Position numbers and translations under genes: made by a program. From IMG/VR virus record IMGVR_UViG_3300031857_000002, positions 256,176-320,175 of that record: a stretch of DNA of 64,000 nt; one strand, given 5' to 3'. The notes under the pieces were generated by a model. That model searched no databases. It had not been told where the DNA came from and saw nothing but the letters and a program-made list of their open reading frames with translations. Numbering within the stretch: the first letter of the stretch is position 1; each line of letters starts with the position of its first letter. Of the stretch, positions 1-64,000 are shown one piece after another.

Positions 1-411
1 CATGTGACCCAAGGTTTGTAGATCTCCCTGATTCATGTCAGTCCACAAGGTGCCTGCCACAAAGGTTGTGTCACCGATAGTCAAGCTCTCCTTTTCCATG
101 ATATGGAGGTTTCGGAGCCGGCTCAGACAGCTCCTCATGTGAGCAAGTGTGGTGGCATAGTCACCATGATAGTGTTCGTGATTGCCCAGCACATAGATCA
201 CGTGCGGGAAGCGAGCACAGCATCGTTCAAAGAAATTCTGGTAACGAGTGCTACGATAGTGCTCGCCCATTAAACCCATAGGGTCGGGCTGGGTCAAATC
301 CTTGGCCACACAGATATCGCCTGACAGGATCAGTACTTCTGCGCCTTCAGTATTGTCAAAATCTAAGTCTCCGAATTCAAGATGTATATCGGATACCACT
401 GCTATTTTCAT
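1..411 (-). CDS. Calcineurin-like metallophosphoesterase (3' end runs off the window)
   Basis: Not in ORF track; hand translation from ATG 411: MKIAVVSDIHLEFGDL...LILSGDICV...VIYVLGNHEHY (DxH, GD, GNHE motifs); frame open to position 1. Confidence 0.85.
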   Translation of the reverse strand, partial: MKIAVVSDIHLEFGDLDFDNTEGAEVLILSGDICVAKDLTQPDPMGLMGEHYRSTRYQNFFERCCARFPHVIYVLGNHEHYHGDYATTLAHMRSCLSRLRNLHIMEKESLTIGDTTFVAGTLWTDMNQGDLQTLGHM

Positions 412-751
412 CAAGTTCTTTCAATTGGGATTTCAAAGTCCGTACTGCTGTTTCATCACCATTGTAGATGGCAGCGGACTTTTCGGGATAGCGTTGTTTG
501 AATCTTTTTACTATCTCCACTAGGTTAACTCCCTGACACACAAAATCTTGTGTTATGCTATTATAACAGAAATACTGATTGTCCACAACCTCTACGGTAA
601 GAGGAATCAGTCTTTCCAATTCTAAATCATTAGATACTTCTTCAAGATCCGAATCCGTACGTCGTTTGATCATCCAGGTCATCAAGTTCAGTCCAACATG
701 GATCAGTATCATGATTACCACCCCATTCACAAGAAATTCTATAATGTCCAT
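377..751 (-). CDS. Hypothetical protein with N-terminal TM helix
   Basis: 124-aa ORF, hydrophobic N-terminus; TAAATA 5 nt before ATG; overlaps start of downstream phosphoesterase. Confidence 0.65.
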   Translation of the reverse strand: MDIIEFLVNGVVIMILIHVGLNLMTWMIKRRTDSDLEEVSNDLELERLIPLTVEVVDNQYFCYNSITQDFVCQGVNLVEIVKRFKQRYPEKSAAIYNGDETAVRTLKSQLKELDENSSGIRYTS

Positions 752-759
752 GATTGTAT

Positions 760-1062
760 TTACATCCTCATTGATTCTAAAGTGATCATCTTGCCCAGTT
801 CCTTGTCAAAGTCCAGGTCGTCAGATACCACATACAGTTTGTAGTTGGTACGATCTGTCTTGTGATCATAATGTCGGAATGACACAATCTTGCCGCCCAC
901 AGCTTTGCGAACTGTGATATTGAGTCCGTCCTCTGAGTCAATATCATTACCGCGTATGGTAACTCTGTTTCGAAGAGATTTGCTAAGAGTAGCAGGTTCT
1001 TCATCATACATATCCCGACCGTCTTGATACCATCGATAGATCAAACGTTTAACCCACTTCAT
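760..1062 (-). CDS. Hypothetical protein
   Basis: Start taken at MKWVKR (ATG overlaps TGA of upstream gene). Confidence 0.6.
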   Translation of the reverse strand: MKWVKRLIYRWYQDGRDMYDEEPATLSKSLRNRVTIRGNDIDSEDGLNITVRKAVGGKIVSFRHYDHKTDRTNYKLYVVSDDLDFDKELGKMITLESMRM

Positions 1063-1511
1063 GCTGATTTCCTTTGTTTTAAATATTGTTCCCATTGTAT
1101 CCACTGATTCTTGACCAGGAATCCCCAGTCGCGTTGTTTGGGTCCGGGCATGAACAAGGTCCAGGCTGTGATGTCAGGATCAAGTTCAATGCGATGAAAA
1201 CTGTTGGCCTTGCTGATTCTAAAATGTCCCGGTCCGCGCCACACCTGGTACTCACCAGTTTTTCTTCCCACAGTATCAAAGTGCGGGATCCATTCCCAGT
1301 AGCCACCTTTTAGTATGAGAGTGGCATAAGGCCAAGGATGGTCATGCACATCATCGGGATCTGATTTGAGAAACTTGTGCAAAAACACATTAAACGGGAA
1401 TCGTTCACGTTCCCGGAGAAACAAATAATAGCGTTCAAGATATGGTTCATTTTGTACTCGGTCCATCACAATGCGTTTGCGTCCCAAACGGTCCAAAAGT
1501 TTTAATAGCAT
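1059..1511 (-). CDS. Cupin-fold protein
   Basis: DVHDHPW...ILKGGYWE and FHRIEL cupin-type motifs; SD GGAG and own promoter. Confidence 0.65.
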   Translation of the reverse strand: MLLKLLDRLGRKRIVMDRVQNEPYLERYYLFLRERERFPFNVFLHKFLKSDPDDVHDHPWPYATLILKGGYWEWIPHFDTVGRKTGEYQVWRGPGHFRISKANSFHRIELDPDITAWTLFMPGPKQRDWGFLVKNQWIQWEQYLKQRKSA

Positions 1512-1532
1512 TGGCTACTCCTTTACAACACA

Positions 1533-1561
1533 ATTATACAACATCACGCATTATTTGTCAA
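1533..1561 (-). promoter_or_regulatory. sigma70-type (early) promoter
   Basis: TTGACA-17 bp-TATAAT, perfect consensus, upstream of cupin gene. Confidence 0.85.
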
Positions 1562-1572
1562 TAAGTATTTGG

Positions 1573-2715
1573 ATGGAAAATTATCATCCCGAAACCTATT
1601 GCACCTATGCGTTTGGTGGCTATGCCAGTCACGAAAAATGGATATGTTGTGCCGGAACAGGCCAGTTCAACAGCTTTGCCGAAGTTAACCAAAGTGAAGA
1701 AATCCAACAACTGCGGCAAGCACTACAGCGTGGTGAGCGTCATCCCACCTGTGCAGTGTGTTGGGACGCAGAAGCGGCCGGGAACGCCAGTGCCAGGTCT
1801 GTAGGATCTGCTGATCGAGACTGGCAAAGGATTCAAATTGAATTTGCAGAACCCAAACTGCGACATCTTTGGATTGACAGTGGCAGTGTATGCAACTTGG
1901 CTTGCAGAATCTGCGAACCCAGATACAGTAGCAGTCTCTACAAAGAGCACAAGGATCGATTTGGGCATACCACTGTGCCTATTACCAAGACCAATGTGGC
2001 GTATTTGATCACAGAAGACTTTAGCCAAATCGAAAACATCATGATACTAGGCGGTGAGCCATTTCTGAACCTGGACTATTGTGCTGTGTTAGAGGAAATT
2101 GTGCGCCAAGGTCGTGCTGGCCAATGTACCTTGGTGTTTTTCAGCAATGGTACTGTGCGCCCAAGTCAACGTGTGATAGATTTGCTGGCGCAGTTTTCAC
2201 AAGTGGTATTGTATTTCAGCACTGATGCTGTGGGAGACCAATTTGGGTATGTACGTACCAATGGCATCTGGTCTCAGGTCATAGACAACATCGACTACAT
2301 TGCATCGGCAAGTATTCCGCAGCTCAGGCAGAACTTTCACATAACAGTGAGCGCATTGAATGTGATGTATCTAGATGAGTTACTCTCCTGGATGGCCGAG
2401 TATTATGGTGCTGGACAAGATCCTCGTGCGGTAATTGCCCAAGCCATGAGCGAACACCGAATAACCTACATGGTAACCAATCGTCCCTCGCACTACTCGT
2501 TTGGTATTTTTACTGATGCCCAGCGTCAACAGGTATTAACACATTTGGAACATAGTGCTTTTGATCTACAAGGTATTGCAAATCAAATTACCAACTACTC
2601 CTATACACCTACACATGCTGAAAAGTTCTGGTCAGAGACTGAGTGGACCAAACAGTACCAAGGTCTAGCAGTTGAACAATACCTACCAAGGTTGGTCAAC
2701 ATCTTGCAGTCGTAA
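1573..2715 (+). CDS. Radical SAM protein with N-terminal Cys-rich (twitch/SPASM-like) segment
   Basis: CNLACRIC (CxxxCxxC), ILGGEPF, FSNG, FSTDAVG; N-terminal C..CC..CAVC; start MENY 5 nt after TAAGTA. Confidence 0.85.
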   Translation: MENYHPETYCTYAFGGYASHEKWICCAGTGQFNSFAEVNQSEEIQQLRQALQRGERHPTCAVCWDAEAAGNASARSVGSADRDWQRIQIEFAEPKLRHLWIDSGSVCNLACRICEPRYSSSLYKEHKDRFGHTTVPITKTNVAYLITEDFSQIENIMILGGEPFLNLDYCAVLEEIVRQGRAGQCTLVFFSNGTVRPSQRVIDLLAQFSQVVLYFSTDAVGDQFGYVRTNGIWSQVIDNIDYIASASIPQLRQNFHITVSALNVMYLDELLSWMAEYYGAGQDPRAVIAQAMSEHRITYMVTNRPSHYSFGIFTDAQRQQVLTHLEHSAFDLQGIANQITNYSYTPTHAEKFWSETEWTKQYQGLAVEQYLPRLVNILQS

Positions 2716-2742
2716 AAAAAGGCTGCCGTAAGCAACCTTTTT
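2716..2742. terminator. Bidirectional intrinsic terminator
   Basis: AAAAAAGGCTGCCGTAAGCAACCTTTTTT between convergent genes. Confidence 0.7.
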
Positions 2743-2776
2743 TGGTGTGACCCCTGGGATGGAGTCAGCGGGTCTA

Positions 2777-3043
2777 TTAGACCAGGCCCATGGCCATAGC
2801 TTTGTAACCAGCGGCTACTAACTTGCGGCTTGGTTTGCCAATCACATATTCTGTAACTTTAACACCATTGCCAGCCACACGCTGGTTGGCATATACTGCA
2901 AAGCCAGCTTGGCGGATGCGGCTGACTTCGGCGCTGATGTTTTTAACACCAAAACGCTTTTCAGCTTGGCTAGCTGTAACTGTCTCGCCTTTGTGCAAAG
3001 CAGAGAACAATTTGTAAGTTTTTGTTTCAGGATTGAATCGCAT
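2777..3043 (-). CDS. Small helix-turn-helix DNA-binding protein
   Basis: VTASQAEKRFGVKNISAEVSRIRQAG is HTH-like; start at MRFN. Confidence 0.55.
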   Translation of the reverse strand: MRFNPETKTYKLFSALHKGETVTASQAEKRFGVKNISAEVSRIRQAGFAVYANQRVAGNGVKVTEYVIGKPSRKLVAAGYKAMAMGLV

Positions 3044-3262
3044 ATTAAATTTACCTTTCATGTAAAAATACTGTTTGCGTACAGTATGTCACTATTATAC
3101 AGGCATTATAACACAAACACAACGGCATTTGGCACAGCATTTGCCAAAACAAAATATTTTGGCAACATGTACAAAACGTGTAAACGTTTGGCAGAGCTGT
3201 GGCGTTATATATGTGTAGCCAGGAAGGTCTTGGTCTACCAGTTTCTAATCAAGGAGATTACC

Positions 3263-3466
3263 ATGAAACAACTTATTACTCTTATTGCCACCACTGTATT
3301 TGCAGTTTCTGTTTTTGCCCAGGCACCTGCTGCCAAGAAAGAAGAAAAGAAAGCTGATGCCAAGCCTGCTGTTACAGCACCAGCACCTGCCGCAACTGCG
3401 CCAGCAACGCCTGCCAAAAGTGAGCCTGCTAAGAAAGACGACAAGAAAGACGCTTCTAAGAAGTAA
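3263..3466 (+). CDS. Small secreted Ala/Lys/Pro-rich protein
   Basis: SD AAGGAG, signal peptide MKQLITLIATTVFAVSVFA, low-complexity tail. Confidence 0.75.
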   Translation: MKQLITLIATTVFAVSVFAQAPAAKKEEKKADAKPAVTAPAPAATAPATPAKSEPAKKDDKKDASKK

Positions 3467-3647
3467 TCCTAAGGGTCTAGACGACGGTGATTTTGAAGTT
3501 GATGATGAAGTCACTTTTGGACGTAATCGGAGGAGTTTGGAGTTTGGAAAACTAGTCCACGATGAAGATCTTTCTGATTATGTGCTAGATAGATTGTACT
3601 TGGCCAGGATGTTGGCCTTGAAAAAACATCAAGAAGTTTGGACCTAA
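3357..3647 (+). CDS. Overlapping +1-frame ORF with protein-like acidic C-terminal part (start uncertain)
   Basis: 3467-3647 translates as DDGDFEVDDEV...LSDYVLDRLYLARMLALKKHQEVWT, ends just before a terminator; nearest usable upstream ATG in frame is 3357, inside previous gene. Confidence 0.45.
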   Translation: MPSLLLQHQHLPQLRQQRLPKVSLLRKTTRKTLLRSNPKGLDDGDFEVDDEVTFGRNRRSLEFGKLVHDEDLSDYVLDRLYLARMLALKKHQEVWT

Positions 3648-3652
3648 AAGGT

Positions 3653-3681
3653 AAAAAAACCTGTCGCAAGGCAGGTTTTTT
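3653..3681 (+). terminator. Intrinsic terminator
   Basis: AAAAAAACCTGTCGCAAGGCAGGTTTTTT. Confidence 0.8.
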
Positions 3682-3738
3682 AATGGTTTTGTAATATTAC
3701 GATGATAAATAGCTGTACATAAAGAAACGGCGTATATT

Positions 3739-4170
3739 ATGTTACACACAATCACATGCATCACAGAAGACCTAGAAACTCTGATCAAAGACGACCCTGT
3801 TCGTCCAGAGATACCATTGACCGATCGTGTCAATATTAACAGTCGAATGTATGTGCTCAAGGATGGTGACAAGACCGAAGCTGTGACCTGTGTGAAGTTT
3901 CTGAACTCAATTCCTGAGGCTGTGGAGGACATGGCTGGAATTGTGGAGAGTGCCACAACTGCTGTTTTTTACACAATTTGGAGTTACGCCGCAGGCGCTG
4001 GCCGTACCTTGATCCAAGAAGCCCAGAAGTCAATTGAAGCAGAGTTTCCGGGCATTGATACCTATGTGACCTTGAGTCCCAAGACTGAAATGGCTCGACG
4101 TTTCCATTTGAAGAATGGTGCTGGTATCTACCGCGAAAATTCTACCACCATCAACTACATCTATAAGTAA
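3739..4170 (+). CDS. Putative GNAT-fold acyltransferase-like protein
   Basis: FYTIWSY..GAGRTLI (motif A-like) and ARRFHLKNGA (motif B-like). Confidence 0.5.
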   Translation: MLHTITCITEDLETLIKDDPVRPEIPLTDRVNINSRMYVLKDGDKTEAVTCVKFLNSIPEAVEDMAGIVESATTAVFYTIWSYAAGAGRTLIQEAQKSIEAEFPGIDTYVTLSPKTEMARRFHLKNGAGIYRENSTTINYIYK

Positions 4171-4242
4171 ACATGCTCGTGTAGCAATCTTGTCCTGCAA
4201 GGGGCGGGACTTGAACGACACACACATACACAGGAGAAAAAC

Positions 4243-4470
4243 ATGAGCAAAACACCTTACGAGATCCGTCTCGAACTTCTTAATCTGGCCAAAGAAATTC
4301 TTTCAACACCAGTCCATGAAAAACGCAACAAACTCAGCGACGAATATCATTCCAAACTGACTGATGCCAATCGTGATAGTTTACCGTTTCCAACCATGCC
4401 CGACTTTCCGTCAACAACGGCCATTGTTGCTGAAGCAGAAGCACTCAAGAAGTTTGTAGACCAAGCGTAA
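4243..4470 (+). CDS. Small hypothetical protein (KTPYEIRLELL)
   Basis: SD CAGGAGA, 75 aa, terminator follows. Confidence 0.75.
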   Translation: MSKTPYEIRLELLNLAKEILSTPVHEKRNKLSDEYHSKLTDANRDSLPFPTMPDFPSTTAIVAEAEALKKFVDQA

Positions 4471-4497
4471 AAAACAAAAGCCCCGCAAGGGGCTTTC
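4471..4497. terminator. Bidirectional intrinsic terminator
   Basis: AAAAGCCCCGCAAGGGGCTTTCTT between convergent genes. Confidence 0.8.
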
Positions 4498-4845
4498 TTA
4501 TGGTTGTATGCTTTTGACGTGTTTACAATCACCTCGGAACCTAAATCCTGAACAGGTGCAAGAAAGGTAGCCATTGGCCTCAGTTACTTTGTACACATCA
4601 CCCTTTGATCCTTGAACTTCCCATACACGACCTTCGGGCTCTTCCTTTGTGACAATCTTGTACTGAGTAGAGCTCTCTACAAACTTGCGGCCACGAGTGT
4701 CAATTTTGATTGGGTTTTTGAACTGCTTGGGAGTGCCGCTACCGGGACTGACGTAGGCATACAGTTTGGTCTTGGAGTCGTTCAAGAGATAGGTGCCGTT
4801 GGGCATGCTATCTGTGTATGCGGTTGTCTCTGAGTACCACTTCAT
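4498..4845 (-). CDS. SWIM zinc-finger protein
   Basis: YKV...LSCTCSGFRFRGDCKHV = CxC-x(n)-CxH. Confidence 0.8.
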   Translation of the reverse strand: MKWYSETTAYTDSMPNGTYLLNDSKTKLYAYVSPGSGTPKQFKNPIKIDTRGRKFVESSTQYKIVTKEEPEGRVWEVQGSKGDVYKVTEANGYLSCTCSGFRFRGDCKHVKSIQP

Positions 4846-5075
4846 TCTACTAGGCCCACGCTTTTCTTGATCTCATAGCGAGCAATCTTCTCGTCAAAGT
4901 ACATGCGGGTACCTTCCATGTAAGGACTTGCTACCACAATCTCACCAATCTCTGCGGCCACTAACTGGGCAAAGCGAGTGAGAATGCTTTGAGTGTCTTC
5001 CATCTGATCCAAGGGATCTCGGTCCAGAATTGTTTGGTAGTCGTTAATGAGTTTTTGTACGTTCTGATGAATCAT
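4842..5075 (-). CDS. Hypothetical protein
   Basis: 77-aa ORF coupled to next gene by 4-nt overlap. Confidence 0.6.
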   Translation of the reverse strand: MIHQNVQKLINDYQTILDRDPLDQMEDTQSILTRFAQLVAAEIGEIVVASPYMEGTRMYFDEKIARYEIKKSVGLVE

Positions 5076-5084
5076 TTTGTTGCC

Positions 5085-5168
5085 TTAAATCTTTGTAAGA
5101 ATCCAAACCTTCACAGCAAAGATCACAACGACCACTGCTGTTGTTACAATAATTTCTAAGTCTGTCAT
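5085..5168 (-). CDS. 27-aa single-TM peptide
   Basis: MTDLEIIVTTAVVVVIFAVKVWILTKI; start overlaps stop of upstream gene; below ORF-track cutoff. Confidence 0.5.
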   Translation of the reverse strand: MTDLEIIVTTAVVVVIFAVKVWILTKI

Positions 5169-5446
5169 CACATGCTCCAGTAGGCTTCGCTGTCAACTCG
5201 GCAAGCCCAAGGTGTGTCAGCATCAATTTCCACAGGCTTGCCTGTCATCAAATTACGAACAGTGATCTTGGGTGCCGTGTAAGTGTCACGTGCCACAATG
5301 TTCAGTTGGCTTTCGTTCCAACCTGCTTTGTTGCAGAGACGTGTACGGGTGGCTTTGGCGGCACCAAATGTTTTGTATGCACGAGTTTTGTTAGGACCGT
5401 CTGTAACGATAAGACCGGTACCTTTAGCTACGATTACATAAGACAT
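5168..5446 (-). CDS. Hypothetical early protein
   Basis: Start MSYVIV after SD AAGGAG of promoter cassette. Confidence 0.7.
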   Translation of the reverse strand: MSYVIVAKGTGLIVTDGPNKTRAYKTFGAAKATRTRLCNKAGWNESQLNIVARDTYTAPKITVRNLMTGKPVEIDADTPWACRVDSEAYWSM

Positions 5447-5452
5447 CTTGAA

Positions 5453-5507
5453 CTCCTTTTTAATTACTATACAAGTATTATAGCAAATTGGGATATTTTG
5501 GTCAACC
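5453..5507 (-). repeat. Early promoter-RBS cassette, copy 1 of 6
   Basis: GGTTGACC-17 bp-TATAATACTTGTATAGTAATTAAAAAGGAG; -35 at 5500-5505, -10 at 5477-5482. Confidence 0.9.
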
Positions 5508-5534
5508 TTTTTGTGTGTTGTAAAAAAACAACAC

Positions 5535-5936
5535 TTACAGCTCAATAGCCCTGCGGAACAAGATTTCTTGTTTGGCAAATGCCTGAATCTCCCAAGGCTG
5601 GTCCAGGTACGGCACCTTGCGTCCGTAGTACTTGCCTTTCCACAGCTTGCCACGTGGGGTCAACTGCAAGGTGCCTTTGGCAAACTGTGCTACATGAGTG
5701 AGCTCGTGTGCCAGGGTTGCACCCAACAAGGTTTTGTCTTTTTGCGGTTTGATCACAACCAAGTAGGTGTCAAGGCCATTAAGCGGCACAGTGGTGCCCA
5801 GGTCCTCAAGATCACGGTCTATCATAACATGCAGGAATTTTTTGCTGGTAGTCAGTTTCAACTGCTCTAGCATGGAAGGAAGCAAGCTCTCAACAAAACG
5901 TTTGGTTTGGCCTCGGCCGTCAACATGAAATTCCAT
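5535..5936 (-). CDS. Putative Zn-metallopeptidase (HExxH)
   Basis: TLAHELTHVAQ plus downstream PWEIQA glutamate. Confidence 0.7.
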   Translation of the reverse strand: MEFHVDGRGQTKRFVESLLPSMLEQLKLTTSKKFLHVMIDRDLEDLGTTVPLNGLDTYLVVIKPQKDKTLLGATLAHELTHVAQFAKGTLQLTPRGKLWKGKYYGRKVPYLDQPWEIQAFAKQEILFRRAIEL

Positions 5937-5942
5937 GTGTCA

Positions 5943-5997
5943 CTCCTTTTTAATTACTATACAAGTATTATAGCAAATGGGGATTTATTGGTCAACC
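5943..5997 (-). repeat. Early promoter-RBS cassette, copy 2
   Basis: Near-identical to 5453-5507; TTGACC-17-TATAAT then AAGGAG. Confidence 0.9.
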
Positions 5998-6402
5998 AAA
6001 GATTTCCATGGTGTTGTACAGTTGATCCTGGGGTACATTATGCTGACGATAGCCCTCTAGTACTGTTGCAAAATAACCACGACTTGGAGGTTCATCCAAA
6101 TGTCCAGGTTGCATGTAGTAAGTTTCTGCCAACACAGTCCTGCCCTCAAACGCCACTCTAAGAGCACGGCGATTGTAGTAGTAAGGAAACCCTTCTAAGC
6201 TGTCAAGTGCTTTTAGATGGCTGTTGTTGATTTCCCACAGTACTCCGTCCACAAAAGACCCGCGACATTTTACAACATCGGCATGGGTGGCAAAACGGAA
6301 CACATGGTCAATCAAGCGGGCATGCCCAAAACTTGTTGCGCCAGGGCAACGTAGAGCCATTTCGGCCTGATTTGTGTTCATTCCATAAGAAAAATATAGC
6401 AT
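5992..6402 (-). CDS. Gamma-glutamylcyclotransferase (GGCT/AIG2-like)
   Basis: YFSYGMN, GVLWEI, LDSLEGFP..Y motifs; apparently leaderless. Confidence 0.8.
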   Translation of the reverse strand: MLYFSYGMNTNQAEMALRCPGATSFGHARLIDHVFRFATHADVVKCRGSFVDGVLWEINNSHLKALDSLEGFPYYYNRRALRVAFEGRTVLAETYYMQPGHLDEPPSRGYFATVLEGYRQHNVPQDQLYNTMEIFG

Positions 6403-6439
6403 ACAAGTATTATAGCAAACTGTAGATTAATGGTCAACC
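6402..6439 (-). repeat. Early promoter cassette, copy 3 (truncated; ATA replaced by ATG)
   Basis: GGTTGACC-17-TATAATACTTGT then ATG; no SD. Confidence 0.8.
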
Positions 6440-6502
6440 GGGAGTTATAGGAATATATTAGTGGAAACCACTAGTGGTAAATACGTAGAAGGAAATAAAA
6501 TC

Positions 6503-6673
6503 ATGACACAAACCATAGCACGACTACTGGAAAGGTTGGGTGAAATGTTCCCGGGATCTGACTACCAGAGCCGCTTGGACTCATATCTAAGCACCAAAGG
6601 CATTACCGATACTGCACAGTTGGAAACCTACATCCGACAATATCAATATTCTCAAAAGGAAACTTATCTATGA
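6503..6673 (+). CDS. Small protein, DUF3563-like
   Basis: LLERLGEMF...RLDSYLS...DTAQLETYIRQY resembles betaproteobacterial DUF3563 peptides; SD AAGGA. Confidence 0.5.
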   Translation: MTQTIARLLERLGEMFPGSDYQSRLDSYLSTKGITDTAQLETYIRQYQYSQKETYL

Positions 6674-6774
6674 AAAACTTTATCAACACACTATATGACG
6701 GTCTAATTTCTTGGGCTGAAATGATTCACGAATACCGTCAAAGCCCTGCCAGCAAATACAACTACTGGAAATGA
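6670..6774 (+). CDS. 34-aa peptide
   Basis: MKNFINTLYDGLISWAEMIHEYRQSPASKYNYWK; ATGA overlap with previous gene. Confidence 0.55.
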   Translation: MKNFINTLYDGLISWAEMIHEYRQSPASKYNYWK

Positions 6775-6776
6775 TT

Positions 6777-6860
6777 ATGGACATAGAATTAGTGGCAATT
6801 CAAATTATTCTGTTTGGTATAATAATTCTAGTGTATATGGTACAGGAGTTTGATAAATGA
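6777..6860 (+). CDS. 27-aa TM peptide
   Basis: MDIELVAIQIILFGIIILVYMVQEFDK; 2 nt after previous stop. Confidence 0.5.
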   Translation: MDIELVAIQIILFGIIILVYMVQEFDK

Positions 6861-6955
6861 GCTTGATAGAAACTCTTGTGATGTTGTTGCGCTGGAAACA
6901 ACAGGGATGGGAAGTGCATCCTTTAATTGCCGACGAATTTGCCGGCTGGATTTAA
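6857..6955 (+). CDS. 32-aa peptide
   Basis: MSLIETLVMLLRWKQQGWEVHPLIADEFAGWI; SD CAGGAG, ATGA overlap. Confidence 0.55.
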   Translation: MSLIETLVMLLRWKQQGWEVHPLIADEFAGWI

Positions 6956-6988
6956 ATAGATGTTGCAGGGTCTAACATTAAATAGATC

Positions 6989-8116
6989 ATGCAATGTAAA
7001 TTTTTAAAACATGGTCTGGCTATCAGTTACGACCACGTGGTCAAGCCCTGTTGTGAATGGCAGCAGGATTCCAATTACCCAATTCAGAATCACATCAGTC
7101 AAGTTGACCTATCAACTTGGCATCAAAAAAACAAAGTTTTTGAGCAACAATTGGCCAACAATGAATGGCCTGTAGCCTGTGGTCAATGTCAGCACAGAGA
7201 ACAACAAAATCGTCAAGACAGCATAAGATTAAACGGCAAACAATCCTATGCTCATTACACCGAAGACGATATTACTTTGGAAATTCGTCCAGGCAATGTG
7301 TGTAACTTTAGCTGCCAAACTTGCTGGCCAGAAGCCAGCAGTCGTGTGAGTCAACATCATGCACAGGCAGGATTGATTAATATCAAGTCTATTGACAGTA
7401 AACAAATAGATAACTTTGACTTTTTACTACCGATTGCCTCAAGGATCAAAGATGTAGTGTTGCTGGGCGGGGAACCATTTTATGATCCTAACTGTAAAAA
7501 GTTTCTAGCCTGGTCACAACAAAATCTTCGCAGCCGCATCACAATGTTTACCAATGGTAGTGCGGTAGACTGGGATTGGGTTGATAGTTATCCTGGACGG
7601 ATCACCATGGTGTTTAGCATAGATGCTGTGGGCACCGCAGCCGAGTACATTAGATTTGGAACCGACTGGTCACAAGTTCTATCTAATTTTCAACAGGCTC
7701 AAGCACACGCCAAGGTAGATCTACGGGTAAACATCACTGCATCTGTGTACAACTACTACCACCTGGACCAGGTGATTGATTTGTTACTGCCACACTGGCC
7801 TACAGTAGTGACATTTGGCAGTCCCAGAATTGAGTATTTTTTAGAATCCTGTGTGCCGCTAAGGCATCGTACTGCAATAATTGATCGATTACAATTGGCA
7901 TGTGTGCGCATCATGAAAAGCACAGTACCACCAGATCAAAAAACCAATGCAATAAATGCACTAAAATCTATTATTACAAATTTAAAAGTCAAGGACTGGG
8001 ACCAAGACCAGTACACCGCGTTAAAAATCTATGTGCAAAAGATGGATCAGGTCAAACATGTAACTGTGAGAGATCACTGTGAATTTTTAGCTGATGTGTT
8101 AGATTTTTCCGAATAG
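6989..8116 (+). CDS. Radical SAM protein with N-terminal Cys-rich segment
   Basis: CNFSCQTC, LLGGEPF, FTNG, FSIDAVG; N-terminal C..PCC..CGQC. Confidence 0.85.
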   Translation: MQCKFLKHGLAISYDHVVKPCCEWQQDSNYPIQNHISQVDLSTWHQKNKVFEQQLANNEWPVACGQCQHREQQNRQDSIRLNGKQSYAHYTEDDITLEIRPGNVCNFSCQTCWPEASSRVSQHHAQAGLINIKSIDSKQIDNFDFLLPIASRIKDVVLLGGEPFYDPNCKKFLAWSQQNLRSRITMFTNGSAVDWDWVDSYPGRITMVFSIDAVGTAAEYIRFGTDWSQVLSNFQQAQAHAKVDLRVNITASVYNYYHLDQVIDLLLPHWPTVVTFGSPRIEYFLESCVPLRHRTAIIDRLQLACVRIMKSTVPPDQKTNAINALKSIITNLKVKDWDQDQYTALKIYVQKMDQVKHVTVRDHCEFLADVLDFSE

Positions 8117-9230
8117 CACCAGTATTTTTTTGATCGCTAATCCAGGCAGTGGCCCCTGGAAGATTTTTTTCTATTAGTTTTTTTGATATAGAACTATCTA
8201 ATATTTGTGCCACTGCTGCCTCTACAGGCAGTCTCAGCATTAACTTTAACACATCCAAATCACGTAACAAGGTCCAAGTTAGAGTATTACCTATGTGCCA
8301 GTGTTGCCAATCATTTACCAATACATTACATATCTCGTAAGCTAACCAACGAGGGTTTGTGGTAGTCAGTGTTGATTCAAATATTTTCTGGTGTTTGGGC
8401 AACATAAAATATTCATAGTGCAAACAATCAGGATGTGTTTTTAACAGTTCTGGAATACTGGTGCCGCGGCTGGCCAAATACATGTTGGCAGTTACCGGAC
8501 TTCGCAACATAAATTCATCACCAGGTGCACCAGACGCTAGTATTGTGGGTTCTAACCAGTGATGTATTTGATTGTATGCCCAAAACTTTTTCAAGTGATG
8601 CGAATTGTATTTCCAAAAGTGATCATAATCTATGTGAAGATAATCAACTGATTCGACCTCGGCACCTGCACGTTTGAGATAACTATATACCAGCAACGAA
8701 TCAACCCCGCCTGTTAAAAACGATCGTATGGGCAAGATATTGTGTTCAATAAAATTCCTAGTTCTGGCCAGTAGTATTTCATCAACTTGATCCAGCACTT
8801 GAGATTCAGTCAACAGGGCAAGATCAAGTGTGCCAATCACATTGAAGTTCCGTAAGGTAACTGCAAGATCCAAGGTAGCCGAAATCACGTTATTGGTCCA
8901 GGCAGTGTTGCTCAATGGCACAAGATTGGTGATTTCTTTTTGTTGTTCAAACCAGATAGGAAAACTGCGGTACTTGTCTGTTTTAATTTCCAACTGATCT
9001 GTGCTGATTGCAATTACACAAAAGTTCCCCAACAGCTCAGGGCATTGTTGTTGTAATATATCAGGCAGAATCTCTAGCATTGTACCTGATTCGGAATAAC
9101 CTTTGTACACCACAAACTGATCTCCCACTATGGTCTGATTCCATCCAGCATCGGTATTGACAGTTATGCCATGCCAACGCCACTGGTGCGAAAAATCTAG
9201 ATTATCACTGTGGGAGATCGAAAAAAACAT
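8052..9230 (-). CDS. Asparagine-synthase-like PP-loop ATP pyrophosphatase
   Basis: SFLTGGVDSLL (SGGxDS-like), SGAPGDEF; N-terminal GNFCVI...TDKYRSFP resembles degenerate GATase-II part. Confidence 0.6.
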   Translation of the reverse strand: MFFSISHSDNLDFSHQWRWHGITVNTDAGWNQTIVGDQFVVYKGYSESGTMLEILPDILQQQCPELLGNFCVIAISTDQLEIKTDKYRSFPIWFEQQKEITNLVPLSNTAWTNNVISATLDLAVTLRNFNVIGTLDLALLTESQVLDQVDEILLARTRNFIEHNILPIRSFLTGGVDSLLVYSYLKRAGAEVESVDYLHIDYDHFWKYNSHHLKKFWAYNQIHHWLEPTILASGAPGDEFMLRSPVTANMYLASRGTSIPELLKTHPDCLHYEYFMLPKHQKIFESTLTTTNPRWLAYEICNVLVNDWQHWHIGNTLTWTLLRDLDVLKLMLRLPVEAAVAQILDSSISKKLIEKNLPGATAWISDQKNTGAIRKNLTHQLKIHSDLSQLHV

Positions 9231-9853
9231 TATGCTCGCTTTTCCACAATTTTGTCAGCAAGGCCATATGCTACTGCCTGTTCTGCACTGAGGAACGTGT
9301 CAAACTTCATGGCTTCATACAGTTCGTCATAGGTTTTGCCTGCTGTGTTGTGACGCACATACAATTCTGTAAGGCGCTGATTGATGCGTTTTGATTCTTC
9401 AAATGTTCTACGAGCATCTTCAAATTCAAGTTCTTGCACATGGATTGAGCCACGTGTGCTGGGAGTACCAGAACTCACACGGTGAATCATGGTGCGGCTT
9501 TCGGGCAACACAAAACGCTTGCCCGGAGCACCTGCTTGAGCCAAGAATGACCCCATACTGGCAGCTTGGCCAATAACAATGGTATGAACGTCGGGTTTGA
9601 TAAACTGCATGGTGTCGTAGATTGCAAGTCCAGCAGTAACAAGTCCGCCTGGACTGTTTATATATAGCGAAATATCCTTGTCAGGGTCTTCACTTTCGAG
9701 GTACAACAATTGGCTTACAATCAAGCTGGCTGTATGCTCCGAAACTTCTGTGTCCAACATGATAATACGATCTTTGAGCAAGCGACTGTAAATGTCGTAA
9801 CTGCGCTCACCTTTTGAGGTTTGTTCAACAACCATTGGGATCAAACTGGGCAT
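9230..9853 (-). CDS. clpP: ATP-dependent Clp protease proteolytic subunit
   Basis: [38 protein letters not shown] (Ser), MIHR (His), FDTFLSA (Asp). Confidence 0.95.
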
Positions 9854-9914
9854 AAATTCTCCTGTGTTATGTAATGCTCTGTGATAAGTATAACATAATT
9901 CTCTGGGAAATACA

Positions 9915-11174
9915 ATGCGCGACCTACTCGATTTACTCAAACTCTACGAAGCACCATCTAACAACTTGCCAAATGTTGATGAAATAGAAGCCTTTAAAAA
10001 GATCATTGCTGGCAAAATCAAACAACTCCCCGACGATGACAACACTGCCAAGGCACTTCGTGAAATTGAGGACCTGCTTAAACACGTGAATGCCGGGGGA
10101 AAAATGGGCATTATCAATGGCGAACTGGCCAGTGTCGATGACCCCACTGTGAGTGCGGCACAAAAGGAATTGGCCAGATATATCATGAGCATTGACATGA
10201 CTCCTGCTGATCGTGATCAATTGTTTACATTATGGCGCAACAACAAGTTGGTCAAGATTGATCAACTGTTGGGACCTGGCAAAAAGAACTTTAGCGAAAT
10301 CATCACTGGCTATAAAACAAACCCTGCTATCCGTGAATTGAGCAATGAACTCATGCGTATCAGTGCTCTAGGACAGGGCAAGGGCGAGTTTGGTCTCAGT
10401 GTCATGAGCAAAAGCATCAACAAACAAGAAGGCAAGGGCGACCTGAACATCAGTGGACGACCTATTGAAGTCAAAACAACAGATGGCGGTGCAGGTCGAT
10501 TCACTGACCAGGAAGTGCGCCCAGGCGCAGGGTTTGATCAGGCAGCTCGTCAACTGAACGCATTTATTAAACAATATCAACCCAACTTGGCCAAGAGTGG
10601 TGCCAACCTAGACGGACTTATTGGATTTTATGAAGTGTTAAAGACCAACCCTGATCTCAAGGAAGATGCGGCAGCATTACTTGACATGATCAGCAATGTG
10701 ATTCAAAATATTTTTGAAGGCGAAGATATTTCTAAGATTATCAAGGCCATCGAGCGCAGTGATGTAAACGGCGCCAAGCAGGAGTATGCCAAGGCCAACT
10801 TCAACTACTACATGAGCAAGAAAAAAGACGAGGGTGTGTTATACATTAGTTTAGTCAAAGATCCAATCATGACAGTGTTCTTTAAAGATGCTGATGAGTT
10901 GGCCGACAGTGGATTGCGCTTGCATGCTGGCACGACATACATTACCAGCACTTCGGATGTTCGCTTGCCATATCCGCAGATAGAAATTGTGGATACTACC
11001 GGTGGTGCAGGTGCAGGTGATGGCTCAGCTAACGCAGTCAATCCAGCGGCCTTGAGCAATCAAGATCTTGATGCTGTCAGCACAGGCGGACTACGTGGCC
11101 CAGGTGCAAAAAAAGCCCGAGCTCCAGTAGAACCTGATTTTGATGAGAAAACTACAGGGCGTAGAAAACGTTAA
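9915..11174 (+). CDS. Putative virion-internal protein with PD-(D/E)xK nuclease-like motif
   Basis: Leader [12 protein letters not shown]; GKGEFG...[16 protein letters not shown] (E...D...ExK). Confidence 0.5.
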
Positions 11175-11743
11175 CGAGCCAGTTGGCTGATGTGATCGCA
11201 GATGCCTAGTTTCAGTGCTTCTTCGGCACTCAAATAAACATCATGTGGTGGCAACAGAGTTTTCTTGATCTCTTCTTCACTTAATCCTGTACAAGTCATA
11301 TAGTGATTGACCATGCGTGTTTGTGTGAGTCCAAACTCTTTCATTGTGGCCAACAGCTCGTGATGTTTGCCATCACTGCCCCAGGCATACTGATGACTCA
11401 TGATACTAGTGTTGGGTGTGAGTGTTCTGCGCCCTGGTGAACCTGCTAGGAATATCAGCAACCCTGCACTGGCAATTTGGCCCAGGCCCACAGTCTTGAT
11501 GAATATGTTGGAACTCTTCATCACATCAATCAAGGCAAAAGCCGCACTCATGTCTCCACCTTCTGAGCAGATCATCAGCAGGAGTTCTTTGCGCTTTTTC
11601 TTAGACACAAAGTTTTCATGCAAGATCCACTCAATGATGGGTTTGATACTTTCATGGTCTACTTCACCCATAAAAACATACATGCCGTTGTCGGCTAGAT
11701 CTTGACTGTGAGAGCTTTCGCTTGTGTTAGTTTCTGTGACCAT
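11171..11743 (-). CDS. clpP: Second, divergent ClpP-family protease
   Basis: ICSEGGD, GQIASAG (Ser), IMSHQ (His), HDVYLSAEEALKLGICD (Asp). Confidence 0.85.
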   Translation of the reverse strand: MVTETNTSESSHSQDLADNGMYVFMGEVDHESIKPIIEWILHENFVSKKKRKELLLMICSEGGDMSAAFALIDVMKSSNIFIKTVGLGQIASAGLLIFLAGSPGRRTLTPNTSIMSHQYAWGSDGKHHELLATMKEFGLTQTRMVNHYMTCTGLSEEEIKKTLLPPHDVYLSAEEALKLGICDHISQLAR

Positions 11744-11790
11744 AATTGATAAATGATTAACTAAGCAGGATTATGTGCTTAGTTAATTAC

Positions 11791-12873
11791 TTATGCCGTG
11801 CATTGAGAGCTTTTAATAACAGATAACTCAATATGCTGTACTGCCGCTAGAGCCTGAGTATTCTGCCCCAAACTCACCACAATACGGCTGTCTCGCACAA
11901 GATCACCATTGATACTGGTTTGATTGTTACGCCATTCTGCAAACGAAATGTCAGGTGCATACGGATGTGAATTGGTCCAATTTAGATCTTGCCATCTGTA
12001 ACAATCACGTTTGATCACTCGTCTTTCAGAATCTCTCATGATCAACTGCATCACAGGTGTAGACCCAATAAATGCATCATTCACAAGATGTAGCTTTTGG
12101 TAGTCGTTGAATCCCAAGGTATTCTGCCATTTGGTCCAGCGATTGGGATCTTGCGCAATCACTCTAATGTAAGTTTGATTGGCACAGTCCTGATTTTGAT
12201 TCCAACAGTTTCTTGCTTGAGGATTCTGTGAGGCAGCCTGTAACACTTCGTGCAGGCTGGTTATGTAACTATAGTTCCACTTCATTGAAAACGGAATTTC
12301 AATCAACGCCTGCCGATACTCGTCCATTCTCAACACAGTGGCGCCCAAGGTGATATCGAACGCACGTCGGGGAAAATCCGCTAGCACCCGGGACACAATT
12401 TGATCACCGCTGGCTCGTTCAGCCAGCAAGGTCTCTACTCTAGCACTGGCCACTGGCCCGTTTAGTTGTCCTGCTACAGCGGATCTTCCTAGGATTCTGT
12501 TGGCAATGGCACTGTGACTGACCCATATATCCATGACCATCACCGAGTTGTTGCCACGTGTGCTCTTGCTCAATATTTTGTAGTCTGTGACGTAGCCACT
12601 GCTGTAGTTGTACACATCGTTCTTGATCAGTTGTTTTTTGTCCGACTCTCGTTCGCTGAGAATCAACGTGCCCACAGCTTGGTCTACTGCCAGTACAAAT
12701 CCATTATGCCTGGCTTCGGTGTCATTGACACCTTGTGCCTCAACTTGAATATAGAACGACCGGGTTTGATTCTTCAGTAGCCACTGTCCAACAGTGATTG
12801 CAATGCTGACGTTTGAGTTAGCATGCGCCGCTCCCAGGGCCAATAGTAGCACCACTGCAATTAGTTTTTTCAT
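11791..12873 (-). CDS. Secreted protein with LPP20/FlgT-N-like domain
   Basis: Signal peptide MKKLIAVVLLLALGAAHA; A.G....EAR..G...AV.QAVG..I.SE pattern. Confidence 0.55.
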   Translation of the reverse strand: MKKLIAVVLLLALGAAHANSNVSIAITVGQWLLKNQTRSFYIQVEAQGVNDTEARHNGFVLAVDQAVGTLILSERESDKKQLIKNDVYNYSSGYVTDYKILSKSTRGNNSVMVMDIWVSHSAIANRILGRSAVAGQLNGPVASARVETLLAERASGDQIVSRVLADFPRRAFDITLGATVLRMDEYRQALIEIPFSMKWNYSYITSLHEVLQAASQNPQARNCWNQNQDCANQTYIRVIAQDPNRWTKWQNTLGFNDYQKLHLVNDAFIGSTPVMQLIMRDSERRVIKRDCYRWQDLNWTNSHPYAPDISFAEWRNNQTSINGDLVRDSRIVVSLGQNTQALAAVQHIELSVIKSSQCTA

Positions 12874-12879
12874 GGCAGA

Positions 12880-13515
12880 TCAACGAGTGTTACCAAATTT
12901 ATTTTGCAACATATTAGCAGTGCGTTCGCTGGTCTTGTCCCAGCGAATGGTCACTGCAACTTCTTGGCCGCCAACAACTTCTTCTTTCACTGTGTAGAAC
13001 CCTCTAAGGATTGCTGAACTGTTGGCTTTCACACTGGATGTCAGTCTCATGGCAGTGTCGTTGCTGTTTTCACGCACACTCACATTGGTCTGCGTGGCTT
13101 CTTTGTCGGTCATCTCCACAGGATCATGACCACCATGATTGGTGTTGAGTTTGTCTTTGGCCTTTTCCACGTTCTTGGCAATGGTACTGGTCACTCGTGA
13201 GCTGTTGATCTCTTCACGAATAAAGTGAGAAACATTGGCTCGAGCATTGTTGCCAGCATGAATCAGAGCTGTTTTACGATTCATCACAGTGTTGCCATTA
13301 GATGGTGCTGTGCCCACAGCTTCGATACTTACAATTTCACAGTCGTCTTTGAAAGGTTTGTACCAGCGGCAGTTGGTCTCAATCTTCACACGCTCACTTA
13401 CAAAACTTGTGGCCAGTTTCTGATTGCGAACTTGTTCATCACTGTTGGTAACTGCGGTGGTCGAACATCCTGTTATGGCCAAAGCGGCTACTAGGGTCAG
13501 TAATTTAAAATTCAT
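12880..13515 (-). CDS. Lipoprotein, LPP20-like
   Basis: Lipobox LAITG-C; A.G.AP...RK.A...A...AN pattern. Confidence 0.65.
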   Translation of the reverse strand: MNFKLLTLVAALAITGCSTTAVTNSDEQVRNQKLATSFVSERVKIETNCRWYKPFKDDCEIVSIEAVGTAPSNGNTVMNRKTALIHAGNNARANVSHFIREEINSSRVTSTIAKNVEKAKDKLNTNHGGHDPVEMTDKEATQTNVSVRENSNDTAMRLTSSVKANSSAILRGFYTVKEEVVGGQEVAVTIRWDKTSERTANMLQNKFGNTR

Positions 13516-13544
13516 TTCAATCTCCAAAAAGTTTAAGATAGTGT

Positions 13545-13573
13545 ATTGTAACGCAAAAAGATTTATTCGTCAA
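13545..13573 (-). promoter_or_regulatory. sigma70-type promoter
   Basis: TTGACG-17-TACAAT upstream of lipoprotein operon. Confidence 0.7.
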
Positions 13574-13799
13574 CTTGATCAATACCAAAATGGCGTCTGA
13601 CTGCCCGGCTGGTGTTCCAGCCAATGTTTTGGAACAGGTTTCGGTCAATCACTGTGGTACATTCTTCTACAATCAACTCGGCGAACTTTTGGTAAGCCTG
13701 TTCACATTCTTCGGCACCCATCCATTTGGGCCATGGTTCGCCTTTGACGTCCACATACATTCCTGCCTCTTGAGCAAGTTCTTGAATTCGTTTGTTCAT
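13563..13799 (-). CDS. Hypothetical protein
   Basis: 78 aa, ATGA-coupled to upstream gene. Confidence 0.6.
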   Translation of the reverse strand: MNKRIQELAQEAGMYVDVKGEPWPKWMGAEECEQAYQKFAELIVEECTTVIDRNLFQNIGWNTSRAVRRHFGIDQVDE

Positions 13800-14428
13800 G
13801 TTCGTTCCTCAATGGAATAAAACCAATCATCCCCGGCTGACCACTTGCGTGTGCCATCCACTGTGAATATGGTCTGTGCGGCCTTGAAGTCTGGAAACTT
13901 AACATTGCCAGAAATCAAACTTTGATCATACCACAAGCATCGATTGTTGGGCTGGCAGGCAAACTGTCCGTTTTCTAATCGAATAAAATTAAAGCTCTTG
14001 TGTTCTTCTGCAACTTCGGTAAAACCGGTGTCCACATCCATGCCGTCGGCACAAAAGTCCACAGTGAACAAATAGGTTCCGTGATGCCATTCTTTGTCTT
14101 TGCCCAGAAACTTCACACCTAGATTACGTAGACCTATTTTTTCAATGATAGTGAAACGATAACCCATACAATCCCAAAGCTGTAGGATATCTATGGGTAG
14201 ATTGCCGGTGTGGTCTTGTTGCCATACATAGGCATGGATTGGCAATTTGTCGTAGAGTGCTCCGTAGTTGGGCAACAAGCTCTCAATACGAAACACTTGT
14301 CCACGTAGAGCTTTGAGACTGACCCAGATGGCGGGTTCAAGTTCTCCATGACCTTGTTCAAAGTTATAGAGAAATTCTCGTTTGACCCAACACTTGATGG
14401 GCGGTAATGATCCCACAATGTAACTCAT
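13796..14428 (-). CDS. Hypothetical phage protein
   Basis: 210-aa ORF in coupled operon; no motif assigned. Confidence 0.7.
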   Translation of the reverse strand: MSYIVGSLPPIKCWVKREFLYNFEQGHGELEPAIWVSLKALRGQVFRIESLLPNYGALYDKLPIHAYVWQQDHTGNLPIDILQLWDCMGYRFTIIEKIGLRNLGVKFLGKDKEWHHGTYLFTVDFCADGMDVDTGFTEVAEEHKSFNFIRLENGQFACQPNNRCLWYDQSLISGNVKFPDFKAAQTIFTVDGTRKWSAGDDWFYSIEERT

Positions 14429-14577
14429 GCTGTGTCCCGGTTGCGATGTTTGACCTTGCGATTATACACGATCTTGGATTTTTCTGCACGTGATTTGAAC
14501 GGGGTGTCGCGAGCGTACAACTCCACAGCACGTCTGCGCAGTCTAGGTATTTGTAATACTAAAGTTATAGGTTTCAT
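14425..14577 (-). CDS. ArfA-like (alternative ribosome-rescue factor-like) small basic protein
   Basis: Hand translation MKPITLVLQIPRLRRRAVELYARDTPFKSRAEKSKIVYNRKVKHRNRDTA; aligns by eye to E. coli Arf[16 protein letters not shown]...[10 protein letters not shown]; stop overlaps next ATG. Confidence 0.5.
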   Translation of the reverse strand: MKPITLVLQIPRLRRRAVELYARDTPFKSRAEKSKIVYNRKVKHRNRDTA

Positions 14578-14610
14578 GTTTACTTCATAAAAAAATCCGA
14601 TCCATGCGTT

Positions 14611-14639
14611 ATTATAGCACGAACCGGATTATGTGTCAA
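14611..14639 (-). promoter_or_regulatory. sigma70-type promoter
   Basis: TTGACA-17-TATAAT, perfect consensus, upstream of ArfA-like ORF. Confidence 0.85.
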
Positions 14640-14663
14640 GTACCCTTACGGAGTACAGGGCAA

Positions 14664-14939
14664 TTACTTCTTAGAAGTAGTAGATTGGTAAGCCTTCATG
14701 ATACCTTCACCAAACTTGGTGTAGTCAAACTTCATGGCTTCTTGTGAGGCCTTGACCATTTCGCTAGTTAATGTAGCAAATGTATCTGTACCAACTTTGG
14801 CAGCTTTCTTTGTGTAAGAGGCTTGCTCATCAATGAAAGTGTTCATTGCGTCTGCGATTTTTTCGTTTTGGACAAATGTCTTGACAAATTGTTTTTTACC
14901 GGTTTGTACGGCGTCGATTGTTGCGTCTAATGTAAACAT
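14664..14939 (-). CDS. Small helical protein, possibly phasin-like
   Basis: 91 aa, Ala/Thr/Lys/Gln-rich amphipathic; SD AGGAG; TGC-N3-GCA palindrome upstream. Confidence 0.45.
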   Translation of the reverse strand: MFTLDATIDAVQTGKKQFVKTFVQNEKIADAMNTFIDEQASYTKKAAKVGTDTFATLTSEMVKASQEAMKFDYTKFGEGIMKAYQSTTSKK

Positions 14940-14999
14940 AATTTTCTCCTATTAAGCGAGTTTACTACAGGGCCCGACCTATTCAGCACCCTATGTTCT

Positions 15000-15032
15000 A
15001 TTGTAACATTATTTATGTTGCGGCGCAACATA
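15000..15032 (-). promoter_or_regulatory. sigma70 promoter overlapped by palindromic operator (PhaR-like)
   Basis: TTGCGC-17-TACAAT; perfect inverted repeat TATGTTGC-GGC-GCAACATA (15014-15032) covers -35. Confidence 0.55.
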
Positions 15033-15088
15033 TTTTGATATTTTTTCTAGTGAATGGTCACTAATAAATAACTGTATAGGAGAACATT

Positions 15089-15340
15089 ATGTTTACAAAA
15101 ATCAAAGAATTCTTGTTTGGTAAAGACCCGGTACAATCACCTGTGGCGGCACCTTACAAGGTTGATGCACCGGCAGAAGTTGGCAAGCCAGCTGACGATC
15201 GAGTTGAAGCACCTGCACCAGTTGCGGCTGCTAAACCGGCTGTCAAGGCACCTGCCAAGAAAGCACCAGCACCAAAAGCTGAGCCTAAGCCCAAATCACC
15301 ACCAAAACCGCGAGCTCCTCGAAAGCCTGCGGCCAAGTAA
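15089..15340 (+). CDS. Pro/Ala/Lys-rich small protein
   Basis: TAAATA upstream, SD AGGAG; PAKKAPAPKAEPK tail. Confidence 0.7.
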   Translation: MFTKIKEFLFGKDPVQSPVAAPYKVDAPAEVGKPADDRVEAPAPVAAAKPAVKAPAKKAPAPKAEPKPKSPPKPRAPRKPAAK

Positions 15341-15365
15341 AAAAACCCCGAAAGGGGCTTTTTTT
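15340..15365. terminator. Bidirectional terminator
   Basis: AAAAAAACCCCGAAAGGGGCTTTTTT. Confidence 0.75.
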
Positions 15366-15846
15366 ATCTAGTAATCATAGCAAAAGTAAACAGCACGACA
15401 GGGACAGCTATTGCCATGAAACTGGTACCTATGAGTAGTCTATCTATCATGTCGGACTGTGCTTGAATTCTAGCATTTTTTATGTCTGCCTGTAGCTTGG
15501 CACGTTCTTTGTACATACGCACACGTTCAGCCATCATTTCGTCCCATACATCCTTGTTGCCTGACCATATCAACATCTCTTTTAGTTCTTTCTCAGCATC
15601 TCGCAGTGCCTTGCTCTGCATGGCAATCTGTACAGACATTGCTCTGATCTGCCCGTCGGTGAGAATTTTTTTACTGGTTTGTGCCTCTATGCTGGCAGCG
15701 TGAATTGTGTCGCTGTTCTCAAAGAACTTGGCAAACTGTCCGTAGAGACTGTTGACATCCTTGCCCAGAGCAATGGCTTTTTTGATATAATTTACCGATT
15801 GTTGGGCGGCTGTGAACGCAATGCCAATTGTGATAGGATCAAGCAT
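15364..15846 (-). CDS. Coiled-coil protein with C-terminal TM helix
   Basis: MLDPITIG..., C-terminal hydrophobic anchor. Confidence 0.7.
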   Translation of the reverse strand: MLDPITIGIAFTAAQQSVNYIKKAIALGKDVNSLYGQFAKFFENSDTIHAASIEAQTSKKILTDGQIRAMSVQIAMQSKALRDAEKELKEMLIWSGNKDVWDEMMAERVRMYKERAKLQADIKNARIQAQSDMIDRLLIGTSFMAIAVPVVLFTFAMITR

Positions 15847-16006
15847 TTTTCTTGGGTTCCTTGTCTTTGGGCGGCTTTAGGGGCCTGTCCCATTGTACAC
15901 ATACCACCCGACGATTATAGACGTCACCCGTCCATGTCCACTTTACACACCTTGGCTCATTTGCCAGCATGCCTGCCAACATCAATGAGCCAATGGCGTT
16001 GAACAT
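15839..16006 (-). CDS. 55-aa two-Cys peptide
   Basis: MFNAIGSLMLAGMLANEPRCVKWTWTGDVYNRRVVCVQWDRPLKPPKDKEPKKNA; exactly fills gap between genes. Confidence 0.55.
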   Translation of the reverse strand: MFNAIGSLMLAGMLANEPRCVKWTWTGDVYNRRVVCVQWDRPLKPPKDKEPKKNA

Positions 16007-16007
16007 A

Positions 16008-16628
16008 CTACTTGTTGGCCAATGGATTGTCCATGGCTTTTTGTATCTTGCTGTCGACTTCTCTCTTGAGTGTTTCTACTTCGCGGTTGATTTCTCTACG
16101 AGCTGATGTAAATTCACTGTTGATTTCCTTGCGTGTGTTTTCCATGTCTCGGCGAATTGCAGCCGCTTCAGTTCTGGCTCTCTCTAAGTCTTCACGCACT
16201 GCCTTGCGCATATCTCGCATCTCTGATTCAGTTTCACGCTGTGCTGTTTTGACACTGCGTTCCACTTGTTCTGTAACAGTTTCGTTACGACGAATATCAT
16301 TCTTCAAATCAGTTTTGATATCACGAGTGTAGTCGCTGGTTTTGCTAGAGTTTTCTTCAATCACAGCTAAACGCTTGTCAAATTCACTTAGATCCGGAGC
16401 GGCGTATTCAGCAATCTTTTTCTTCATGCCCACGTAGTCTTTGTACACTTCAAATGTTCCATATAGTCCGCCCAGTATACTACTAACAATAGTGGCGGCC
16501 ACCATGAGCTTGGCTGGTGTAAATTCATATCCACCAATTGAGATAACAGTATCTTTTGAGGCGTACTTTTTGGCGGCTGCTTCTAGTTCATCAACCTTGG
16601 CATTAACATTTTTTATTTCTTCTGTCAT
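16008..16628 (-). CDS. Membrane-anchored coiled-coil protein
   Basis: TM LMVAATIVSSILGGLYG then long heptad region. Confidence 0.75.
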   Translation of the reverse strand: MTEEIKNVNAKVDELEAAAKKYASKDTVISIGGYEFTPAKLMVAATIVSSILGGLYGTFEVYKDYVGMKKKIAEYAAPDLSEFDKRLAVIEENSSKTSDYTRDIKTDLKNDIRRNETVTEQVERSVKTAQRETESEMRDMRKAVREDLERARTEAAAIRRDMENTRKEINSEFTSARREINREVETLKREVDSKIQKAMDNPLANK

Positions 16629-16638
16629 TTTTGTTTCC

Positions 16639-18873
16639 TTATTTGTATTGTAAGTTCACCAGTTCTTGGTGTAATCGATCACTGGCTAGTCCACGCAACA
16701 ATCTCACATTGTCAACGTTGACTTGATTTCGATAAATCTCTCGTGGTGCATAAAAGCTCGCATCTGGCATGGCCACTGCGTATGCTTGATAACCTTGAGG
16801 TTGTGTTGCCATTGTTGCAATGTCTACTCGGCCTGCTAATTCATTTGGTTGAACATTCTTGTTTACTGCGTCTGTTTTTTGTTCTTGTGCATTTGCGTTT
16901 AATATCGCTGGACGTTGTTCCATTGCATCATTTAATGCTGACCGTCCACCCACTTTGATACCTTCATTCTGTGGAACTTCTACGTCTGGTTGTCTGTTAT
17001 TAATGCCCGGTGGTGCTTGTAAACTGTACATATCAAATTGACTCTGCATCATACTTGAGGATAACGATGCGCTTGGGTCAGCAAATACGCTTTGTGTTGC
17101 TGGACGTAGTCCACCAACATTGACCACGCTAGTTTGTGATACACTGGCTACATTTACTGCAGGTGCCTGTGATTGAATGTTAACAGTCGCAGACAATCCT
17201 GTACTTGTATTAGATTGTGTCATACTGCTAGAGATACTTTGTGTAGTTAATGTGCCTGCGACATTTTCTGCTTGTTGTTGTGCCTGTTGTGCATCTTTGG
17301 CTGCGGCTGACTCTGCGGCTTGAACCACTGTTTTGGCTTCGTTGCCTATTCTAGCTTGATTACTACTAATCATACTCATAACACTACTTAAACTAGGACT
17401 TGATTTGCTAGTGCTGTCACCTGCTGTTTTAACTTCGCCTGCTTTGGGTTGACTGCCGCCACCTTGCGGAGGAGGTTGATTTGCTGGTGTATTATTTGTA
17501 TTAGAAGCCGGCGGAGGTGGACCTTCTCGGGGAGGTGGACTACCTGGTGGCGGTTCTGAGCCTGGTGGAGGGGGAGGACTACCCGGTGGCGGTGGACTGC
17601 CAGGAGGAGGTGGAGGCTGTGTAGGATCATTCGCTGACATTCCTGTTGCAGGATCCATTGTTGAGGACTGTGTACCATCTGTAGTTGATGTGCTTGCCGG
17701 CGCAAGTTGTTTTGCTATAGCGAATGCATATCCTTTACAATTTGAACTGTATAAAGGATTAGCTATACAAGGATCAGCAGTGTAAATCATTGTTGCCCAA
17801 GCACCTTCTATAGACGAATTTGTACCTGATGCGGACCCTACAATTCTACTCGTACCCAGTAATGATTGATTCATACTTGATGGCAACAGATATTTGTCAC
17901 TAACTGATCCACTAGTGCCGTCACCTGTAAAACTATAACTCTTTGAATGTATAGACTGGTTGTTACTATTAGTAAGTGAGAATGTTGCATTTGCATATGC
18001 AGGCACGTTCATATACCATGAACACGATCCGTCTTGGTTGGTAGCAGTACATCCGTACCAACTTTGTCCAACTCTCCAATTAAACCCGTAATTAAATCCA
18101 TGTACTCTAGCACCAACACCTGCACTTTGTAATGCTGTATTAATAGCAAATGCTTGATTTAGACTAGAACCACCTTGAGTTGAATCTAATAAATTATTAG
18201 TGTTAAGAATGTTACCAAAGCCAGCACAAGTTGAACTATAAGCAGGATTACTAGCACAGGGATCAACTGAGTATTTTAATTTAGCGTATACATCAGTAAC
18301 CACCGGCCCATACAAACCAGCCCAGCCTCCCGAGTCAACACCGGAGAATGAAATGTTTAGTTTATTAAGACCAGTGAGTGTGTATGGAGTTGCAAAGGTA
18401 ACATTCTGATTTTCTTGCTGCCAGGCATATAGCCACGTGTTATAATTAAAATTCTGAGAATATACATTAGTACCTGCTGAGTTAGTTAAACTAACATTAG
18501 CACTTAATTGATCAACTATGCCATTTGAATCAGTGCAAGATTGTTCCCCACCTATTTGGTTCTTACACCAGTTAGCATACCGCCATCCATATTGTAGCCC
18601 GTTGACTACAATGCCTGTTCCATTTAAGGCTTGATTGACTGCAATTGATTGTGATACGGTGCCAGCTTGCCAACTAAATTGATAACCATAACTGCCCCCA
18701 GCGCCAAACAACCCGGGTTCACCATTTCCAGTTGCGGTCCATCCAGTAGATCCGTTGGTGAATACTGGATTGGTAATCAAATTACCAGTAATAGATATAT
18801 CTTGACTGTTAGAATAGCTTGTGAGCAAGAACGCCAAGGATAGCGCCAATGCCAACTTTCTTATAAGTGTCAT
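16639..18873 (-). CDS. Large secreted protein with duplicated beta-rich domains and Pro-rich linker
   Basis: Signal peptide; two related modules each ending DPC..NP.YS..C; PPPPGS repeats; low-complexity C-half. Confidence 0.75.
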   Translation of the reverse strand: MTLIRKLALALSLAFLLTSYSNSQDISITGNLITNPVFTNGSTGWTATGNGEPGLFGAGGSYGYQFSWQAGTVSQSIAVNQALNGTGIVVNGLQYGWRYANWCKNQIGGEQSCTDSNGIVDQLSANVSLTNSAGTNVYSQNFNYNTWLYAWQQENQNVTFATPYTLTGLNKLNISFSGVDSGGWAGLYGPVVTDVYAKLKYSVDPCASNPAYSSTCAGFGNILNTNNLLDSTQGGSSLNQAFAINTALQSAGVGARVHGFNYGFNWRVGQSWYGCTATNQDGSCSWYMNVPAYANATFSLTNSNNQSIHSKSYSFTGDGTSGSVSDKYLLPSSMNQSLLGTSRIVGSASGTNSSIEGAWATMIYTADPCIANPLYSSNCKGYAFAIAKQLAPASTSTTDGTQSSTMDPATGMSANDPTQPPPPPGSPPPPGSPPPPPGSEPPPGSPPPREGPPPPASNTNNTPANQPPPQGGGSQPKAGEVKTAGDSTSKSSPSLSSVMSMISSNQARIGNEAKTVVQAAESAAAKDAQQAQQQAENVAGTLTTQSISSSMTQSNTSTGLSATVNIQSQAPAVNVASVSQTSVVNVGGLRPATQSVFADPSASLSSSMMQSQFDMYSLQAPPGINNRQPDVEVPQNEGIKVGGRSALNDAMEQRPAILNANAQEQKTDAVNKNVQPNELAGRVDIATMATQPQGYQAYAVAMPDASFYAPREIYRNQVNVDNVRLLRGLASDRLHQELVNLQYK

Positions 18874-19939
18874 CTAATTTTACCTCATCCAACTTTGGAA
18901 TCTTGTGTGGATTAGCTTCCCAACTTGCCTTGGCTTGTTCACCAATCTTGCCTTCGTATGGGCAAGGTGTACCGGCTGCCAACATAGCGTCAAACACACG
19001 ACGGTCTTGACACATGGTAGCAACTGCGGCTACCTTCATTCCCATGTCGTATAGTGTCTTTGAGAGTTTCAATCGTTCACAATTCATATCACGTACGGTA
19101 CCACCTGAACTAACACCAAATACTTGTGTCTGAACTGATCCAGAACTACCTGTACTACATAGGTCAGCGTTACCACCTGACAGCATAGCAGGTGCTACCG
19201 CAGTAGGCGGAGGTTGAATAACACGTTGCGTAATCTCAGTTTGATTAATATTCTTGTTGGTTAACTCACCTTGCTGAATATTTGTGTTAACTGAATTATT
19301 TTGATTAACATTATTGTTAACTGAAGTACTTGTAGAATTATTAATATTACGATTGGTCATATCACCAGTGTTAACGTTGTTGTTGGTAGAGGTACTGGTG
19401 CTGACATTGTTGTTGTTATTTGTAGCTGTGCTGGTACTCACATTGTTGTTGTTATATGTCATTGTACCAGTATTTTCGTTTTTGTTGATATTGGTATTGT
19501 TGCTGGTACTGGTGCTGACATTGTTGTTGTTGTATGTCATTGTTCCAGAGTTGATGTTGTTATTGGTATAAGTCATTGATCCTGAATTCACATTGTTATT
19601 GTTAACAGTGCTTGTACCGCTATTGATGTTGTTATTTGTGTTTACACTGGTACTGTTGTTATTGTTAGTATTTGCACTGGTACTATTAACTGTGGCTGCG
19701 CTGGTACTGGTACTGTTGCTGTTGGTATTGCTGTTTGAAGTAACTGTGCTGGTGCTGTTGCTGGTGCTGTTGGTATCAACCAGGGTTTTTGAGTCGTAGG
19801 TACCTTGGTTGATTAATGTACTTGTGCCAGTGGTTGTTCCACCAGCTGTACTAGATGTAGTGGTTGTTTGTGCTGTGGCAGTGACCACAAGCACAAGGCT
19901 GGCTAGGCCTATGGCAATTCTTTTTATCATCGTACTCAC
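18809..19939 (-). CDS. Secreted Asn/Thr/Ser-repeat protein with Cys-rich C-terminal domain
   Basis: Signal peptide, ~200 aa N/T/S repeats, PPPTAVAP...DLC...NCERLKLSK...MC...GTPCP. Confidence 0.8.
   Translation of the reverse strand: MSTMIKRIAIGLASLVLVVTATAQTTTTSSTAGGTTTGTSTLINQGTYDSKTLVDTNSTSNSTSTVTSNSNTNSNSTSTSAATVNSTSANTNNNNSTSVNTNNNINSGTSTVNNNNVNSGSMTYTNNNINSGTMTYNNNNVSTSTSNNTNINKNENTGTMTYNNNNVSTSTATNNNNNVSTSTSTNNNVNTGDMTNRNINNSTSTSVNNNVNQNNSVNTNIQQGELTNKNINQTEITQRVIQPPPTAVAPAMLSGGNADLCSTGSSGSVQTQVFGVSSGGTVRDMNCERLKLSKTLYDMGMKVAAVATMCQDRRVFDAMLAAGTPCPYEGKIGEQAKASWEANPHKIPKLDEVKLDDTYKKVGIGAILGVLAHKLF
19290..19760 (-). repeat. Coding tandem repeats (N[ST]G[ST]MTYxNNN[IV]; STSTSTNNNV)
   Basis: GTT/GGT-rich imperfect repeats visible in DNA and protein. 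Confidence 0.8.
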
Positions 19940-19994
19940 CTTATAATTATTATGTTAATATTTATTGCTCTAGAACAAAGAAATAGTGAGCATA

Positions 19995-20013
19995 AAAAAG
20001 CCCCTTTCGGGGC
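19995..20013 (-). terminator. Terminator hairpin downstream of pstS
   Basis: AGCCCCGAAAGGGGCTTTTTT on minus strand. Confidence 0.75.
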
Positions 20014-20059
20014 TAGTGCTAGTTACGAGTTCTAGCCGTACTCTATTTTTGTACGCGGT

Positions 20060-21061
20060 TTACTTGATCTGTGTCCAAACACGCTCACGGATCTGCTTTG
20101 TTAAACTGTCTGGCAGTGCCACATAGTCTAAGTCTGCGGCATCTTTCTTGCCATTCTTGAATGCCCAATCAAAGAATTTTAGTACTTCATCGCTGGTGGC
20201 TTTGCTCTTTGGCTCTTTGTACATGATGATGAAACTGGCTGAACTTACTGGCCAAGCATTGGGGTTCTTTTGATCCACAATGCTCAATCCCATACCAGGA
20301 ACACTAAACCAATCAGCACCGTCTGCCGCGGCTGCAAATGTTAGGTCATCTGGGCTAACATATTTGCCTGACTTGTTTTGTAACTGTAGGAATACCATAT
20401 TGTTTTTCTTAACATAAGCATACTCTACATAACCAATTGAACCTTTGATACGGTTCACATTGGCAGCAACACCTTCATTGCCCTTGCCCCCTACACTATT
20501 TGGTGAGGGCCATTTAACTGCGGCACCACGACCTACTTTAGCTAGCCACTCAGGACTTACTGTAGCAAGATAGTCGGTCCAGTTGAATGTGGTGCCAGAA
20601 CCGTCGGCACGGTGAACCACTGTGATCAGTTCGTTAGGCAAATTTTTGCCTGGATTCAATGCCACCAACTTAGGATCATTCCATCTAGCAATAGTACCCA
20701 TGAATACTTCAGCCATAACTGGGCCGGTGATACGTAGTTCTCCAGGCTTGACGCCGTCTAAGTTAACTACTGGAACAGTGCCGCCAATGATGGCAGGAAA
20801 TTGAACCTGACCGTTTTTGTCTAGGTCTTCACCTTTGACTGGAGCATCAGTTGCACCAAAGTCTACGGTCTTTGCGTTGATTTGTCTAATGCCACCTGAA
20901 CTACCAATGCTTTGATAGTTCAAACTGTTGCCAGTTGCTTTCTTGTATCCTTCTGCCCATTTAGAATAGATAGGCATTGGAAAAGTTGCACCAGCACCTG
21001 TAATGTCTGCGTTTGCTGAAAATGTTACTGCGGTTAATAAGATTGCTAGTAGTTTGTTCAC
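20060..21061 (-). CDS. pstS: Phosphate ABC transporter substrate-binding protein
   Basis: Signal peptide, ITGAGATFP, YQSIGSSGG, DFGATD, HRADGSGTT, GKGNEGVA; GTG start with SD AAGGAG. Confidence 0.97.
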   Translation of the reverse strand: MNKLLAILLTAVTFSANADITGAGATFPMPIYSKWAEGYKKATGNSLNYQSIGSSGGIRQINAKTVDFGATDAPVKGEDLDKNGQVQFPAIIGGTVPVVNLDGVKPGELRITGPVMAEVFMGTIARWNDPKLVALNPGKNLPNELITVVHRADGSGTTFNWTDYLATVSPEWLAKVGRGAAVKWPSPNSVGGKGNEGVAANVNRIKGSIGYVEYAYVKKNNMVFLQLQNKSGKYVSPDDLTFAAAADGADWFSVPGMGLSIVDQKNPNAWPVSSASFIIMYKEPKSKATSDEVLKFFDWAFKNGKKDAADLDYVALPDSLTKQIRERVWTQIK

Positions 21062-21103
21062 TGAGTTCTCCTTGTTGTGACAAGATTATTTAAGGAGAAT
21101 AAT

Positions 21104-21121
21104 ATTACAGTTTTATTACAA
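21104..21121 (-). promoter_or_regulatory. Pho box upstream of pstS
   Basis: TTGTAAT-AAAA-CTGTAAT (11-bp period; consensus CTGTCAT-A(A/T)A(A/T)-CTGTCA(C/T)), then 10 nt, then TTAAATAAT. Confidence 0.75.
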
Positions 21122-21123
21122 AA

Positions 21124-21846
21124 TTATGACCAATATTTGGATGAATCTAAACTGTCCCAGTATTTCTTGTTATTTCGGTTAATAAAGTTCTTGATTAGAT
21201 ACTTGCCCATTCCAAGATATCCCATCTTCTTGAATCTACGACTATCCTGTCCAAAGTGATGTCGAACAATTTTAAACTTTCGAGGACTATACTTCCTTGA
21301 CAAAAAGTAATCCTCAGAGGTTGCAAACTGTTCAGGAAACCCGCCAAACTCGTCAAACTTATCTTTGCGTGTTAGCATGAATGCACCAACTGCAAAAGGT
21401 GAGAAAAATTTCAGTGTGTGATTTATGGTATTAAAAAGAGTGAATCCAACTATGGCCCGCATGTCACGATCATAACATTTGATGTTTAGCCCAACCAGGT
21501 CTAGATTCTTTGATTGAATTTTGTCAACTGCATCTTGAATCACAGTATTTTTAAAGAAGCGAACGTCAGCGTCAATAAACAAGATATAAGGAGTAGTGAC
21601 TAATCTTGCTCCGTTGTTCTTGGCAACACTAACAGGGCCACCATCAATGATTTCAACGTTCAATCCTGAGCTGTTATCTTGTATAACTTGTCTAGTATTG
21701 TCAGATGAACAATCAGCAATAATAATTCTAGTGTCACCAATGTTTTGTGCTCGCAATGAGTTTAACAAATGATGAATATAATTTTCTTCATTCTTGCAAG
21801 GTACTACTATAGTGATTTTGTCACTTAATTTTGTTGTCGTTTGCAT
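21124..21846 (-). CDS. Glycosyltransferase family 2
   Basis: TIVVPCKNEE, IIADCSSDNT, AKNNGA, ILFIDAD, SED. Confidence 0.9.
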   Translation of the reverse strand: MQTTTKLSDKITIVVPCKNEENYIHHLLNSLRAQNIGDTRIIIADCSSDNTRQVIQDNSSGLNVEIIDGGPVSVAKNNGARLVTTPYILFIDADVRFFKNTVIQDAVDKIQSKNLDLVGLNIKCYDRDMRAIVGFTLFNTINHTLKFFSPFAVGAFMLTRKDKFDEFGGFPEQFATSEDYFLSRKYSPRKFKIVRHHFGQDSRRFKKMGYLGMGKYLIKNFINRNNKKYWDSLDSSKYWS

Positions 21847-22001
21847 TGTCCTTCAACCTTAAAATTGTTAAATTTTAACTGCCACTTCATTGACGCCAGT
21901 GTCATTTCGCAACTGATCTGGTCCTTGAATGCCAGTTCTATTCTTCCTGGCACGTCCTGAGGATTGTTCACGTGAACCGCTATTAATATCAGTAACCACA
22001 T
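21825..22001 (-). CDS. 58-aa peptide with hydrophobic N-terminus, overlapping the phosphoesterase 3' end
   Basis: MWLLILIAVHVNNPQD...C..........C; bridges phosphoesterase and GT2. Confidence 0.5.
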   Translation of the reverse strand: MWLLILIAVHVNNPQDVPGRIELAFKDQISCEMTLASMKWQLKFNNFKVEGQCKRQQN

Positions 22002-22749
22002 TGTCTTTCTCCCGAGTCCAAGTAATGATTTCCCAATGGCCATCCCAGTGTTCTACAAGTGCTGTACATGATTCAACCCAGTCGCCATCATTCATGTATG
22101 TTACACCGTTGATTTCTTTTATTTCTGCATGGTGTATGTGTCCACAGATCACGCCATCAAATCCACGCTTCTTGCAATAGTCTGCTAGATTTTCTTCAAA
22201 CTTGAATATAAAGTCTACTGCTTTTTTAACTTTGTGCTTAAGAAACTTGCTAAGGCTAAAGTACCCAAAACCCAAGCGACGACGAATCCAATTAAATTTA
22301 TTGTTGAGGCCAAGAACAAAGTCATAGGCTTTATCTCCTAAGAATGCTATCCAAGGTGCCAGTCTAGTAATACCATCAAACAAGTCACCGTGGACAACTA
22401 AGTAGTGCTTACCATCAGCACCTATATGTTCTATTTGATTGTGTATTTCTATTAGACCAAAACTGAAACCATAGGGTATCATGGGTCTTAGGAATTCATC
22501 GTGATTGCCTGCAATGAATACAACTCTAGTGCCACGCTTGGCATGACCTAGCACACGACGAACAACATTGGTGTGGCTCTGTTTCCAACGCCATTTGTTT
22601 TGTTGTATACGCCAGGCGTCGATGATATCCCCTACCAGGTAGAGTGTATCACATGAGTTGTGTTTGAGAAAGTTATTGAGGCGATCGGCTTGACAATCTT
22701 TGGTTCCAAGATGGACATCACTGACAAAGATTGAGCGATATGTCTTCAT
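21868..22749 (-). CDS. Metallophosphoesterase of LpxH-like/PlcP (phospholipase C) type
   Basis: YRSIFVSDVHLGT..CQA, LVGDIID.W, GNHDEFLR, HGDLFD, GHIHH, NDGDWVESCTAL.E. Confidence 0.8.
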   Translation of the reverse strand: MKTYRSIFVSDVHLGTKDCQADRLNNFLKHNSCDTLYLVGDIIDAWRIQQNKWRWKQSHTNVVRRVLGHAKRGTRVVFIAGNHDEFLRPMIPYGFSFGLIEIHNQIEHIGADGKHYLVVHGDLFDGITRLAPWIAFLGDKAYDFVLGLNNKFNWIRRRLGFGYFSLSKFLKHKVKKAVDFIFKFEENLADYCKKRGFDGVICGHIHHAEIKEINGVTYMNDGDWVESCTALVEHWDGHWEIITWTREKDNVVTDINSGSREQSSGRARKNRTGIQGPDQLRNDTGVNEVAVKI

Positions 22750-22770
22750 CTATTATTTAAGATGATGACT

Positions 22771-22788
22771 ATTACAATTTTATTACAG
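22771..22788 (-). promoter_or_regulatory. Pho box upstream of PlcP-like/GT2 operon
   Basis: CTGTAAT-AAAA-TTGTAAT, then 10 nt, then TTAAATAAT: same geometry as pstS box. Confidence 0.75.
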
Positions 22789-22796
22789 AAACTAGA

Positions 22797-23450
22797 CTAC
22801 TCAGGTACTCTGGTCCAGGCTATGAGTGCTCGTTTGCCCGGGATACCATTTGCTAGAAAGTTGTCACTGGTGTGAAACTTGAATCTAGCGGCAGCAAACA
22901 TACTGCCTTTCTTCCACTTGAAGATATCTTCTATGGTAAACCAGTCAAACAAATCACCGGGAATGTGACTGAAATACTGTTGTCTTGTGGCAGCATCTAT
23001 TGTGGGATTTTCATACGGCGGCACATCTTTTGTGTACTCATGTGGTTCTTTGATGATGCTGCCTTCCTTGAACACTATGGTATGGCTGTCATAGGTGTCC
23101 AAGGGAATGATCAAGGTCCAAGCGGGCACAGTGGGTTCGGGACTTTTTTTCCAGCCACTGGCCACATCGCTGTGAACTCGATAAGGATCAACACAGTCAA
23201 AAATGTGTATTTGTTCAAAGAACAGGTCCTGACCAAATGCCTCTTGAAACTTGGGTGCCAGTATTTCAACTACCTTGGCAAAGTGTGAGTCATAGTAATC
23301 AAACACATAATAGTCACCGGACTTGACAATTTCTCCTGACGGCGTGGGGTTGAAATTTTCATGCGGCTTCACTGCCATGACCATGGATTCAATAGTGTCT
23401 ATTTCAGCATCAGACAAAAAGTTGTCAATAATTTTTGAGTCAAAGTTCAT
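22797..23450 (-). CDS. Putative 2OG-Fe(II) oxygenase-fold protein
   Basis: RVHSD (HxD), TLIIPLD, distal KFHTSD; start MNFD 5 nt after TAAATA. Confidence 0.5.
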   Translation of the reverse strand: MNFDSKIIDNFLSDAEIDTIESMVMAVKPHENFNPTPSGEIVKSGDYYVFDYYDSHFAKVVEILAPKFQEAFGQDLFFEQIHIFDCVDPYRVHSDVASGWKKSPEPTVPAWTLIIPLDTYDSHTIVFKEGSIIKEPHEYTKDVPPYENPTIDAATRQQYFSHIPGDLFDWFTIEDIFKWKKGSMFAAARFKFHTSDNFLANGIPGKRALIAWTRVPE

Positions 23451-23458
23451 GTGCATAT

Positions 23459-23746
23459 TTACATCAACATACGAATCAGACCCACACTGTCAATAGTGGT
23501 CAACAGTATATAGTTAGCCAGCATGCCAAAAGATTTCCTAGTCCAACTAGCCCAAGCATACAAACCACAGCCAAGGATCCACACAGGGTAAAGAGCAAGA
23601 AGCGGAGGCGTGGGTACGGTAAGTGCCATGACAATTGAACAACCAATACTAATACCCCAAGCAAGCAACTCAATAACAAAGCGAGTTCGGTTGGACTTAA
23701 AATCATCTCGTATCCAGTCAAATGTGTTAAGCAATATATCGTTCAT
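23459..23746 (-). CDS. Small multi-TM membrane protein
   Basis: Three hydrophobic segments in 95 aa. Confidence 0.65.
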   Translation of the reverse strand: MNDILLNTFDWIRDDFKSNRTRFVIELLAWGISIGCSIVMALTVPTPPLLALYPVWILGCGLYAWASWTRKSFGMLANYILLTTIDSVGLIRMLM

Positions 23747-24746
23747 AAACTTGTTCGCTGGCTAAATTCTTGCCTTTGGCTTCGCATTGAATATCAAAGT
23801 TGTTAGCAAAGGTCAGAGCCCAATCAGTCACAGCGTCATTCCAATAGAAGTCGCTGTGGGCTCGTAGTTTCTGTTTCTTATAACCTCTAGCAAGAAGTTC
23901 AGCAAGATCGGGTCTAGTTCCTCGGTCATGGTCAACCAAAACGTCCTCGCGACTAACACTATAATGAAGTGCAGGACGAGTGCCGCGCCAAGAGTCAATA
24001 ACCCGCTTGACGCGATCGTCCTGCGCGGTGATGTACTCTCCCGAGTTAATCCAGTGGTGGTGTAGGTCCAATACAAGAGCCACATGCTGAGCCACAGCCA
24101 AAGTAGTGTCAAGTCCATTTGTCATCTCATCATTCTCGATGGTAATTAAGTTTCTTGCTTCGGGGCTGAGTCTACCCAAAGTACGCAAGAATTTAGCGGG
24201 ACCACCTTTACCGCTCAAGTGTACGTTGATCTTAAAGCCGTTATCGTGCCAGGTATTACCATAACCCATCCAACGTGCCATATCAGCGTGGTATTCAAAT
24301 TCTAGTATGCTACGTTCTACAATCTCATCTGCTTCGCTTGCTAGTACACAAAACTGGCCAGGATGAAAGCTCAAACGCACACCGTATTTACGTGCGGCTT
24401 CGCCAATTGGGGCAAAAATCTTTGCACAGTGATCCTGAATTTCTTGGCGTTGCCACCATGCAATCCAGTTGGGCTCAGTGTAGCCCTGTAGCATTTCGCT
24501 ACCAAGACGTACCATTCTACGTTCAACGGGCAATGTGGCCACACGTTCAATCATCCGCACAGCCGCTGACGCATTGTGATTCATGATGTCCCATTGTCTC
24601 TGGTCTGCTTCGTTGGCATGTTCGCGAAGCCACCTCATGGTAGTTGATCTGCCGTTTAGGTCACGGTCCACTGCGTTGACTTTCATGCCACCACATTCAG
24701 TAGGGTCATTAAGCCATTTGCAACAAAAGCCAATTCGTGTGTTCAT
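23727..24746 (-). CDS. uvsE: UV DNA damage endonuclease
   Basis: RIGFCC, RLGSE, RLSFHPGQF.VL.S, INVHLSG, ITIENDE, VLDLHHH, HYS, AHSD, CEAKGK. Confidence 0.93.
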   Translation of the reverse strand: MNTRIGFCCKWLNDPTECGGMKVNAVDRDLNGRSTTMRWLREHANEADQRQWDIMNHNASAAVRMIERVATLPVERRMVRLGSEMLQGYTEPNWIAWWQRQEIQDHCAKIFAPIGEAARKYGVRLSFHPGQFCVLASEADEIVERSILEFEYHADMARWMGYGNTWHDNGFKINVHLSGKGGPAKFLRTLGRLSPEARNLITIENDEMTNGLDTTLAVAQHVALVLDLHHHWINSGEYITAQDDRVKRVIDSWRGTRPALHYSVSREDVLVDHDRGTRPDLAELLARGYKKQKLRAHSDFYWNDAVTDWALTFANNFDIQCEAKGKNLASEQVYERYIA

Positions 24747-24752
24747 ATGAGT

Positions 24753-24781
24753 ATTATATACTCAATTGTACAAAAAGTCAA
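24753..24781 (-). promoter_or_regulatory. sigma70 promoter giving leaderless uvsE mRNA
   Basis: TTGACT-17-TATAAT, ATG 6 nt downstream, no SD. Confidence 0.75.
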
Positions 24782-25701
24782 CTTCTTGCTTGCCGAACTA
24801 GATCTAATGTGACGCAATGGAATCCACCACCCAATGTTCGACTGTGACGTAGTTCCAACGGAATTACCGTAAATCGATAACTTTCCAGTGTTTTGATCAA
24901 TTCGGTTTGGTGCCGGTCCACAATCACAGTTTCTGGATCCACTGTAAGCATGTTCATTGCTATCCATTTTGAAGCATACGGATAGCCGTAAAAACTCTGT
25001 GGTACTACATTGTTAATCCAAATCTTTTGCCAACCTTCAAACACCCGTGGCACATTATCAAAATTCACACGACTGGCATTGAGCATGACCAGGCCTTCAC
25101 GCAGGGCCACAATAGTTGAATCAATGTGAACTCCGGCATAAAAATTGCACATCTCTATTGTGACATTGGGAAATTGATCGCATAACCAATTGTAAGCTGA
25201 TTTGCTGCCTGATGCACTTTCCAAGAACAGCATCTTGTTTGGGCCCAAACGCAACACATTGGCAGCATCTAATACCATGTCACCGCCACGTGGCATGTGT
25301 CGGATTTCGCCAGCATAGGTCAATATGTCGTGATAGCACTGATATTCCATGTCTCTACAGGGATACATCATAGCAGGGTCAATCACTACATCACCGTGTA
25401 CAATAAACCGATCTCTAGGACAATAGTTGTACAAGCCATCGTGGGCCTGAAAATTCATGTTCTCTGGGCGTAGTACTTCTACACCCAAGTTACCCAGTGT
25501 GTTGGCCAAGGTATCTAGATCTTCATTGGCTTCGTCTATGATCCAGTCTGGCACAGGTCCTGACGGCACAGGTGATTCTGTCCATGTGGTCTTTTGGCTC
25601 TCCAAGCTAAACACAGGATCGTGAACGGGCCAATTGGCGTGATCTGCACGACCAACCACAATCTTTTTCAGTGGATCCCACTCATTAAATGTGCTTATCA
25701 T
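24778..25701 (-). CDS. Amidinotransferase (pentein family; glycine/inosamine-phosphate amidinotransferase-like)
   Basis: STFNEWDPLKKIVVG, YNYCPRD, LDAANV, HIDST, LGGGFHCVT.D. Confidence 0.88.
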   Translation of the reverse strand: MISTFNEWDPLKKIVVGRADHANWPVHDPVFSLESQKTTWTESPVPSGPVPDWIIDEANEDLDTLANTLGNLGVEVLRPENMNFQAHDGLYNYCPRDRFIVHGDVVIDPAMMYPCRDMEYQCYHDILTYAGEIRHMPRGGDMVLDAANVLRLGPNKMLFLESASGSKSAYNWLCDQFPNVTIEMCNFYAGVHIDSTIVALREGLVMLNASRVNFDNVPRVFEGWQKIWINNVVPQSFYGYPYASKWIAMNMLTVDPETVIVDRHQTELIKTLESYRFTVIPLELRHSRTLGGGFHCVTLDLVRQARS

Positions 25702-26216
25702 ACGTGTCCTGTAATTTGCAATGTATATCGATCTTCCAGCCCAATATTGGCAGCCATGTGTGGTGCATCGTACACCCATTCTACAGTTGTACCTGCTGTC
25801 CATTTTACATAAGGCTGACCAATAACTTCTAGGTAGTGCCCTGATTGCCAGTCCTCTAACAACACTAATGCACGTCGGATTGACTGTTCTTGTCCTTGCA
25901 GATTAAACAATTCAATGTAACGTTTGTACAGGTCTTGATGTACCGGCATTACAGTACCTGTGGGCATGCGATAAAACGCAAGACCAATATCTTTCCATCC
26001 CATCTCAGTATAGATCTTAATAAACTTATCAGCCCATGCTGGTAAACGATGGCGCATGTCGCAAAGATCCCCGCATATTTTAGTGTGATATCCTTGTGCT
26101 AACCACTGAGACACGCTGACAGGATCGTTAAAAGGCTCCTGAATGTAATCAAGAGCCTTAAACTCATCGTCCCAGAATACAGGAAGATGATACTTATTGA
26201 CCACGTGTGTTGCCAT
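25698..26216 (-). CDS. 2OG-Fe(II) oxygenase (Asp/Asn beta-hydroxylase-like)
   Basis: GTVMPVHQD, W..G, PHMAANIG..DRYTLQITG. Confidence 0.7.
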   Translation of the reverse strand: MATHVVNKYHLPVFWDDEFKALDYIQEPFNDPVSVSQWLAQGYHTKICGDLCDMRHRLPAWADKFIKIYTEMGWKDIGLAFYRMPTGTVMPVHQDLYKRYIELFNLQGQEQSIRRALVLLEDWQSGHYLEVIGQPYVKWTAGTTVEWVYDAPHMAANIGLEDRYTLQITGHV

Positions 26217-27432
26217 AGTGAACAACCTTAACATCTGGGGTAGATGTCAGTTTGCGCCATGGGTCAACAATGATACTGCCCTTGGGGATGTCACAGTAGG
26301 CTTGTGTGTCTTGTTGCTCGCCTGTGTATTCGTAAGTGATCTTGCGATTGTGTGCCCACAAAAACACAGCAGGGCCGGCAACTTCCTTAATAACTTCGTC
26401 TTGGTTGTCTGCCAAGGGATCAACATAGCGCACATTAAATCCAGCTTGTTTGACATAGTGTCCAACCAAGGTAGAATAGCTACCAATACAGTATTCAACG
26501 TCTGGTTTGTAGGCTTTGCCATGAATCACAACACTCATGCCATTTTGTTTGGCTTGTTCTACCAGGAACAATGCCAGATTCTTGGCTTGGATTTCACGAG
26601 CATGCATGATTGTGTCAAACAAGTCATATCCTACTTCGTAGTGTTCTGCTAACCAACGAAGTGCAATATTATCACGTGGATGACAAGCACCTGCATCTCC
26701 CATGCCTGCTGTCATGTACTTGGGACCTTGTAGTCGCATGGTGCTTCGTGCCAAGGCGTTTGTAACAACGTCAACGTTGATGTTGCCAATCTTCATAGCA
26801 AAGTCTTGAATCATGTTAACAATACCAACCTTGGCCGAGATGTAGGTGTTGTAGAAGATCTTGATAGCTTCACATTCGTCCCAGGTGCCAATTTCGTAAC
26901 GTGGGTCGTTGTTCATGATTGTTTTGTACAACGCAATCAACTCACCTGCAATACCTGTAAGCTCGCCATCTTCTGTGCCAATGATAACCATCTCAGGATT
27001 GGCCATGTCCCACTTCACTGATCCCATGGCAATGAGGTAAGGATTGTACAAGAATTGATGTTTGGGGTCTAGCAATGTAATAAACTTGCTACGTGTGGTA
27101 CCAGGTAGCACCGTAGAAATCAACACAACTTTCTTGCTGGTCTTGGCATGTTGGTTGACTTTGTTGATGGCATCAATCACCGCATCGTGGCCAAAGTCCT
27201 TGGGGGTCATGTGACTTGATGGGACTGATCCATCATATCCTTCTGCGTGTGGGGTTGGCACAGCAATAAAGATCCATTCGCTTTCATTGACCAACTCGTC
27301 AATGTCGCAAACTTTTACAGTGTCGCTAGTACGTGGGTAAATATCATAACCCCGCACTGTGTGCTTTTCTGCCATAACTTCGGCGCAATCAAGGCCAAGT
27401 TTACCGATACCGATAAATCCAATTTTTTTCAT
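26194..27432 (-). CDS. UDP-glucose/GDP-mannose dehydrogenase family
   Basis: GFIGIGKLG, IFIAVPTP, STVLPGT, YNP, IKIFYN, GDAGACHPRD, KAYKP. Confidence 0.9.
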   Translation of the reverse strand: MKKIGFIGIGKLGLDCAEVMAEKHTVRGYDIYPRTSDTVKVCDIDELVNESEWIFIAVPTPHAEGYDGSVPSSHMTPKDFGHDAVIDAINKVNQHAKTSKKVVLISTVLPGTTRSKFITLLDPKHQFLYNPYLIAMGSVKWDMANPEMVIIGTEDGELTGIAGELIALYKTIMNNDPRYEIGTWDECEAIKIFYNTYISAKVGIVNMIQDFAMKIGNINVDVVTNALARSTMRLQGPKYMTAGMGDAGACHPRDNIALRWLAEHYEVGYDLFDTIMHAREIQAKNLALFLVEQAKQNGMSVVIHGKAYKPDVEYCIGSYSTLVGHYVKQAGFNVRYVDPLADNQDEVIKEVAGPAVFLWAHNRKITYEYTGEQQDTQAYCDIPKGSIIVDPWRKLTSTPDVKVVHYGNTRGQ

Positions 27433-27435
27433 ATT

Positions 27436-28743
27436 ATGAGTGTTCCTTTAGATAGATTATACAATCACTTAGACAGTTTATGCAACCATGATGCTTTAAT
27501 TTATCGCTTTTATCCGCATGGCTCAAAAAAACTTGAAGATATACATCCCTTGTATGATTTCTCTCAACGTGGATGGCAGTATCAAATTGGAACTCCAGGC
27601 ATGCTGTGTCATGATCAGGAACCGCTGATGTTTGATCAGTATTCTAATCATGACATGTTGAATTATTTTGTGCATTATAACCCAGCAGTACTTGATGATA
27701 CCAAAGCTGTTAATCGACTAAAAGAGTTAATCAATACGCAACATTTGCGATCAATGACCTGGTCACGGCATGGCATATACGACACCACGCTGTTGTTACA
27801 CAGTGAAAAACACAGTGAAAATCTTGCCCGGTATGAACAAGTGGGATTTATAGGAGTATACTGGTGGGCACATGCCGCTATTGCCAATGATTGGTACCGA
27901 TATGCCAAACATGATCCTGAGCTTGCAGTTAATTTTAACAATATCAGCCAGGATTTTTTGGTATACAATCGTGCCTGGACCGGCACACGAGAATATCGAC
28001 TGAAATTTACCGAACTAGTAATCAATTTAGATCTTCAATCCCGTTGTCTCATGAAGTTTTCTACCACCTGCGACGGGCAGCACTATTCTAAATTTAATTT
28101 TAAAAATCCAACATTGGCAATATCACAACATGATTTAGAAGCACACTTTGATCCGTGCACCATCAATGCTACTGCTAGTGCAGATTACCATGCGCCGGAT
28201 TACGCACACACTGGAATAGAGATTGTGTTAGAAACATTGTTTGATGATACACGATGGCACCTAACTGAAAAGTCACTTAGACCAATTGCCTGTGGTAGGC
28301 CTTTTATGCTAGCAGGCACCCCAGGTAGTTTAGAATATCTCAGGAGTTACGGGTTTGAAACGTTTGGCAACTTGATTGACGAGTCCTACGATCAAATTGC
28401 AAACTCAGTTGAGAGACTGCAATGCATCACTGCGGAAATGTCACGTATTAGTAAGTTGCCACAAAAACAAAAACTTCAGCTATGGCAATCCTTGTATGAA
28501 ATTGCAGACCGTAACAAACAGTTATTTTTTAGTGACGCATGGCAACAACAAATTTTTGATGAGTTTGTCAGCAACTTTAATCAAAGTATTTCTATCATGG
28601 AACATTGCAAAACAGGGCAGCATTGGTTGAAATTTCGAGATGCGTGGATTGCATGCCCTGATCAATTCAAACTTGCTGACCCAGTAATATTAGAAAGTAT
28701 GTTACATCAAGAAGAAGTTGAACAACTGTTAAATCGTACTTAA
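27436..28743 (+). CDS. Putative glycosyltransferase-like protein (GT10-like C-terminal motif)
   Basis: IVLETLF...HLTEKSLRPI..G.PF...G....L..L..YGFETF...IDESYD. Confidence 0.5.
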   Translation: MSVPLDRLYNHLDSLCNHDALIYRFYPHGSKKLEDIHPLYDFSQRGWQYQIGTPGMLCHDQEPLMFDQYSNHDMLNYFVHYNPAVLDDTKAVNRLKELINTQHLRSMTWSRHGIYDTTLLLHSEKHSENLARYEQVGFIGVYWWAHAAIANDWYRYAKHDPELAVNFNNISQDFLVYNRAWTGTREYRLKFTELVINLDLQSRCLMKFSTTCDGQHYSKFNFKNPTLAISQHDLEAHFDPCTINATASADYHAPDYAHTGIEIVLETLFDDTRWHLTEKSLRPIACGRPFMLAGTPGSLEYLRSYGFETFGNLIDESYDQIANSVERLQCITAEMSRISKLPQKQKLQLWQSLYEIADRNKQLFFSDAWQQQIFDEFVSNFNQSISIMEHCKTGQHWLKFRDAWIACPDQFKLADPVILESMLHQEEVEQLLNRT

Positions 28744-29096
28744 ATTGATTTTATGTATACTCCAGTCCAGTTGGGTCCTGGGGGATTGTTCCTGAATGCT
28801 CGAACACGATTTTGTATTTCTTCATAGAACGTGTCTACTGTGCCGCCCCACTTGCCCTTGAGTTCTTCAAGTGCTTGCTCACAAAAATCCCAATGCTGTT
28901 CACGATAGTATTTAATCACATCTGCATGCAGTTTCTTGTGTGCTTCGATTAATGGGAATTCATTCAGGGGAATTTTCTCTACTACACAATAAGCGGTAAA
29001 TGGTTCTGCTCCGGGCTTGACACAGATGGTATCTAGTTCTAGTACTGTATGCCCATTGGGCATCAATTTAACAGCTTCTCCAAATATAATGTTCAT
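28740..29096 (-). CDS. Stand-alone homolog of the C-terminal tail of class III adenylate/guanylate cyclases
   Basis: LELDTICVK..EP...Y, Y..QHWD, FY..I..RV...PP..NWTGVY; no catalytic core. Confidence 0.5.
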   Translation of the reverse strand: MNIIFGEAVKLMPNGHTVLELDTICVKPGAEPFTAYCVVEKIPLNEFPLIEAHKKLHADVIKYYREQHWDFCEQALEELKGKWGGTVDTFYEEIQNRVRAFRNNPPGPNWTGVYIKSI

Positions 29097-29117
29097 GTGA
29101 TTTCCTTTTAAATATGT

Positions 29118-29912
29118 ATGATGAATTTTAATTTTGACTTAATTTCTGATTTACATATTGAAACCTGGTCTGAAGAAATAGATTGGACCGGCATTGCTAC
29201 CAGCCCTGTGTGCGTGGTTGTTGGAGATATATCTAAGGACAGAAATATTGTAACCCGTGTGTTGACCAAACTTGGTCAATGTTATCAAGCTGTATTTTAC
29301 ATAGATGGCAACGACGAGCATCATGATTACTTGCATAAACTTGGGTATAGTTACGCTGATCTAGTGAGCCGCGTTAACAACATACCCAATGTAGTTTATT
29401 TACAAGACAATGTTGTAGTAATTGATGGAGTGGCTATCCTAGGTACCAATGGCTGGTGGGGGTTTGATTTTGATCTAGGAATCGACTATGTCAGCAGCCA
29501 AGAATGGTATCGTGAAAAATTTGGCTTGACTGCAGAAGCAACCCATGCAATATCTCGTATGGCCAACAATGATGCCATGTACATGATCAACTCAGTCAAG
29601 AGAATACAAACACACCAAGACGTTAAAAAGATTGTAATGATTACACATACTGTGCCAGATCCTGTGCTGATTGAACACGATATTGATCTAGAAGGCAAAC
29701 TAAAGTTCAACACCATGGGCAACAGATACATGAAACAGGTGTTAGAAGTTGATACTGAGAAAAAACTACATACCTGGTGTTTTGGACACTATCATGGTTC
29801 GATTGATCAAACTCGCAACGGCATCAGATATGTGAACAACTGTCGCGGCAGGGGTGACACACCTTATGGTAAACATGTGTACTACCCCTTGCGAATCACT
29901 GTGAGTTATTGA
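29118..29912 (+). CDS. Metallophosphoesterase
   Basis: LISDLH, VGD, DGNDEH, THTVP, FGHYH. Confidence 0.85.
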   Translation: MMNFNFDLISDLHIETWSEEIDWTGIATSPVCVVVGDISKDRNIVTRVLTKLGQCYQAVFYIDGNDEHHDYLHKLGYSYADLVSRVNNIPNVVYLQDNVVVIDGVAILGTNGWWGFDFDLGIDYVSSQEWYREKFGLTAEATHAISRMANNDAMYMINSVKRIQTHQDVKKIVMITHTVPDPVLIEHDIDLEGKLKFNTMGNRYMKQVLEVDTEKKLHTWCFGHYHGSIDQTRNGIRYVNNCRGRGDTPYGKHVYYPLRITVSY

Positions 29913-30217
29913 ACAGTATCAGGCTCTAGCTTGATCTGAAGTGGATAGGCTTGAGCACGAGCACTTATAGTAACCTCAATACCTTTTTGTTCGGCAATCT
30001 CATAAGGCAACACAGCAACCACAGCTGATCCAGCTTCGTGGATGTCTTCGGTAATGGTCAAAGCCGTGTGTTCAGTATAGTTAAAAAATTCTACCAGACT
30101 TTCAACCACAAACTCCATGGTGGTTTGATTGTCGTTGAGATAGATTACCTTGTACATTGGTGGCTCTTTAACCTTTTCAGATGGTTTGATTTTTGTACGT
30201 GTATCTGCTTGAGACAT
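29906..30217 (-). CDS. clpS: Clp protease adaptor ClpS
   Basis: EPPMYKVIYLNDNQTTMEFVV..L, IHEAG.AVV, EIAEQK, YPLQIKLE. Confidence 0.93.
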   Translation of the reverse strand: MSQADTRTKIKPSEKVKEPPMYKVIYLNDNQTTMEFVVESLVEFFNYTEHTALTITEDIHEAGSAVVAVLPYEIAEQKGIEVTISARAQAYPLQIKLEPDTVQ

Positions 30218-30231
30218 TGTGTTTCCTTAGG

Positions 30232-30894
30232 TTAGTGTGCGTGAATTTGCACGAGGTCTTTGTTGTTGAACTTTTTGTATTTTTTCCAATTGCCTGAGCA
30301 ATGAATTTGTGATGCTTTGAAGAATATGCCACGGCCAGCTTGATATCTAAACACAGCATCTGGAGTAAGCCAGTCACCGAAATAAGTCTTGGTAAATGTT
30401 TCCATGGTGTGTTCGATATCTTCAGTTTCACTCCAGGTGTTTTTACGAGGATTAGCGTCACGGCCGCCCATGGCCCATGTCATGAACATTTCGTGCATGT
30501 GTTCACAGCTACGAGCTTCTTCTTGATATAACACCGCACTGTGTTCTGGAATGTCATCCAGCGCCATGATAATTGTGTAGGTGGGGAACTCAGCGTAATC
30601 TTTGCAGTAGTCGTCAACGTGTAAACTATGTGGATTAGTCTGGCGTTGATAGTTTGCCCAGATGTGACGCACATTGGGTAAGAATTGTCTAGTCACACGA
30701 TCAATAATTTTGTGTACTTCATATTCTGGTTTGATTAGAATTCGATGATCAATCACTTGCCCTGGTTCAAACTCAGGGTGATTAGGAACGTACCCGTCAA
30801 TCCAAGCTTCGCTTTGATGTTCATTACGAAACTGCTTAAAGGCAGCAATTTCTTCTGCTGATATGATATTATCTACTATTTGTGCTCGAAACAT
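30232..30894 (-). CDS. Putative 2OG-Fe(II) oxygenase-fold protein, paralog of 22797-23450
   Basis: SLHVD (HxD), TIIMALD, QIHCSG; same layout as 22797 protein. Confidence 0.5.
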   Translation of the reverse strand: MFRAQIVDNIISAEEIAAFKQFRNEHQSEAWIDGYVPNHPEFEPGQVIDHRILIKPEYEVHKIIDRVTRQFLPNVRHIWANYQRQTNPHSLHVDDYCKDYAEFPTYTIIMALDDIPEHSAVLYQEEARSCEHMHEMFMTWAMGGRDANPRKNTWSETEDIEHTMETFTKTYFGDWLTPDAVFRYQAGRGIFFKASQIHCSGNWKKYKKFNNKDLVQIHAH

Positions 30895-30905
30895 GTTTGT
30901 CCTAA

Positions 30906-30929
30906 AGTGGCAGCAATCTTGCTGCCACT
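30906..30929 (-). terminator. 10-bp hairpin after hsp20 (terminator/processing)
   Basis: AGTGGCAGCA-AGAT-TGCTGCCACT followed by only short T run. Confidence 0.55.
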
Positions 30930-30946
30930 GTATTTACACTATTATA

Positions 30947-31405
30947 TTAGGAAGTGTATGTGATAGCAATAGTCTTTGGCTTGGCTTCTTCAGGTATTTC
31001 ACGCTTTAGGTGAATGCTTAGGATACCAAGTTCAAGATGTGCTCCGGTAATTTCCACATGGTCCGCTAGTTGGAATTCTCTACGGAAACTACGCTCACTG
31101 ATTCCTTTGTGCAGGTATTTTGCAGTCGAATCTTCATTCTCCACAGTTTCACGACTGTGCTTGCCTTCAATAACCAAGATTTTTTTATCCTTGGTCACTG
31201 ACAGATTGTCGTAGCCAAAACCAGCCACAGCCACGCTGATCATGTACTCGTCATCATTGACTTGTACAATATCATAAGGTGGATAGTTTGTTGAGCTTTG
31301 TTGAGCATTTACACGCATGAGTTCATCAAACATGTTATCAAACCCGATACCAAATTTGGTGAGTGCGGGAATGTCGAAAGAGCGAAGGGTGAGAGTTTTT
31401 GTCAT
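30947..31405 (-). CDS. Small heat-shock protein Hsp20 (IbpA-like)
   Basis: NYPPYDI, AVAGF, YLHKGISERSFRREF.L, A.LELGIL.I.L. Confidence 0.95.
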   Translation of the reverse strand: MTKTLTLRSFDIPALTKFGIGFDNMFDELMRVNAQQSSTNYPPYDIVQVNDDEYMISVAVAGFGYDNLSVTKDKKILVIEGKHSRETVENEDSTAKYLHKGISERSFRREFQLADHVEITGAHLELGILSIHLKREIPEEAKPKTIAITYTS

Positions 31406-31412
31406 TTGTTTT

Positions 31413-31476
31413 CTCCTTTATTAAGCAAGATGACTTGTGATGTAGCCCCACTATGGGCACTACAAATATATTTATA
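31413..31476 (-). promoter_or_regulatory. T4-type late promoter and ROSE-like 5' UTR of hsp20
   Basis: TATAAATA (31469-31476), 5' hairpin (31441-31464), CUUGCU-UAAUAA-AGGAG hairpin with bulged G opposite SD. Confidence 0.6.
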
Positions 31477-31495
31477 CAGGAAATCTCAACTGTTG

Positions 31496-31714
31496 TCAAG
31501 ACTTTTCGATATTTTTTATTGTGTAATCACATGCCGTCCAGGTCATGGTAAAAAGAGTAAAATGCTCTGGTTGATTTAGGCCAAGTCGATATTTTAAACC
31601 CTTGGCAACTTTGGTTGTGTAAGGTACCTTGTGACGATTAGCCCAGGCACTGACTGTATCTTTGAGACTGTCAAAACTGTCCATGCTTGTGACAATGTCA
31701 AACTCTATGTACAT
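31496..31714 (-). CDS. Hypothetical protein
   Basis: 72 aa, coupled to rpsU stop. Confidence 0.6.
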   Translation of the reverse strand: MYIEFDIVTSMDSFDSLKDTVSAWANRHKVPYTTKVAKGLKYRLGLNQPEHFTLFTMTWTACDYTIKNIEKS

Positions 31715-31938
31715 TAGAACTGTTTTTTAGGCAACTCTTGCTCACGTAGTTTTTTACGCCAACGTTGTTTGGCTGCTGATGCCTTGAGTTTGCGTTGAGT
31801 TGTGGGTTTGATATAAAATTCACGCTCTCTTAGATCATTTAACAATCCATCAGCTTGAATTTTCTTTTTGAATTTGCGCAATGCTTTTTCTACATTGCCA
31901 TCTGTGACTAGTACCGATCTTCCGTGTAATTTTTCCAT
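31714..31938 (-). CDS. rpsU: Ribosomal protein bS21
   Basis: V.V.DGNVEKALRKFKKK....G...DLREREFYIKPT..RK...AA..RW.KK. Confidence 0.92.
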   Translation of the reverse strand: MEKLHGRSVLVTDGNVEKALRKFKKKIQADGLLNDLREREFYIKPTTQRKLKASAAKQRWRKKLREQELPKKQF

Positions 31939-31945
31939 AAATGCA

Positions 31946-33136
31946 TTAGAGCTCCTTAGGACTATTTACCAGGGCTTGATCAATATCTACGTGCTTAATT
32001 CCGTCTGTGCGATAACGTGCTAGATTGTACATGTGCGGCAACAACACACGTTCTAGTTCTGAATGCAGGCCACGAGCGCCTGTTTTGTTTTTGATTGTGC
32101 GTTCTGCAATGAGATCCAGGCTGTCTGCAGTAAACTCAAGGTCAACTTCGTCTTGCTTGAACAACCACTGGTACTGACTTATGTAATTGTGCTTGACTTC
32201 ATTAAGGATACGTACCAGGGCTGTTTTATCCAGCTCTTTGAGCGCAACCCAAGCAGGGAAGCGACCTACAAATTCTGGGATTAATCCAAATCGCACTAGG
32301 TCATCTGGCGTGGTCTTTGACAGGTGTAACTGCCCGTCTGTTTTGCTAGAAACTTCTGCACCAAATCCAATGTTGGTGCCTTGCACACGACTCTTGACAA
32401 TGTTGTCTAGTCCAACAAATGCACCGCCTGCAATGAACAAGATGTTTGTGGTGTCAATTTCAATAGTGTCGCCCGACGGGTGTTTTCTGCCACCAGTGGG
32501 CATGACTCTACACTTGGTGCCTTCTACCAGTTTGAGCAAGGCTTGTTGTACGCCCTCGCCTGACACATCTCTTGTGATACTGGTGCCTTCGCTCTTACGA
32601 GAGATCTTGTCAATCTCGTCCACAAACACAATACCACGTTGTGTTTTGTCAACATCGCCGCCCGCGGCAGCATACAATCGACTGATCAAACTTTCAACAT
32701 CATCGCCCACATAGCCTGCTTCTGTTAGGCTAGTAGCATCTGCAATCACAAATGGCACATCTAAATAACGTGCCACAGTTTTGGCCAGTAATGTTTTGCC
32801 TGACCCTGTTGGACCAAGCATGAGAATGTTAGCTTTTTCAATTTCAGTGTTAGGGTCTTTGTTACGAATGCGTTTGTAGTGATTGGCAATGGCCACACTC
32901 AGCAACATCTTGGCATCGTCTTGTCCAATCACATATTGATCCAAATGCTTTCGAATTTCTCTTGGATCAAGATTGGGCGAAGCATCTGATATTTCAGGTT
33001 TATCTACCAACAGTGTTTGGCACAAGTCCACACACTCATTGCATATTGCAACACCTTCACCCACAATGAGTTTAGTCACTGTGTCTTTGTGTTTGTTACA
33101 AAAACTACAGGTGTCAAGATTATCGGATGTTTTCAT
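31946..33136 (-). CDS. clpX: Clp ATPase ClpX
   Basis: Zn finger [50 protein letters not shown]. Confidence 0.97.
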
Positions 33137-34653
33137 GTATTATTTGTTTTGGTTTGTAAACGTTGTGCCACTTGTTCTTGTTCGCTGGCGCTGAGTAAGT
33201 CAACATCATATGTGCCACTATTGATTTTGTCAATGAGGTGATCAATGTATGCTGTATCGTAAGTATAGTTATCTGCTGTGGCTTTGTCAACTAAAATCCA
33301 ACGATTGCCGTTGAATTTGAACAATTGATTTGGTGCTACATCTGTACGCACAAAACTGTCGCCACGTGCAGGAGCAGTAGGGAATGTGTTACCAAAGCTG
33401 GAGTTAGGGGCAGGCTTGAGATACTGCATCCATGGTAGCTCTGTTATCTCGCCACGCTCTAACATGTTGCGTTGACCCTTTAGTGTTTCGCCTGGATTGA
33501 GCTCTTTCCAGTGTTGCATTGCCGCTTTTTCTTCTGGCGTGCCGTAGTCGATAATTTCTGTTTCAAAACTAGGCATGTCAACATACACTGGTTCGCCGAT
33601 GGGCTCAGATTTAGCAACCATGGGTTTGAGATTTTCAAAATGTACAAACGGCTTGTCTAAGTACGCATGGCGGCCGCGGTCAAACTCTGTTTTTAATTCT
33701 TCTACTTCTTCTTCAGTTGAAGGATATGTTGTTGTGGTAGTGTTGTACATCCAACCTGGTGGTGATGGATCTGTGCGTATCATCCAGTCTGGATGGTCTT
33801 GGGCCACTGTTTGTTTTATCTGATCAATCTGCTCAGTAGTCAATGGACCATCGTCTGGGGGATATGCAGGCTCGTCGTGTACAAATCCACCCCGGCCTTG
33901 TCGTGCCCATTCAAACTGTTTGTTAGCGGCAAGAATGAGTGTGAGTGCTAGTGGATCAAACACCAGCACAATCATGATAATAACAAGACGTACTGCTTTT
34001 TCTAACACATTGGCATCTGGATTATCACCGTAAACCAGGGCCGCAATGTATTTTACAGGACCAACCTCGGCTTCAATCTTGCGGAACTCTGCTGCCAGCG
34101 GCGCCCGTTCTTCACTAAGCGTAGTAATCGTTTTTTGCTCGGCCGAGATTTCAGCAAGGAGACGCCCACGTTCCTTTTGTTGAGACCTACGGAGAGCCAC
34201 GGACTTATCTGCCCCCGTTTCTGATGTACTTCGGCCCATGACTTGGTCAACTGCCTCATCCATCTGTTTAAGCGCCTTGCGGTTAACATCTATATTTTCC
34301 TTTGCAATCTTAATTTTTTCATCATATATAGCAACCTTGCTTATAGAGTCACCAGACACTAGACTTTGATCACTGTGTGCCTTTGACAAGTATCCAAAAA
34401 TACCCATTGATGTCAACAACATAAGGAATGCCACAGCAGGTATTAAGTATGCTTTGAATGCCCACCCTGCTCGTTTCCAGTTGTTGTGCAACCACACAGT
34501 GGCCACAATCTTGCCAAGCTCTAAACTGCCACCCATGATGATCACAGGTATGGTTGCAGCCGAGAAAATGGCTGTGAGGCCTGCTACTGAATAATAGGCA
34601 GCCACAATGCTCAGTAGCAGAGCTGTGGCCAATATGCTGAAACCAAATATCAT
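33133..34653 (-). CDS. Membrane protein with coiled-coil and acidic C-terminal region
   Basis: Three N-terminal TMs, heptad region, further TM ([12 protein letters not shown]). Confidence 0.7.
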
Positions 34654-34658
34654 AGTCT

Positions 34659-34979
34659 TTATTTACCGGGATTTTTTACCACTATCACAGCGTGTTTAAC
34701 TGCGCACCAGGTAGCAAACGACGGATCTGGCACTTCAAACCAAACGTAATTTTCTACACGATTTCTTTCCCACGCAAACTTTTCTAGTTTGCGTCGTACT
34801 CTAGGCTGGCCTTTCCAGCCATTGTGACCATATAGTGTAGTAGCTTCTTTCATGATTGCGTACCAAGTTTCGGTATCACGCAAATCAAACCAAATACGGT
34901 GCATGACCAAGGGCGTTGATTCAAGCGAGCTGAGTGACGCAGACATACTCGACGCAGAGGTCTCTGTTTCAACAGACAT
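34659..34979 (-). CDS. Hypothetical protein
   Basis: 106 aa, SD AAGGA, downstream of structured leader. Confidence 0.65.
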   Translation of the reverse strand: MSVETETSASSMSASLSSLESTPLVMHRIWFDLRDTETWYAIMKEATTLYGHNGWKGQPRVRRKLEKFAWERNRVENYVWFEVPDPSFATWCAVKHAVIVVKNPGK

Positions 34980-35012
34980 TAAAAATATCCTTTCACTGTG
35001 TTAATCCCTAAT

Positions 35013-35158
35013 GAGCATACTCCCGGGTATCAATCGGGGTTTGGACGAATCCAGGGACAGTGTCGCAACCTATGTGACTGACGTTCACATGCCACGGTAG
35101 TAGCAGGCCTAGGAACCCCACCACACCATTGAACAGCACCATCTCCCTGATCATGCTC
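35013..35158 (-). ncRNA. Candidate structured, pseudoknotted ncRNA or cis-regulatory leader (unassigned family)
   Basis: Terminal GAGCAU/AUGCUC helix, 11-bp bulged helix, three-way junction, GGGGUU/AACCCC pseudoknot; 5' end coincides with predicted TSS. Confidence 0.55.
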
Positions 35159-35162
35159 TATA

Positions 35163-35191
35163 ATTATAACAACATGATCCAGTGCTGTCAA
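35163..35191 (-). promoter_or_regulatory. sigma70-type promoter
   Basis: TTGACA-17-TATAAT, perfect consensus. Confidence 0.85.
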
Positions 35192-35204
35192 CAAGTCTGG
35201 CTAA

Positions 35205-35687
35205 TTACGTTGGAAATGGCCAATTATTGCTGGCAATGGGGCGAGTCTTTAGTTTAATATTTTCTTCGATCACAGTGCCATCTTCATCGCACAGATCAAC
35301 TTGGTATGGTGCAATGACGTGTACTGCGGCATCTTCTTCCTGCCATTCGTGTTCACCATCATACAACCAACCTGCACCACCTTCGTAGTAGGCTTCTTTT
35401 AACTCTTGTTGCTCTAGTTCTGTGACGTCATCGCTGAATTCCCATTCAATACTGACGCTGTCATCAAACTCACAACCCCACCCTGCGTCTGTTCGAGCAT
35501 AGGCAACAGGGTCGCCTTCCCAGGGTAGATTGCAATCTAGGTCTTCTTCAATAAAACCTTGTCCCCAACGATATGTTTCGTCGATGTTGAACCAACTGAC
35601 GCTATCATCGGGGTTCCTACGATACATTTCTACATGGTAGACAATGCTTTTCTTTTGCAGTGGTTTGATTAGATATACAGTAGACAT
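35205..35687 (-). CDS. Acidic hypothetical protein
   Basis: 160 aa, D/E/W-rich. Confidence 0.7.
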   Translation of the reverse strand: MSTVYLIKPLQKKSIVYHVEMYRRNPDDSVSWFNIDETYRWGQGFIEEDLDCNLPWEGDPVAYARTDAGWGCEFDDSVSIEWEFSDDVTELEQQELKEAYYEGGAGWLYDGEHEWQEEDAAVHVIAPYQVDLCDEDGTVIEENIKLKTRPIASNNWPFPT

Positions 35688-35689
35688 GT

Positions 35690-36376
35690 TTATTTCCGGT
35701 CACCAAACAACTGCAACAAGTTCAAGAACAAGTTGATAAAGTCCATGTACAAGGTCAGTGCTCCGCGCACTTCTGCTGAATCGTTGGTCTCTATACTCAG
35801 TTCCTCACGGATTTTCTGAGTGTCATAAGCGGTTAAGCCAAGAAAGATGATAATAGCTAGGGCAGAGATCACCATCTGCATCACTGTTGATCCGATAAAG
35901 ATATTCACAATGCTAGCAATCACAATGGCAATCAAGCCCACAAACATAAACTTACCAACACTGTCTAGACTCTGTTTAGTAAAGTAGCCATAGCCGCTCA
36001 TTACGCCAAACAAGATGCCTGCACCCATGAAAGCACTCACAATCGATCCCATGGTAAACACAGCAAAGATCATGGCAAAGCTCAGACCCATCAATGCCGC
36101 AAAACCATGTAGGCATAACTGTGCCACACCCTTGCTGGGGTTATTGGCCAGCACATAGCCTACACCAAAGATGGCTGCCAGTGGTGAAAAGATCACAATC
36201 CATTTCAACCAACCTGTAAAAAAGAATGCCAGCAACTCTGGACTGGATCCCACAAAGTAACTCACAAACATCGATACAATCACAGCCAGACTCATGTGTC
36301 CATACACACGACCCATTGCTGAGTTAACTTCGCTTGCAGAACGATAAGCACCGCTATTATAAGTTGTTTCAAACAT
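35690..36376 (-). CDS. Bax inhibitor-1/YccA family membrane protein
   Basis: ~7 TM; MGRVY..M, FIGLIAIVIAS..N.F, LTAYDTQKI, AL.LYMDFINLFL.LL.L.G. Confidence 0.92.
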   Translation of the reverse strand: MFETTYNSGAYRSASEVNSAMGRVYGHMSLAVIVSMFVSYFVGSSPELLAFFFTGWLKWIVIFSPLAAIFGVGYVLANNPSKGVAQLCLHGFAALMGLSFAMIFAVFTMGSIVSAFMGAGILFGVMSGYGYFTKQSLDSVGKFMFVGLIAIVIASIVNIFIGSTVMQMVISALAIIIFLGLTAYDTQKIREELSIETNDSAEVRGALTLYMDFINLFLNLLQLFGDRK

Positions 36377-36377
36377 G

Positions 36378-36590
36378 TTAATCATCCCTTTCCATTTCTG
36401 TAGTTTCCTTGATCAAGGCCTGCAGTTGTTCCAGAGTAGGAACCATGAGTTTGACTGTTTTGTAATCACCCTCACTGTCGCGACCCGACACTTCAATCAT
36501 GTACGCATTGTCGTACATGTACACTGTGAACGATTCATTGGCCTTGGCCAACTTGTCGCTGATTTTATTTACTGTTTTAGTCTTTGCCAT
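36378..36590 (-). CDS. Hypothetical protein
   Basis: 70 aa, SD AGGA. Confidence 0.65.
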   Translation of the reverse strand: MAKTKTVNKISDKLAKANESFTVYMYDNAYMIEVSGRDSEGDYKTVKLMVPTLEQLQALIKETTEMERDD

Positions 36591-36807
36591 TTTGTTTTCC
36601 TATTGTTTCTGGTGCGTGATCTAACACATCGTTATATTCGTCACGATAAAAATATGCATCTTCATCGTTAATAGTAACTGTCAAGTCACTATGTCGTAAA
36701 TCATAATCAACAAAATTATGATTGTCATCGTACACACGAAATACAGTTTGTCCTGTAAATATCTGTATCAAGTGTCCAGTAACACCGTTGGCTGATTGTG
36801 TTTTCAA
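36577..36807 (-). CDS. Hypothetical protein
   Basis: TTG start overlapping ligase stop. Confidence 0.55.
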   Translation of the reverse strand: MKTQSANGVTGHLIQIFTGQTVFRVYDDNHNFVDYDLRHSDLTVTINDEDAYFYRDEYNDVLDHAPETIGKQNGKD

Positions 36808-38177
36808 AGTTTCTCTCCTGGTTCAAATCCGCGGAATCGCACAAAGCGAGGAAATCTCAAACTGTATGATCCGTCTTGGTTTTGAGTAACTGCGTCCGCT
36901 TCAACCTCAACCACCCGATCAAGAAGCTCATTGCGAGCGGCCCAATACTCATCGCGATTGCTATCAGACAAACCGCTACCAACATTAACACGAATAGTTC
37001 TGTCATTGTCTTCTCCTTCACAAATTATAGCACCCAGGCGGCCTAGATTGCGACCAGTACCTTCCTCAAATCCCACAATATTCAAATCAACTGTGATTGT
37101 GGGTTTCCATTTCATCCAGAAGTCCGAACGTTTGCACTCATAAGGTGCATCCATGCTCTTGATCATGATACCTTCGTAGCCTTCTTCTACCGAAGCTTCG
37201 GCAAATCGGCGCATGACGTCATGACCTTCAGCTGTGTCCAAGTCCACATCCATACCTGGCATCACACGCACACAACCATTTTCTGGCAGGTGTGCTTGTG
37301 TACGTTTCAACAAGTCAATGCGTTTGTGTTGCTGTAGATTACAGAAGCCTTCGCGGAACTCACTTAGTGGTAAAATGTCAAACACATGATAAACCATGTC
37401 TGCGGTTTTGGCATCTCGTTTGCGTTGTGCTTGCTTCATCAAGTCCTGGAAGTTCTTGCCCACAATCTCACCATCCAACACAAACTGTCCACCAAAGGCA
37501 GAATCACGCTGGAATGCTTTGCGATGTTCTTCGATAAAGTCTGCAATCTGTGGGAAGTTCTCAAACTCTTTGCCATTACGGCTGTACAATGTACAAGCAG
37601 ATCCATTTACAACTGCCAACACACGTACACCATCAAGTTTGACTTCCAGGCGTTTGATACCTTTGAGCTTTTTAGGTTGGTCTGTGGAGTCCTGTGCTAG
37701 TTGGCAACTGAACACAGGAATCTTCCATTCAGTTTTGCCCAGCACTTTGTTGAGTGTTTTTTCAGAGATACCGCATCTCAAGTCCTTGATTAACACACGA
37801 CGGGCTAGACCATTCCACTCTTCAGAGTCAAACATTTGACTGCAAGTTTCAATTGCTTCTCTTGCACGATTACCAGTGATACTACGAGTGCGTAGGCTTT
37901 CTAACAAGGCCCAAAATCCAGGCCAATGATTTGGTTGGCCAGTCAAACCTTCAGTCTCAGGCACTTGCCGGATGCCAAACACATAGAAAGGATTGTAGGC
38001 TTGATAGCAGTTGAACAAGAAAGCCTGTGCGTCAGCACTGCCTAGTTTGGATGCCATCAAAGCCTTTTCGATTGTTTTTTCTTTGTGTATGCGGCTGTCC
38101 GAACTTTCTAAGTCGCGGATCCAACCTGCTGCCATTACACCCGAGAACCTTGGGTCTGAGAAGTTTGTTTCATTCAT
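36804..38177 (-). CDS. ATP-dependent DNA ligase
   Basis: EVKLDGVR (KxDG), SRNGK, LDGEI, VFD, EGIMIK, WMKWKP, OB domain VGSG, SLRFPRF. Confidence 0.95.
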   Translation of the reverse strand: MNETNFSDPRFSGVMAAGWIRDLESSDSRIHKEKTIEKALMASKLGSADAQAFLFNCYQAYNPFYVFGIRQVPETEGLTGQPNHWPGFWALLESLRTRSITGNRAREAIETCSQMFDSEEWNGLARRVLIKDLRCGISEKTLNKVLGKTEWKIPVFSCQLAQDSTDQPKKLKGIKRLEVKLDGVRVLAVVNGSACTLYSRNGKEFENFPQIADFIEEHRKAFQRDSAFGGQFVLDGEIVGKNFQDLMKQAQRKRDAKTADMVYHVFDILPLSEFREGFCNLQQHKRIDLLKRTQAHLPENGCVRVMPGMDVDLDTAEGHDVMRRFAEASVEEGYEGIMIKSMDAPYECKRSDFWMKWKPTITVDLNIVGFEEGTGRNLGRLGAIICEGEDNDRTIRVNVGSGLSDSNRDEYWAARNELLDRVVEVEADAVTQNQDGSYSLRFPRFVRFRGFEPGEKL

Positions 38178-38189
38178 ATATTTAATCCG

Positions 38190-38597
38190 TTACCATGAAC
38201 TATTATAAAACACTTTGAGTCCCATGAACAACTCTGCACGAGCATTTTTAATGAACTCAAGATCGTCTTTACGGTAGTGCTCGTCTGCGTCGTTGCCAAA
38301 GAAGAATCCTGATGTACCGGGCAAGGTGCCTGCAATGACATCAAGTTCTAGTCGTTCAAGATCATCATATGTTAGCTCAAGCTCGTCACCATTGAAGTCG
38401 CCCGAGTTGCCTTGACTCTCCCACAACTGTTGCATCCAGCCATGCAGGTTAGGATGTTTACGCCAGTAAGCAATCTCACGTGGCTTGGTCACAGGCGAGA
38501 TAAGTTCTTTTGAATCGTTGTCCCAATTGGCGGTGTCGTAGTATTCTTTTTGTTGGCCTGCACGAGCGGCCACGTATGCATACATATCAAGACCCAT
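38190..38597 (-). CDS. Hypothetical phage protein (MGLDMY type)
   Basis: MGLDMY...EIAYWRKHPNLHGW...LP...GFFFG...Y.SSW. Confidence 0.75.
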   Translation of the reverse strand: MGLDMYAYVAARAGQQKEYYDTANWDNDSKELISPVTKPREIAYWRKHPNLHGWMQQLWESQGNSGDFNGDELELTYDDLERLELDVIAGTLPGTSGFFFGNDADEHYRKDDLEFIKNARAELFMGLKVFYNSSW

Positions 38598-38869
38598 TAC
38601 GCGGCCTCCAACATATTGGCCGGTACATTGAACAGGCCGCCTGGTGTGTTAACCAGCACAAATTTGATTTTGACTTTGCGCACGGTGCCAACGTATGTTA
38701 GGCCGTTGCGGTTGCTGGTGAACTTTACAGAGTCACCAATTGAAAAACTACGTTTCTTTTGTTGGGTGAGTTGCGCACGGGCAAACTTCACCGCATCAAT
38801 CACTGTGGACAGTTCGTCGTTGGTGAGATTACCAAACATGATAGCAGAGTTAATTTCTTTGACATTCAT
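38597..38869 (-). CDS. Small protein with SH3-like C-terminus
   Basis: FSIGDSVKF...GTVRKV..K...V pattern; follows promoter cassette. Confidence 0.6.
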   Translation of the reverse strand: MNVKEINSAIMFGNLTNDELSTVIDAVKFARAQLTQQKKRSFSIGDSVKFTSNRNGLTYVGTVRKVKIKFVLVNTPGGLFNVPANMLEAA

Positions 38870-38875
38870 TTCAGG

Positions 38876-38927
38876 CTCCTTTTAGTTACTATACAAGTAT
38901 TATAGCAAAATGGGATTTATTGGTCAA
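38876..38927 (-). repeat. Early promoter-RBS cassette, copy 4
   Basis: TTGACC-17-TATAATACTTGTATAGTAACTAAAAGGAG. Confidence 0.9.
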
Positions 38928-38933
38928 TCAAAC

Positions 38934-39320
38934 TTATACAGTTTGGTTTGCTACAAGTCGACGGATGCGTTGACCCATGTCCTCGGGCGTGTCGCCTTTG
39001 CCTGTGAGCATGTAGGCAGTGTACTCCACCATGTCGGCCTGTTTGAACTCCAAGGCAATACCCAAGTTCCGGAACACAAGGTTGACTTGTTTAAGAGTTT
39101 CTTCCACTGTTTTTTGTACAATGTCTAAGTGATCGGGGTCAACTTCGTCTTGCTCGTAGCCCATGTCACCTAACACGTCGTGAAAGGCTATTTGGTCATC
39201 CATAATGCAGAACTTGCCAAAAGCCTTGTTCAGGGTTTCGTCGCCAAAGTCCTCAATGTGCTCTCCAATGTCGTTGCTGTCAATCCAGGAAAGTTCTGTC
39301 TGTTTTGTGTATGTGTGCAT
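38934..39320 (-). CDS. Acidic hypothetical early protein
   Basis: 128 aa between cassette copies 5 and 4. Confidence 0.7.
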   Translation of the reverse strand: MHTYTKQTELSWIDSNDIGEHIEDFGDETLNKAFGKFCIMDDQIAFHDVLGDMGYEQDEVDPDHLDIVQKTVEETLKQVNLVFRNLGIALEFKQADMVEYTAYMLTGKGDTPEDMGQRIRRLVANQTV

Positions 39321-39326
39321 TGTTGG

Positions 39327-39380
39327 CTCCTTTTAGTTACTATACAAGTATTATAGCAAAATGGGATTTATTGGTCAACC
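39327..39380 (-). repeat. Early promoter-RBS cassette, copy 5
   Basis: Essentially identical to copy 4. Confidence 0.9.
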
Positions 39381-39650
39381 GAATTCGTACATGTATTGAG
39401 CCACTGTAGGATCCAGTTTCACAAGGTCTTTTGCGGCCGCTGTGAGTTCACGGTAGCGTCTGTTAACTTCTGCACGTGGCAGTTCGCCATCACATGAAAG
39501 ATTCTCAGGGCTCAGATCCGAATCAATCATTTCAGCCACACGTTTACGACCTGCGGCAGTTTGAATTTCATAAACGGGTTCTGTACGTTGGCCGCGGAAC
39601 AGGGCGGCATAACGGTTTTTGTTGTCAATAAAAGTGGTAAGTGCTCGCAT
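39375..39650 (-). CDS. Hypothetical early protein
   Basis: 91 aa (DLSPENLSCDGE) between cassette copies 6 and 5. Confidence 0.7.
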   Translation of the reverse strand: MRALTTFIDNKNRYAALFRGQRTEPVYEIQTAAGRKRVAEMIDSDLSPENLSCDGELPRAEVNRRYRELTAAAKDLVKLDPTVAQYMYEFG

Positions 39651-39656
39651 TGCTAA

Positions 39657-39711
39657 CTCCTTTTTAATTACTATACAAGTATTATAGCAAAATGGGATTT
39701 ATTGGTCAACC
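39657..39711 (-). repeat. Early promoter-RBS cassette, copy 6
   Basis: Near-identical to copy 2. Confidence 0.9.
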
Positions 39712-39755
39712 AAAAAAATGTGGCAAAAAAGCCACACTTTTAAGTGATTTTGTGC

Positions 39756-40910
39756 TTACATTGCACCGCCGCCACCACCACCACCACCTCCGCCTCCGTC
39801 GCCACCTCCGCCGTCGCCACCGCCCCCTGCACCATCACCGTTTGCGCCGCCGGCGTCAGTCCCGCCACCAAAGTCTGTGGCACCGTTTAATACTTGGAAT
39901 GATTTTGTAAATGGTGTGATACTGGCAAAGGTAACAGTAAATTCCCAATCGCCAGCTTGAAGGGCAGTTCCTGCCACTGTGTCTTGGCCATTGGCATCAG
40001 TTGTACTTGACCCTGAGGCCCAGGGTAATGTGTAGGTGTACGCAGTAGACGGAGGACCGTTCACTACCAGTTGTAAAGTCTGGCCTTGATACACAATATC
40101 AATGTTGCCTGTAACAATGCCGGTGTACCAACCTGTTTGTTCCACTGCGGCTGTGACTGCGACCACTGCTGGTATCACATTCACTGTGGTTGAGGCTGAA
40201 ACAAACTCTGGATTTACTGTTGTTTGACCAGCACTAAAAGTTAATGTAGCTGTGCCTGCGGCGCCCAAGTATGAACCTGGAATACGATACACACTACCAA
40301 GCCAGTTTGATGCACCATCACCAGCAGCCCATTCACTACCGGTTCCACCATACACAGTTCCACCAATAGTGCTGGTTAATGTAAACACTGTTGGGTCATA
40401 ACCTGCCAGTGACACACTGGGTCTTATTCGCAAATTAACATAAAAATCAGTATTGATCAACAACTCAGTTACAGGCGCTTGTGGGTCATATCCTAATGGT
40501 AATACGCTGTTTGATGCATATAGATTTAGAACCGCAATTTTAACTGCAGGAGCCTCTACAGTTGGCTGAACATACGGATCTTGAGCTTTTGCTCTTGCAG
40601 TGCCTTCAACTCCGCAGGAATAGTCAGTAGAATTTGCGTTACCTGGTACTTGAAGTTCTGGCGGTGGTGGCAATGTAATTTTGGGATATTGTTGATTGAC
40701 CAATAGTCTTGTGACTTCAACTGGCCGGGCTGCAAGAGTAGTACCAGTCACGGCTGTTAAAGCAGTGGATATTGCACCTAGTACCCTAGCCCCGCCAACT
40801 CCCGACGTTATGTCACCAACTTGTGCACCAATTCTAGCCACAGGAAATCCTGTAGTATTGTCAGACTCGGGCCATACACTGGGTACAATATTATCGTGCT
40901 TGATACTCAT
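39756..40910 (-). CDS. Putative virion structural protein (beta-rich, Gly-rich C-terminus)
   Basis: Thr/Val/Gly-rich beta composition; position in PAAR operon. Confidence 0.55.
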   Translation of the reverse strand: MSIKHDNIVPSVWPESDNTTGFPVARIGAQVGDITSGVGGARVLGAISTALTAVTGTTLAARPVEVTRLLVNQQYPKITLPPPPELQVPGNANSTDYSCGVEGTARAKAQDPYVQPTVEAPAVKIAVLNLYASNSVLPLGYDPQAPVTELLINTDFYVNLRIRPSVSLAGYDPTVFTLTSTIGGTVYGGTGSEWAAGDGASNWLGSVYRIPGSYLGAAGTATLTFSAGQTTVNPEFVSASTTVNVIPAVVAVTAAVEQTGWYTGIVTGNIDIVYQGQTLQLVVNGPPSTAYTYTLPWASGSSTTDANGQDTVAGTALQAGDWEFTVTFASITPFTKSFQVLNGATDFGGGTDAGGANGDGAGGGGDGGGGDGGGGGGGGGGGAM

Positions 40911-41590
40911 GCTTTGTCCATTATTGAGTTGTTACGACCTTCTCTTAACGCACCAAGCACAGCTTGACCTGATTGCGTGTCAGCATCTGCTACTGCAATC
41001 AAGAAAGAATTCTGTCCACCAATCTCACGATCTAGGCCTGCATATTGCAGTCCACTCATAAAGCTCATTGTGGCCTGTTGTCCACCTGGTACCAAGTTGG
41101 CAAAATCTAGGCCGGCACGAACTTGGTTGTCGTATTCATATTCATACTGAGCACAGATTGAATTAAAACTGTTGTTCAATGATGTGGTATGAGCAGGATA
41201 GGCCGCAATCAATGCAGAAATTGCTGTGTTGGCCGCTGGTATTAACCCTGTGGTAAATGCATCATCACCTGACGCATACACGCCGGCTGCAGGGCCGCTG
41301 GGGATTGTTATTGGTCCTGCATTAGGACCATATGTTCCAGACACTGTGGCCAGCATGTCTGCGTAGATGCCGGTCAAGGTTGCGACATTCATGTTGGCAA
41401 TAACAGCTGACGTATTTTCTAATGCATTCTGTGTTTTTGTACCAACAGCAGAGCCCAAAAAGTCCTGCATGGTAAATGTGCCAAACTCGCCTGTGCCATT
41501 GGCAAATGTGTTTTTGTAGTAACTGGTCACTGTGTCTGGCACAGGCTTGGTTACATTTTCAACTAGATCAAGACCTTTGAGTGTTTCCAT
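40907..41590 (-). CDS. Putative baseplate/tail-associated protein
   Basis: PAAR operon context; no motif. Confidence 0.5.
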   Translation of the reverse strand: METLKGLDLVENVTKPVPDTVTSYYKNTFANGTGEFGTFTMQDFLGSAVGTKTQNALENTSAVIANMNVATLTGIYADMLATVSGTYGPNAGPITIPSGPAAGVYASGDDAFTTGLIPAANTAISALIAAYPAHTTSLNNSFNSICAQYEYEYDNQVRAGLDFANLVPGGQQATMSFMSGLQYAGLDREIGGQNSFLIAVADADTQSGQAVLGALREGRNNSIMDKA

Positions 41591-41592
41591 GA

Positions 41593-42798
41593 TTATCCTA
41601 ACAATGCGGCTGCCAATTGCGGTGCAGTAACAGTAGAGATTCCAGTGACTTGTTGAAGACTGGACTGGAATGCTTTGTTTGCTACTGCTTGATCTGGCGG
41701 AATAATCTTTGCCAATTCGTCGCAGCCAGCAGGCAAGGTAATAGCTGTGCTGTCATTGAGTGCTGCCTGAATAGCAGGATTCACAGCGCCATCAGGTTCA
41801 AAAATCAATATGCTGGTACTACCCGGGGACGGTGGTGTGTTTGGATCAATCACTGTGCTAGGTGCTGTGGATATCACAGTCATGCTGGGCCAACTGGTTG
41901 GGAATATTTTTTTCAAGTCCAGCAAGTCACCTAGATTTGCAATATTTGGTATCACAGCATCTAGTATGTCCAGAGCATAGGTCAAACAGTCGCCATCAAT
42001 GGCCACCATGGCAGCATAGGCTCGTTTCTGCAGTGTGTTAAATTCATTTTCAGTAGGGGTACGTTCACTGGCTTCAGGGGTGGCCAACAGAATAATATCA
42101 CTTTGTGTTAGACCAAACTCTGCTAATTTAGTAGCAATACAACTCAGTGTACCTGATGTGATGCCTGCTTGTTCGCTGATTTGTTGTAGTACACTTGCTG
42201 GTGTGCCAAAGTCTGCTAACTTGCCTAGGTTCAGTAGGTTACCACTCTTGGCAATATCTGCACCAAAACATTTCAGTGCCAAGTTGGCCGCAGTAAGTTG
42301 TCCTGTAATTAGATCATTCATTGTGGTAAATGTAGGACCAAGATATGTTGTGGCATTGACTGCACTGCATATTAAATCGTTTGCACTTTGTCTATATCCT
42401 GCCGCAATTTGAAATATCTGACAAAACTTGTCTACACTGCCATCACCAAGATACATGGCAGCATTGTTGGCCACCAGATTGCCAAAGCCGCCCGGTTCGC
42501 TCACAGGTAACAGCACATTCATGCCAGCATATGATCCAGGCACACTGGATCCCAGGGCAGGACATGCGTTGCTGGCCAAGGTCTTTAGTGTGGTTACAAT
42601 GTTGGCGCTGATGCCAAAACCAGGTGCGGCAGCAATAGCACCGTTCAAATTAGAAACAAAAGTAATTGAATTATAAGAGCTTACTGCATTGGTCAATGTG
42701 GCAGGAACTGCAATGCCTTGATTGTTCAGCAGGCCAGCGCCCGCAATCAATTGCAAAGGAGTGTATGTTCCCGGCGTTGAAAATCCTGCGCCGGCCAT
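41593..42798 (-). CDS. Putative baseplate/tail-associated protein
   Basis: Directly downstream of PAAR; begins TPLQLIAGAGLLNN. Confidence 0.55.
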   Translation of the reverse strand: MAGAGFSTPGTYTPLQLIAGAGLLNNQGIAVPATLTNAVSSYNSITFVSNLNGAIAAAPGFGISANIVTTLKTLASNACPALGSSVPGSYAGMNVLLPVSEPGGFGNLVANNAAMYLGDGSVDKFCQIFQIAAGYRQSANDLICSAVNATTYLGPTFTTMNDLITGQLTAANLALKCFGADIAKSGNLLNLGKLADFGTPASVLQQISEQAGITSGTLSCIATKLAEFGLTQSDIILLATPEASERTPTENEFNTLQKRAYAAMVAIDGDCLTYALDILDAVIPNIANLGDLLDLKKIFPTSWPSMTVISTAPSTVIDPNTPPSPGSTSILIFEPDGAVNPAIQAALNDSTAITLPAGCDELAKIIPPDQAVANKAFQSSLQQVTGISTVTAPQLAAALLG

Positions 42799-43064
42799 TA
42801 TCCTGCCCTTACATTGCTACTGCCGCCGGTGCGGGTGTGACCACAGGTGTCAGCATCACCTGTGACACTGATGGGTTTGCCTGCTACTCGCACAGTGCTT
42901 ACTCCACCTGCAGTTTGTGGGCCTGCATGTGATTTTTTACCATGGAAACTAACAGCCAAACCAATCACAGCCGTGGGCTTGTTGTTGGTACGCACTGAGC
43001 CAATGCCCGATGTTACTACACCACCGCCTGAATCTGAATCACCTTGTCTCTGTACTGCTGGCAT
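42798..43064 (-). CDS. PAAR-like tail-spike tip protein
   Basis: MPAV.R.GD, V..N.KP.A..G, H....H, V.V.GKP....GD..TCGH....GS.NV.AG. Confidence 0.85.
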   Translation of the reverse strand: MPAVQRQGDSDSGGGVVTSGIGSVRTNNKPTAVIGLAVSFHGKKSHAGPQTAGGVSTVRVAGKPISVTGDADTCGHTRTGGSSNVRAG

Positions 43065-43065
43065 G

Positions 43066-43374
43066 TTATCCTAGTATGAGTTTTTTCTCTGGTACTTTGA
43101 TACCAGTTGTTGCTTCTAGATATTTCATCTTGACCGAGTCATCAGTCTTAGATACCAAAGAAACGCTGTTAGTATTTAACCGAATTTCTTCCTTGGGATC
43201 TGCAGTAAACAAGCTGGGCACAAGTCCCATGCCCTGTGGTCCTGGGGCAATACTCACTGGTTCTTCCAAGACGATCCAGTCCCCGCCAGATTGTTTGACT
43301 TTGGCTACCATTTCCTCGCCAGAATTCATTTTGAATGTGTATACTTGATTGTGTTCGAGTGCTAGTTGTGTCAT
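43066..43374 (-). CDS. Conserved hypothetical (Sm-like fold?)
   Basis: TFKMNSGEEMVAKV...TTGI..P. Confidence 0.55.
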   Translation of the reverse strand: MTQLALEHNQVYTFKMNSGEEMVAKVKQSGGDWIVLEEPVSIAPGPQGMGLVPSLFTADPKEEIRLNTNSVSLVSKTDDSVKMKYLEATTGIKVPEKKLILG

Positions 43375-43604
43375 TAGACGCTTTCTGTTAGTTTAGCTTT
43401 AAGTTCTGTAAATCCACCCACAAGTTCTCCGTCAAGGATAATCTGTGGTACTGTTCTGGCTGTAGGGATTGCTTCTAACAATTCTTCTTTGGTATACCCG
43501 TCTCCGATCTTGCGTTCTTCAAACGGGATACCTTTTTGTTTTAATAGTGCCTTTGCTTGATCGCAGTAAGGGCAGTGGTACTTGCTCCACAAGATTGCTG
43601 TCAT
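43374..43604 (-). CDS. Glutaredoxin
   Basis: CPYC, TVPQI, VGGF; downstream of nrdB. Confidence 0.95.
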   Translation of the reverse strand: MTAILWSKYHCPYCDQAKALLKQKGIPFEERKIGDGYTKEELLEAIPTARTVPQIILDGELVGGFTELKAKLTESV

Positions 43605-43605
43605 T

Positions 43606-44040
43606 TTATTTTCCTAATAGTTTCATCATTGTACGTACATGTACACGATCTTTTTCTTTTTCATCTTCGGGCAATTGATCATAGGGCACATGTTGTGCCG
43701 CATTATAGTCGGCCTTGGGATTGCGCTTCATCCATTCAATGTGAATGTACTCTGCGGCTTTTTCCATGTCAGTAGAAAATTTGGACACAGCGTCGGCGGC
43801 TGCTTTACCTGCGGCCAAGTTTTCCCTTTGCCAGTCCGGGTGAATCTTATCAAATGGTTGGTTGATATCGCCTTCAGATCCGTCGCTGTTCTTTTTGATC
43901 CTGGGCTTTGTTCCTGTAGGATCAAAATTACGACGCCATTCTTCGTGTGCTGAACTGGCAAATTGTGTGATAGGATCTTCGTTGATTTGCATCATCTCGT
44001 TAATTTTGTCTAAATGTTTTCTAATATCTTGTTGCATCAT
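43606..44040 (-). CDS. RyR-repeat-like domain protein with putative capsid-targeting leader
   Basis: A..AHEEW..., HVPYDQLPEDEKEKDR; leader DIRKHLDKINE..INE. Confidence 0.55.
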   Translation of the reverse strand: MMQQDIRKHLDKINEMMQINEDPITQFASSAHEEWRRNFDPTGTKPRIKKNSDGSEGDINQPFDKIHPDWQRENLAAGKAAADAVSKFSTDMEKAAEYIHIEWMKRNPKADYNAAQHVPYDQLPEDEKEKDRVHVRTMMKLLGK

Positions 44041-45137
44041 AATTCTGGTAACTCCTCATAGTCAATGCTGTCGCTCATTATGCCGATAACATAATTAGTC
44101 GATTCGTTCTCCTGCAGTGCAGTTTGTTTCTTGCTGGTGTCAACGTGTTTGTTGAACCAAGGAATAGGGGTACTGCGTGGTGCAGGTTCCAAGTACTTGA
44201 TACCAATTTCGTTGAGTGCGTTCTTGGCAGTGAAGTCCACAAAGTCTCTCAAGATGTTGGCATTGAGTCCAATCACAGGACCAAATTTAAACAAGTATTC
44301 TGCCCACTCTTTTTCTTCGCGGATCACATCCAGGTACAATTGGTACACTTCTGCTTCGCATTCTGCTTTGACGTCAGCAAAGCGAGTATCTTCTTTCACA
44401 ACCTGATTGATCAAAAATGCAGTCCACTCTTTGTGTAGCAGTTCATCTTGCAAGATTAGTTGAATGATGTTGCCGTTGCCAATGAAGATCTTGTTCTCAA
44501 CCATGGCCAATGAGGTTGCAAATGATACCATAAAGCGGAATGCTTCCAATGCGTAACTAGCATGTAGAGCCATGTAAATTGCTTTGACGTGGTCTTGTTC
44601 AGTGACTGCTTCACCTAGTTGTTTGCGGCAGTTGACCACATGTAGTTCTTCATAGTAGTTGCCCACACTTGATGCCATATCTACAATTTCTTTAGTGTCG
44701 TGGATGGTGTTGAACACATCCTTGGGTACATTGTAGATGTTGCGAATGATGTGACTGTAACTTCTTGAGTGAATGTTGGTTTCAAAGAATGTCCAGTTAT
44801 ACACTAAAGCTTCTAGTTCTGGTAGGCTTACTACAGGAGTAAAGATTTGACTTGGGCCACGACCTTGCAAACTATCTAGTGCTGTTTGGCGTAACAGGTT
44901 TGATGTAAAGATATGCTTGACAGTATCTGACGCATCTTTAAAGTCTTGTGAGTCTTTGGTCAATGAGATCTCTTCTGGCACCCAAAAGAATCCACGTGCC
45001 TCTTGCTCATACTTGGCAATCTTGTTGTACTTGACTTCTTCAAATCTTTGAATGGTCACAGGACCTGCTGGGTCCAGAAACATCTTGCGGTTCAAATAAT
45101 CTGTTTTTGTTTTTAAATTGTATTGTTGTTTACTCAT
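44037..45137 (-). CDS. nrdB: Ribonucleotide reductase class Ia beta subunit
   Basis: FFW.PEEI, LDSLQ, ETNIHSRSY, LEAFRF, DELLH. Confidence 0.97.
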   Translation of the reverse strand: MSKQQYNLKTKTDYLNRKMFLDPAGPVTIQRFEEVKYNKIAKYEQEARGFFWVPEEISLTKDSQDFKDASDTVKHIFTSNLLRQTALDSLQGRGPSQIFTPVVSLPELEALVYNWTFFETNIHSRSYSHIIRNIYNVPKDVFNTIHDTKEIVDMASSVGNYYEELHVVNCRKQLGEAVTEQDHVKAIYMALHASYALEAFRFMVSFATSLAMVENKIFIGNGNIIQLILQDELLHKEWTAFLINQVVKEDTRFADVKAECEAEVYQLYLDVIREEKEWAEYLFKFGPVIGLNANILRDFVDFTAKNALNEIGIKYLEPAPRSTPIPWFNKHVDTSKKQTALQENESTNYVIGIMSDSIDYEELPEL

Positions 45138-45140
45138 ATA

Positions 45141-45332
45141 TTACCAATGTCTGATTGTGTTGGCTATAATAAAGCCACAAGTTATAACGTGTATTATAAC
45201 CCAAAACGTCTTGAAGAACAAGGCTATGCGAGCTTCTCGAAGAGTCAAGATAGGCACATCTGGACGATCATGATCTGACTCGCCCATCAGGTGCCCAGTG
45301 GCTCTGGCCCATATCTTTTCTATACTGTTCAC
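45141..45332 (-). CDS. Small membrane protein
   Basis: 63 aa with C-terminal TM, between nrdA and nrdB. Confidence 0.6.
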   Translation of the reverse strand: MNSIEKIWARATGHLMGESDHDRPDVPILTLREARIALFFKTFWVIIHVITCGFIIANTIRHW

Positions 45333-47647
45333 AGTTTACAGCTTTCACAGTCTTCCTCAAGATCAAAATCAATTTCCTCCAAAGGAGCTGCCTCGTCGGC
45401 CTTTTGTTTTGATCCTGCTTTGTTGATTAGACTGTAGTAGAATGTTTTCAATCCCCAGTAATGTGCCTGCATCAAGTTCTTGGCAATCAATGTGGTGGGC
45501 ACTTTACGGTCAGCAAAGTGTGCGGGATTGTAAAATGTGTTTGTGCTGATTGACTGATCAATGTAGGCAGCCAATACTGCGGCAGTCTTCAAGTAGCCGT
45601 CACAGTCCTTCTGTGCCCACATCTGTTGATATTTGTTTTTCAACTTGTGATACTCAGGCACAACTTGTGTGAGCGAACCTGCCTTGGATTCTTTTACAGA
45701 GATCAAACTCATGGGCATTTCAATACCGTTGGTTGAGTTGATCACCACTGAGCTGGACTCCACAGGAGCAATGGCCATTTGGGTGGCATTGCGTACTCCA
45801 TAGCTACGCATTTCAGCACGTAGCCCTTCCCAGTTCAGTTCAGGTGTGAAGTCTGTGAGTTCGTTCACCCCCTTGGCACGTAGTTCCCAGGGAAAAATGC
45901 CTTTGCCGTAGCGTGTTCGGTCTGAGTCCGCACAACGACCACGTTCCTTGGCCAGTTCAACTGAGGCTTCTGTCAGGTAGTAGGCCTGGTGTTCCATCCA
46001 CGTCTTGACGTCAGCCAGGGCGTCTCGCTCTCCGTATTTGAATCCACGCTTGGCGTGCCAATAGGCAAGGTTGGTGACTCCAATTCCAAGCGGTCTGATT
46101 TCGTCATTGGATAGTTTAGACTGGATGGAAAGAAAGTCTTGATAATCAAGAATGTTGTTGAGGCTACGATGCAGTATGCGACAAGCACGGCGCATGTCTT
46201 CTGGGTTACGGAACGCACCCCAATTGATTGAGCCCAGAGTGCAAAGTGCGATACGACCATCGCTGTCATCCAGACGTTTAAAGGATTTAGTAGGTAAAAG
46301 TATTTCACAGCAAAGATTACTCTGGTAAATGGTATGATACTCAGGATCAAAAGGTCCTTGGTTCATCACATTGTCAATGAACACTAGATAGATACGACCA
46401 GTGTCTGTTCGTTCCTTGAGTATGCCTGATTTGAACACTTCTTCAGCACTCATGGTCTTTGTTCTCAAGTCTTTGCGTTTTTCATATTCGCAATAGAGCT
46501 GTTCAAACCGTTGTGTGTTTTGATAAAATGCTTCGTACAGGTCTGGTACTTCGTTTGGGTCAAAGAAAGTTATGTTTTCTTTGTTCTTGAATCGTCTCCA
46601 GAAGAAAGCACTAAGCACAACCCCATAATCCATATGACGGACTCGGGTTTCTTCTGTTCCTTGGTTGTTCTTAAGAACAATAAGATCATCAAACTGATGA
46701 TGCCAAATAGGATAAAATACAGTAGCACTTGCATTACGAATACCTCCTTGTGAGCATGAGCGCAAATCTCCAAACCATTTCTTCAAGAATGGTATCATGC
46801 CTGTATGCTGGATCTCACCACCACGGATGGGTGAACCTAATGAGCGCAGTCGTCCAATTTCTAAACCAATGCCTGCACGTTTGCTGGCATACTTGGCCAT
46901 CATTTCTCCGGACGCGAAAATACTGTCCAAATCATCATCCGAGCGAATAAGCACACAACTACTAAACTGTTTAGTAGGAGTACCAAGCCCTGCCAACACT
47001 GGCGTGGCCAATGTGAAAAGCCCGTCGCTGGCTGCTGTGTAATACTCTTTGATGTAGCGCATTCTCGCTGAGTTCGGTTCTTCTGAGTGAAATACAGTAG
47101 CGGCCGCGACCATGTATCTAATTTGTGGAGTTTCATATATTTGTTTGGTACTACGGTTCTTGACCAAGTACTTCTCTATCAGTTGTTCAATTGCCGCATA
47201 TGAATAGGTTTCATCTTTTGAGTGATCCAACATGTCATTCATGCGGTTCCAGTCATCCTCTGTGTACCATTCCAGTAATTCTGGAGTGTATAGGCCAGTG
47301 TCTACATTGGTCTTTACAATTTCATACAAGTGTGGTGGAGTATATGAACCATATACATCTTTACGCAACATGCTGAGTCGTTGCTTGCCTGCTACGAATT
47401 GATAATTGGTGTGACCCACATCAGGATTTGACTCTACGTCAATAAGGTCAACTATGGCACGTAAGGTAATTTCATCAATTTCCTTGGTGGTAATTCCATC
47501 GTAAAAATGCAACTGTGCCTTGATCTCTACCATGCTCTGGCTCACGTCTGCAATGCCTGCGCATATTTTGGCAATTTGTGTCTGCCACTTTTCCAATGCC
47601 AATGGCTCCCGCTGCCCTGAGCGTTTTACAACTGTTATTATTTTCAT
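45329..47647 (-). CDS. nrdA: Ribonucleotide reductase class Ia alpha subunit with ATP cone
   Basis: VVKRSG ATP cone, LATP, SSCVL, SNLCCEI, APVESSS, C-terminal CESC. Confidence 0.97.
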   Translation of the reverse strand: MKIITVVKRSGQREPLALEKWQTQIAKICAGIADVSQSMVEIKAQLHFYDGITTKEIDEITLRAIVDLIDVESNPDVGHTNYQFVAGKQRLSMLRKDVYGSYTPPHLYEIVKTNVDTGLYTPELLEWYTEDDWNRMNDMLDHSKDETYSYAAIEQLIEKYLVKNRSTKQIYETPQIRYMVAAATVFHSEEPNSARMRYIKEYYTAASDGLFTLATPVLAGLGTPTKQFSSCVLIRSDDDLDSIFASGEMMAKYASKRAGIGLEIGRLRSLGSPIRGGEIQHTGMIPFLKKWFGDLRSCSQGGIRNASATVFYPIWHHQFDDLIVLKNNQGTEETRVRHMDYGVVLSAFFWRRFKNKENITFFDPNEVPDLYEAFYQNTQRFEQLYCEYEKRKDLRTKTMSAEEVFKSGILKERTDTGRIYLVFIDNVMNQGPFDPEYHTIYQSNLCCEILLPTKSFKRLDDSDGRIALCTLGSINWGAFRNPEDMRRACRILHRSLNNILDYQDFLSIQSKLSNDEIRPLGIGVTNLAYWHAKRGFKYGERDALADVKTWMEHQAYYLTEASVELAKERGRCADSDRTRYGKGIFPWELRAKGVNELTDFTPELNWEGLRAEMRSYGVRNATQMAIAPVESSSVVINSTNGIEMPMSLISVKESKAGSLTQVVPEYHKLKNKYQQMWAQKDCDGYLKTAAVLAAYIDQSISTNTFYNPAHFADRKVPTTLIAKNLMQAHYWGLKTFYYSLINKAGSKQKADEAAPLEEIDFDLEEDCESCKL

Positions 47648-47654
47648 TCTACTC

Positions 47655-48080
47655 CTACTTTATTTGTAGTTTTATTTGGTTTTGTGTTATCTGATGTCGA
47701 GTCTTTTTGAGACTCAGGTTGATATTTACGACAGTGTCTCGGTCCCAATTCAATATATATTTTCCCTGGTTCACTTGGACTAAATTGTCGCTATCCACCT
47801 CTACAAGCACCGCATCTTGTAGGTCGGGTCTATCAAGTATTGTTATAGTATACAGGATTCCAAGGCCGCGAGCAAGGCCACAATACAAGTTGTCATCCAG
47901 TAATTGCCAGGGATCTGGCCAATTTGCACGGTCGTCCCAGTGTAGGTGATATGGCGTCCAGGGTGCGTCAAACCACCATGAATTGATGGCTGAGAGAGTT
48001 GCATCAGTGTCCAGGGATTCACACTGGCGACGAAGATTGGACCAACTTGCTAGTCGGTCACTAAAGGTTTTATGCCACAT
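47655..48080 (-). CDS. Hypothetical phage protein
   Basis: 141 aa; WPDPWQL..DN.YC motif. Confidence 0.65.
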   Translation of the reverse strand: MWHKTFSDRLASWSNLRRQCESLDTDATLSAINSWWFDAPWTPYHLHWDDRANWPDPWQLLDDNLYCGLARGLGILYTITILDRPDLQDAVLVEVDSDNLVQVNQGKYILNWDRDTVVNINLSLKKTRHQITQNQIKLQIK

Positions 48081-49864
48081 TAAGCTAGGTGAGTGATAGA
48101 GTAAGTTATTGAGCCGGCTGTGCCAGTTGGGGTGGCATCTGCGTATGACACTGTGACCACACTGGTGGCTTCTGCAGCCGATAACACAAAGCCAGTTGAC
48201 GCATTATCTGAATAGTCATCAGTAAACGAGAATGTGGTTCCAGACACAATAGTAATTGTGCCTGTGCGATAAGTTGTGCCACGCTTGATAGTGTAATCCA
48301 TTCGGAATGCTCGGATGCCTGTGGCACTGCTGTCCACTGTGAACAAGGTAGAAGTTGCGGCTGAATCGGCCAGGGTGGATACCACGCCAGTAGTGCGCAC
48401 ATACTGACCCAGATTCATCTGGTTGGCAATAGTGGTATTGGCCACACCTGATATTACATAACCAATCTTGCTGGTGTTCATGCCAAACGCAATACTACCA
48501 GTGGCGCCTAGGCTCACACGAGGATAGGTTGCGCTCTGTGCAGTGGTGCGCTGGAACATGTCGCCCATGCTGACATTGTTGTCTGTGTCAATACTGATCA
48601 CAGGTGTGGTGGCTGTGACAGTGTAGTTGTTGCCCACATCATAGAATATGTTGTAGGCACTGATGTTAAATGTTGCTCCCACAATCTGAATGCCTTGAGT
48701 GTACACATCATCAAAGGTGTTGTGTACCATGCGAACGCCTGTGGGACTGGTGTCTAAAATAATACCACGGTACATGGCATCAAAATAGCAGTTACTGATT
48801 GTGGCGCCGTTGATCACAGCATCAGTATTGACGCCATAAGTGACTCCGGTGAATCTGCAGTTATCAAAATAGATTTGGTTACAAGGATACGATATTGTGC
48901 TGGCAAAGTTTACTCCGCTGAGAGAGGCATCAGTCACTGTGTTTATGTTTGTGCTGGCAGTAAACGGGCCTTGGAATGTGATGTTGGTAAAAGATACTTG
49001 TTCAGCATCTTCCACCATTAAGATGTTGTGAGAGTTAGCAGAGTCATTGCCATATGTGGCTGTTTGGAATCGCATGCCAGATACTTCAATGCTTTGCGGA
49101 GCATATTGTGCGCCACCTGTGCCAATGTCGCTGCCTACCTGTTGCAAGCTGTCTGCTGTGCGTACCACGTATTCTGGTAGGCCCGCTGGCACTGGGTCCC
49201 AAAAGTTGACATTTGTGATTGCTGTGCCAGCAGACACCGCGGCAATTGATCGGAAATAGTAGACACCGCCCGAGCCTGCAGGATAGTATACCAACACGCC
49301 TGTGGCATAAGGTATGGCACTAGACCAGGTTTCTACAGCAAAGTTAATGATACTGGAGTTAGGACCTTCTCCGTACAACTGAGCAAATGGAGGAATCTTG
49401 ATAGTGTCAGTGATTAGATATGTTCCTGCAGGGAAGAACAAACTTCTACGAATCTGTGTGTTGGTCTGGCGGCAGTACAACTGAAACAAGGCACGATTGA
49501 TAGCGGCTGTGTCGTCTGTAACTCCGTCTCCGGTGGCGCCAAAGTCTGTGACCACGGCATAGCTGTCCAGTCTGCTCTGCAGGCTTTGACTTACTGGTGA
49601 ACCTGATGTGGCACCTGTTTGTACGTCATATCCGGCAGCAGAACCTTTGTAGGTATAGGCTGTGGTATATTGCAACAGATCTGAAAATTCTGTAAGGATT
49701 TCAGTGTTGCCCACAACAGGAGCACCTTCGGTTAGTTCGCCATTGCCAATGAACAATTGTCGTGTGTCTACTGCCCAGCCCAATTCTGCGCCAGCCAGTG
49801 GCTCAGGTAAGTCTTGTGCCAGACCTTTTCGTTGTGTAATTCTAGATATTTGTAAAATGGCCAC
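48080..49864 (-). CDS. Tail/baseplate protein with pectate-lyase-3-like beta-helix
   Basis: N-term AELGWAVDTRQLFIGNG; V.DFGATGDGVTDDTAAINRA; LFFPAGTY. Confidence 0.8.
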   Translation of the reverse strand: MAILQISRITQRKGLAQDLPEPLAGAELGWAVDTRQLFIGNGELTEGAPVVGNTEILTEFSDLLQYTTAYTYKGSAAGYDVQTGATSGSPVSQSLQSRLDSYAVVTDFGATGDGVTDDTAAINRALFQLYCRQTNTQIRRSLFFPAGTYLITDTIKIPPFAQLYGEGPNSSIINFAVETWSSAIPYATGVLVYYPAGSGGVYYFRSIAAVSAGTAITNVNFWDPVPAGLPEYVVRTADSLQQVGSDIGTGGAQYAPQSIEVSGMRFQTATYGNDSANSHNILMVEDAEQVSFTNITFQGPFTASTNINTVTDASLSGVNFASTISYPCNQIYFDNCRFTGVTYGVNTDAVINGATISNCYFDAMYRGIILDTSPTGVRMVHNTFDDVYTQGIQIVGATFNISAYNIFYDVGNNYTVTATTPVISIDTDNNVSMGDMFQRTTAQSATYPRVSLGATGSIAFGMNTSKIGYVISGVANTTIANQMNLGQYVRTTGVVSTLADSAATSTLFTVDSSATGIRAFRMDYTIKRGTTYRTGTITIVSGTTFSFTDDYSDNASTGFVLSAAEATSVVTVSYADATPTGTAGSITYSITHLA

Positions 49865-49881
49865 GGTGCGTCCTCAATAGA

Positions 49882-50601
49882 TCACGTATTTAGCAGATAG
49901 AACTGCTCAACACGGCGCCACCACAGATCTCTGTAGCGATCAAACTCTGCACCTTCCAACACAAACTCTTGATATTCTGGGGGTTTAATGATGTTGAACT
50001 GCTCGTCAACATCTGGTTTGACGCACATCAAGATCACACCCTTGCGTATGCGTGTGCCATGCACTTCATTGTGTGCTTCTGCATAGGCGCATAACTGCAC
50101 AAAATAGTCCTCAATCCATTCACGCCGTTTGGGCTTGTTGCTTTGCTTGTAGTCCAAGATTGATTCTTCATTCAGATGAATCCCGGCGCCGTCTGTTGTG
50201 CCTGCGTAGATCCCGGGAAAGTATAGCGGAACTTCGATGCCCCAAAATTCGTTCACATTCTTCAAACCCTTTTCCACCACCACATGTGCCATGGCATGAC
50301 TGGCCCAGCTGTAAGGATTTGTAGTGCGTTCTTTGATTTCACCTGTCTTTACATAGTCCTCAAGATAGGTGTGCATACGTGTGCCTCGATTGGCAGCTTC
50401 CGTAGTGATCTGCTGTGCTTTTTCTGCACCCACACTACGACGCCATCGGTTCAGTGCTTCCCGGCTTTCTTCGCTTTTGGTTTTGTCAAGTATTGTGGTA
50501 ACTGAAGGTAAATTTTTGCCATCTGGTGTGGAGTAAAAACGTTTGCCTTCAACTACTACTCGGGGAATGGGTTGGTAATCAAATTTAGGATTGTACATCA
50601 A
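49882..50601 (-). CDS. PD-(D/E)xK exonuclease
   Basis: PSVTTIL, RGT.MH, E...Y, YAGTTD, ILDYK, QLCAYA.A. Confidence 0.88.
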   Translation of the reverse strand: MMYNPKFDYQPIPRVVVEGKRFYSTPDGKNLPSVTTILDKTKSEESREALNRWRRSVGAEKAQQITTEAANRGTRMHTYLEDYVKTGEIKERTTNPYSWASHAMAHVVVEKGLKNVNEFWGIEVPLYFPGIYAGTTDGAGIHLNEESILDYKQSNKPKRREWIEDYFVQLCAYAEAHNEVHGTRIRKGVILMCVKPDVDEQFNIIKPPEYQEFVLEGAEFDRYRDLWWRRVEQFYLLNT

Positions 50602-51985
50602 GTTTCTTAAAGAATGCCACCCGGTGAGTTATTTCCAGGGAGAATTGTTTTTCTATATCAATGTCATTAGTCATGATATTGATCAATTCTTTGTCAGGGG
50701 CATCTAGTAGATTATACAGTCTTTCATTAAGTAAAGCAAATGATTGGTCAGTCTTTTTGTCAAAATAGGCATTATGGCTTAGAAATTTTAACCATTGTTC
50801 ATGACTTTCGGGCATGTTCTTTAATTCTTCAATTGTGGAATTTATAAAATTAAAAAGCACCCGGGTATGGTCAGGATATTTCTTAAAGATGCCATGCCCG
50901 ACACAGATCTGTAAAAACTCAATCAACGCTGGTCGATATCGTATAGGCAAGGCTTCTACGTCCAGGTGGCGGGTCTGATTTGTAAGATTAATAGGTTTTA
51001 TAGGAAATGAATAATGCTGTTGATCAAACCAGGCTGACCAATAGGTCATAAATTCGTCAATGTACATGATGTTGTTGAGGCTGAACACTGGTGTGATCAA
51101 ACAACGCCATCTAGGAGTATATGTTTTCTTTCCAGACACAATACTCAGAGTGGTTTGATGACTCATTAGTGTGGCTAAATTGTTTTCAATCTTTTCAAAT
51201 TTAGCCGGCCACCGCAGATATTGATAATTGTCGCCCACTGAGTCAATGCTTAAATTGATATCTACATCTCTAAACTGTGACATCTTGCTCATGAGATCGT
51301 AGCCTGGCCGTACTGACAGTGCAGTGGTCACACGCAGATGCACACGAGGTGCAATTCCTTGAGCAATCATCCAGTTCAAAAGTTTTTTCATGCCTGGCTG
51401 CACAAGACTTTCCCCACCAATGAAATGCACATAAAAATGCTCTACCTCGGGCAATTTTTCTAATATGGTTGTGGTAATCAACTTCCAGTGTTCAGGACTT
51501 GTACTAATATCTATTTCATACTGTTCGCTCACAGGAGTATTGGTTATTCTAGCCCAGGTCGAGCTTTCTGTTTTTGAACAACTCCTGCAGGCTAGATTAC
51601 AAAAGTTACTGAACTTGACCCGCAGTTCAAACTCAGGAAGTGCTTGTTTTTCTACAAAACTCCTTAATCTATCTTCAATGTATCCCAAGAAACCATTCAC
51701 ACGTTCACTAGCACCACTGTGGTCTTCTTCAGATTTACAGCGCCAGCATGCTTCAGGCCATTGTTCATTTAACTGTTGCTCTTTGATATCAGCAAATGGA
51801 TCTGCTCCTGCACTGGGCACAAAAGTTCTGTCGTCAAGATTGCAACAACAGGTTTTGTACACGGGTTCTGAACTCAGCTCTGAATAACGTGTGTCTAGTG
51901 TGACATAGGGATATATGCACAATGTGGGATTTTGTTCAGCCCATAACAGTCGTTGGTCTACAGACTTTTTCAGTGCGTCGGTCAT
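50585..51985 (-). CDS. Radical SAM protein with N-terminal Cys-rich segment
   Basis: CNLACRSC, FIGGE, LSIDSVG; CIYP..TCCC..CWRC. Confidence 0.85.
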   Translation of the reverse strand: MTDALKKSVDQRLLWAEQNPTLCIYPYVTLDTRYSELSSEPVYKTCCCNLDDRTFVPSAGADPFADIKEQQLNEQWPEACWRCKSEEDHSGASERVNGFLGYIEDRLRSFVEKQALPEFELRVKFSNFCNLACRSCSKTESSTWARITNTPVSEQYEIDISTSPEHWKLITTTILEKLPEVEHFYVHFIGGESLVQPGMKKLLNWMIAQGIAPRVHLRVTTALSVRPGYDLMSKMSQFRDVDINLSIDSVGDNYQYLRWPAKFEKIENNLATLMSHQTTLSIVSGKKTYTPRWRCLITPVFSLNNIMYIDEFMTYWSAWFDQQHYSFPIKPINLTNQTRHLDVEALPIRYRPALIEFLQICVGHGIFKKYPDHTRVLFNFINSTIEELKNMPESHEQWLKFLSHNAYFDKKTDQSFALLNERLYNLLDAPDKELINIMTNDIDIEKQFSLEITHRVAFFKKLDVQS

Positions 51986-52302
51986 ACTCGAAAACTTTCT
52001 CCGCAACCGCAACGATCACGCTCATTGGGATTGCGGAATTCAAATCCTTCATTTAGGCCGTTGCGCACAAAGTCCACAGTTACGCCTTGCAAGTAGGCAC
52101 AACTCTTGGGATCTACATAAATTTCACAGCCGTTACAGCTAAAGCATTGATCTTCAGTTTTGGGTGCATCAACATATTCCAACACATAGGCCAGGCCTGA
52201 ACAGCCTGTGGTACGAACACCTAGTCTGATGCCTACACCATGCCCGCGACGTTGGAGTGTTTGTTTTATCTTTCTAGCCGCAATGTCAGTTACTGATACC
52301 AT
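51982..52302 (-). CDS. iscA: Fe-S cluster A-type carrier IscA
   Basis: GCSGLAY, VDP.S, DF...G..GF.F.NPN, CGCGESF. Confidence 0.95.
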   Translation of the reverse strand: MVSVTDIAARKIKQTLQRRGHGVGIRLGVRTTGCSGLAYVLEYVDAPKTEDQCFSCNGCEIYVDPKSCAYLQGVTVDFVRNGLNEGFEFRNPNERDRCGCGESFRV

Positions 52303-53294
52303 GATTTTTTAGTGCAATATGTGTTGCAAGCAGTTAGTTGTTTAGGGGTGTCAAATGTGTCAATTATCTGATTGAACCACACTACGCCTTTTTCCAATGT
52401 GTCTACAGTGGCTCCGTCCCTGAGCACATGAACATCTTCCACATATGTTGTGCCAGGCTTGCTGAAATTGCCAATGAAACAGCACGGATCTATATTGCCG
52501 TCGGATGCAATATACATACTCACTGGTGACCAAATGTGTAGGGCCTTGCACTCAACTTCATCGTAGGGTGCCTGGGCCAGTTTACGAGGTCCGTGCAGAT
52601 TGATCCATTCTTCTGTGATTTGATCTGGGAAAGTTTTACCTGATTCTTTTTTGAGTTCAAATATTTTTTGGCCGTGTTGATTGTATACTGGTCCCCAGTC
52701 TCGGCCATGATGTCTCAAATTGAATTTTTTAAATCCCAGTGCTTCACTGCGTTCACGTGCTTCGTTGATCTGATGACGATTGTGATCAAATTCAGTCATG
52801 CACCAATTGGCATGCCCACCGGCTGCAATAAAGATTTGAGCATTTTTGATCACTGTTTCAAACACTGTGTTTTGTCGGTAGATATGATGAGTGTCTTCAA
52901 GACCGTCAATGCAAAACTCCATAACCACTCCTGTGGCTGCCAAGGATTGCCAAAATTCACGACCTTGGGCGCCGCCATTGGTGGATGCAGAAAGTGTTAA
53001 TCCAGGTTTTCCAGGTTTAAATTTTTGTCCGTGTTGTCTAAACCAAGCCAATATACTGGGTGTTTCAGGATTCATCACTAGGTCGCCAAGGTTTCCATTT
53101 ATTAACACACGTTTCAGTTGTGCAACCACAGTCTCAGGCACAATTGTTTTGATTTTTTCCAAGGTCAAATTGGTTTCTTTATAACCAAAATTGTAGGGAA
53201 ATCCATGATAGTTGCGCATGCACATGGGGCACCTTGCGTTACACAAGGAACTGATTTCTATTTGTAATTCTCGAATGTCTGAGATGTTAATCAT
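52290..53294 (-). CDS. Radical SAM protein with C-terminal twitch/SPASM-like domain
   Basis: CNARCPMC, GNLGD, STNG, CIDGL; C-terminal C..YI..DG..DPCC..C...C. Confidence 0.88.
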   Translation of the reverse strand: MINISDIRELQIEISSLCNARCPMCMRNYHGFPYNFGYKETNLTLEKIKTIVPETVVAQLKRVLINGNLGDLVMNPETPSILAWFRQHGQKFKPGKPGLTLSASTNGGAQGREFWQSLAATGVVMEFCIDGLEDTHHIYRQNTVFETVIKNAQIFIAAGGHANWCMTEFDHNRHQINEARERSEALGFKKFNLRHHGRDWGPVYNQHGQKIFELKKESGKTFPDQITEEWINLHGPRKLAQAPYDEVECKALHIWSPVSMYIASDGNIDPCCFIGNFSKPGTTYVEDVHVLRDGATVDTLEKGVVWFNQIIDTFDTPKQLTACNTYCTKKSWYQ

Positions 53295-54100
53295 GATGTA
53301 TTTAAGATATATTTGCTGGCTACCATTTCAGCAAACCGTCTGTTGGTCTCTGCATTGTAATGCCCGCCTGGTAACTCACCTCTTGCACTACTGGCATAGG
53401 TTACAATATTGTTAATGTGCAACCAATCAATGCCTGTGTCTTCCCAGGCTCCACGTATGTCAGGAAATTGGTTTAATAATTTGATACCACCAGCTGGGTC
53501 TAGAACAGAACTAACAAAGTTGTGGGTAGAAAACACATGTATGTTCTTGACTCCGTGACTGCGACATATGGCTTGTGAAATCATCACTGTGACTAGAAAT
53601 CTATAAAAATTAGATTCCCATCCTTCTAGCAGTTTTAAGTTAACAAAATAATCAGTTTCAGGTCCTAATCGAGGCACTGTGCCAGCATTTACAAACCTTG
53701 GTAAAATTTTATCCTGATACTGATTATTGAACAATACTTCTCGATCAATAGAACTAAACTGCAATATCACAGTGTCTGGTTTAATCTTTATTAGATCTTG
53801 TGCCAGCTTGTAAGGCCAGTAACTGGGGCCTGACTTGGCCGCAGACTGATTAATTACTGTTTGTTGAGTTATTTCTGCCAACTGCCCTGGCCAACATAAC
53901 TTTGCTTCCAGGTCATGAAGTACCTTGTCACCTAGTGTTCTATGAAGTTCTTGACTTTCTTTTATTGCAATATCACTACCGCACCAGTTGTGATATTTGA
54001 CTAGATTGGATGTGCGTTCTGTGTGGCCTGGCCAACTGGGGTACAAATAATCAGCTAGTTCACTGCCCGAACTAAAGCTGTCACCTAGCACATAGATCAT
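53291..54100 (-). CDS. SGNH/GDSL-like hydrolase/acyltransferase
   Basis: VLGDSFS block I; N.S...G; GGHYN block V. Confidence 0.6.
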   Translation of the reverse strand: MIYVLGDSFSSGSELADYLYPSWPGHTERTSNLVKYHNWCGSDIAIKESQELHRTLGDKVLHDLEAKLCWPGQLAEITQQTVINQSAAKSGPSYWPYKLAQDLIKIKPDTVILQFSSIDREVLFNNQYQDKILPRFVNAGTVPRLGPETDYFVNLKLLEGWESNFYRFLVTVMISQAICRSHGVKNIHVFSTHNFVSSVLDPAGGIKLLNQFPDIRGAWEDTGIDWLHINNIVTYASSARGELPGGHYNAETNRRFAEMVASKYILNTS

Positions 54101-54474
54101 TGATGTCTTTTGCGATAGTCTTCTACTGCCGCTTTGATTGCATCTTCTGCAAGTATTGAACAGTGAATTTTAACAGGGGGGAGGGCAAGCTCATCAGCAA
54201 TCTCGCTATTTTTGATCGCTGCCGCTTCGTCAAGTGTGCGTCCTTTGACCCATTCAGTAACCAGCGAACTCGACGCAATCGCTGAGCCGCAACCATATGT
54301 TTTAAATCTTGCATCTGTGATTACTCCATCTTTTACTTTTATTTGTAACTTCATCACATCACCGCAGGCAGGTGCTCCTACCATGCCTGTACCTACATCT
54401 TCGTCGCCTTTTTCAAAGCTACCCACGTTGCGTGGATTCTCATAATGATCTACTACTTGATTGGAATATGCCAT
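54097..54474 (-). CDS. iscU: Fe-S cluster scaffold IscU
   Basis: DHYENPRNVG, APACGDVM.LQI, FKTYGCGSAIAS, LPPVKIHCS. Confidence 0.97.
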   Translation of the reverse strand: MAYSNQVVDHYENPRNVGSFEKGDEDVGTGMVGAPACGDVMKLQIKVKDGVITDARFKTYGCGSAIASSSLVTEWVKGRTLDEAAAIKNSEIADELALPPVKIHCSILAEDAIKAAVEDYRKRHQ

Positions 54475-54475
54475 A

Positions 54476-54787
54476 TTATTGTGTACAGGTTCTTTCGCGG
54501 TAGATTTTACCGTCGAGTGTTTGGATTTCTTTCCAAGGCGTGCAAGACTCTTGCGGCACGTAGACGGGTTGTTGTTGCACAATCACTGTTTCTGCTTGTG
54601 CAGGTCTATTGGCAATAACAGCACCTACTACCCCGCCAATGATTAACGGGGCGACCCAATTATTATGACCATAATGGCCGTAGTATCTGGCATGTCCATA
54701 CGGACCGTGGTGGCCATGTCGCCAATGTTGTGCTAGTGCAGGCACTGTGACCATTAACAATGCTAGTGAAATTAAGATCTTTTTCAT
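54476..54787 (-). CDS. Secreted His/Gly/Tyr-rich small protein
   Basis: Signal peptide, HWRHGHHG..., hydrophobic GG segment, two Cys. Confidence 0.65.
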   Translation of the reverse strand: MKKILISLALLMVTVPALAQHWRHGHHGPYGHARYYGHYGHNNWVAPLIIGGVVGAVIANRPAQAETVIVQQQPVYVPQESCTPWKEIQTLDGKIYRERTCTQ

Positions 54788-54805
54788 AGTGATCTCCTTT
54801 AAGTT

Positions 54806-54834
54806 ATTATACTATATATAACGCCTAAAGTCAA
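54806..54834 (-). promoter_or_regulatory. sigma70-type promoter driving the iscU operon
   Basis: TTGACT-17-TATAAT then SD AAGGAG. Confidence 0.8.
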
Positions 54835-54854
54835 CCAAATGTTGACAGTTTTGA

Positions 54855-55214
54855 TTAAACGCCGCGGGATTTGTTCATTGCCGATTTGGCGGCATTGGCA
54901 ACTATGTCTTGTGCTTTGTTCACAGGCATAGCAACCGGTTCGGCAGGTTCGCCTTCACCTTTGAATATGATTTCTTGTGCTTCTGGAGTCATTGGTTCTA
55001 GTACCGAACTCAATGGAGGTTGTCCCACAATCTCTTCAATGTTGTCTTCGGTAACATTAATGCCCAGACTTTGTGCTAGGCTGATAAATGCACCTCGAGA
55101 GATTTGTTTTTGTGCGCCTTCGTCGTCTGCACGTCCGGCAAGAAAGTTGACCAGCCCTAACAGTTCGTCGGGGCTGGGTGTTGTGGATTCTGTTATGAAT
55201 TCACGGAATCGCAT
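54855..55214 (-). CDS. Putative head internal protein
   Basis: Leader MRFREFITE resembles T4 capsid-targeting sequence MKTYQEFIAE. Confidence 0.55.
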   Translation of the reverse strand: MRFREFITESTTPSPDELLGLVNFLAGRADDEGAQKQISRGAFISLAQSLGINVTEDNIEEIVGQPPLSSVLEPMTPEAQEIIFKGEGEPAEPVAMPVNKAQDIVANAAKSAMNKSRGV

Positions 55215-56098
55215 TATCTACGTGCTCGGCCCAGACCAGCACCGCCTGCGGCTGCTTCTGGTTCTGCAGGAACTTCAGGAGGCATTGCGCCGCCCATTTC
55301 TGGAGCAGGAGCGGCACCCATGTTGGCTTGTACATCAACCACACCAGGAGCAGTGGCCATGCCAGCGTCAGGAGCAGGTGCTTGACCTGTTACCACGCCC
55401 AGGGCTTGATCCAAGGCAGCTTTGGCACCTTGTAAGTTTTGTACCAGGCCAGCAAGAGCGGCTGTGGCATCTGTGTTGAATTGTGTGGCTTGATCAATGC
55501 CCACTTGGTTCTTGATCGAGTCAACTAGAGCTGGTAATTCTTTGAACTGTAATTCAGTTACATCTTCCAACATGCCTTGCATTTTGTCAACCATGTCTTG
55601 TGCGGCCAACACAACTTGAGCTTGTTGTACTTCGCTTTCATTCAAGCGAGTCATCACACGACGCAGACGACTTTCGGCCTGCATCATGGCAGCACCAGCA
55701 ACAAGTTTTTGCTCATCAGGGTTGAGTGTTTGACCACTTTGGCTCTTTTTCAAAGCAGCAGCCAGTTTGGGATCTTTAACTTGCACAGTGCTTGGTTGTG
55801 CTGGCTTGGCGCCTGGTGCGGCACCAGCAACTGGAGCAACAGGAATAGCCTCCTCAGCCATGCGTGTGGTCAGTGCCTGTTCCATCATTACCAGTTTAAG
55901 GTAACCTGGGTTTTGTTGGCTCTGATATCTAGCAGACCCTGAACGATGCTCACGTAGCAAACCTTGCACACGTTGCAACAGGTGCTGAGTTTGACGCGAT
56001 GTTAAACGATCAAACTCAATGTTAGAACCAAAGTAACTTTCGAAAACTTTAGCGATTTGTTTTGTTGGCGACGGGGCGGCCAGTTCTTGCAGTTTCAT
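55214..56098 (-). CDS. Putative head internal/scaffold-like protein
   Basis: MKLQEL leader, several xxE sites, helical core, Pro/Ala/Gly tail; TAAATA upstream. Confidence 0.55.
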   Translation of the reverse strand: MKLQELAAPSPTKQIAKVFESYFGSNIEFDRLTSRQTQHLLQRVQGLLREHRSGSARYQSQQNPGYLKLVMMEQALTTRMAEEAIPVAPVAGAAPGAKPAQPSTVQVKDPKLAAALKKSQSGQTLNPDEQKLVAGAAMMQAESRLRRVMTRLNESEVQQAQVVLAAQDMVDKMQGMLEDVTELQFKELPALVDSIKNQVGIDQATQFNTDATAALAGLVQNLQGAKAALDQALGVVTGQAPAPDAGMATAPGVVDVQANMGAAPAPEMGGAMPPEVPAEPEAAAGGAGLGRARR

Positions 56099-56546
56099 TT
56101 GAGAATCCTCTAATTTGCATATATTTAGCCGAAATTAAACATTTCTCTAATTCGGCATCCAAGGCTGACAGACGATCTATCTTGCTTTGAATTTTGGTGG
56201 AAACACATTCGTAGAAATCTTCGCGATTGCTACGATTAGCCAAGGCTTGACGGCAGTGTATATCCGCCGCTAGGCTATGTTTTTTGGTATCTAGCGTGAG
56301 TATGTATCGTGCTAGATTGTTTTGGTTGTGCTGATCAGCAATGCACCAACTGATAGCACTTTTTTTGCTACCAAATGTTATAGAATCTTGATTTTTAATA
56401 TTAACTATAAACTTGTAGTCTGTGGGTATAATATTGTATTTTCCAAAAGCTAGTATGCCGCCGCGACCATCATCCACAATCAATTTATCAGTTAGATTGA
56501 GTAGTTCTTTTGCGGCAAAGGCTTCTAGCTTGTTTTGTTTGTTCAT
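56049..56546 (-). CDS. Hypothetical protein
   Basis: 165 aa in late operon. Confidence 0.65.
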   Translation of the reverse strand: MNKQNKLEAFAAKELLNLTDKLIVDDGRGGILAFGKYNIIPTDYKFIVNIKNQDSITFGSKKSAISWCIADQHNQNNLARYILTLDTKKHSLAADIHCRQALANRSNREDFYECVSTKIQSKIDRLSALDAELEKCLISAKYMQIRGFSNETARTGRPVANKTNR

Positions 56547-56803
56547 TTAAATACATACGTTGTGACTAGCCATCCAACAGTGGCCAACAGCATGCCAATG
56601 ATACCCGATCCCCAAGTGACCAATTGATCATTACGTTTGGCTGCCATTATTTGCACCATGTCATGCACTTCATTAATGGTGGTTTTTAAACTGTCAACAT
56701 TAGATTCGAGAGTCTCTAATTTAAGTTCAAGTAACTTATATCGCTCAGCACACAATTCAACATGTGCTTCAAGACTCTTTTTCTCAATATCAGTTGTGTC
56801 CAT
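56543..56803 (-). CDS. Coiled-coil protein with C-terminal TM
   Basis: IEK.SLEAHVELCAERY, heptads, TM tail. Confidence 0.65.
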   Translation of the reverse strand: MDTTDIEKKSLEAHVELCAERYKLLELKLETLESNVDSLKTTINEVHDMVQIMAAKRNDQLVTWGSGIIGMLLATVGWLVTTYVFK

Positions 56804-56815
56804 TATAGGCTCCCA

Positions 56816-57223
56816 TCATTTATTTATGGGTTCAAACCAAATGTTCTGATCCGGGCCGTCAGTTACCAGTGTGTATTGAGTTGTGAGTGTTTCAGTAAGT
56901 CCTGTGAGCATGGGTACTCCTGCGCACTCTGCAATCAGTCCAGATAGGTCAGTGTTGTAGACTTCTGCATGCTCTACAGAGAATTCAAAGCGCCATTCGC
57001 CTGGAGCACTGATCACTGGCTCTACATCAAATACTTGTGTGCGCAGGCTGATCAACTGATTCAATGTTTCCCAGTTGCGCTGTTGATTTCTGGCAAACAT
57101 CCACTCGTGTTGATTGTTAATAGTGTTTCCAGCATCGTCTGTAAATGGCACCTGGCTGGGCCTGTAGTGTCCAGTTACGCCAGTAGGTGAGCAATCAAAA
57201 AGAGTTCTACAGAGTATTCGCAT
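56816..57223 (-). CDS. Hypothetical protein
   Basis: 135 aa, TAAATA 8 nt upstream. Confidence 0.65.
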   Translation of the reverse strand: MRILCRTLFDCSPTGVTGHYRPSQVPFTDDAGNTINNQHEWMFARNQQRNWETLNQLISLRTQVFDVEPVISAPGEWRFEFSVEHAEVYNTDLSGLIAECAGVPMLTGLTETLTTQYTLVTDGPDQNIWFEPINK

Positions 57224-57246
57224 TATAGGAGTATTTAACGGCCAAC

Positions 57247-57278
57247 AAAAAACCCAGGATATTTCTAACCTGGGTTTT
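57247..57278. terminator. Intrinsic terminator
   Basis: AAAACCCAGG-loop-CCTGGGTTTT after 57298-57693. Confidence 0.8.
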
Positions 57279-57297
57279 GTTGTTAATCAGTGAATGA

Positions 57298-57693
57298 TTA
57301 GGTCGATAGCTTGAAGCCAACGCTTGTGCAACTATCCAACTGATAACCTGTGAAGGTGATGTTGGCAGCACTCAAGAAACCAGCGGCTTGTGTGCTGGCA
57401 TTGCCAAAAGCGCCTGTTGGGTATGTAGCAAAACTCAACACAGTACCGTCAACTTGATACATTGCAATTGTAGAAGTTTGTTGGATAGCGTTGATAACGT
57501 TAGCAACATACTCTTGCACACCTTGTTGTGACACAACAGTAGTGTTGGCAACAACGCGGAAGAAGTCCAGTTTAGGACCAGCAGGTTGAACCGGTGTAGC
57601 GGCAGTAGAAGCGGATGGAGCAACGGGACCGTTTTGTACGTCTAGTGCAAATACCGGTTGTGCATCACCATTTACGGGGGTAATATAAGCCAT
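57298..57693 (-). CDS. Probable abundant virion structural protein
   Basis: Own TAAATA promoter, strong SD, own terminator; small A/T/V/G-rich beta protein. Confidence 0.55.
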   Translation of the reverse strand: MAYITPVNGDAQPVFALDVQNGPVAPSASTAATPVQPAGPKLDFFRVVANTTVVSQQGVQEYVANVINAIQQTSTIAMYQVDGTVLSFATYPTGAFGNASTQAAGFLSAANITFTGYQLDSCTSVGFKLST

Positions 57694-57734
57694 TTTAATT
57701 TTCCTTTAAGTTTGTGGGTACGTTGACCCTACAC

Positions 57735-58403
57735 TTATTTACCAAAGTGACTGAAATCTTGTCTGTTATGGTATAAATTGCCTACTTCTTCATCACTGTC
57801 AATAAGTGTTTGTAGTGCTGTATTTAGTTGATTCTGATTGGCAAGAGAAGGGATCACTTGGAAGTTTGACGGCAGGACTCCGAGATCTTCAGACACTAGT
57901 TCTAGATCAAATCTAGTGTTGATCGCTTGCAATCGTTGATTGGTAGTTAATATAGAGATTGCGGCGTTTTTTAGTTCCGCAATATTTATTGGTATTTCTC
58001 CTGTGAAGCAGTCTTCAGAAAACAGTGGATAACGATCGTCGGTGTACTTTTTAACAAAATGCCATTGTTGGGTTTTTACGGCGCAATAAAAACTTGTGAT
58101 CTGAGCAAAAACATTCCGACGATGTAGTCGTATCAGTGTACATTGATTCAATAGAGGTTGTAGGAATTGCTGAATTTCTGGTGTGTATTGGTGAGAACTG
58201 CACATGACCTTGGCAACAAAGTTGCCTGACGACCTATTAATAAAATTCACAAATGATATTGCATGCTCTACATATAAAAAGGCTTCGTCGAAATTTGTTA
58301 GTCCTTTTTCTTGTGCAATCCAATCGCATAGTGCCGTAGATCGTGTTCTAAATGATGAAAAGACGATAATAGACTTATTGTCTGGCAAATCAATATTGAT
58401 CAT
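57735..58403 (-). CDS. Sulfotransferase-like (Stf0-like) P-loop protein
   Basis: IIVFSSFRTRSTAL (5'-PSB-like), IRLHRRN...Q..S (3'-PB-like). Confidence 0.55.
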   Translation of the reverse strand: MINIDLPDNKSIIVFSSFRTRSTALCDWIAQEKGLTNFDEAFLYVEHAISFVNFINRSSGNFVAKVMCSSHQYTPEIQQFLQPLLNQCTLIRLHRRNVFAQITSFYCAVKTQQWHFVKKYTDDRYPLFSEDCFTGEIPINIAELKNAAISILTTNQRLQAINTRFDLELVSEDLGVLPSNFQVIPSLANQNQLNTALQTLIDSDEEVGNLYHNRQDFSHFGK

Positions 58404-60289
58404 TGAACAGGATTATTACGTTGTCGGTTTTGAGCGGCAAAAGCATTGGGGTCAAAGCGATTCACAGCTTTGGCATAGCCTGCAGGAGTGGCCATGACCC
58501 AGCCTTCTTGTCCAGGATGTTCTAGATCTGCTTGCTTTAGGATGTCCATCTTTAGATCATGCAATAGCAAGAACGCTGTAAATGCCGCTGCCAATGCAGG
58601 GGTATTGCTAGTGGGACTTTCCAGGTACTCCACAATGTTACGGAACTTGCTGGGAGTTACCTTGCTTTGTAACCATTCACCAAACTCGGGCAACAGTGTT
58701 GCAGGGTTCAGCGGAGCACCAACCTTGGTATTGATATAGTCCACACACAGTTTGGCAAGGTCTGTGATCTTGTGTGCTCGTAGTTCTGCAGGATTAAACA
58801 AGGTGGCAATGTCAGCACCATCTGTACGAATTAGTTGTTTGAGTTGTTTGACTTTGGCAGGCTCAGCAGCCAGTGCCCGAGGCGTTGCAGGACGCTCTAG
58901 CATCAAGCCTGGAACTTCATTAAACTTTACACCGCTCAAGGGCTGACGTGCATCGCCCACATCAGAGTACATTGAGTGTACAGCAATGCCAATATCACTG
59001 TTGGCTATGCGTTGGCCCAAGTTACTTCGAGCTGGAATTTTGTACTCAACAGTGTTGGGACGGAAAACATAGTTGCCTGCAATCTCAGGAGGTGTTGACA
59101 TGTACAGCAAGTCGCCTTTGACATAGCCTCGGAAGTTAGCGGGCAAACTGGCTTCCAGCACAGGGAATAGAGTTGCGTACAAGTTGATCAGTTCGTCACG
59201 GTTACCAGATCGTGTGCGTTGAATCTGTGCCATCATTTCAGGACTGGTAGCAAGACCGTCGTAGCCTTTGGCTTCAAAGCCTGAGCCATCTGTCAACACA
59301 AACTCGCCTGTAGCAGGTTTACGGCCCCAGATCACAGCAGGCTTGCCGTCCCACTTGGCAGTGGTTGTTCGGGGATTTTCAGTGGCGTGTTGTACAATTT
59401 CCAGTGCATCTTGAATGCCTTGTGTGCCACGACGGAACACAAGATCTTCCAAGTGTTCAATGCCCTTGGCTCTACCGCCTACACCGGGCTCTTCTGCTTC
59501 TACCAAGGCAACATAGCCTTTATTAACAATACGATCACGCAAGCGACCCAGAAATCCCACATCATCTTCGGACACTGACAGTTGTGGTTCTTTTAATCCT
59601 TCACGTTGAAGATATTCACGAAAGTCTTTTAGCTTGGCATCTTTATTGGGATCATTACTCAATGCGGCGTAGATGCTTTCCACATTCTTTAGGTTTTCTT
59701 TTGTGAATGCAGGACCCAATAATACTCGGGCTACCTGGCTGGGATCCATTCCGCCTTGTACTAGCTCTTCTGTTGACCGACTGAACATGCCATTGGCGCC
59801 TACTTTGAAACCCAAGGCCTTGGCTATGCTGGACATTAACACATTACGGTTCATACCCTTGTATGCAGATCCTTCTGCGCCACCATAATAGAATGTGCCC
59901 CAGTCCAAGTTAGGAAAAAACATAAAATCAGTTTGCACATAGCCTTTGTTGGGGTCTCCGGCAATGGGAGTACGGAAATGAACTTCGCCCTTTTTAACCA
60001 CCCATTCACGTGGGTCCAATCCTTGACTGGTCACAATCTTTTGTAATGCTGAGGCCAATTGATCTTTATCAATTTCATTTAGGTCCACGCCAAGATCTAA
60101 ATCGCCAGATGTGGGCTTGCGGCCAGTGGATCCCAGCCAGCGTTCCGTAGGGAATTCAATTCCCAGAATGTTTTCGATATAAGCAATGGTAGCAGGCACA
60201 TCTGCTTGATTGATACGTTGTGTGAGTGGCTGGCCTTGCTTGTCCTTGAACACATTGCCGCCTTCTAATAGTTTAGTTAGATATTTCAT
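58400..60289 (-). CDS. Two-domain protein: Pol-beta-type nucleotidyltransferase + RNA-ligase/ATP-grasp-like domain, capsid-leader tagged
   Basis: MKYLTKLLE-GG; LGSTG...SGDLDL.VD...VQTD; IEHLED, KWDGKPA, KGDLLY, EGWV. Confidence 0.6.
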   Translation of the reverse strand: MKYLTKLLEGGNVFKDKQGQPLTQRINQADVPATIAYIENILGIEFPTERWLGSTGRKPTSGDLDLGVDLNEIDKDQLASALQKIVTSQGLDPREWVVKKGEVHFRTPIAGDPNKGYVQTDFMFFPNLDWGTFYYGGAEGSAYKGMNRNVLMSSIAKALGFKVGANGMFSRSTEELVQGGMDPSQVARVLLGPAFTKENLKNVESIYAALSNDPNKDAKLKDFREYLQREGLKEPQLSVSEDDVGFLGRLRDRIVNKGYVALVEAEEPGVGGRAKGIEHLEDLVFRRGTQGIQDALEIVQHATENPRTTTAKWDGKPAVIWGRKPATGEFVLTDGSGFEAKGYDGLATSPEMMAQIQRTRSGNRDELINLYATLFPVLEASLPANFRGYVKGDLLYMSTPPEIAGNYVFRPNTVEYKIPARSNLGQRIANSDIGIAVHSMYSDVGDARQPLSGVKFNEVPGLMLERPATPRALAAEPAKVKQLKQLIRTDGADIATLFNPAELRAHKITDLAKLCVDYINTKVGAPLNPATLLPEFGEWLQSKVTPSKFRNIVEYLESPTSNTPALAAAFTAFLLLHDLKMDILKQADLEHPGQEGWVMATPAGYAKAVNRFDPNAFAAQNRQRNNPVQ

Positions 60290-60290
60290 G

Positions 60291-60977
60291 TTAAGGCTGC
60301 GGGTTTTTCAGTAGTTTTTGTTGTAATGTCAATGCCATTCTGTGAGAAGGGTCATTGGCGTTGTAGGGTTTGCCATTATACAACGGATTGTTGCTAGGAT
60401 CAAATGTCACTGTGGCAACTCGATTGTTGGCAGTATTGTCAGCCCCTTTACCGAAGTTTTTAATGCTTTTGGCACGTTGAATACTGGTGGCCAAGGGCAG
60501 CCAGACATTGGCTCCAGGATTGGGTTTCTGTGTGTCTGCAATGGCAGCCGTGATTTGTGGTTTTAGTTCAGTTTTTAACAAGTTGGCCTGCCCTGATCCG
60601 TCATCTGGAAGTTCATCAATATCAACTCCAGCCAGTTGATTTACAAACTGATATAATTCTTTTTCCAAGGCGGCTTTATCAATTTGCGCTGCTGATGTAA
60701 CAGGATTTTTTGTCTCAGGGTCGTCAGATTTCAACATCAGTTGTTGCACATTTTGTGCCCAGCGTTTTTGCATTTCTTTGGCCAATGGTGCCAGTAATGT
60801 CTTGTTCACTTCGCCAGCGGCACCTTGACGTAAATTACTATCAACTTTTGGTCCAAGACGGGTTTGGTCCAAGGAATCTAATGGATTGGCCACCCCAGCT
60901 GATTTGTACAGCATGTTGGTAAGTCCAGACACCACATCTTCTTTTATTGGCTTGCGTGTTATTTCATGAATCTGCAT
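60291..60977 (-). CDS. Putative head internal protein
   Basis: Leader MQIHEITRKPIKE. Confidence 0.5.
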   Translation of the reverse strand: MQIHEITRKPIKEDVVSGLTNMLYKSAGVANPLDSLDQTRLGPKVDSNLRQGAAGEVNKTLLAPLAKEMQKRWAQNVQQLMLKSDDPETKNPVTSAAQIDKAALEKELYQFVNQLAGVDIDELPDDGSGQANLLKTELKPQITAAIADTQKPNPGANVWLPLATSIQRAKSIKNFGKGADNTANNRVATVTFDPSNNPLYNGKPYNANDPSHRMALTLQQKLLKNPQP

Positions 60978-61212
60978 TGGTTTTCCTAACGGATCTGGAA
61001 AACTTTCCAGCATCCTTTGTTCTTATGGCATTGAGCAATTTTCTTGTGAGATTTTCTGCTTGTTCAGCACCAAACTCATGTTCAATTTGTTCCACTAGTC
61101 TAATGGCGCTGGCAATGATATTGTCAGCTCGACTTTCAATTATCAGGCGACGATCACGCTCAACATACATTGAGTCCAATTCTTCTAACAAACTGCGTGT
61201 CTTTTTTTGCAT
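60964..61212 (-). CDS. Small hypothetical protein
   Basis: MQKKTRSLLEELD...; 82 aa. Confidence 0.7.
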   Translation of the reverse strand: MQKKTRSLLEELDSMYVERDRRLIIESRADNIIASAIRLVEQIEHEFGAEQAENLTRKLLNAIRTKDAGKFSRSVRKTNADS

Positions 61213-61294
61213 TCGATCAAGAGCCTTTGGATTATTTAGTGCTTTTTAGATTCTAATAAATATCTATTACTGCTTTTAAAGCCAAGGAACACAA

Positions 61295-63163
61295 ATGACC
61301 AGTCAAATCAATCCATCAAATATCGATGCTACATATCCTGTAGCAGGGCAACCCAATAACACACAGGGTTTCCGCGATAATTTCACTGCCACACAGACCA
61401 ATTTCAACTATGCCGCAACTGAAATAACAGATTTACAAAACAAAGCAGTACTAAAGGCAGCACTCACAGGCACCACGTTGGACAACAACATGAATGATGC
61501 ACTGCTTTATGCTGCCAAGATACAAGATTTTAGCGCAACTGCGGTGAATCTTACAACCACTTCGGGACCAGTCACAGTGGATTATACTACCGGACATTAT
61601 CAAAGTCTCTCTCCGGCCACTGGCAGTGTTACTTTGGGCTTTACAAAATGGCCTGCGGCAAACAATTATGGCTTTTTAAGACTGCGAATTTACATTACCA
61701 ACACCGCCTACACAGTGACTTTGCCTGCGGCTGCCACTCAAGGCATTGCTGGTATTCAAGGACTGTCAGGCAGCACAATCACCTTTGGTGCCACCGGCTA
61801 TTACGAATTTGGTTTTAGCACAGTAGATGGTGGTACCACAATCACAGTGTTTGATTTGAATCGTCCATTGAGCTATTATACTAATCCTGTAACAATCAAC
61901 AGCAACGTAGCCAGTACCAGTACCACTTCTGGGGCATTGACTGTGGCAGGTGGGGTTGGAATCAATGGTAATCTTTATGTGGCAGGCAACGTTGTTGGAA
62001 ACTTTGTAGCTACAACTCAAACATTTGCCGGTAATTTAACCGGCGGAAACTTGTTGACAGCCGGAATAACAAGCGCCACTGGTAATGTCACTGGTGGTAA
62101 TTTACGTACTGCTGGGCAAGTAAGTGCCACAGGCAATGTAACTGGTAACTTTTTTATTGGCAACGGATCAGGACTGACTGGTATTGTTGTGTCAGGCGGT
62201 ACATCTATTGTCAACGGAAATAGTAATGTTGGAGTAATTGCCAATAGTAATGTCACTATCAGCGTTGGCGGAACATCAAATGTTGCAGTATGGGCCAACA
62301 CTGGTGGGATCGTAACTGGTTTACTCAGTGCAACAGGTAATATCACTGGTGGTAATTTACGTACCGCTGGACAGATATCAGCAGGCGGTAATATCACTGG
62401 CGGTAACATTATTGCTGGGGTAGGTGTAGGAGTAGCTGGTGATGTGGCAGTAGGTGGTGTAATATTTGCCGCTGGCAACATCACTGGATCTTATTTACTT
62501 GGCAACGGATCTTTTTTAACAGGATTGTCTAGTTCAACAAGGATCGCATCAGGTACCACAGAAATAGCCATTGACGCACCAAGTGGTAATATTCAAACAA
62601 CAATTGGTGGCACTGCAAACGTAGTGGTGTTCACCACAAACGGTCTAGGTGTAGCAGGGTTTGTAGTGGCCACTGGCAACATCACTGGTAGCAATGTTAC
62701 CGCTAGTGGTAATGCTATTGTTAGTGGATTTGTTAGTGCTGTAGGCAACGTCTCTGGCGGTAACATCCGAACTGCTGGATTAATCACTGCCACTGGTAAT
62801 ATTACCAGTGGTAATATTGGTGTAACAGGAAATGTCAGTTTAACTGGTAATGTTATTTCTGGAAATTTGACTACTAGTTCTCAAGTGGTAGCACTTGGTA
62901 ATGTAACTGGCGGAAATATCAGAACCGACGGTCAGGTGCTGGCGCTAAGTGCCACATCTCTGCCAGCAGGTGGTGTAGCTGGCGCTGGATATGTGTTTTC
63001 ATCTACTGCAAACTTTGGCGTATTTTTTGGATCTGGTGTGCCAACACTGAGTGCTGCCAAAGGATCTTTGTATCTTAGAAGCGATGGCACTACCACCAAT
63101 GATCGTATGTATGTAAATACCAATGGCGTCACGACCTGGACTGCTGTAATTACTGCGGCTTAA
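61295..63163 (+). CDS. Tail-fibre-like virion protein with G-N-x-T-G-G-N repeats
   Basis: N-term IDATYPVAGQ.N.TQGFRDNF; ~15 GN[IV]TGGN repeats (62020-62940); TAAATA and SD upstream. Confidence 0.75.
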   Translation: MTSQINPSNIDATYPVAGQPNNTQGFRDNFTATQTNFNYAATEITDLQNKAVLKAALTGTTLDNNMNDALLYAAKIQDFSATAVNLTTTSGPVTVDYTTGHYQSLSPATGSVTLGFTKWPAANNYGFLRLRIYITNTAYTVTLPAAATQGIAGIQGLSGSTITFGATGYYEFGFSTVDGGTTITVFDLNRPLSYYTNPVTINSNVASTSTTSGALTVAGGVGINGNLYVAGNVVGNFVATTQTFAGNLTGGNLLTAGITSATGNVTGGNLRTAGQVSATGNVTGNFFIGNGSGLTGIVVSGGTSIVNGNSNVGVIANSNVTISVGGTSNVAVWANTGGIVTGLLSATGNITGGNLRTAGQISAGGNITGGNIIAGVGVGVAGDVAVGGVIFAAGNITGSYLLGNGSFLTGLSSSTRIASGTTEIAIDAPSGNIQTTIGGTANVVVFTTNGLGVAGFVVATGNITGSNVTASGNAIVSGFVSAVGNVSGGNIRTAGLITATGNITSGNIGVTGNVSLTGNVISGNLTTSSQVVALGNVTGGNIRTDGQVLALSATSLPAGGVAGAGYVFSSTANFGVFFGSGVPTLSAAKGSLYLRSDGTTTNDRMYVNTNGVTTWTAVITAA

Positions 63164-64000
63164 CCAATTTCCACAATTCAGGAAACGTCTCGGCTAGATC
63201 TTGTTTGCGCAACAGGTCTAGCTTTTTTGTTGTTGACCAGAACTTTGCCCACAATTCAGTTTGATTATCTAACGGCATGTCCATAAAGTCTAGTATGCTG
63301 GCAACTTGATGACTGGCTCCTGCTAGATGTGTTCTAACTTGTGCTTTGACTTGATCGGGCAACACACGCACATTGATATGTTGTGGATGATGCACCATGT
63401 TAAAGAAGTAGCCTATGCCACGCTGTTTAAAATACTGCTCAATCTCTTCAAGATACAAGATATTGTAGGCACATACAGTGACACAAACGCACATGCTGAT
63501 ATTAGAGTGTTGGCGTACTAGTTCTTGATAACGATCCAAGTTCTTTTCTACTGTGCTCCAAGTTTCCCCATATCGTATGTAATCAAAATGTGGACCAATA
63601 CCATCTATGCTGATGTCTAATGCAACATGTTTGAATTGTGTTAATGTATCAATGTATCGTTGATTCCAAATTGTACCATTGGTATTGATGTGCAGACTTT
63701 GATCTTGAGCTAGATTTTTATCCACAGCTTGTTGTAGGATATTAAACACATTGCTCAACAGCATGGGCTCAGCACCATAGATGTCATAGTACCGGACATC
63801 AGTTAACCATTCTTCCAACTCATTCCACAGGCGAGTGTTTTCAGGTTCATAACTGCTTTTGATCCTGCCCCAACTGGCTAGATACTTCTTATAGTCAGGT
63901 TCTTGCTTGTGTGCTTCTAGTTCCCAATAGTCGCGATACCATTTGCTTGACACTTCGGGCCAACATGTTCTGCAGGCTAAGTTACAGGTGTTACCAGGTT
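63150..64000 (-). CDS. Radical SAM protein (5' end outside the window)
   Basis: Window end translates PGNTCNLACRTC; YGAEP, INTNG, ISIDG. Confidence 0.85.
   Translation of the reverse strand, partial: PGNTCNLACRTCWPEVSSKWYRDYWELEAHKQEPDYKKYLASWGRIKSSYEPENTRLWNELEEWLTDVRYYDIYGAEPMLLSNVFNILQQAVDKNLAQDQSLHINTNGTIWNQRYIDTLTQFKHVALDISIDGIGPHFDYIRYGETWSTVEKNLDRYQELVRQHSNISMCVCVTVCAYNILYLEEIEQYFKQRGIGYFFNMVHHPQHINVRVLPDQVKAQVRTHLAGASHQVASILDFMDMPLDNQTELWAKFWSTTKKLDLLRKQDLAETFPELWKLVKPQ

Follow-up and report, generated by a model that had tools for sequence, protein, structure and literature searches.

Can a phage carry the ribosome-rescue factor ArfA without the control that bacteria place on it? 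Ribosome rescue is viewed as bacterial housekeeping or back-up, and ArfA as a fail-safe held off by tmRNA: bacterial arfA gives a non-stop message through a hairpin, encodes a hydrophobic tail and is repressed by tmRNA. The question is raised by a short open reading frame (ORF) in the genome of a 320-kb freshwater jumbo phage, inside the 64-kb stretch of DNA analyzed here (64,000 nt; the window). The original prediction took this frame, which falls below the length cutoff and has a promoter of its own, for an ArfA-like gene without ArfA's regulatory tail. Frame and promoter were found exactly as described (Table 1).

Table 1. Features at and near the ArfA-like gene, in window coordinates
Feature	Position	Strand	Details
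Phage ClpP protease gene	11171..11743	-	Pfam CLP_protease, E = 1.7e-29
210-aa gene, phrog_3704	13796..14428	-	PHROGs label 'ferredoxin'; PHROG E = 1e-74
ArfA-like CDS	14425..14577	-	50 aa; ATG 14577-14575, TGA stop 14427-14425
Weak Shine-Dalgarno-like GAAG	14583..14586	-	5 nt ahead of ATG
Intrinsic terminator of upstream 91-aa gene	14589..14630	-	overlaps promoter
Sigma-70 promoter	14611..14639	-	TTGACA 14639-14634, 17-nt spacer, TG-extended TATAAT 14616-14611
91-aa gene, weak phasin-like	14664..14939	-	Pfam Phasin_2, E = 0.018, below threshold

A conserved gene behind a host-type promoter

The frame translates to MKPITLVLQIPRLRRRAVELYARDTPFKSRAEKSKIVYNRKVKHRNRDTA (50 aa), and its TGA stop overlaps the start codon of the next gene as ATGA. 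Homologs were found in metagenome protein clusters (n = 48; 64–100% identity, nearly all 49–51 aa) and as 59 intact ORFs of 49–55 aa in IMG/VR contigs, the longest of which measures 364 kb. The viral contigs hold 48 distinct coding sequences in which frame and length are kept; the median dN/dS of the family is 0.225 across 298 pairs, and codon position 3 varies twice as much as positions 1 and 2. The downstream gene changes between relatives while the 50-aa gene persists. The 50-aa ORF is a real gene that is under purifying selection and widespread among large freshwater phages. An antisense ORF of 52 aa (14432–14590, plus strand) was rejected because the codon-position variability fits the minus-strand frame.

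The TTGACA-17-TATAAT promoter matches the consensus at 12 of 12 positions, the sole match of this quality in the 8-kb region scanned, and the 50-aa gene is the first gene behind it. Fourteen near-consensus promoters (at most one mismatch), all on the minus strand, are present in the 64-kb window where shuffled sequences lead one to expect 0.56, and these sites are therefore regarded as real host-type promoters. At 54 of 59 related viral loci, the homologous ORF is immediately preceded by a promoter with at least 10 of 12 matches and a 17-nt spacer. Transcription would start at about 14604 and leave an A/U-rich 5′ leader of ~27 nt. Close relatives carry GGAG or GGAGG at the site of the GAAG, and many more distant relatives have no leader whatsoever. 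A scan of positions 13000–16000 against Rfam returned nothing above threshold.

The terminator of the 91-aa gene is interleaved with this promoter. Its 14-bp stem is formed by pairing of 14630–14617 with 14607–14594, a U-run follows at 14593–14589, and the −10 hexamer sits in the loop. The fold of 14575–14665 (minus strand) has an energy of −28 kcal/mol (z = −4.17), and 0 of 200 shuffles were as good. Transcripts initiated at the promoter are without the terminator's 5′ arm and hence escape termination. The same overlapping arrangement occurs in relatives L003–L005, whereas in L001 and L002 a classical terminator and the promoter are separate elements. Two metatranscriptome contig ends, at 14586 and 14590, lend weak support to the terminator (n = 2). 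Related sequence is present in four metatranscriptome assemblies, a weak indication, as presence in RNA libraries neither proves transcription nor allows 5′ ends to be mapped.

The gene's surroundings are partly conserved. The 210-aa gene downstream is translationally coupled to the 50-aa gene and shares its transcription unit, but is found at only 3 of 59 related loci; contigs of relatives skip it, with joints of 13799 to 14440 and of 13786 to 14424. It is a variable insertion outside the conserved feature. Upstream, a homolog of the 91-aa gene is found on the same strand at 34 of 59 loci as well as in L001–L005, and in the window the terminator separates it from the ArfA-like gene. The ClpP gene lies ~2.7 kb downstream on the same strand; ClpP is within 3 kb of the ArfA-like gene at 26 of 59 loci and also in L001–L005.

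The source phage genome further encodes a permuted tmRNA and 26 tRNAs, and tmRNA is present in five of five related jumbo phages. Searches of the source genome for SmpB and release factor (RF) domains found neither. Of the tmRNA models, the permuted and alpha ones fit the phage tmRNA best, and a BLAST search of it against 401 Pseudomonadota genomes gave matches limited to short conserved tmRNA segments. The large subunit of RNR loosely indicates phages of Xanthomonas, Ralstonia and Stenotrophomonas.

Homology to ArfA and departures from it

The ArfA sequence used for comparison in the original prediction is correct, being identical to that of E. coli K-12 (NC_000913.3). The likeness to it holds up: BLASTP aligns the two proteins with 36% identity over 42 aa and a single 3-residue gap (pairwise E = 5e-6). 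Among 177,635 PDB sequences, phmmer found four matches (E = 0.29–0.54) and hmmsearch with the family profile six (best E = 0.032), in both cases ArfA only. The family profile also retrieved ~76 further small proteins at E ≤ 1e-3 from 1.84 billion representatives. In the resulting extended family (77 aligned sequences), 20 members match Pfam DUF7230 and two match ArfA at E < 0.01.

Profile similarity to ArfA had been named beforehand as a check, and it was found. The 77-sequence alignment matched E. coli ArfA in hhalign at 90% probability. Against a reference alignment of 31 ArfA sequences drawn from the 401 Pseudomonadota genomes, it reached 92.6% (E = 4.6e-7) with a score of 35.9, far above 200 column shuffles (mean 9.5, sd 2.2, maximum 18.5) and the score of the reversed alignment (15.0). 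When a whole Escherichia genome was searched in six frames with the same extended-family profile, arfA was the top match (E = 5.2e-4). Column entropies of the phage family and of ArfA are correlated (Spearman 0.68, p = 4e-6), and the most conserved columns are common to both (phage/ArfA: F27/F25, Y38/Y39, R40/R41, K43H44/K44H45 and E32/E30). The ArfA of Pseudoalteromonas phage J2-1 scores above threshold with PF03889 (41.3 bits) as well as with PF23876 (28.6 bits), and reaches 94.9% against the family profile; at the level of sequence it bridges the ArfA and DUF7230 families. In a language-model search, DUF7230 and ArfA clusters were among the nearest named clusters.

Direct database searches gave less. 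The 50-aa protein stays below the threshold of Pfam ArfA (PF03889, 25.5 bits), with no hmmscan match at E ≤ 1 and no match in a six-frame PF03889 search of the phage genome. It likewise stays below that of DUF7230 (PF23876, 27 bits), with no match in the phage genome at E ≤ 10 and none in hmmscan. NCBIfam models gave no match and a PHROGs scan of the protein nothing useful; with the protein and two members of the extended family as tblastn queries, 50,697 phage records yielded no match or a chance match only. AF2 models the protein as an extended chain containing a single short helix (pLDDT 86, pTM 0.31), and neither Foldseek against the PDB nor a wide VIA-align search found a match to the model, as is expected because the peptide would fold only on the ribosome. 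A complex prediction with RF2_ECOLI scored 0.21 against a mark of 0.34, the ArfA–RF2 contact being itself ribosome-dependent. Taken together, homology of the 50-aa protein to ArfA is supported by sequence over the ribosome-ordered part, approximately residues 12–51; partial convergence stays formally conceivable because the sequences are short and basic.

Which parts of ArfA are kept can be read from the residue roles given in a review (PMC8012679). At the RF2-docking columns, the phage and ArfA residues are A17/A15, E19/E17, D24/D22, F27/F25, K28/R26, R30/R28, A31/V29 and E32/E30; the position of A31/V29 is V or I in most family members, and 75 of the 76 family sequences aligned there have F at the equivalent of Phe25. 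The short helix of the AF2 model spans residues 17–21. At the level of sequence, ArfA's central helix, Phe25 and the RF2-docking β-strand 27–30 are thus retained in the phage family. The same applies to the basic C-terminal tail with its Tyr39-x-Arg41-Lys42 and Lys44-His45 motif: Y38, R40, K43 and H44 are all invariant in the close family and are found in 73, 77, 65 and 60 of the 77 extended-family sequences, respectively.

Other parts are changed. The first 13 residues of the 50-aa protein have no likeness to the ArfA N-terminus, which is ordered once RF2 opens. The KGKGS segment had been predicted to be missing, and the BLASTP gap indeed removes its KGK. K34-G35-K36-G37-S38 is invariant in all 31 sampled ArfA sequences, and the phage family has at this place a 3-residue deletion with K/T and V/A at the last two positions; individual KGKGS residues are non-essential (PMC6299226). 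ArfA position 18 is Ala in 28 and Ser in three of the 31 sequences, and 75 of the 77 phage-family sequences have Leu at its equivalent. In E. coli ArfA, the substitution A18T blocks RF2 activation by steric hindrance, and the variant still binds ribosomes and recruits RF2 without activating it (PMC8012679). The loss of KGKGS, Leu at the Ala18 site and the different N-terminus suggest that RF activation, RF specificity or tolerance of mRNA length may be altered relative to E. coli ArfA.

The absence of the regulatory tail could be verified at both the protein and the mRNA level. The ORF ends directly behind the basic region, at a position that corresponds to ArfA residue 51: a stop codon of its own follows residue 50, and there is neither a hydrophobic extension nor an mRNA hairpin (fold z = +1.24, versus −3.99 for the 3′ hairpin of E. 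coli arfA). With neither a hydrophobic tail nor an RNase III or terminator hairpin, the gene would therefore escape control by tmRNA, and since the self-limiting tail is absent, the phage probably makes an always-on factor.

Putative rescue function and its alternatives

The 50-aa gene is probably a phage version of ArfA that is made directly in the short, active form. Its product would carry out constitutive, RF-dependent rescue of ribosomes on broken messages during infection. Host RNA polymerase would transcribe the gene early in infection, and the peptide would enter the A site and mRNA channel left empty in ribosomes that have stalled at truncated mRNA 3′ ends. As in E. coli ArfA, the helix would lie at the decoding centre, the Phe and the β-strand would be docked onto RF2, and the basic tail would occupy the empty mRNA entry channel. 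Since the phage encodes no class-I release factor, the peptide would recruit one from the host, most probably RF2; the peptidyl-tRNA would then be hydrolyzed and the ribosome recycled for phage translation. Because tmRNA would not regulate the ArfA-like gene, the peptide would work side by side with the tmRNA that the phage encodes. It may provide extra rescue capacity while mRNAs are being cut, be it by phage host take-over or by RNA-cleaving host defences.

The conserved RF2-contact residues favour this putative rescue function, while Leu at the Ala18 site and the different N-terminus still allow for an inhibitor or for a channel competitor, the other role in the original prediction. The peptide could be an ArfA-derived blocker that fills the mRNA channel and A site and may hold RF2 closed and inactive, as ArfA(A18T) does, which binds ribosomes and recruits RF2 but cannot activate it (PMC8012679). 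Its competitors could be host tmRNA–SmpB or ArfA, or toxins and defence nucleases that act in the A site; alternatively, host ribosomes would be held inactive. Besides Leu in nearly the whole family and an N-terminus unrelated to that of ArfA, this idea draws on the deletion of the KGKGS loop, which shapes ArfA's channel plug, and on one family member whose gene is immediately upstream of a homolog of the anti-defence protein Gad2. It is nevertheless unlikely. Blocking non-stop rescue would oppose the phage's own tmRNA gene, present in the source phage and five of five relatives, and trapping RF2 would hurt phage translation, the ArfA-like gene itself ending in UGA. The RF2-docking Phe and β-strand residues are the most conserved, which fits productive recruitment, and cultured-phage proteins above the ArfA threshold also differ at residue 18 (Gln, Gly).

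In a variant like Francisella ArfT, the changed N-terminal half might instead recruit RF1, or both release factors, or allow longer 3′ mRNA extensions to be tolerated than with ArfA. Such a variant would suit the shorter channel loop, the different N-terminus and the Leu at position 18; ArfT is likewise ~40 aa, unregulated and active with either release factor (PMC6299226), and relatives are found in phages that infect alphaproteobacteria, where ArfA is not typical. Phe25, which is said to confer the RF2 specificity of ArfA, is nonetheless kept in nearly all family sequences, and this makes the variant rather improbable. Fainter still is the chance that a small basic protein with some other target, binding RNA or DNA or regulating the downstream genes, resembles ArfA through composition or through distant ancestry without a common function. 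The sequence is very short and rich in Lys and Arg, there is no direct Pfam match and the structure searches came back empty, but the likeness is position-specific, includes the non-basic residues Ala, Glu, Asp, Phe, Tyr and His, and withstands the column-shuffle and reversal controls, with ArfA as the sole PDB matches and the top whole-genome match; a regulator of the downstream genes is also at odds with the variation of these genes between relatives. Finally, that the ORF arose by chance and the promoter really serves the 210-aa gene, as the sub-standard length for gene calling and the weak Shine-Dalgarno sequence in the source phage might suggest, is refuted in practice by the conservation data, namely frame and length kept in 48 distinct coding sequences with a dN/dS of 0.23 and the most variation at third positions, and by the small ORF and promoter that remain at the 56 of 59 related loci where the 210-aa gene is missing.

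If the favoured rescue function is extended to the relatives, the short phage ArfAs, DUF7230 and the family of the 50-aa protein might all belong to a single large superfamily of always-on, RF-dependent rescue factors that is carried mainly by viruses, expressed from early host-type promoters and often leaderless. Combined with a phage tmRNA and ClpP, these factors would amount to a viral rescue and clean-up kit that keeps ribosomes available while mRNA is cut by phage host shut-off or RNA-cleaving defence, with an RF specificity or mRNA-length tolerance unlike that of bacterial ArfA. This broader scheme is tentative, and somewhat more doubtful than not. What can be said of these widespread large environmental phages is that they carry the ArfA core minus its control, behind a strong, probably early promoter and alongside their own tmRNA. 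If the peptide is active, phages would manipulate the non-stop rescue step of translation, and a function could be assigned to DUF7230 and to many small phage ORFs that are now hypothetical. An active peptide would also be a minimal ArfA provided by nature, 50 aa long, lacking the KGKGS loop and altered at the activation end, with which to study release-factor activation in the absence of a stop codon. Whether rescue capacity is linked to RNA-targeting defence against phages becomes testable.

Comparison with known rescue factors

Among the closest known systems is ArfA (YhdL) of E. coli and other beta- and gammaproteobacteria (PF03889), with residues 12–51 of which the phage protein aligns. 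Both have the Ala15-x-Glu helix, the Asp22 region, Phe25, the RF2-pairing strand (K/R)-x-(K/R)-(V/I/A)-Glu, Lys31/Lys33, Tyr39-x-Arg41-Lys42 and Lys44-His45. The phage protein has the size of the ribosome-ordered, active part of ArfA, active ArfA being 52–55 aa long with 46–48 aa ordered on the ribosome (PMC8012679). Unlike ArfA, it has an unrelated, hydrophobic-patterned N-terminus, MKPITLVLQIPR, is phage-borne, scores below the Pfam threshold and is encoded by a gene with an ordinary stop.

Two other bacterial rescue factors invite comparison. ArfT of Francisella tularensis is a 40-aa factor for RF-dependent rescue with a basic C-terminal stretch; it ends at an ordinary stop codon and is not regulated through truncated mRNA (PMC6299226). 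It differs in its use of RF1 or RF2 and in being chromosomal and very narrowly distributed, and has no detectable sequence relationship to the 50-aa protein. ArfA and BrfA of Bacillus subtilis have a KH motif in common without being related. BrfA recruits RF2 by β-strand addition and places its Lys-His motif in the mRNA channel (PMC8012679). It differs from the phage protein in its unrelated sequence, in an N-terminal helix between the subunits and in a terminator inside the ORF, as in ArfA.

DUF7230 (PF23876), a Pfam family of unassigned function, shares the C-terminal F-(K/R)-x-(K/R)-V-E...Y-x-R-K-x-K-H. It is rare in bacteria (2 of 401 sampled Pseudomonadota genomes), and a chromosomal member (L185) has a long C-terminal extension. 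The literature search found no dedicated study of DUF7230 or of phage ArfA.

Short, stop-terminated ArfA homologs in phages are not entirely new, as a few cultured phages have annotated ones; that of Citromicrobium phage vB_CbaS-RXM (g10, 60 aa) is mentioned in one sentence (PMC8953757). Others are found in Pseudoalteromonas phage J2-1 (ATN93434.1, 51 aa), Pseudomonas phage pf16 (unannotated, 46 aa), Salmonella phage Arash (gp99c, labelled ribosomal protein L2) and the Ralstonia jumbo phage RsoM2USA (unannotated, 40 aa). All five pass the Pfam ArfA threshold, unlike the 50-aa protein. The ArfA N-terminal motif H-x-(R/K)-G-x-(I/V/T)-K is kept in J2-1, pf16 and Arash but not in RsoM2USA and RXM. 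The pf16, Arash and RsoM2USA proteins keep KGKGS(Y/F), and RXM has the variant KGRGSY, whereas the J2-1 protein is also without KGKGS and aligns gapless with the 50-aa protein from Phe27 to the end at 46% identity. In all five, the stop codon comes soon after the basic region, as in the gene described here. The 50-aa gene thus fits an informal phage-borne group that is defined by a phage-encoded protein of 40–60 aa, an ArfA core and an ordinary stop after the basic region.

A conserved short gene in a variable neighbourhood

The source record is a jumbo phage (a 320,175-bp IMG/VR virus; CheckV completeness 92%; GC 44.3%), of which the window is the terminal 64 kb, and the region's DNA is found in metagenomes from lakes and other freshwater. 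The 50-codon ORF on its minus strand is a genuine gene. A word-indexed search returned 48 cluster representatives at 64–100% identity, nearly all of 49–51 aa, and an IMG/VR scan returned 60 loci at 42–100% identity, many on contigs of 100–364 kb. Leaving out one locus truncated at a contig end, the ORF is intact in 59/59 loci (49–55 aa). Median dN/dS across 48 distinct coding sequences is 0.225, and third codon positions are about twice as variable as the first two. An antisense ORF was rejected because the third codon positions of the minus-strand frame vary most.

The TGA of the small gene overlaps the next gene's ATG as ATGA. This downstream neighbour differs among relatives, and the 210-aa phrog_3704 gene found here is a variable insertion, present in just 3/59 loci and skipped in relatives' RNA-library contigs. 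The small gene and its promoter persist among the relatives. The 'ferredoxin' database label of the 210-aa gene is doubtful; its homologues in cyanophages are called purM or ferredoxin, and a Pfam search gave no match. Two secreted or lipoprotein-like genes without a family match lie between the operon and a ClpP gene and occur in only 2/59 related loci.

Positions of the features discussed (window coordinates unless prefixed; G000:C1, whole phage record; L numbers, related or fetched loci)
Feature	Position	Strand	Remarks
ArfA-like ORF	14425-14577	-	50 codons, MKPITLVLQIPRLRRRAVELYARDTPFKSRAEKSKIVYNRKVKHRNRDTA
Its promoter	ends 33 bases upstream of ATG	-	perfect TTGACA-17-TATAAT + TG extension
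phrog_3704 gene, 210 aa	13796-14428	-	coupled to ArfA-like gene; PHROGs label 'ferredoxin'
Lipoprotein-like/secreted gene, 215 aa	12880-13527	-	lipobox-like LAITGCS
Lipoprotein-like/secreted gene, 360 aa	11791-12873	-	signal peptide
ClpP protease gene	11171-11743	- (same strand)	2.7 kb downstream of ArfA-like gene
Promoter cassette copies	5967-5995, 38899-38927, 39350-39378, 39681-39709; variants 5477-5505, 6409-6437	- (copies)	
Permuted (two-piece) tmRNA, outside window	G000:C1:146463-147007 = L120:10464-11008	-	Rfam tmRNA_permuted 104 bits
P0120/Gad2 site	L122:5001-5718 and L123:3624-4341		
Leaderless-type loci (distant relatives)	~3000 per locus; L129-L133, L136, L140, L144-L147, L151-L154, L158, L161-L181, L183, L184		TTGAC(C/T)-17-TATAAT
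Pseudomonas phage pf16 ArfA homologue	L196:1498-1638		passes Pfam threshold; unannotated, opposite-strand ORF in record
Ralstonia jumbo phage RsoM2USA ArfA homologue	L195:1534-1656		passes Pfam threshold; unannotated, opposite-strand ORF in record
Salmonella phage Arash ArfA homologue	L197:1117-1341		passes Pfam threshold; mislabelled 'ribosomal protein L2'
Chromosomal DUF7230 member, 76 aa	L185:1480-1710	+	

Relationship to ArfA

The original prediction rested on likeness to ArfA, and profile comparisons show that the window protein is homologous to ArfA over the core that contacts the ribosome and RF2. Searched directly, the protein had no match to Pfam ArfA, DUF7230 or NCBIfam, and structure searches with it matched nothing; because these proteins are short and basic, statistical support is drawn from profiles and controls and not from single-sequence E-values. 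Against all PDB sequences, phmmer gave four matches, every one an ArfA chain (E = 0.29–0.54), and a profile of 42 close homologues gave six, all ArfA (best E = 0.032). The latter profile recovered 80 proteins at E ≤ 1e-3 from 1.84 billion representatives, about 76 of them of 38–84 aa; in the resulting extended family (77 aligned), 20 proteins match DUF7230 and two match ArfA. The ArfA reference set comprised E. coli arfA (NC_000913.3) and 30 diverse ArfA that a Pfam-model search recovered in 401 Pseudomonadota genomes. The profile comparison called for by the prediction, made with hhalign, aligned the 77-sequence family to this set at 92.6% probability (E = 4.6e-7, score 35.9); 200 column shuffles of the ArfA alignment scored far lower (9.5 ± 2.2, at most 18.5), and reversing that alignment gave 15.0. 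Reciprocally, the family profile found arfA as its best match in six frames of a whole Escherichia genome (E = 5.2e-4). A bridge between the groups comes from Pseudoalteromonas phage J2-1, whose 51-aa protein with an ArfA annotation exceeds the thresholds of both ArfA (41.3 bits) and DUF7230 (28.6 bits) and matches the family profile at 94.9%. Column entropies of the phage family and ArfA also correlate (Spearman 0.68, p = 4e-6). The sensitive tests all point to ArfA and to nothing else.

Residue roles were taken from PMC8012679, and paired labels give the window position before that of E. coli. The start of the ArfA helix (15–24) is retained at A17/A15, E19/E17 and D24/D22. F27, found in 75/76 sequences, is the counterpart of Phe25, the residue packed against RF2 strands beta4/beta5 (PMC8012679), and the Q27–E30 strand, which extends the RF2 sheet (PMC8012679), is retained as S/P-K/R-V/I/A-E. 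Also retained are Lys31/Lys33, Tyr39-x-Arg41-Lys42 (as Y38 and R40, R40 in 77/77) and, as K43-H44, the Lys44-His45 motif that occupies the mRNA entry channel pocket (PMC8012679). The window protein stops at the position matching residue 51 of ArfA; active ArfA has 52–55 aa, of which 46–48 are ordered on the ribosome, and cutting it to 40 aa abolishes activity (PMC8012679).

Both predicted losses hold. A 3-residue deletion takes out KGKGS, a motif invariant in 31/31 sampled ArfA; in E. coli ArfA, no single residue of the motif is essential (PMC6299226). The gene has neither the regulatory hydrophobic tail nor an intragenic hairpin, and tmRNA-dependent control is absent. The phage mRNA folds no more stably than shuffles (z = +1.24); the E. 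coli arfA 3' region, for comparison, displays its known hairpin (z = −3.99).

A host-type promoter interlaced with a terminator

The small gene has a strong host-type promoter of its own, as had been proposed, and this is one of the phage's three perfect sites. The window holds 14 TTGACA-17-TATAAT sites with at most one mismatch, all on the gene-coding minus strand, against 0.56 expected; thus, the phage uses host-type promoters. Interlaced with the promoter is an intrinsic terminator (14-bp stem, −10 hexamer in the loop, then a U-run; −28 kcal/mol, z = −4.2), where transcription of the upstream 91-aa gene ends; RNA started at the small gene's promoter lacks the terminator's 5' arm. Metatranscriptome contigs (n = 2; assembled contigs only) stop at 14586 and 14590, the end of the U-run, and weakly support the terminator.

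A promoter matching at least 10/12 positions with a 17-nt spacer lies directly upstream of the ORF in 54/59 related loci, and in about two thirds of these 54 the ATG stands 6 or 9 nt past the −10, therefore implying leaderless mRNA. This spacing occurs at 28/41 distinct promoters of the small gene versus 16/78 of the other promoters that these loci contain (Fisher p = 7e-7, kinship ignored); the arrangement also serves other genes of these phages and is enriched for the ArfA-like gene. Separately, at least four near-identical copies of a promoter cassette, TTGACCAATAAATCCC(C/A)(A/T)TTTGCTATAAT, stand ahead of small genes, apparently as a phage-specific family of early promoters.

A probable rescue factor and known ArfA proteins

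The phage genome encodes a permuted tmRNA (tag peptide ANDEQFALAA) and 26 tRNA genes, whose cluster at C1:136698-148365 encloses the tmRNA; searches of this genome found no SmpB and no release-factor domain. Permuted tmRNA was present in 5/5 related large phage records tested (225–364 kb), and 26/59 loci have ClpP no more than 3 kb from the small gene. Together, ClpP and tmRNA suggest a linked rescue and degradation theme. On a 124-kb phage contig, the 52-aa extended-family protein P0120 overlaps the start of a Gad2 homologue (PF26128, anti-Gabija) and apparently sits in an anti-defence gene block.

The phage probably adds an unregulated, release-factor-dependent rescue route of the ArfA type. 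The peptide would be synthesized early and without regulation, its basic tail would bind the mRNA channel left empty in non-stop ribosomes, and its Phe and beta-strand would recruit a host release factor, probably RF2, so that peptidyl-tRNA is hydrolysed and the ribosome recycled. This would provide a second, tmRNA-independent route beside the phage's own tmRNA, which makes sense if many truncated mRNAs arise through infection or RNA-cleaving defences. The activation end of the protein is altered: residues 1–13 (alternating hydrophobic, then Pro-Arg) are unlike the ArfA N-terminus, and the Ala18 position is Leu in 75/77 family sequences, a site where Thr blocks RF2 activation in ArfA (PMC8012679). 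The main rival reading, an unlikely one, is that this altered end makes the protein an A18T-like binder that blocks the A site or channel, or keeps RF2 inactive; against it stand the phage's own tmRNA and its own need for termination. As a sub-variant of the rescue reading, an ArfT-like shift of release-factor specificity has a rather slim chance of applying.

Short, stop-codon-terminated ArfA homologues already exist in cultured phages, so the window gene is a new, divergent variant and not a first. J2-1 and Citromicrobium phage RXM have annotated ArfA, the latter covered by one sentence in PMC8953757. IMG auto-names one distant family member ArfA, and the window's subfamily is 'hypothetical protein' everywhere. 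Literature searches on phage ArfA found no experimental study, and those on DUF7230 found no paper. What is added here is the link between DUF7230 and ArfA and the pairing of an ArfA-like gene with tmRNA in these phages. A chromosomal DUF7230 member, with a Fic-like gene on one side and an Mrr-like restriction gene on the other, occurs in a proteobacterial genome without detectable ArfA. Past its basic core the C-terminus runs on in a long, partly hydrophobic stretch that recalls ArfA's regulatory tail.

Follow-up and report, generated by a model that had tools for sequence, protein, structure and literature searches.

Does a giant phage carry the means to strip phosphorus from the membrane lipids of its host, and to replace those lipids with sugar lipids, when phosphate is scarce? 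The question was raised by a minus-strand gene module within a 64,000-nucleotide stretch of DNA (positions 256,176 to 320,175 of IMG/VR record IMGVR_UViG_3300031857_000002), referred to here as the window. The window is part of a 320-kb phage contig from a very abundant jumbo-phage clade. A preliminary description, made from the sequence alone, noted contiguous genes for a phosphoesterase, a small peptide, a GT2 glycosyltransferase, and PstS behind two near-identical Pho boxes, and inferred that the phage senses host phosphate stress via PhoB, frees phosphate from membrane lipid, and patches the membrane with glycolipid. We confirmed the arrangement (Table 1), and the comparative evidence was stronger than could be seen from the sequence alone. 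Every part of the interpretation that could be tested by computation was supported, although enzyme activities, PhoB binding, and the use of the freed phosphate remain inferences.

Table 1. Features of the phosphate-related module, in window coordinates
Feature	Coordinates	Strand	Length	Description
Upstream gene	22797-23456		219 aa	No Pfam, PHROG, or NCBIfam hit
Pho box 1	22771-22788	-		CTGTAATAAAATTGTAAT; two 7-nt direct repeats (CTGTAAT and TTGTAAT, separated by AAAA) with an 11-bp period, taking the place of a -35 element upstream of plcP
-10-like element 1	22752-22760	-		TTAAATAAT, 10 nt after box 1; no sigma-70 -35 match here
plcP	21868-22749	-	293 aa	PlcP-family metallophosphoesterase (phospholipase C type); conserved domain, residues 1-248 (down to about 22006)
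Small conserved gene	21825-22001	-	58 aa	Hydrophobic N-terminus (MWLLILIAV...) and two conserved Cys; function unknown
GT2	21124-21846	-	240 aa	GT2-family glycosyltransferase (predicted GT-A fold); proposed diacylglycerol glycosyltransferase
Pho box 2	21104-21121	-		TTGTAATAAAACTGTAAT; TTGTAAT and CTGTAAT, separated by AAAA, upstream of pstS
-10-like element 2	21085-21093	-		TTAAATAAT, 10 nt after box 2
pstS	20060-21061	-	333 aa	Periplasmic phosphate-binding protein with a signal peptide; GTG start and AAGGAG ribosome-binding site
Intrinsic terminator	19999-20014	-		Hairpin (AGCCCC-GAAA-GGGGCT) followed by a T-run, closing the module

Profile searches with Pfam and NCBIfam agreed on the three larger genes, which matched Metallophos, Glycos_transf_2, and PstS, respectively. 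The PstS assignment was above the curated thresholds (NF008171 at 403 bits against a cut-off of 339; TIGR00975 at 373 bits against a cut-off of 205), and the N-terminal signal sequence was visible in the translation.

To determine whether the phosphoesterase is a PlcP or an LpxH (UDP-2,3-diacylglucosamine diphosphatase), it was compared with both families. The protein was 56% identical (E = 3e-83) to the P. aeruginosa PA3219 orthologue, which sits in the PA3219-agt1-cyaB context, and 46% identical to the S. meliloti SMc00171 orthologue, which lies beside sinR/sinI. For comparison, PA3219 itself is only 46-47% identical to the founding PlcPs (PMC8528852). In a phylogenetic tree the window protein lay inside the clade that holds both references, whereas six true LpxH proteins split off with SH-aLRT 99 on a branch of 2.7. 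The metal ligands D11, H13, D41, N82, H120, H204, and H206 were invariant, and the NxGDWVESCTAL motif was present; the GDWVESCTAL block is found in the PlcPs and is a gap in E. coli LpxH. The nearest bacterial relative (54%) sits in a cluster of PhoX, an OlsF-like acyltransferase, GT4, PlcP, and GT4.

An LpxH identity, with the module altering lipid A and LPS synthesis, is what automatic annotation assumes: JGI, GenBank, and KEGG-style labels call these proteins LpxH, and virome papers list lpxH under LPS biosynthesis. However, the protein scored far below both LpxH equivalog cut-offs (NF003743, 46.4 bits against 134; TIGR01854, 35.9 bits against 190), was only 23% identical over 120 residues to E. 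coli LpxH, and matched the LpxH crystal-structure sequences with E = 2.6e-5. One Ralstonia replicon carries both a PlcP-like gene and an LpxH gene, so they are distinct paralogues. The LpxH reading is refuted by the phylogeny, and we consider it very unlikely.

The end of the phosphoesterase open reading frame required correction. Residues 250-293 are an unconserved read-through over the small gene, whose real start is the internal Met rather than the start, at 22043, of a 72-aa open reading frame; the coordinates of the small gene in the preliminary description were slightly off. A tblastn match to the small gene was present in 78 of 80 sister loci, with either of the glycosyltransferase partners described below, and it was also found in two distant loci at 35-46% identity. 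Its reading frame was 67.5% conserved, against 41.8% for the overlapping plcP tail, and its length was fixed at 56-58 aa. These results show that it is a real, conserved gene.

To evaluate whether the Pho boxes could have arisen by chance, we searched the window for the relaxed box TGT[AC]A[CT]-N5-TGT[AC]A[CT]. It occurred twice in the 64 kb, both times in this module, against 0.48 expected. The box plus TAAAT occurred 2 times, against 0 in 150 first-order Markov simulations. A plain match to the E. coli consensus with 3 mismatches was not enriched on its own (9 seen, 9.2 expected); the significance comes from the paired, positioned, and conserved architecture. In about 925 kb of sister loci the same architecture (box, exactly 11 nt, TAAATA) occurred 72-73 times. 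All 70 hits with a downstream open reading frame preceded one of three genes: plcP (49), pstS (10), or an acidic protein (11). The sister loci were all collected around plcP, so this census is not genome-wide. The spacing from box to TAAAT was 11 nt in 73 of 73 promoters although 9-14 was allowed, and the following A was invariant in 54 of 54 unique promoters. An equivalent box lies upstream of plcP in most sister loci, with divergent spacers and TGTAAT, TGTAAC, or TGTCAC variants, and bona fide bacterial plcP promoters show the same layout (PMC8528852).

It is possible that this promoter is bound by another OmpR-family regulator or by a phage-encoded factor rather than by host PhoB, in which case the cassette would be timed by the infection program rather than by phosphate status. 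Most boxes read TGTAAT or TGTAAC, carrying A where the E. coli/Pseudomonas consensus has C (TGTCAT), and the host, and therefore its PhoB specificity, is unknown. Furthermore, a third, functionally opaque gene, encoding the acidic Ala/Val/Glu-rich protein, shares the promoter. However, the promoter occurs only twice in the 64 kb, so it is not a general phage promoter, and its other targets, pstS and plcP, are classic Pho-regulon genes. Some sister phages carry canonical TGTCAC-N5-TGTCAC at the same position. The layout (7+4+7 nt, 10 nt ahead of the -10 element, no -35) is that of PhoB-dependent promoters, and host PhoB control of phage pstS appears to be established in cyanophages (Zeng and Chisholm 2012). 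Control by a factor other than PhoB is therefore regarded as unlikely.

Attempts to identify the host gave no answer. No tRNAs were found in the window, and two freshwater papers gave no link. Phage contigs are binned into MAGs labelled Polynucleobacter, Haliscomenobacter, Crocinitomicaceae, and Gammaproteobacteria, assignments that conflict and look like binning artifacts. No DNA similarity to known phages was detected. A first search for homologous proteins returned only near-identical metagenome variants, which were useful for abundance but not for naming.

The known partners of PlcP are Agt, which is a GT4 enzyme (PMC8231724), or Pgt (GT21). The window enzyme is not an Agt homologue (Atu2297, PB7211_960, PA3218). 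It matched Pfam PF00535 at 76.7 bits (cut-off, 23.3), with a much weaker score for PF13506 (27.7 bits; cut-off, 21.7), and its AlphaFold2 model (pLDDT 90.9) has a GT-A fold. The DxD (D92, D94) and ED (E178, D179) motifs are intact and were invariant in 18 homologues, and the C-terminus is basic and aromatic. The enzyme is an analogue of Agt by position and association, not a homologue. Of 80 sister loci, 54 carry this GT2 and 23 carry an Agt-like GT4 within 200 nt downstream of plcP, typically starting 25 nt after its stop. None carries both, and the partner changes at least 15 times on the PlcP tree. The GT4 is 39% identical over its full length (E = 1e-82) to the P. aeruginosa Agt1 orthologue. 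In addition, SAR86 single-cell genomes carry a GT2 homologue (60-63%) in an operon with plcP, divergent from phoX, on bacterial contigs, and an Acidobacteriota MAG pairs a 35% GT2 homologue with a distant PlcP-like gene. Searching phage and plasmid collections with the GT2 by tblastn gave hits of at most 31% identity and no further context.

One alternative is that PlcP works as proposed but that the GT2 acts on a different acceptor, such as lipopolysaccharide or O-antigen, a polyprenol phosphate, or a carotenoid/hopanoid-type lipid. It might, for example, change the cell surface and block superinfection, its place behind plcP reflecting co-regulation rather than a shared pathway. Pelagimyophage glycosyltransferases have been read as surface-modifying enzymes (PMC7029224). 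The solved structures closest to the window enzyme are teichoic-acid, polysaccharide, and polyprenol-phosphate transferases (TarS, TarP, a fucosyltransferase, and a polyprenol-phosphate mannosyltransferase), so the fold does not show the acceptor. The best NCBIfam hits are lipid- and carotenoid-type GT2 families, all far below their cut-offs. However, the GT2 and a true Agt GT4 are mutually exclusive occupants of the same slot in 77 of 80 loci, with repeated swaps, GT2 is paired with plcP independently in SAR86 and in the Acidobacteriota MAG, and there is no sugar-polymer or LPS gene cluster around it. A different acceptor is therefore considered improbable, but it is not excluded.

The explanation that we favor, with reasonable confidence, is that this is a phage auxiliary-metabolic cassette that reproduces the bacterial PlcP-glycosyltransferase lipid renovation pathway and couples it to phosphate uptake, apparently under the control of the host's phosphate-starvation regulator. 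In the proposed mechanism, phosphorylated PhoB in a phosphate-starved host binds the two Pho boxes, which replace the -35 element, and recruits host RNA polymerase to transcribe plcP, the small gene, and GT2 and, separately, pstS. PlcP would cut membrane glycerophospholipids into diacylglycerol and a phosphorylated head group, which host phosphatases can turn into phosphate for the large (over 300 kb) phage genome. The GT2 would glycosylate the diacylglycerol to a phosphorus-free glycolipid, so that the membrane holds until lysis, and PstS would raise phosphate capture. PlcP family membership, PstS identity, the promoter architecture and its conservation, and the interchangeability of GT2 with an Agt-type GT4 rest on sequence comparison. 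In contrast, PhoB as the binding protein, phospholipase C activity, diacylglycerol as the GT2 acceptor, and the fate of the phosphate are inferred, in the absence of biochemical or expression data for any of these phage genes, and a role for the 58-aa protein is not explained.

A broader possibility, which we regard as no more likely than not, is that an abundant clade of jumbo phages and, more loosely, pelagiphages and cyanophages that carry plcP actively convert host phospholipid into phage phosphorus under phosphate stress. In that case the genes reported in viromes as lpxH would really be plcP, the 240-aa GT2 would define a new GT-A-fold class of diacylglycerol glycosyltransferase, interchangeable with Agt and also used by SAR86, and the 58-aa protein would be a phage-specific partner of PlcP. 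Phage phosphate genes known so far (pstS, phoA, phoH) act on external phosphate, whereas such a cassette would add the host membrane as an internal phosphorus source. By our rough estimate, that pool in small planktonic cells is worth several phage genomes, which matters most for phages with genomes over 300 kb. It would also link viral infection to the glycolipid/phospholipid ratios used as markers of phosphate stress in waters, and the conserved promoter would offer a compact example of a phage borrowing a host two-component regulator outside the cyanophages.

No description of a phage plcP was found in the literature library searched. In the bacterial PlcP-Agt operons (P. aeruginosa PA3219-PA3218, SAR11 HTCC7211, Phaeobacter MED193, S. 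meliloti SMc00171, and B. cenocepacia plcP-agt-dagK), as in the window, a glycosyltransferase lies directly downstream of plcP, the promoter carries a Pho box, and the logic, inferred in the case of the window, is phospholipid to diacylglycerol to glycolipid under phosphate stress. The module in the window differs in being carried by a jumbo phage, in the predicted GT-A-fold GT2 in place of the GT-B-fold GT4, in the conserved small gene between the two enzymes, which has no counterpart in the bacterial plcP operons examined here, and in the pstS attached under a second Pho box. In the SAR86 operon the same GT2 subfamily is paired with PlcP (46%) in a phosphate-stress neighborhood, but the gene order is reversed (GT2 then plcP) and there is no small gene and no pstS. 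The pstS and phoA of cyanophages and the pstS of pelagimyophages (PMC12379486) likewise appear to use the host Pho regulon to express phage genes only when phosphate is scarce, but they raise phosphate uptake or scavenging from outside the cell, and the host of the present phage, although unidentified, is probably not a cyanobacterium. Pelagibacter phage Mosig EXVC030M (MT647606) and Synechococcus phage S-SRM01 carry homologous PlcP-family genes (49% and 37% identity) annotated as a putative UDP-2,3-diacylglucosamine hydrolase and LpxH, with no glycosyltransferase following and no lipid-remodeling role proposed in the genome announcement. The overlapping 72-aa open reading frame of Mosig is unrelated to the small protein of the window, but in Mosig, too, the PlcP-family gene lies beside pstS.

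Pfam and NCBIfam searches identified three genes within the cassette (see the table) as encoding Metallophos and Glycos_transf_2 proteins and a PstS equivalog, the last at 403 bits against a cut-off of 339. The preliminary description of contiguous minus-strand genes for a phosphoesterase, a small peptide, a GT2 glycosyltransferase, and PstS, with two near-identical Pho boxes, was correct. The window also encodes a head maturation protease, a weak virion-structural match, a tail-fibre-like protein, ribonucleotide reductase, a DNA ligase, and an exonuclease. It has no DNA match to any GenBank phage. The contig to which it belongs (IMGVR_UViG_3300031857_000002) is 320 kb, and relatives reach 331-367 kb. 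The clade is very abundant, and the 120 best of 8000 scored metagenome hits are all 86-98% identical to it. Phage-like contigs carrying this cassette were found in GTDB species-representative MAGs labelled Haliscomenobacter, Polynucleobacter, Gammaproteobacteria, and Crocinitomicaceae, but this probably reflects binning contamination, and these labels are unreliable as evidence for the host.

Coordinates of the features of the cassette, its surroundings, and related loci
Feature	Location	Coordinates	Strand	Remarks
Pho-box-like direct repeat, first	window	22788-22771	-	10 nt before TTAAATAAT
Metallophosphoesterase ORF (plcP)	window	22749-21868	-	293 aa
Small overlapping gene	window	22001-21825	-	58 aa from the internal Met
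GT2 glycosyltransferase	window	21846-21124	-	240 aa
Pho-box-like direct repeat, second	window	21121-21104	-	near-identical to the first; 10 nt before TTAAATAAT
pstS	window	21061-20060	-	
Hairpin plus T-run terminator	window	20014-19999	-	
Nucleotide-sugar dehydrogenase, divergent	window	26194-27432	-	3.4 kb upstream of the cassette
Two large secreted-looking proteins	window	16639-18873 and 18809-19939	-	744 aa and 376 aa; just downstream of the cassette
Radical-SAM genes	window	1471-2715, 6989-8116, 50585-52012, 52290-53294, 63150-63953		at least five in 64 kb
UvdE UV endonuclease, second metallophosphoesterase, ClpX-like ATPase, phrog_3704 family member	window	23727-24746, 29118-29912, 31946-33136, 13796-14428		host-like genes
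Acidic Ala/Val/Glu-rich protein	sister phage loci L062 and L004	L062:7703-8650 and L004:11703-12347		214-315 aa in 11 loci
RimK-like ATP-grasp gene	sister phage locus L087	6901-7791		between plcP and the Agt-like GT4
GT2-plcP operon	SAR86 single-cell genome L113	7995-9432		divergent from phoX
pstS-plcP intergenic region	Pelagibacter phage Mosig (L001)	5900-5985		TTAACA-type direct repeats

The phosphoesterase is PlcP, not LpxH. Both NCBIfam LpxH equivalog models were missed by a wide margin (46 against 134 bits, and 36 against 190 bits), LpxH crystal-structure sequences matched only at E = 2.6e-5, and identity to E. coli LpxH was 23% over 120 residues. By contrast, the protein is 56% identical (E = 3e-83) to the P. 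aeruginosa protein that lies upstream of a GT1/GT4 gene and cyaB, which is the PA3219-PA3218-PA3217 arrangement described previously (PMC8528852), and 46% identical to the S. meliloti protein next to sinR/sinI, the position of SMc00171. For comparison, PA3219 itself is only 46-47% identical to the founding PlcPs. In a maximum-likelihood tree, which was built with quick methods, six true LpxH proteins formed one clade, separated by SH-aLRT 99 and a branch of 2.7 substitutions per site, whereas the window protein nested inside the clade that holds both PlcP references. One of the six LpxH proteins comes from a Ralstonia replicon that also carries a PlcP-like gene. All metal ligands are conserved, and the GDWVESCTAL block, a gap in E. 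coli LpxH, is present. The closest bacterial representative (54%) sits among PhoX, an OlsF-like acyltransferase, and two GT4 genes, which is a phosphate-stress lipid cluster. Phage homologues annotated "LpxH" exist in Pelagibacter phage Mosig, beside pstS, and in Synechococcus phage S-SRM01.

To determine whether the two direct repeats might have arisen by chance, the 64-kb window was scanned for the relaxed box TGT[AC]A[CT]-N5-TGT[AC]A[CT]. The box occurred twice, both times in this module, against 0.48 expected, and the box with TAAAT downstream occurred 2 times, against 0 in 150 simulations. A bare 3-mismatch scan with the E. coli consensus was not enriched, so the case rests on architecture and conservation. 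Upstream of plcP, most sister loci have the same two hexamers 11 bp apart with divergent flanks and spacers, and TGTAAT, TGTAAC, TGTCAC, and TGTCAT variants all occur. Across about 925 kb of sister loci, which were sampled around plcP only, the full motif occurred 72-73 times, and the 70 hits with a downstream ORF precede plcP (49), pstS (10), and an acidic Ala/Val/Glu-rich protein (11). This third protein has matching N- and C-terminal coiled-coil-like repeats (RL.AVEAKL...) and no Pfam hit, and its gene is usually just after the GT2. Two features were not imposed by the search: the distance from box to TAAAT is exactly 11 nt in 73 of 73 cases although 9-14 was allowed, and the next base is A in 54 of 54 unique promoters. 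No -35 match accompanies either box in the window. Bacterial plcP promoters in P. aeruginosa and in locus L012 show the same layout with TGTCAC. This is the signature of a PhoB-type, OmpR-family activator site, although PhoB binding itself is inferred. In phage Mosig, TTAACA-type direct repeats with an 11-bp period (TTTTAACAAAAACTTAACA) lie ahead of TATAAT, and it is possible that these represent a different Pho-box dialect for a SAR11 host.

The small ORF that overlaps the end of plcP can be read as 72 aa, but in most relatives this ORF is interrupted upstream of its internal Met, and the conserved product, with a consensus beginning MWLLILIAV, starts at that Met. A tblastn match to it is present in 78 of 80 loci, and in the distant loci L109 and L110 at 35-46% identity, where the plcP ORF ends at about residue 248 (L110) or after only a short tail (L109). 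Over the same DNA this frame is 67.5% conserved, against 41.8% for the plcP tail frame, and plcP length varies from 261 to 296 aa while the small protein stays at 56-58 aa. It is therefore a real gene tightly linked to phage plcP, but its function is unknown.

The GT2 is not the known partner of PlcP; Agt enzymes are GT4 with a GT-B fold and Pgt is GT21 (PMC8231724). The AlphaFold2 model of the window enzyme is confident (pLDDT 90.9) and has a GT-A fold, and the DxD and ED motifs are invariant. Its fold and sequence neighbours are generic GT2 enzymes. The decisive evidence is comparative. Of 80 sister loci, 54 carry this GT2 and 23 carry a 330-340-aa GT4 within 200 nt downstream of plcP, typically starting 25 nt after its stop, and none carries both. 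One more has a RimK-like insert before an ORF of the same GT4 cluster, and two contigs end too early to tell. The partner changes at least 15 times on the PlcP tree, a count that was also made with quick methods. The GT4 is 39% identical over its full length (E = 1e-82) to the P. aeruginosa Agt1 orthologue, which makes monoglucosyl-diacylglycerol. Independently, four SAR86 single-cell genomes (L111-L113 and L116) carry a GT2 homologue (60-63%) overlapping plcP (46%) in an operon divergent from phoX, with a weak Pho-box-like TTTCACATAATTGTCTCAT in the intergenic region. The contigs carry a TonB-dependent receptor, FabI, and a cyclopropane-fatty-acid synthase, and the operon appears to be an uncharacterised variant of the lipid-renovation operon in SAR86. 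An Acidobacteriota MAG pairs a 35% GT2 homologue with a distant PlcP-like gene. The most economical reading of these results is non-orthologous replacement, in which the GT2 does Agt's job.

These comparisons are consistent with a mechanism, inferred without experiments and for a host that is unknown, in which PhoB activates two transcripts, one of plcP, the small gene, and the GT2 gene, and the other of pstS. In this model PlcP would release diacylglycerol and phospho-head groups, the GT2 would make a glycolipid, and the phosphate would support replication of a very large genome. The divergent nucleotide-sugar dehydrogenase upstream of the cassette (UDP-glucose/GDP-mannose dehydrogenase family; TIGR03026 at 134 bits, below its 190-bit cut-off) could supply UDP-glucuronate for a glucuronosyl lipid, but it has no Pho box. 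pstS is optional in the clade (about 10 of 80 loci, on either side of the cassette), and the window therefore shows the fullest version.

Full-text searches of a literature collection that was not exhaustive found no phage or viral plcP. Pelagimyophage papers discuss pstS and surface glycosyltransferases but not this gene, and virome surveys list "lpxH" as an LPS-biosynthesis AMG, in one case enriched in surface oligotrophic water. The pathway is known in bacteria, and PhoB control of phage pstS appears to be established in cyanophages. However, a phage-borne lipid-renovation cassette, its GT2 variant, and the small partner gene appear to be undescribed.

Of the two large secreted-looking proteins encoded just downstream of the cassette, one (744 aa) has a long PPPPGS-type proline repeat and the other (376 aa) is almost entirely Thr/Asn/Ser runs, and neither has a family hit. 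The second metallophosphoesterase in the window belongs to phrog_1649, and phrog_3704 is a 'ferredoxin' AMG family. Around the cassette, the sister phage represented by L003, a 93-kb ENA contig, carries a carbamoyltransferase, an amino-acid-binding protein, a dicarboxylate symporter, an Asp/Glu racemase, rubrerythrin, a TctC-like binding protein, and a porin, an unusually rich set of host-type transport genes of which the porin and TctC genes may be most typical of Betaproteobacteria. In addition to the radical-SAM genes of the window, sister loci carry runs of four or five radical-SAM, SPASM, and B12-binding genes just past the cassette, as in L004.

What the first reader, a model, noticed from the sequence alone, without database searches (positions are those of the whole stretch)
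35013..35191. Unannotated ~146-nt pseudoknotted RNA behind a perfect sigma70 promoter
Seen (minus strand): TTGACA-17-TATAAT puts the TSS at about 35157. P1 GAGCAU/AUGCUC joins the two ends. P2 CAGGG-(AG)-AUGGUG (35149-35137) pairs with CACUGUCCCUG (35062-35052). GGCCU/AGGUU closes two abutting hairpins (GCUAC-UACC-GUGGC; AUGUGA-7nt-UCACAU). A UUCG loop follows. GGGGUU (35119-35114) inside P2 pairs with AACCCC (35041-35036) outside it, forming a pseudoknot. I cannot match it to tRNA, tmRNA, RNase P, SRP, 6S or common riboswitch/ribozyme consensuses. It could be a trans sRNA, ribozyme or riboswitch for 34659-34979. Caveat: a 48-codon near-leaderless ORF (35008-35154) spans the same bases.
Basis: partly seen in the sequence, partly recalled or inferred. 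Interest (0 to 1): 0.85.

Follow-up and report, generated by a model that had tools for sequence, protein, structure and literature searches.

The report
New pseudoknotted leader RNA, jumbo phages

Summary
The element is a genuine, conserved, structured non-coding RNA. I collected 95 distinct homologues from 172 viral and metagenomic loci, plus four more divergent lineages. All lie at the 5' end of the same operon: unknown 106-aa protein, membrane protein, ClpX. Covariation supports a hairpin domain (P2a/P2b/P3), a three-way junction (P4, P5, closing helix P6 that ends 1 nt before the Shine-Dalgarno sequence), and a different pseudoknot (GGCA 35093-35090 with UGCU 35017-35014). With this fold 93.8% of cells pair, against 33-46% in slid controls, and 25 of 38 pairs show double changes. 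The 48-codon ORF is broken by stops in most homologues. Rfam 15 gives no match, and GenBank phages hold no relative. Most likely it is a cis-acting leader, either riboswitch-like or a protein operator; this function is inferred, not shown. In the two main lineages the P3 loop carries palindromes that change sequence but stay palindromic. That is the signature of symmetric kissing-loop dimers in OLE and GOLLD RNAs. Verdict: new family of a known kind, interest about 0.6.

The parts
35186..35191 (-). -35 hexamer TTGACA
   Evidence: Across 82 distinct upstream regions of homologues it is TTGACA in 70.
35163..35168 (-). -10 hexamer TATAAT, 17-nt spacer, TG extension
   Evidence: TATAAT in 76 of 82 and a 17-nt spacer in 76 of 82. 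Exactly 6 nt separate the -10 from the conserved GCAUG in 81 of 82. This puts the start of the RNA at about 35156 (inferred, not mapped).
35140..35156 (-). 5' segment GCAUGAUCAGGGAGAUG (RNA positions 1-17; window coordinate = 35157 minus position)
Evidence: Conservation begins exactly here. CAGGG can pair with CCCUG (35056-35052) as an alternative to P6. This is supported in lineage A only (permutation p = 0.0015; lineage B p = 0.9).
35137..35139 (-). P2a 5' strand GUG, pairs with CAC 35076-35074
   Evidence: 100% paired. The middle pair is UA 43, GC 42, AU 8, UG 2. Other lineages have GGAG/CUCC, GGGG/CCCC, CUAGG/CCUAG.
35131..35135 (-). P2b 5' strand UGUUC, pairs with GAACG 35086-35082
   Evidence: Three of five pairs show double changes: CG 63 / UA 31; UA 81 / CG 14; GC 85 / UA 5. 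Divergent lineages have GGUU/AACC, UGAC/GUCA, CCGAU/AUCGG.
35096..35127 (-). P3 hairpin: GG...CC closing pairs, GUGGUGGG (35124-35117) with CCUGCUAC (35107-35100), 9-nt loop 35116-35108
   Evidence: The closing pair is GC 67 / AU 28 with none broken. Five of six main pairs show double changes.
35108..35113 (-). Palindrome CCUAGG in the P3 loop (candidate symmetric kissing site)
   Evidence: 25 of 29 clade representatives have a strict palindrome of 6 nt or more in this loop, against 5.5 expected from shuffles. Variants at this site: CCUAGG, CCCGGG, ACCGGU, UCCGGA, CUCGAG. A second site, absent from the window, has AUCGAU, AGAUCU, UAGCUA, AUUCGAAU, AAUGAUCAUU and others. Absent in lineages C-F.
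35090..35093 (-). Pseudoknot 5' strand GGCA, within the invariant CCGUGGCA
   Evidence: Pairs with UGCU 35017-35014; 99.2% paired. The fourth pair is A-U in lineages A and B, U-A in D and F (compensatory), and mismatched in C and E.
35061..35072 (-). Near-invariant linker UAGGUUGCGACA
   Evidence: Invariant or nearly invariant columns. Lineages C-F have AAGG-UGUGGCAC.
35053..35062 (-). P6 5' strand: CACUGU + CCCU
   Evidence: Pairs with AGGG (35009-35006) and ACAGUG (34999-34994). Compensatory versions: CCUU/AAGG, CUCUG/CAGAG, CCAA/UUGG, CCUC/GAGG, CCAC/GUGG, CUUC/GAAG. Own-versus-swapped duplex test p <= 0.0005 in lineages A and B. Adding P6 to the model raises the scores of lineages C and D from about 20 to about 30 bits.
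35043..35052 (-). P4 hairpin GGA-UUCG-UCC
   Evidence: All five modelled pairs show double changes; 97.7% paired. It is longer, and mostly capped by GNRA loops, in other lineages.
35039..35042 (-). Junction J4/5: AAAC (AAAAC in most homologues)
   Evidence: Invariant A115, A116, A117 and C119.
35022..35038 (-). P5 hairpin CCCG (35038-35035) with CGGG (35025-35022)
   Evidence: Four of five pairs show double changes, e.g. CUCAG/CUGAG, CCUGGG/CCCAGG. The loop YUGRUAC is replaced by GNRA loops in some homologues.
35010..35021 (-). Junction J5/6: AGUAUGCUCAUU, including the pseudoknot 3' strand UGCU (35017-35014)
   Evidence: G135, G137, A139, U140 and G141 are invariant.
34994..35009 (-). P6 3' strand: AGGG, an AUUAAC bulge, then ACAGUG
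   Evidence: See the P6 5' strand. The helix ends 1 nt before the Shine-Dalgarno sequence AAAGGA.
34988..34993 (-). Shine-Dalgarno sequence AAAGGA
   Evidence: Conserved AAAGG, 8-9 nt before the ATG, in lineages A and B.
34659..34979 (-). Gene X: 106-aa protein of unknown function, first gene after the leader
   Evidence: No Pfam or PHROG match. 83 relatives, none usefully named: 'hypothetical protein' apart from one source label, 'DUF924 family'. AlphaFold model pLDDT 77, alpha/beta sandwich; no significant PDB match, best E = 0.13.

Best explanation
This is the structured 5' leader of an operon of a large uncultured phage, and it belongs to an RNA family that is not in Rfam.

Shown: a conserved sigma70-type promoter sits a fixed 6 nt upstream of the conserved RNA. 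The RNA (about 35156-34994, minus strand) folds into two parts. One is a long hairpin arm (P2a, P2b, P3). The other is a three-way junction (P4, P5 and closing helix P6). A 4-bp pseudoknot joins them: GGCA in the P2b/P3 internal loop pairs with UGCU in the J5/6 junction strand. The junction and linker nucleotides are near-invariant and the peripheral stems vary freely. The element always lies at the 5' end of the same operon: X, a roughly 500-aa membrane protein, ClpX and, in the window, bS21 and Hsp20. P6 ends 1 nt before the ribosome-binding site.

Inferred: the fold is a sensor or operator domain, binding a small molecule or a protein (possibly X itself). It would set translation or stability of the operon mRNA by stabilising or releasing P6. 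In lineage A the 5' CAGGG segment could compete with the P6 3' strand for the same CCCUG segment.

Inferred: in lineages A and B the palindromic P3 loop lets two copies pair loop to loop.

The confidence given (0.5) is for the cis-regulatory function. That the element is a real, conserved, structured non-coding RNA with this fold I hold at about 0.95.
For: Homologues and context: 95 distinct sequences from 172 loci, all directly 5' of the X gene. Divergent lineages C-F, found through distant X homologues, keep the element at the operon start.

Structure: 96.5% of cells paired with 20 of 31 pairs showing double changes. With P6 and the pseudoknot, 93.8% paired with 25 of 38. Slid controls give 33-48%, and 0 of 500 shuffles reach the observed values.

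Strand: 169 G.U cells against 28 A.C cells.

Promoter conservation and fixed spacing. There is one copy in the 64-kb window, at 162.7 bits.

Not coding: the first stop falls at codons 6-37 in most homologues.

P6 covaries: p <= 0.0005.

The pattern of conserved junctions with variable, GNRA-capped stems is what riboswitch aptamers show; that comparison rests on established knowledge.

No terminator-like site was found between the RNA and the ATG.
Against: No ligand, protein partner or transcript has been observed.

The operon genes give no metabolic clue.

The Shine-Dalgarno sequence itself is not inside any covarying helix. Thermodynamic folds give no consistent occlusion of it.

The competing 5' pairing is not kept in lineages B and E.

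In lineages C-F about 50 nt separate P6 from the start codon.

One X homologue (L232) has only 65 nt upstream and no leader.

In L220 and L221 another ORF lies between the leader and X.

The alignments used for the counts were fitted to the model, which biases them towards it.
Confidence: 0.5

Rival explanations
1. It is a stand-alone or processed non-coding RNA that acts in trans, for example a dimeric scaffold or sponge like the phage-associated ornate RNAs. Its position before gene X would then merely reflect shared use of a strong promoter.
For: It has a very strong conserved promoter. Its fold is compact and self-contained, closed by P6. Palindrome-to-palindrome covariation in the P3 loop is the signature used to support cross-chain kissing loops in OLE and GOLLD (bioRxiv 10.1101/2024.12.08.627333, section 6, read). 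The leader stays at the 5' end of the operon even where another ORF separates it from X.
Against: No terminator or conserved processing signal lies between P6 and the Shine-Dalgarno sequence. The element is never found away from this operon. The palindromes are missing in lineages C-F.
Confidence: 0.2
2. It is a constitutive 5' structure that only stabilises the mRNA or enhances translation, for instance by protecting the 5' end or acting as a ribosome standby site. It would sense nothing.
For: The Shine-Dalgarno sequence is left outside the helices. No alternative pairing is conserved across the whole family.
Against: Simple stabilisers do not need about 45 invariant positions, many of them in unpaired junctions and linkers, a pseudoknot and a three-way junction kept across lineages whose X proteins are only 40-60% identical.
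Confidence: 0.15
3. It is a self-cleaving ribozyme of an undescribed class that processes the 5' end of the operon mRNA.
For: It has a compact pseudoknotted fold with invariant junction nucleotides. Self-cleaving ribozymes are common in phage genomes (established knowledge).
Against: No match to any ribozyme family in Rfam 15, even at E <= 10, for three lineages. No recognisable cleavage-site architecture is present.
Confidence: 0.05
4. The bases encode the 48-aa near-leaderless peptide 35008-35154, and the conservation is protein-coding.
For: The ORF is open in the window and in its closest relatives, at 48-50 codons.
Against: In most of the 95 homologues the frame stops at codons 6-37. Insertions and deletions fall in the loops of the helices. 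Substitutions are compensatory in pairs rather than synonymous.
Confidence: 0.02

Closest known systems
Riboswitch aptamers and orphan riboswitch candidates in bacterial and phage 5' UTRs
   Same: It lies in the 5' UTR directly behind a promoter. It has a multi-helix junction plus a pseudoknot. Unpaired junction nucleotides are near-invariant, while peripheral stems vary and are capped by GNRA or UUCG loops. The closing helix abuts the ribosome-binding site.
   Different: It matches no Rfam family. No ligand is known and the downstream genes are not metabolic. No terminator or Shine-Dalgarno-sequestering helix is conserved. It is restricted to one clade of uncultured phages.
OLE, GOLLD and ROOL 'ornate' RNAs (Kretsch et al., bioRxiv 10.1101/2024.12.08.627333)
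   Same: It is phage-associated. A hairpin loop changes from one palindrome to another, the signature taken there as evidence of symmetric cross-chain kissing loops (GGCC to GAUC or AGCU in OLE L9.3).
   Different: Those RNAs are much larger (GOLLD often exceeds 800 nt) and stand alone, often near tRNA islands, and their multimers have been solved by cryo-EM. This RNA is about 165 nt and fused to an mRNA. Its palindromes occur only in two lineages, and dimerisation is untested.
HIV-1 dimerisation initiation site
   Same: In the window, a 9-nt apical loop holds a 6-nt palindrome (recalled knowledge, not tested here).
   Different: The sequence and context are unrelated. Here the palindrome sits at the 3' edge of the loop, and a second palindrome is present in most homologues.
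Candidate cis-regulatory structured RNAs of phages (Fremin, Bhatt and Kyrpides 2023, PMC10690425)
   Same: That screen used the same kind of data (IMG/VR intergenic regions) and predicted structures consistently positioned upstream of one gene, such as those before GP20 and GP32.
   Different: Those 8,495 candidates average 67 nt, with a maximum of 151 nt. Their supplementary lists were not available to me, so I cannot tell whether part of this element is among them.

Membership tests
Any Rfam 15 family | Covariance-model match at the gathering score, or at least a suggestive E-value | tested here: not met
   No hit at gathering score in the whole window. At E <= 10 the only hit is mir-2012, at 18.4 bits against a gathering score of 90. 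Lineages B and C give nothing.
Riboswitch | Conserved structured domain in a 5' UTR, supported by covariation | tested here: met
   Position relative to the promoter and ATG.
Riboswitch | Direct, selective binding of a small molecule or ion | not testable with these tools
   Needs in-line probing, ITC or similar. The gene context gives no candidate ligand.
Riboswitch | Expression platform: mutually exclusive pairings that gate a terminator or the ribosome-binding site | tested here: inconclusive
   The 5' CAGGG segment and the P6 3' strand compete for CCCUG in lineage A (p = 0.0015) but not in lineage B (p = 0.9). The Shine-Dalgarno sequence is not inside a covarying helix. No terminator is present.
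Symmetric kissing-loop homodimer RNAs (as in OLE L9.3 and GOLLD L21a) | A loop palindrome that covaries from palindrome to palindrome | tested here: met
   25 of 29 clades have a strict palindrome of 6 nt or more, against 5.5 expected. There are at least 5 sequence variants at one site and about 10 at the other. This holds only in lineages A and B.
Symmetric kissing-loop homodimer RNAs | Physical dimer formation | not testable with these tools
   Needs native gels, SEC-MALS or cryo-EM. Self-duplex energies of the loops were not distinguishable from shuffles (mean z = -0.36).
Small ORF or leader peptide | Reading frame conserved among homologues | tested here: not met
   Stops at codons 6-37 in most homologues.
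RNA thermometer (ROSE or fourU type) | Shine-Dalgarno sequence or AUG held in an imperfect hairpin, with little sequence conservation | tested here: not met
   The Shine-Dalgarno sequence lies outside all covarying helices, and the element has about 45 invariant positions. The downstream ClpX and Hsp20 genes made this worth considering.
tRNA, tmRNA | ARAGORN detection | tested here: not met
   No genes found in the window.
Sigma70-type promoter | Consensus hexamers and spacing, conserved in homologues | tested here: met
   12/12 match, conserved in 70-76 of 82 upstream regions. Activity and the transcription start site were not measured.

The most novel reading that the evidence does not exclude
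This is a previously undescribed riboswitch-like sensor RNA of large phages. It controls a phage-encoded proteostasis and translation operon (ClpX, ribosomal protein bS21, Hsp20). In most lineages it works as a symmetric homodimer, joined by one or two covarying palindromic kissing loops. That would be a small mRNA-borne relative, in principle, of the multimeric OLE, GOLLD and ROOL RNAs.
Probability: 0.2. Interest if true: 0.85.

Novelty: new member of a known kind. Interest (0 to 1): 0.6.

Why it matters
Complex, covariation-supported RNA folds with near-invariant junction nucleotides are usually riboswitches, ribozymes or specific protein-binding sites. New ones of this size are uncommon, and few are known from phages.

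This one is specific to a widespread clade of uncultured lake phages with genomes up to about 330 kb. It heads an operon that includes ClpX, ribosomal protein bS21 and Hsp20. It may therefore show how such phages time or tune their takeover of host proteostasis and translation.

The palindromic loops offer a simple, testable case of natural RNA homodimerisation, which has rarely been documented.

The RNA is driven by a consensus sigma70-type promoter and is only about 165 nt long. It should therefore be suitable for ordinary tests in E. coli and in vitro.

Tried and rejected

2. End-joining P1 (GCAUG/UAUGC). It is invariant in lineages A and B, so it could not be tested there. It has three uncompensated breaks (GCACG in L046 and L116; GGAUGC in L013). 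It is not kept in lineages C-F. I replaced it with the GGCA/UGCY pseudoknot, which has 3-4 bp in all six lineages and one compensatory A-U to U-A switch.

3. Pairing of the P3 loop CCUA with the UAGG of the linker. It fits only where the loop is CCUAGG, so it was rejected in favour of the palindrome reading.

4. Thermodynamic evidence. The folding-energy z-score is 0.11. Partition-function accessibility of the Shine-Dalgarno sequence and AUG is inconsistent between lineages. Neither is informative.

5. A naive all-against-all column-pair scan: swamped by G/U-rich chance helices.

6. Genome-collection scan. Of seven pattern hits, one is real: L094, a 70-kb contig in a MAG labelled Haliscomenobacter. 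Five others gave no covariance-model hit, and L093 was rejected by motif and not run through the model.

7. A weak second model hit about 740 nt downstream in some loci lies inside the coding region of the membrane protein and was dismissed.

8. GenBank phages. There is no DNA or protein relative of the leader or of X. Cultured phages that share the N-terminal half of the membrane protein (XacN1, Pelagibacter phage Mosig) lack the RNA. XacN1 ORF243 is not an X homologue.

9. Protein X gave no functional lead from Pfam, PHROGs or Foldseek against the PDB.

10. The supplementary lists of Fremin et al. 2023 are not held, so prior listing could not be checked.

Full report
**What is in the sequence**

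All genes around the finding are on the minus strand. The 225-nt gap lies between the stop of a 160-aa ORF (35205) and the ATG of a 106-aa ORF (34979). It holds TTGACA (35191-35186), a 17-nt spacer with a TG extension, and TATAAT (35168-35163), a 12/12 match. The region is not unusually stable: the minimum free energy is -47.4 kcal/mol against -47.85 for shuffles, z = 0.11. Rfam 15 finds nothing in the 64-kb window at gathering scores. At E <= 10 it finds only a meaningless mir-2012 hit. ARAGORN finds no tRNA or tmRNA.

**Relatives**

The window is part of a 320-kb IMG/VR contig. A search with the downstream protein gave 26 viral loci. The upstream DNA there is far better conserved than the protein, which is 50-60% identical in many loci, and the promoter is conserved too. 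I then scanned the collections with a 19-base pattern taken from invariant positions.
- Viral contigs gave 62 stretches.
- Genome contigs gave seven stretches, of which one is real. It lies on a 70-kb contig binned into a Haliscomenobacter MAG. Five of the other six gave no covariance-model hit. The sixth, L093, failed the motif filter and was not run through the model.

After filtering there are 95 distinct full-length sequences from 172 loci. Every one lies directly 5' of the same gene, which starts ATGTCTGTTGAAA or ATGACTGTC. GenBank phages hold no DNA or protein relative.

The promoter is conserved across 82 distinct upstream regions:
- TTGACA in 70
- TATAAT in 76
- a 17-nt spacer in 76
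- exactly 6 nt between the -10 and the conserved GCAUG in 81

The RNA therefore starts at about 35156. This is inferred, not mapped.

**Coding or RNA**

The 48-codon frame is open only in the window's own clade. In most of the 95 sequences the first stop falls at codon 6-37. Length differences sit in helix loops, and substitutions come in compensatory pairs. Among paired cells, G.U outnumbers A.C by 169 to 28, so the transcribed minus strand is the one that folds. The ORF reading is rejected.

**The fold**

RNA position p corresponds to window coordinate 35157 - p. I derived the fold from RNAalifold, inspection, and two covariance models (R1, R2) used to realign the sequences.

| Element | 5' strand | 3' strand |
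|---|---|---|
| P2a | GUG 35139-35137 | CAC 35076-35074 |
| P2b | UGUUC 35135-35131 | GAACG 35086-35082 |
| P3 | GG 35127-35126, GUGGUGGG 35124-35117 | CCUGCUAC 35107-35100, CC 35097-35096 |
| Pseudoknot | GGCA 35093-35090 | UGCU 35017-35014 |
| P6 | CACUGU 35062-35057, CCCU 35056-35053 | AGGG 35009-35006, ACAGUG 34999-34994 |
| P4 | GGA 35052-35050 | UCC 35045-35043 (loop UUCG) |
| P5 | CCCG 35038-35035 | CGGG 35025-35022 |

The P3 loop is 9 nt (35116-35108).

On the 95-sequence alignment the nested helices pair in 96.5% of cells, and 20 of 31 pairs show double changes. Slid controls give 37-48%, and 0 of 500 shuffles reach the observed values. With P6 and the pseudoknot added, and with divergent members included, 38 pairs give 93.8% paired and 25 pairs show double changes. 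Slid controls give 33-46%. These alignments were fitted to the model, which favours it, but the margins are large. Many of the compensatory changes are also visible in the plain MAFFT alignment.

The unpaired segments CCGUGGCA, UAGGUUGMGACA, AAAAC and GRGUAUGC are invariant or nearly so. P4 and P5 vary in length and are often capped by GNRA or UUCG loops.

- GCUAC does not pair with GUGGC. That helix is 82% paired with no double change. GCUAC is the 3' strand of P3.
- The AUGUGA/UCACAU hairpin is 77% paired, with 31-36 broken cells in three of its pairs. Its GAAC belongs to P2b and its CAC to P2a.
- The pseudoknot GGGGUU/AACCCC is 63% and 40% paired. GGGG is P3 and CCCC is P5.
- The UUCG hairpin is P4 and is correct.
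- The long P2 (CAGGG-AG-AUGGUG with CACUGUCCCUG) is 75% paired. It conflicts with both P2a and P6.
- Its CAGGG/CCCUG half does track in lineage A (own-versus-swapped duplex test p = 0.0015) but not in lineage B (p = 0.9).
- P6 tracks in both lineages (p <= 0.0005). Independent versions include CCUU/AAGG, CUCUG/CAGAG, CCAA/UUGG, CCUC/GAGG, CCAC/GUGG and CUUC/GAAG.

**Divergent lineages**

A profile search with protein X found 87 clusters at 50% identity. Their contigs and earlier look-ups yielded four further leader types, C to F. They keep the architecture with new sequences:
- P2b: GGUU/AACC, UGAC/GUCA, CCGAU/AUCGG
- P2a: GGAG/CUCC, GGGG/CCCC, CUAGG/CCUAG
- P4 is long and P5 is expanded
- P6: CACC...UCC with GGGG...GGUG, and CAC-UUU...UCCC with GGGA...AAA-G-GUG

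Adding P6 to the model raises the scores of types C and D from about 20 to about 30 bits.

These lineages also decide between the two possible partners of the J5/6 strand. The pseudoknot keeps GGC/GCC everywhere.

Three observations limit a strictly RBS-coupled mechanism:
- In types C-F about 50 nt separate P6 from the start codon.
- In L220 and L221 a 247-aa ORF lies between the leader and X.
- In L232 the gap upstream of X is only 65 nt and there is no leader.

**P3 loop palindromes**

In lineages A and B the apical loop of P3 ends with a 6-nt palindrome. The variants are CCUAGG (as in the window), CCCGGG, ACCGGU, UCCGGA and CUCGAG, with CCUGGG as a wobble form. Most members have a second palindrome upstream of it: AUCGAU, GAUCGAUC, AGAUCU, AAAGAUCUUU, AAUGAUCAUU, AUUCGAAU, UGAUCA or UAGCUA.

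Of 29 clade representatives, 25 have at least one strict palindrome of 6 nt or more, against 5.5 expected from shuffled loops. A spacer-less palindrome cannot pair within one chain. Kretsch et al. used exactly this palindrome-to-palindrome covariation (GGCC to GAUC or AGCU) to support symmetric cross-chain kissing loops in OLE and GOLLD (bioRxiv 10.1101/2024.12.08.627333, section 6). I infer that these leaders can dimerise loop to loop. This is untested. Loop self-duplex energies were not distinctive, and lineages C-F lack the palindromes, so dimerisation cannot be the core function.

**Context**

Downstream of the leader the window encodes, in order:
- X (34659-34979). It has no Pfam or PHROG match. 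The AlphaFold model has pLDDT 77 and is a beta-alpha-beta sandwich with no significant PDB neighbour.
- A 506-aa membrane protein (33133-34653).
- ClpX (31946-33136).
- Ribosomal protein bS21 (31714-31938; Pfam E = 9e-18).
- A 72-aa ORF.
- Hsp20 (30947-31405).

A Bax1-I-family membrane protein and a DNA ligase lie upstream. The order X, membrane protein, ClpX is kept in distant relatives. No terminator-like site lies between the RNA and the ATG. The covariance model finds only one copy in the window.

**Interpretation**

The existence, boundaries, strand, fold and non-coding nature of the element are shown. Its function is inferred. I consider a cis-acting sensor or operator leader most likely (about 0.5). 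The reasons are its fixed position behind the promoter at the head of one operon, its aptamer-like conservation pattern, and a closing helix that abuts the ribosome-binding site in the main lineages. Rivals are a processed trans-acting or scaffold RNA (0.2), a purely stabilising 5' structure (0.15), a new self-cleaving ribozyme (0.05) and the small ORF (0.02).

**Novelty**

There is no Rfam match for three lineages and no cultured-phage relative. A large screen of IMG/VR intergenic regions reported 8,495 candidate structured RNAs of at most 151 nt (PMC10690425). Its lists were not available, so a partial prior listing cannot be excluded. I rate this a new family of a known kind (structured leader RNA), with a less likely but more interesting reading as a dimeric phage riboswitch.

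Noticed in passing
window 30947-33136 (minus strand): The operon behind the leader continues with a phage ClpX (31946-33136), ribosomal protein bS21 (31714-31938; Pfam E = 9e-18), a 72-aa ORF and an Hsp20 (30947-31405). A Bax1-I-family membrane protein (35690-36385) lies just upstream. Together these form a proteostasis and translation cluster in a phage. Kretsch et al. mention a hypothesis that OLE RNA sequesters S21 (RpsU); any link to this RNA is pure speculation.
   Followed up: partly
L220:1936-3279 and L221: In this divergent lineage the leader and the first ~15 codons of gene X are followed by a stop. A 247-aa ORF with no Pfam match (2257-3000) comes next, and the rest of X follows it. 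This looks like an insertion into the start of X.
   Followed up: no
L094 (NZ_JBBAKG010000031.1, 70-kb contig): A full copy of the leader and gene X lies on a contig binned into a MAG labelled Haliscomenobacter sp. It is probably a phage contig binned with the MAG, or a hint about the host. The TTGACA/TATAAT promoter is not the Bacteroidota type (my own knowledge).
   Followed up: no
window 33205-33290 (minus strand): Two more near-consensus sigma70-like promoters (TTGACA-17-TATACT and TTGACA-17-TATGAT) lie inside the 3' end of the 506-aa gene, just upstream of ClpX. They may be internal promoters.
   Followed up: no
L216:2950-3000, L230:470-540, L228:1270-1310: Leader types C-F carry about 50 extra nt between P6 and the start codon. 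This stretch has features of its own: a GAGAUCUC palindrome in type C, and a GCCGGC-GAGAA-GCCGGC hairpin in type D. No obvious Shine-Dalgarno sequence is present.
   Followed up: no
L194:1423-1566, L047:684-827, L027:4212-4355: Weak covariance-model hits (12-25 bits) lie about 740 nt downstream of the leader, inside the coding region of the membrane-protein homologue. They are probably chance.
   Followed up: partly
window 33133-34653 (minus strand): The N-terminal half of the 506-aa membrane protein has homologues (28-42% identity) in cultured phages, mostly jumbo: Xanthomonas XacN1 and Xoo-sp13, Ralstonia RsoM2USA, Salicola SCTP-2, Stenotrophomonas CM1, Pelagibacter Mosig. Neither gene X nor the leader occurs there.
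   Followed up: partly
window 34977-34940 (minus strand): The first codons of X (AUGUCUGUUGAAACAGAG) form a small hairpin (UCUGU-UGAA-ACAGA) in the window. The 5' coding sequence of X is unusually conserved at the nucleotide level in lineages A and B. Lineages C-F lack this N-terminal extension of the protein.
   Followed up: no
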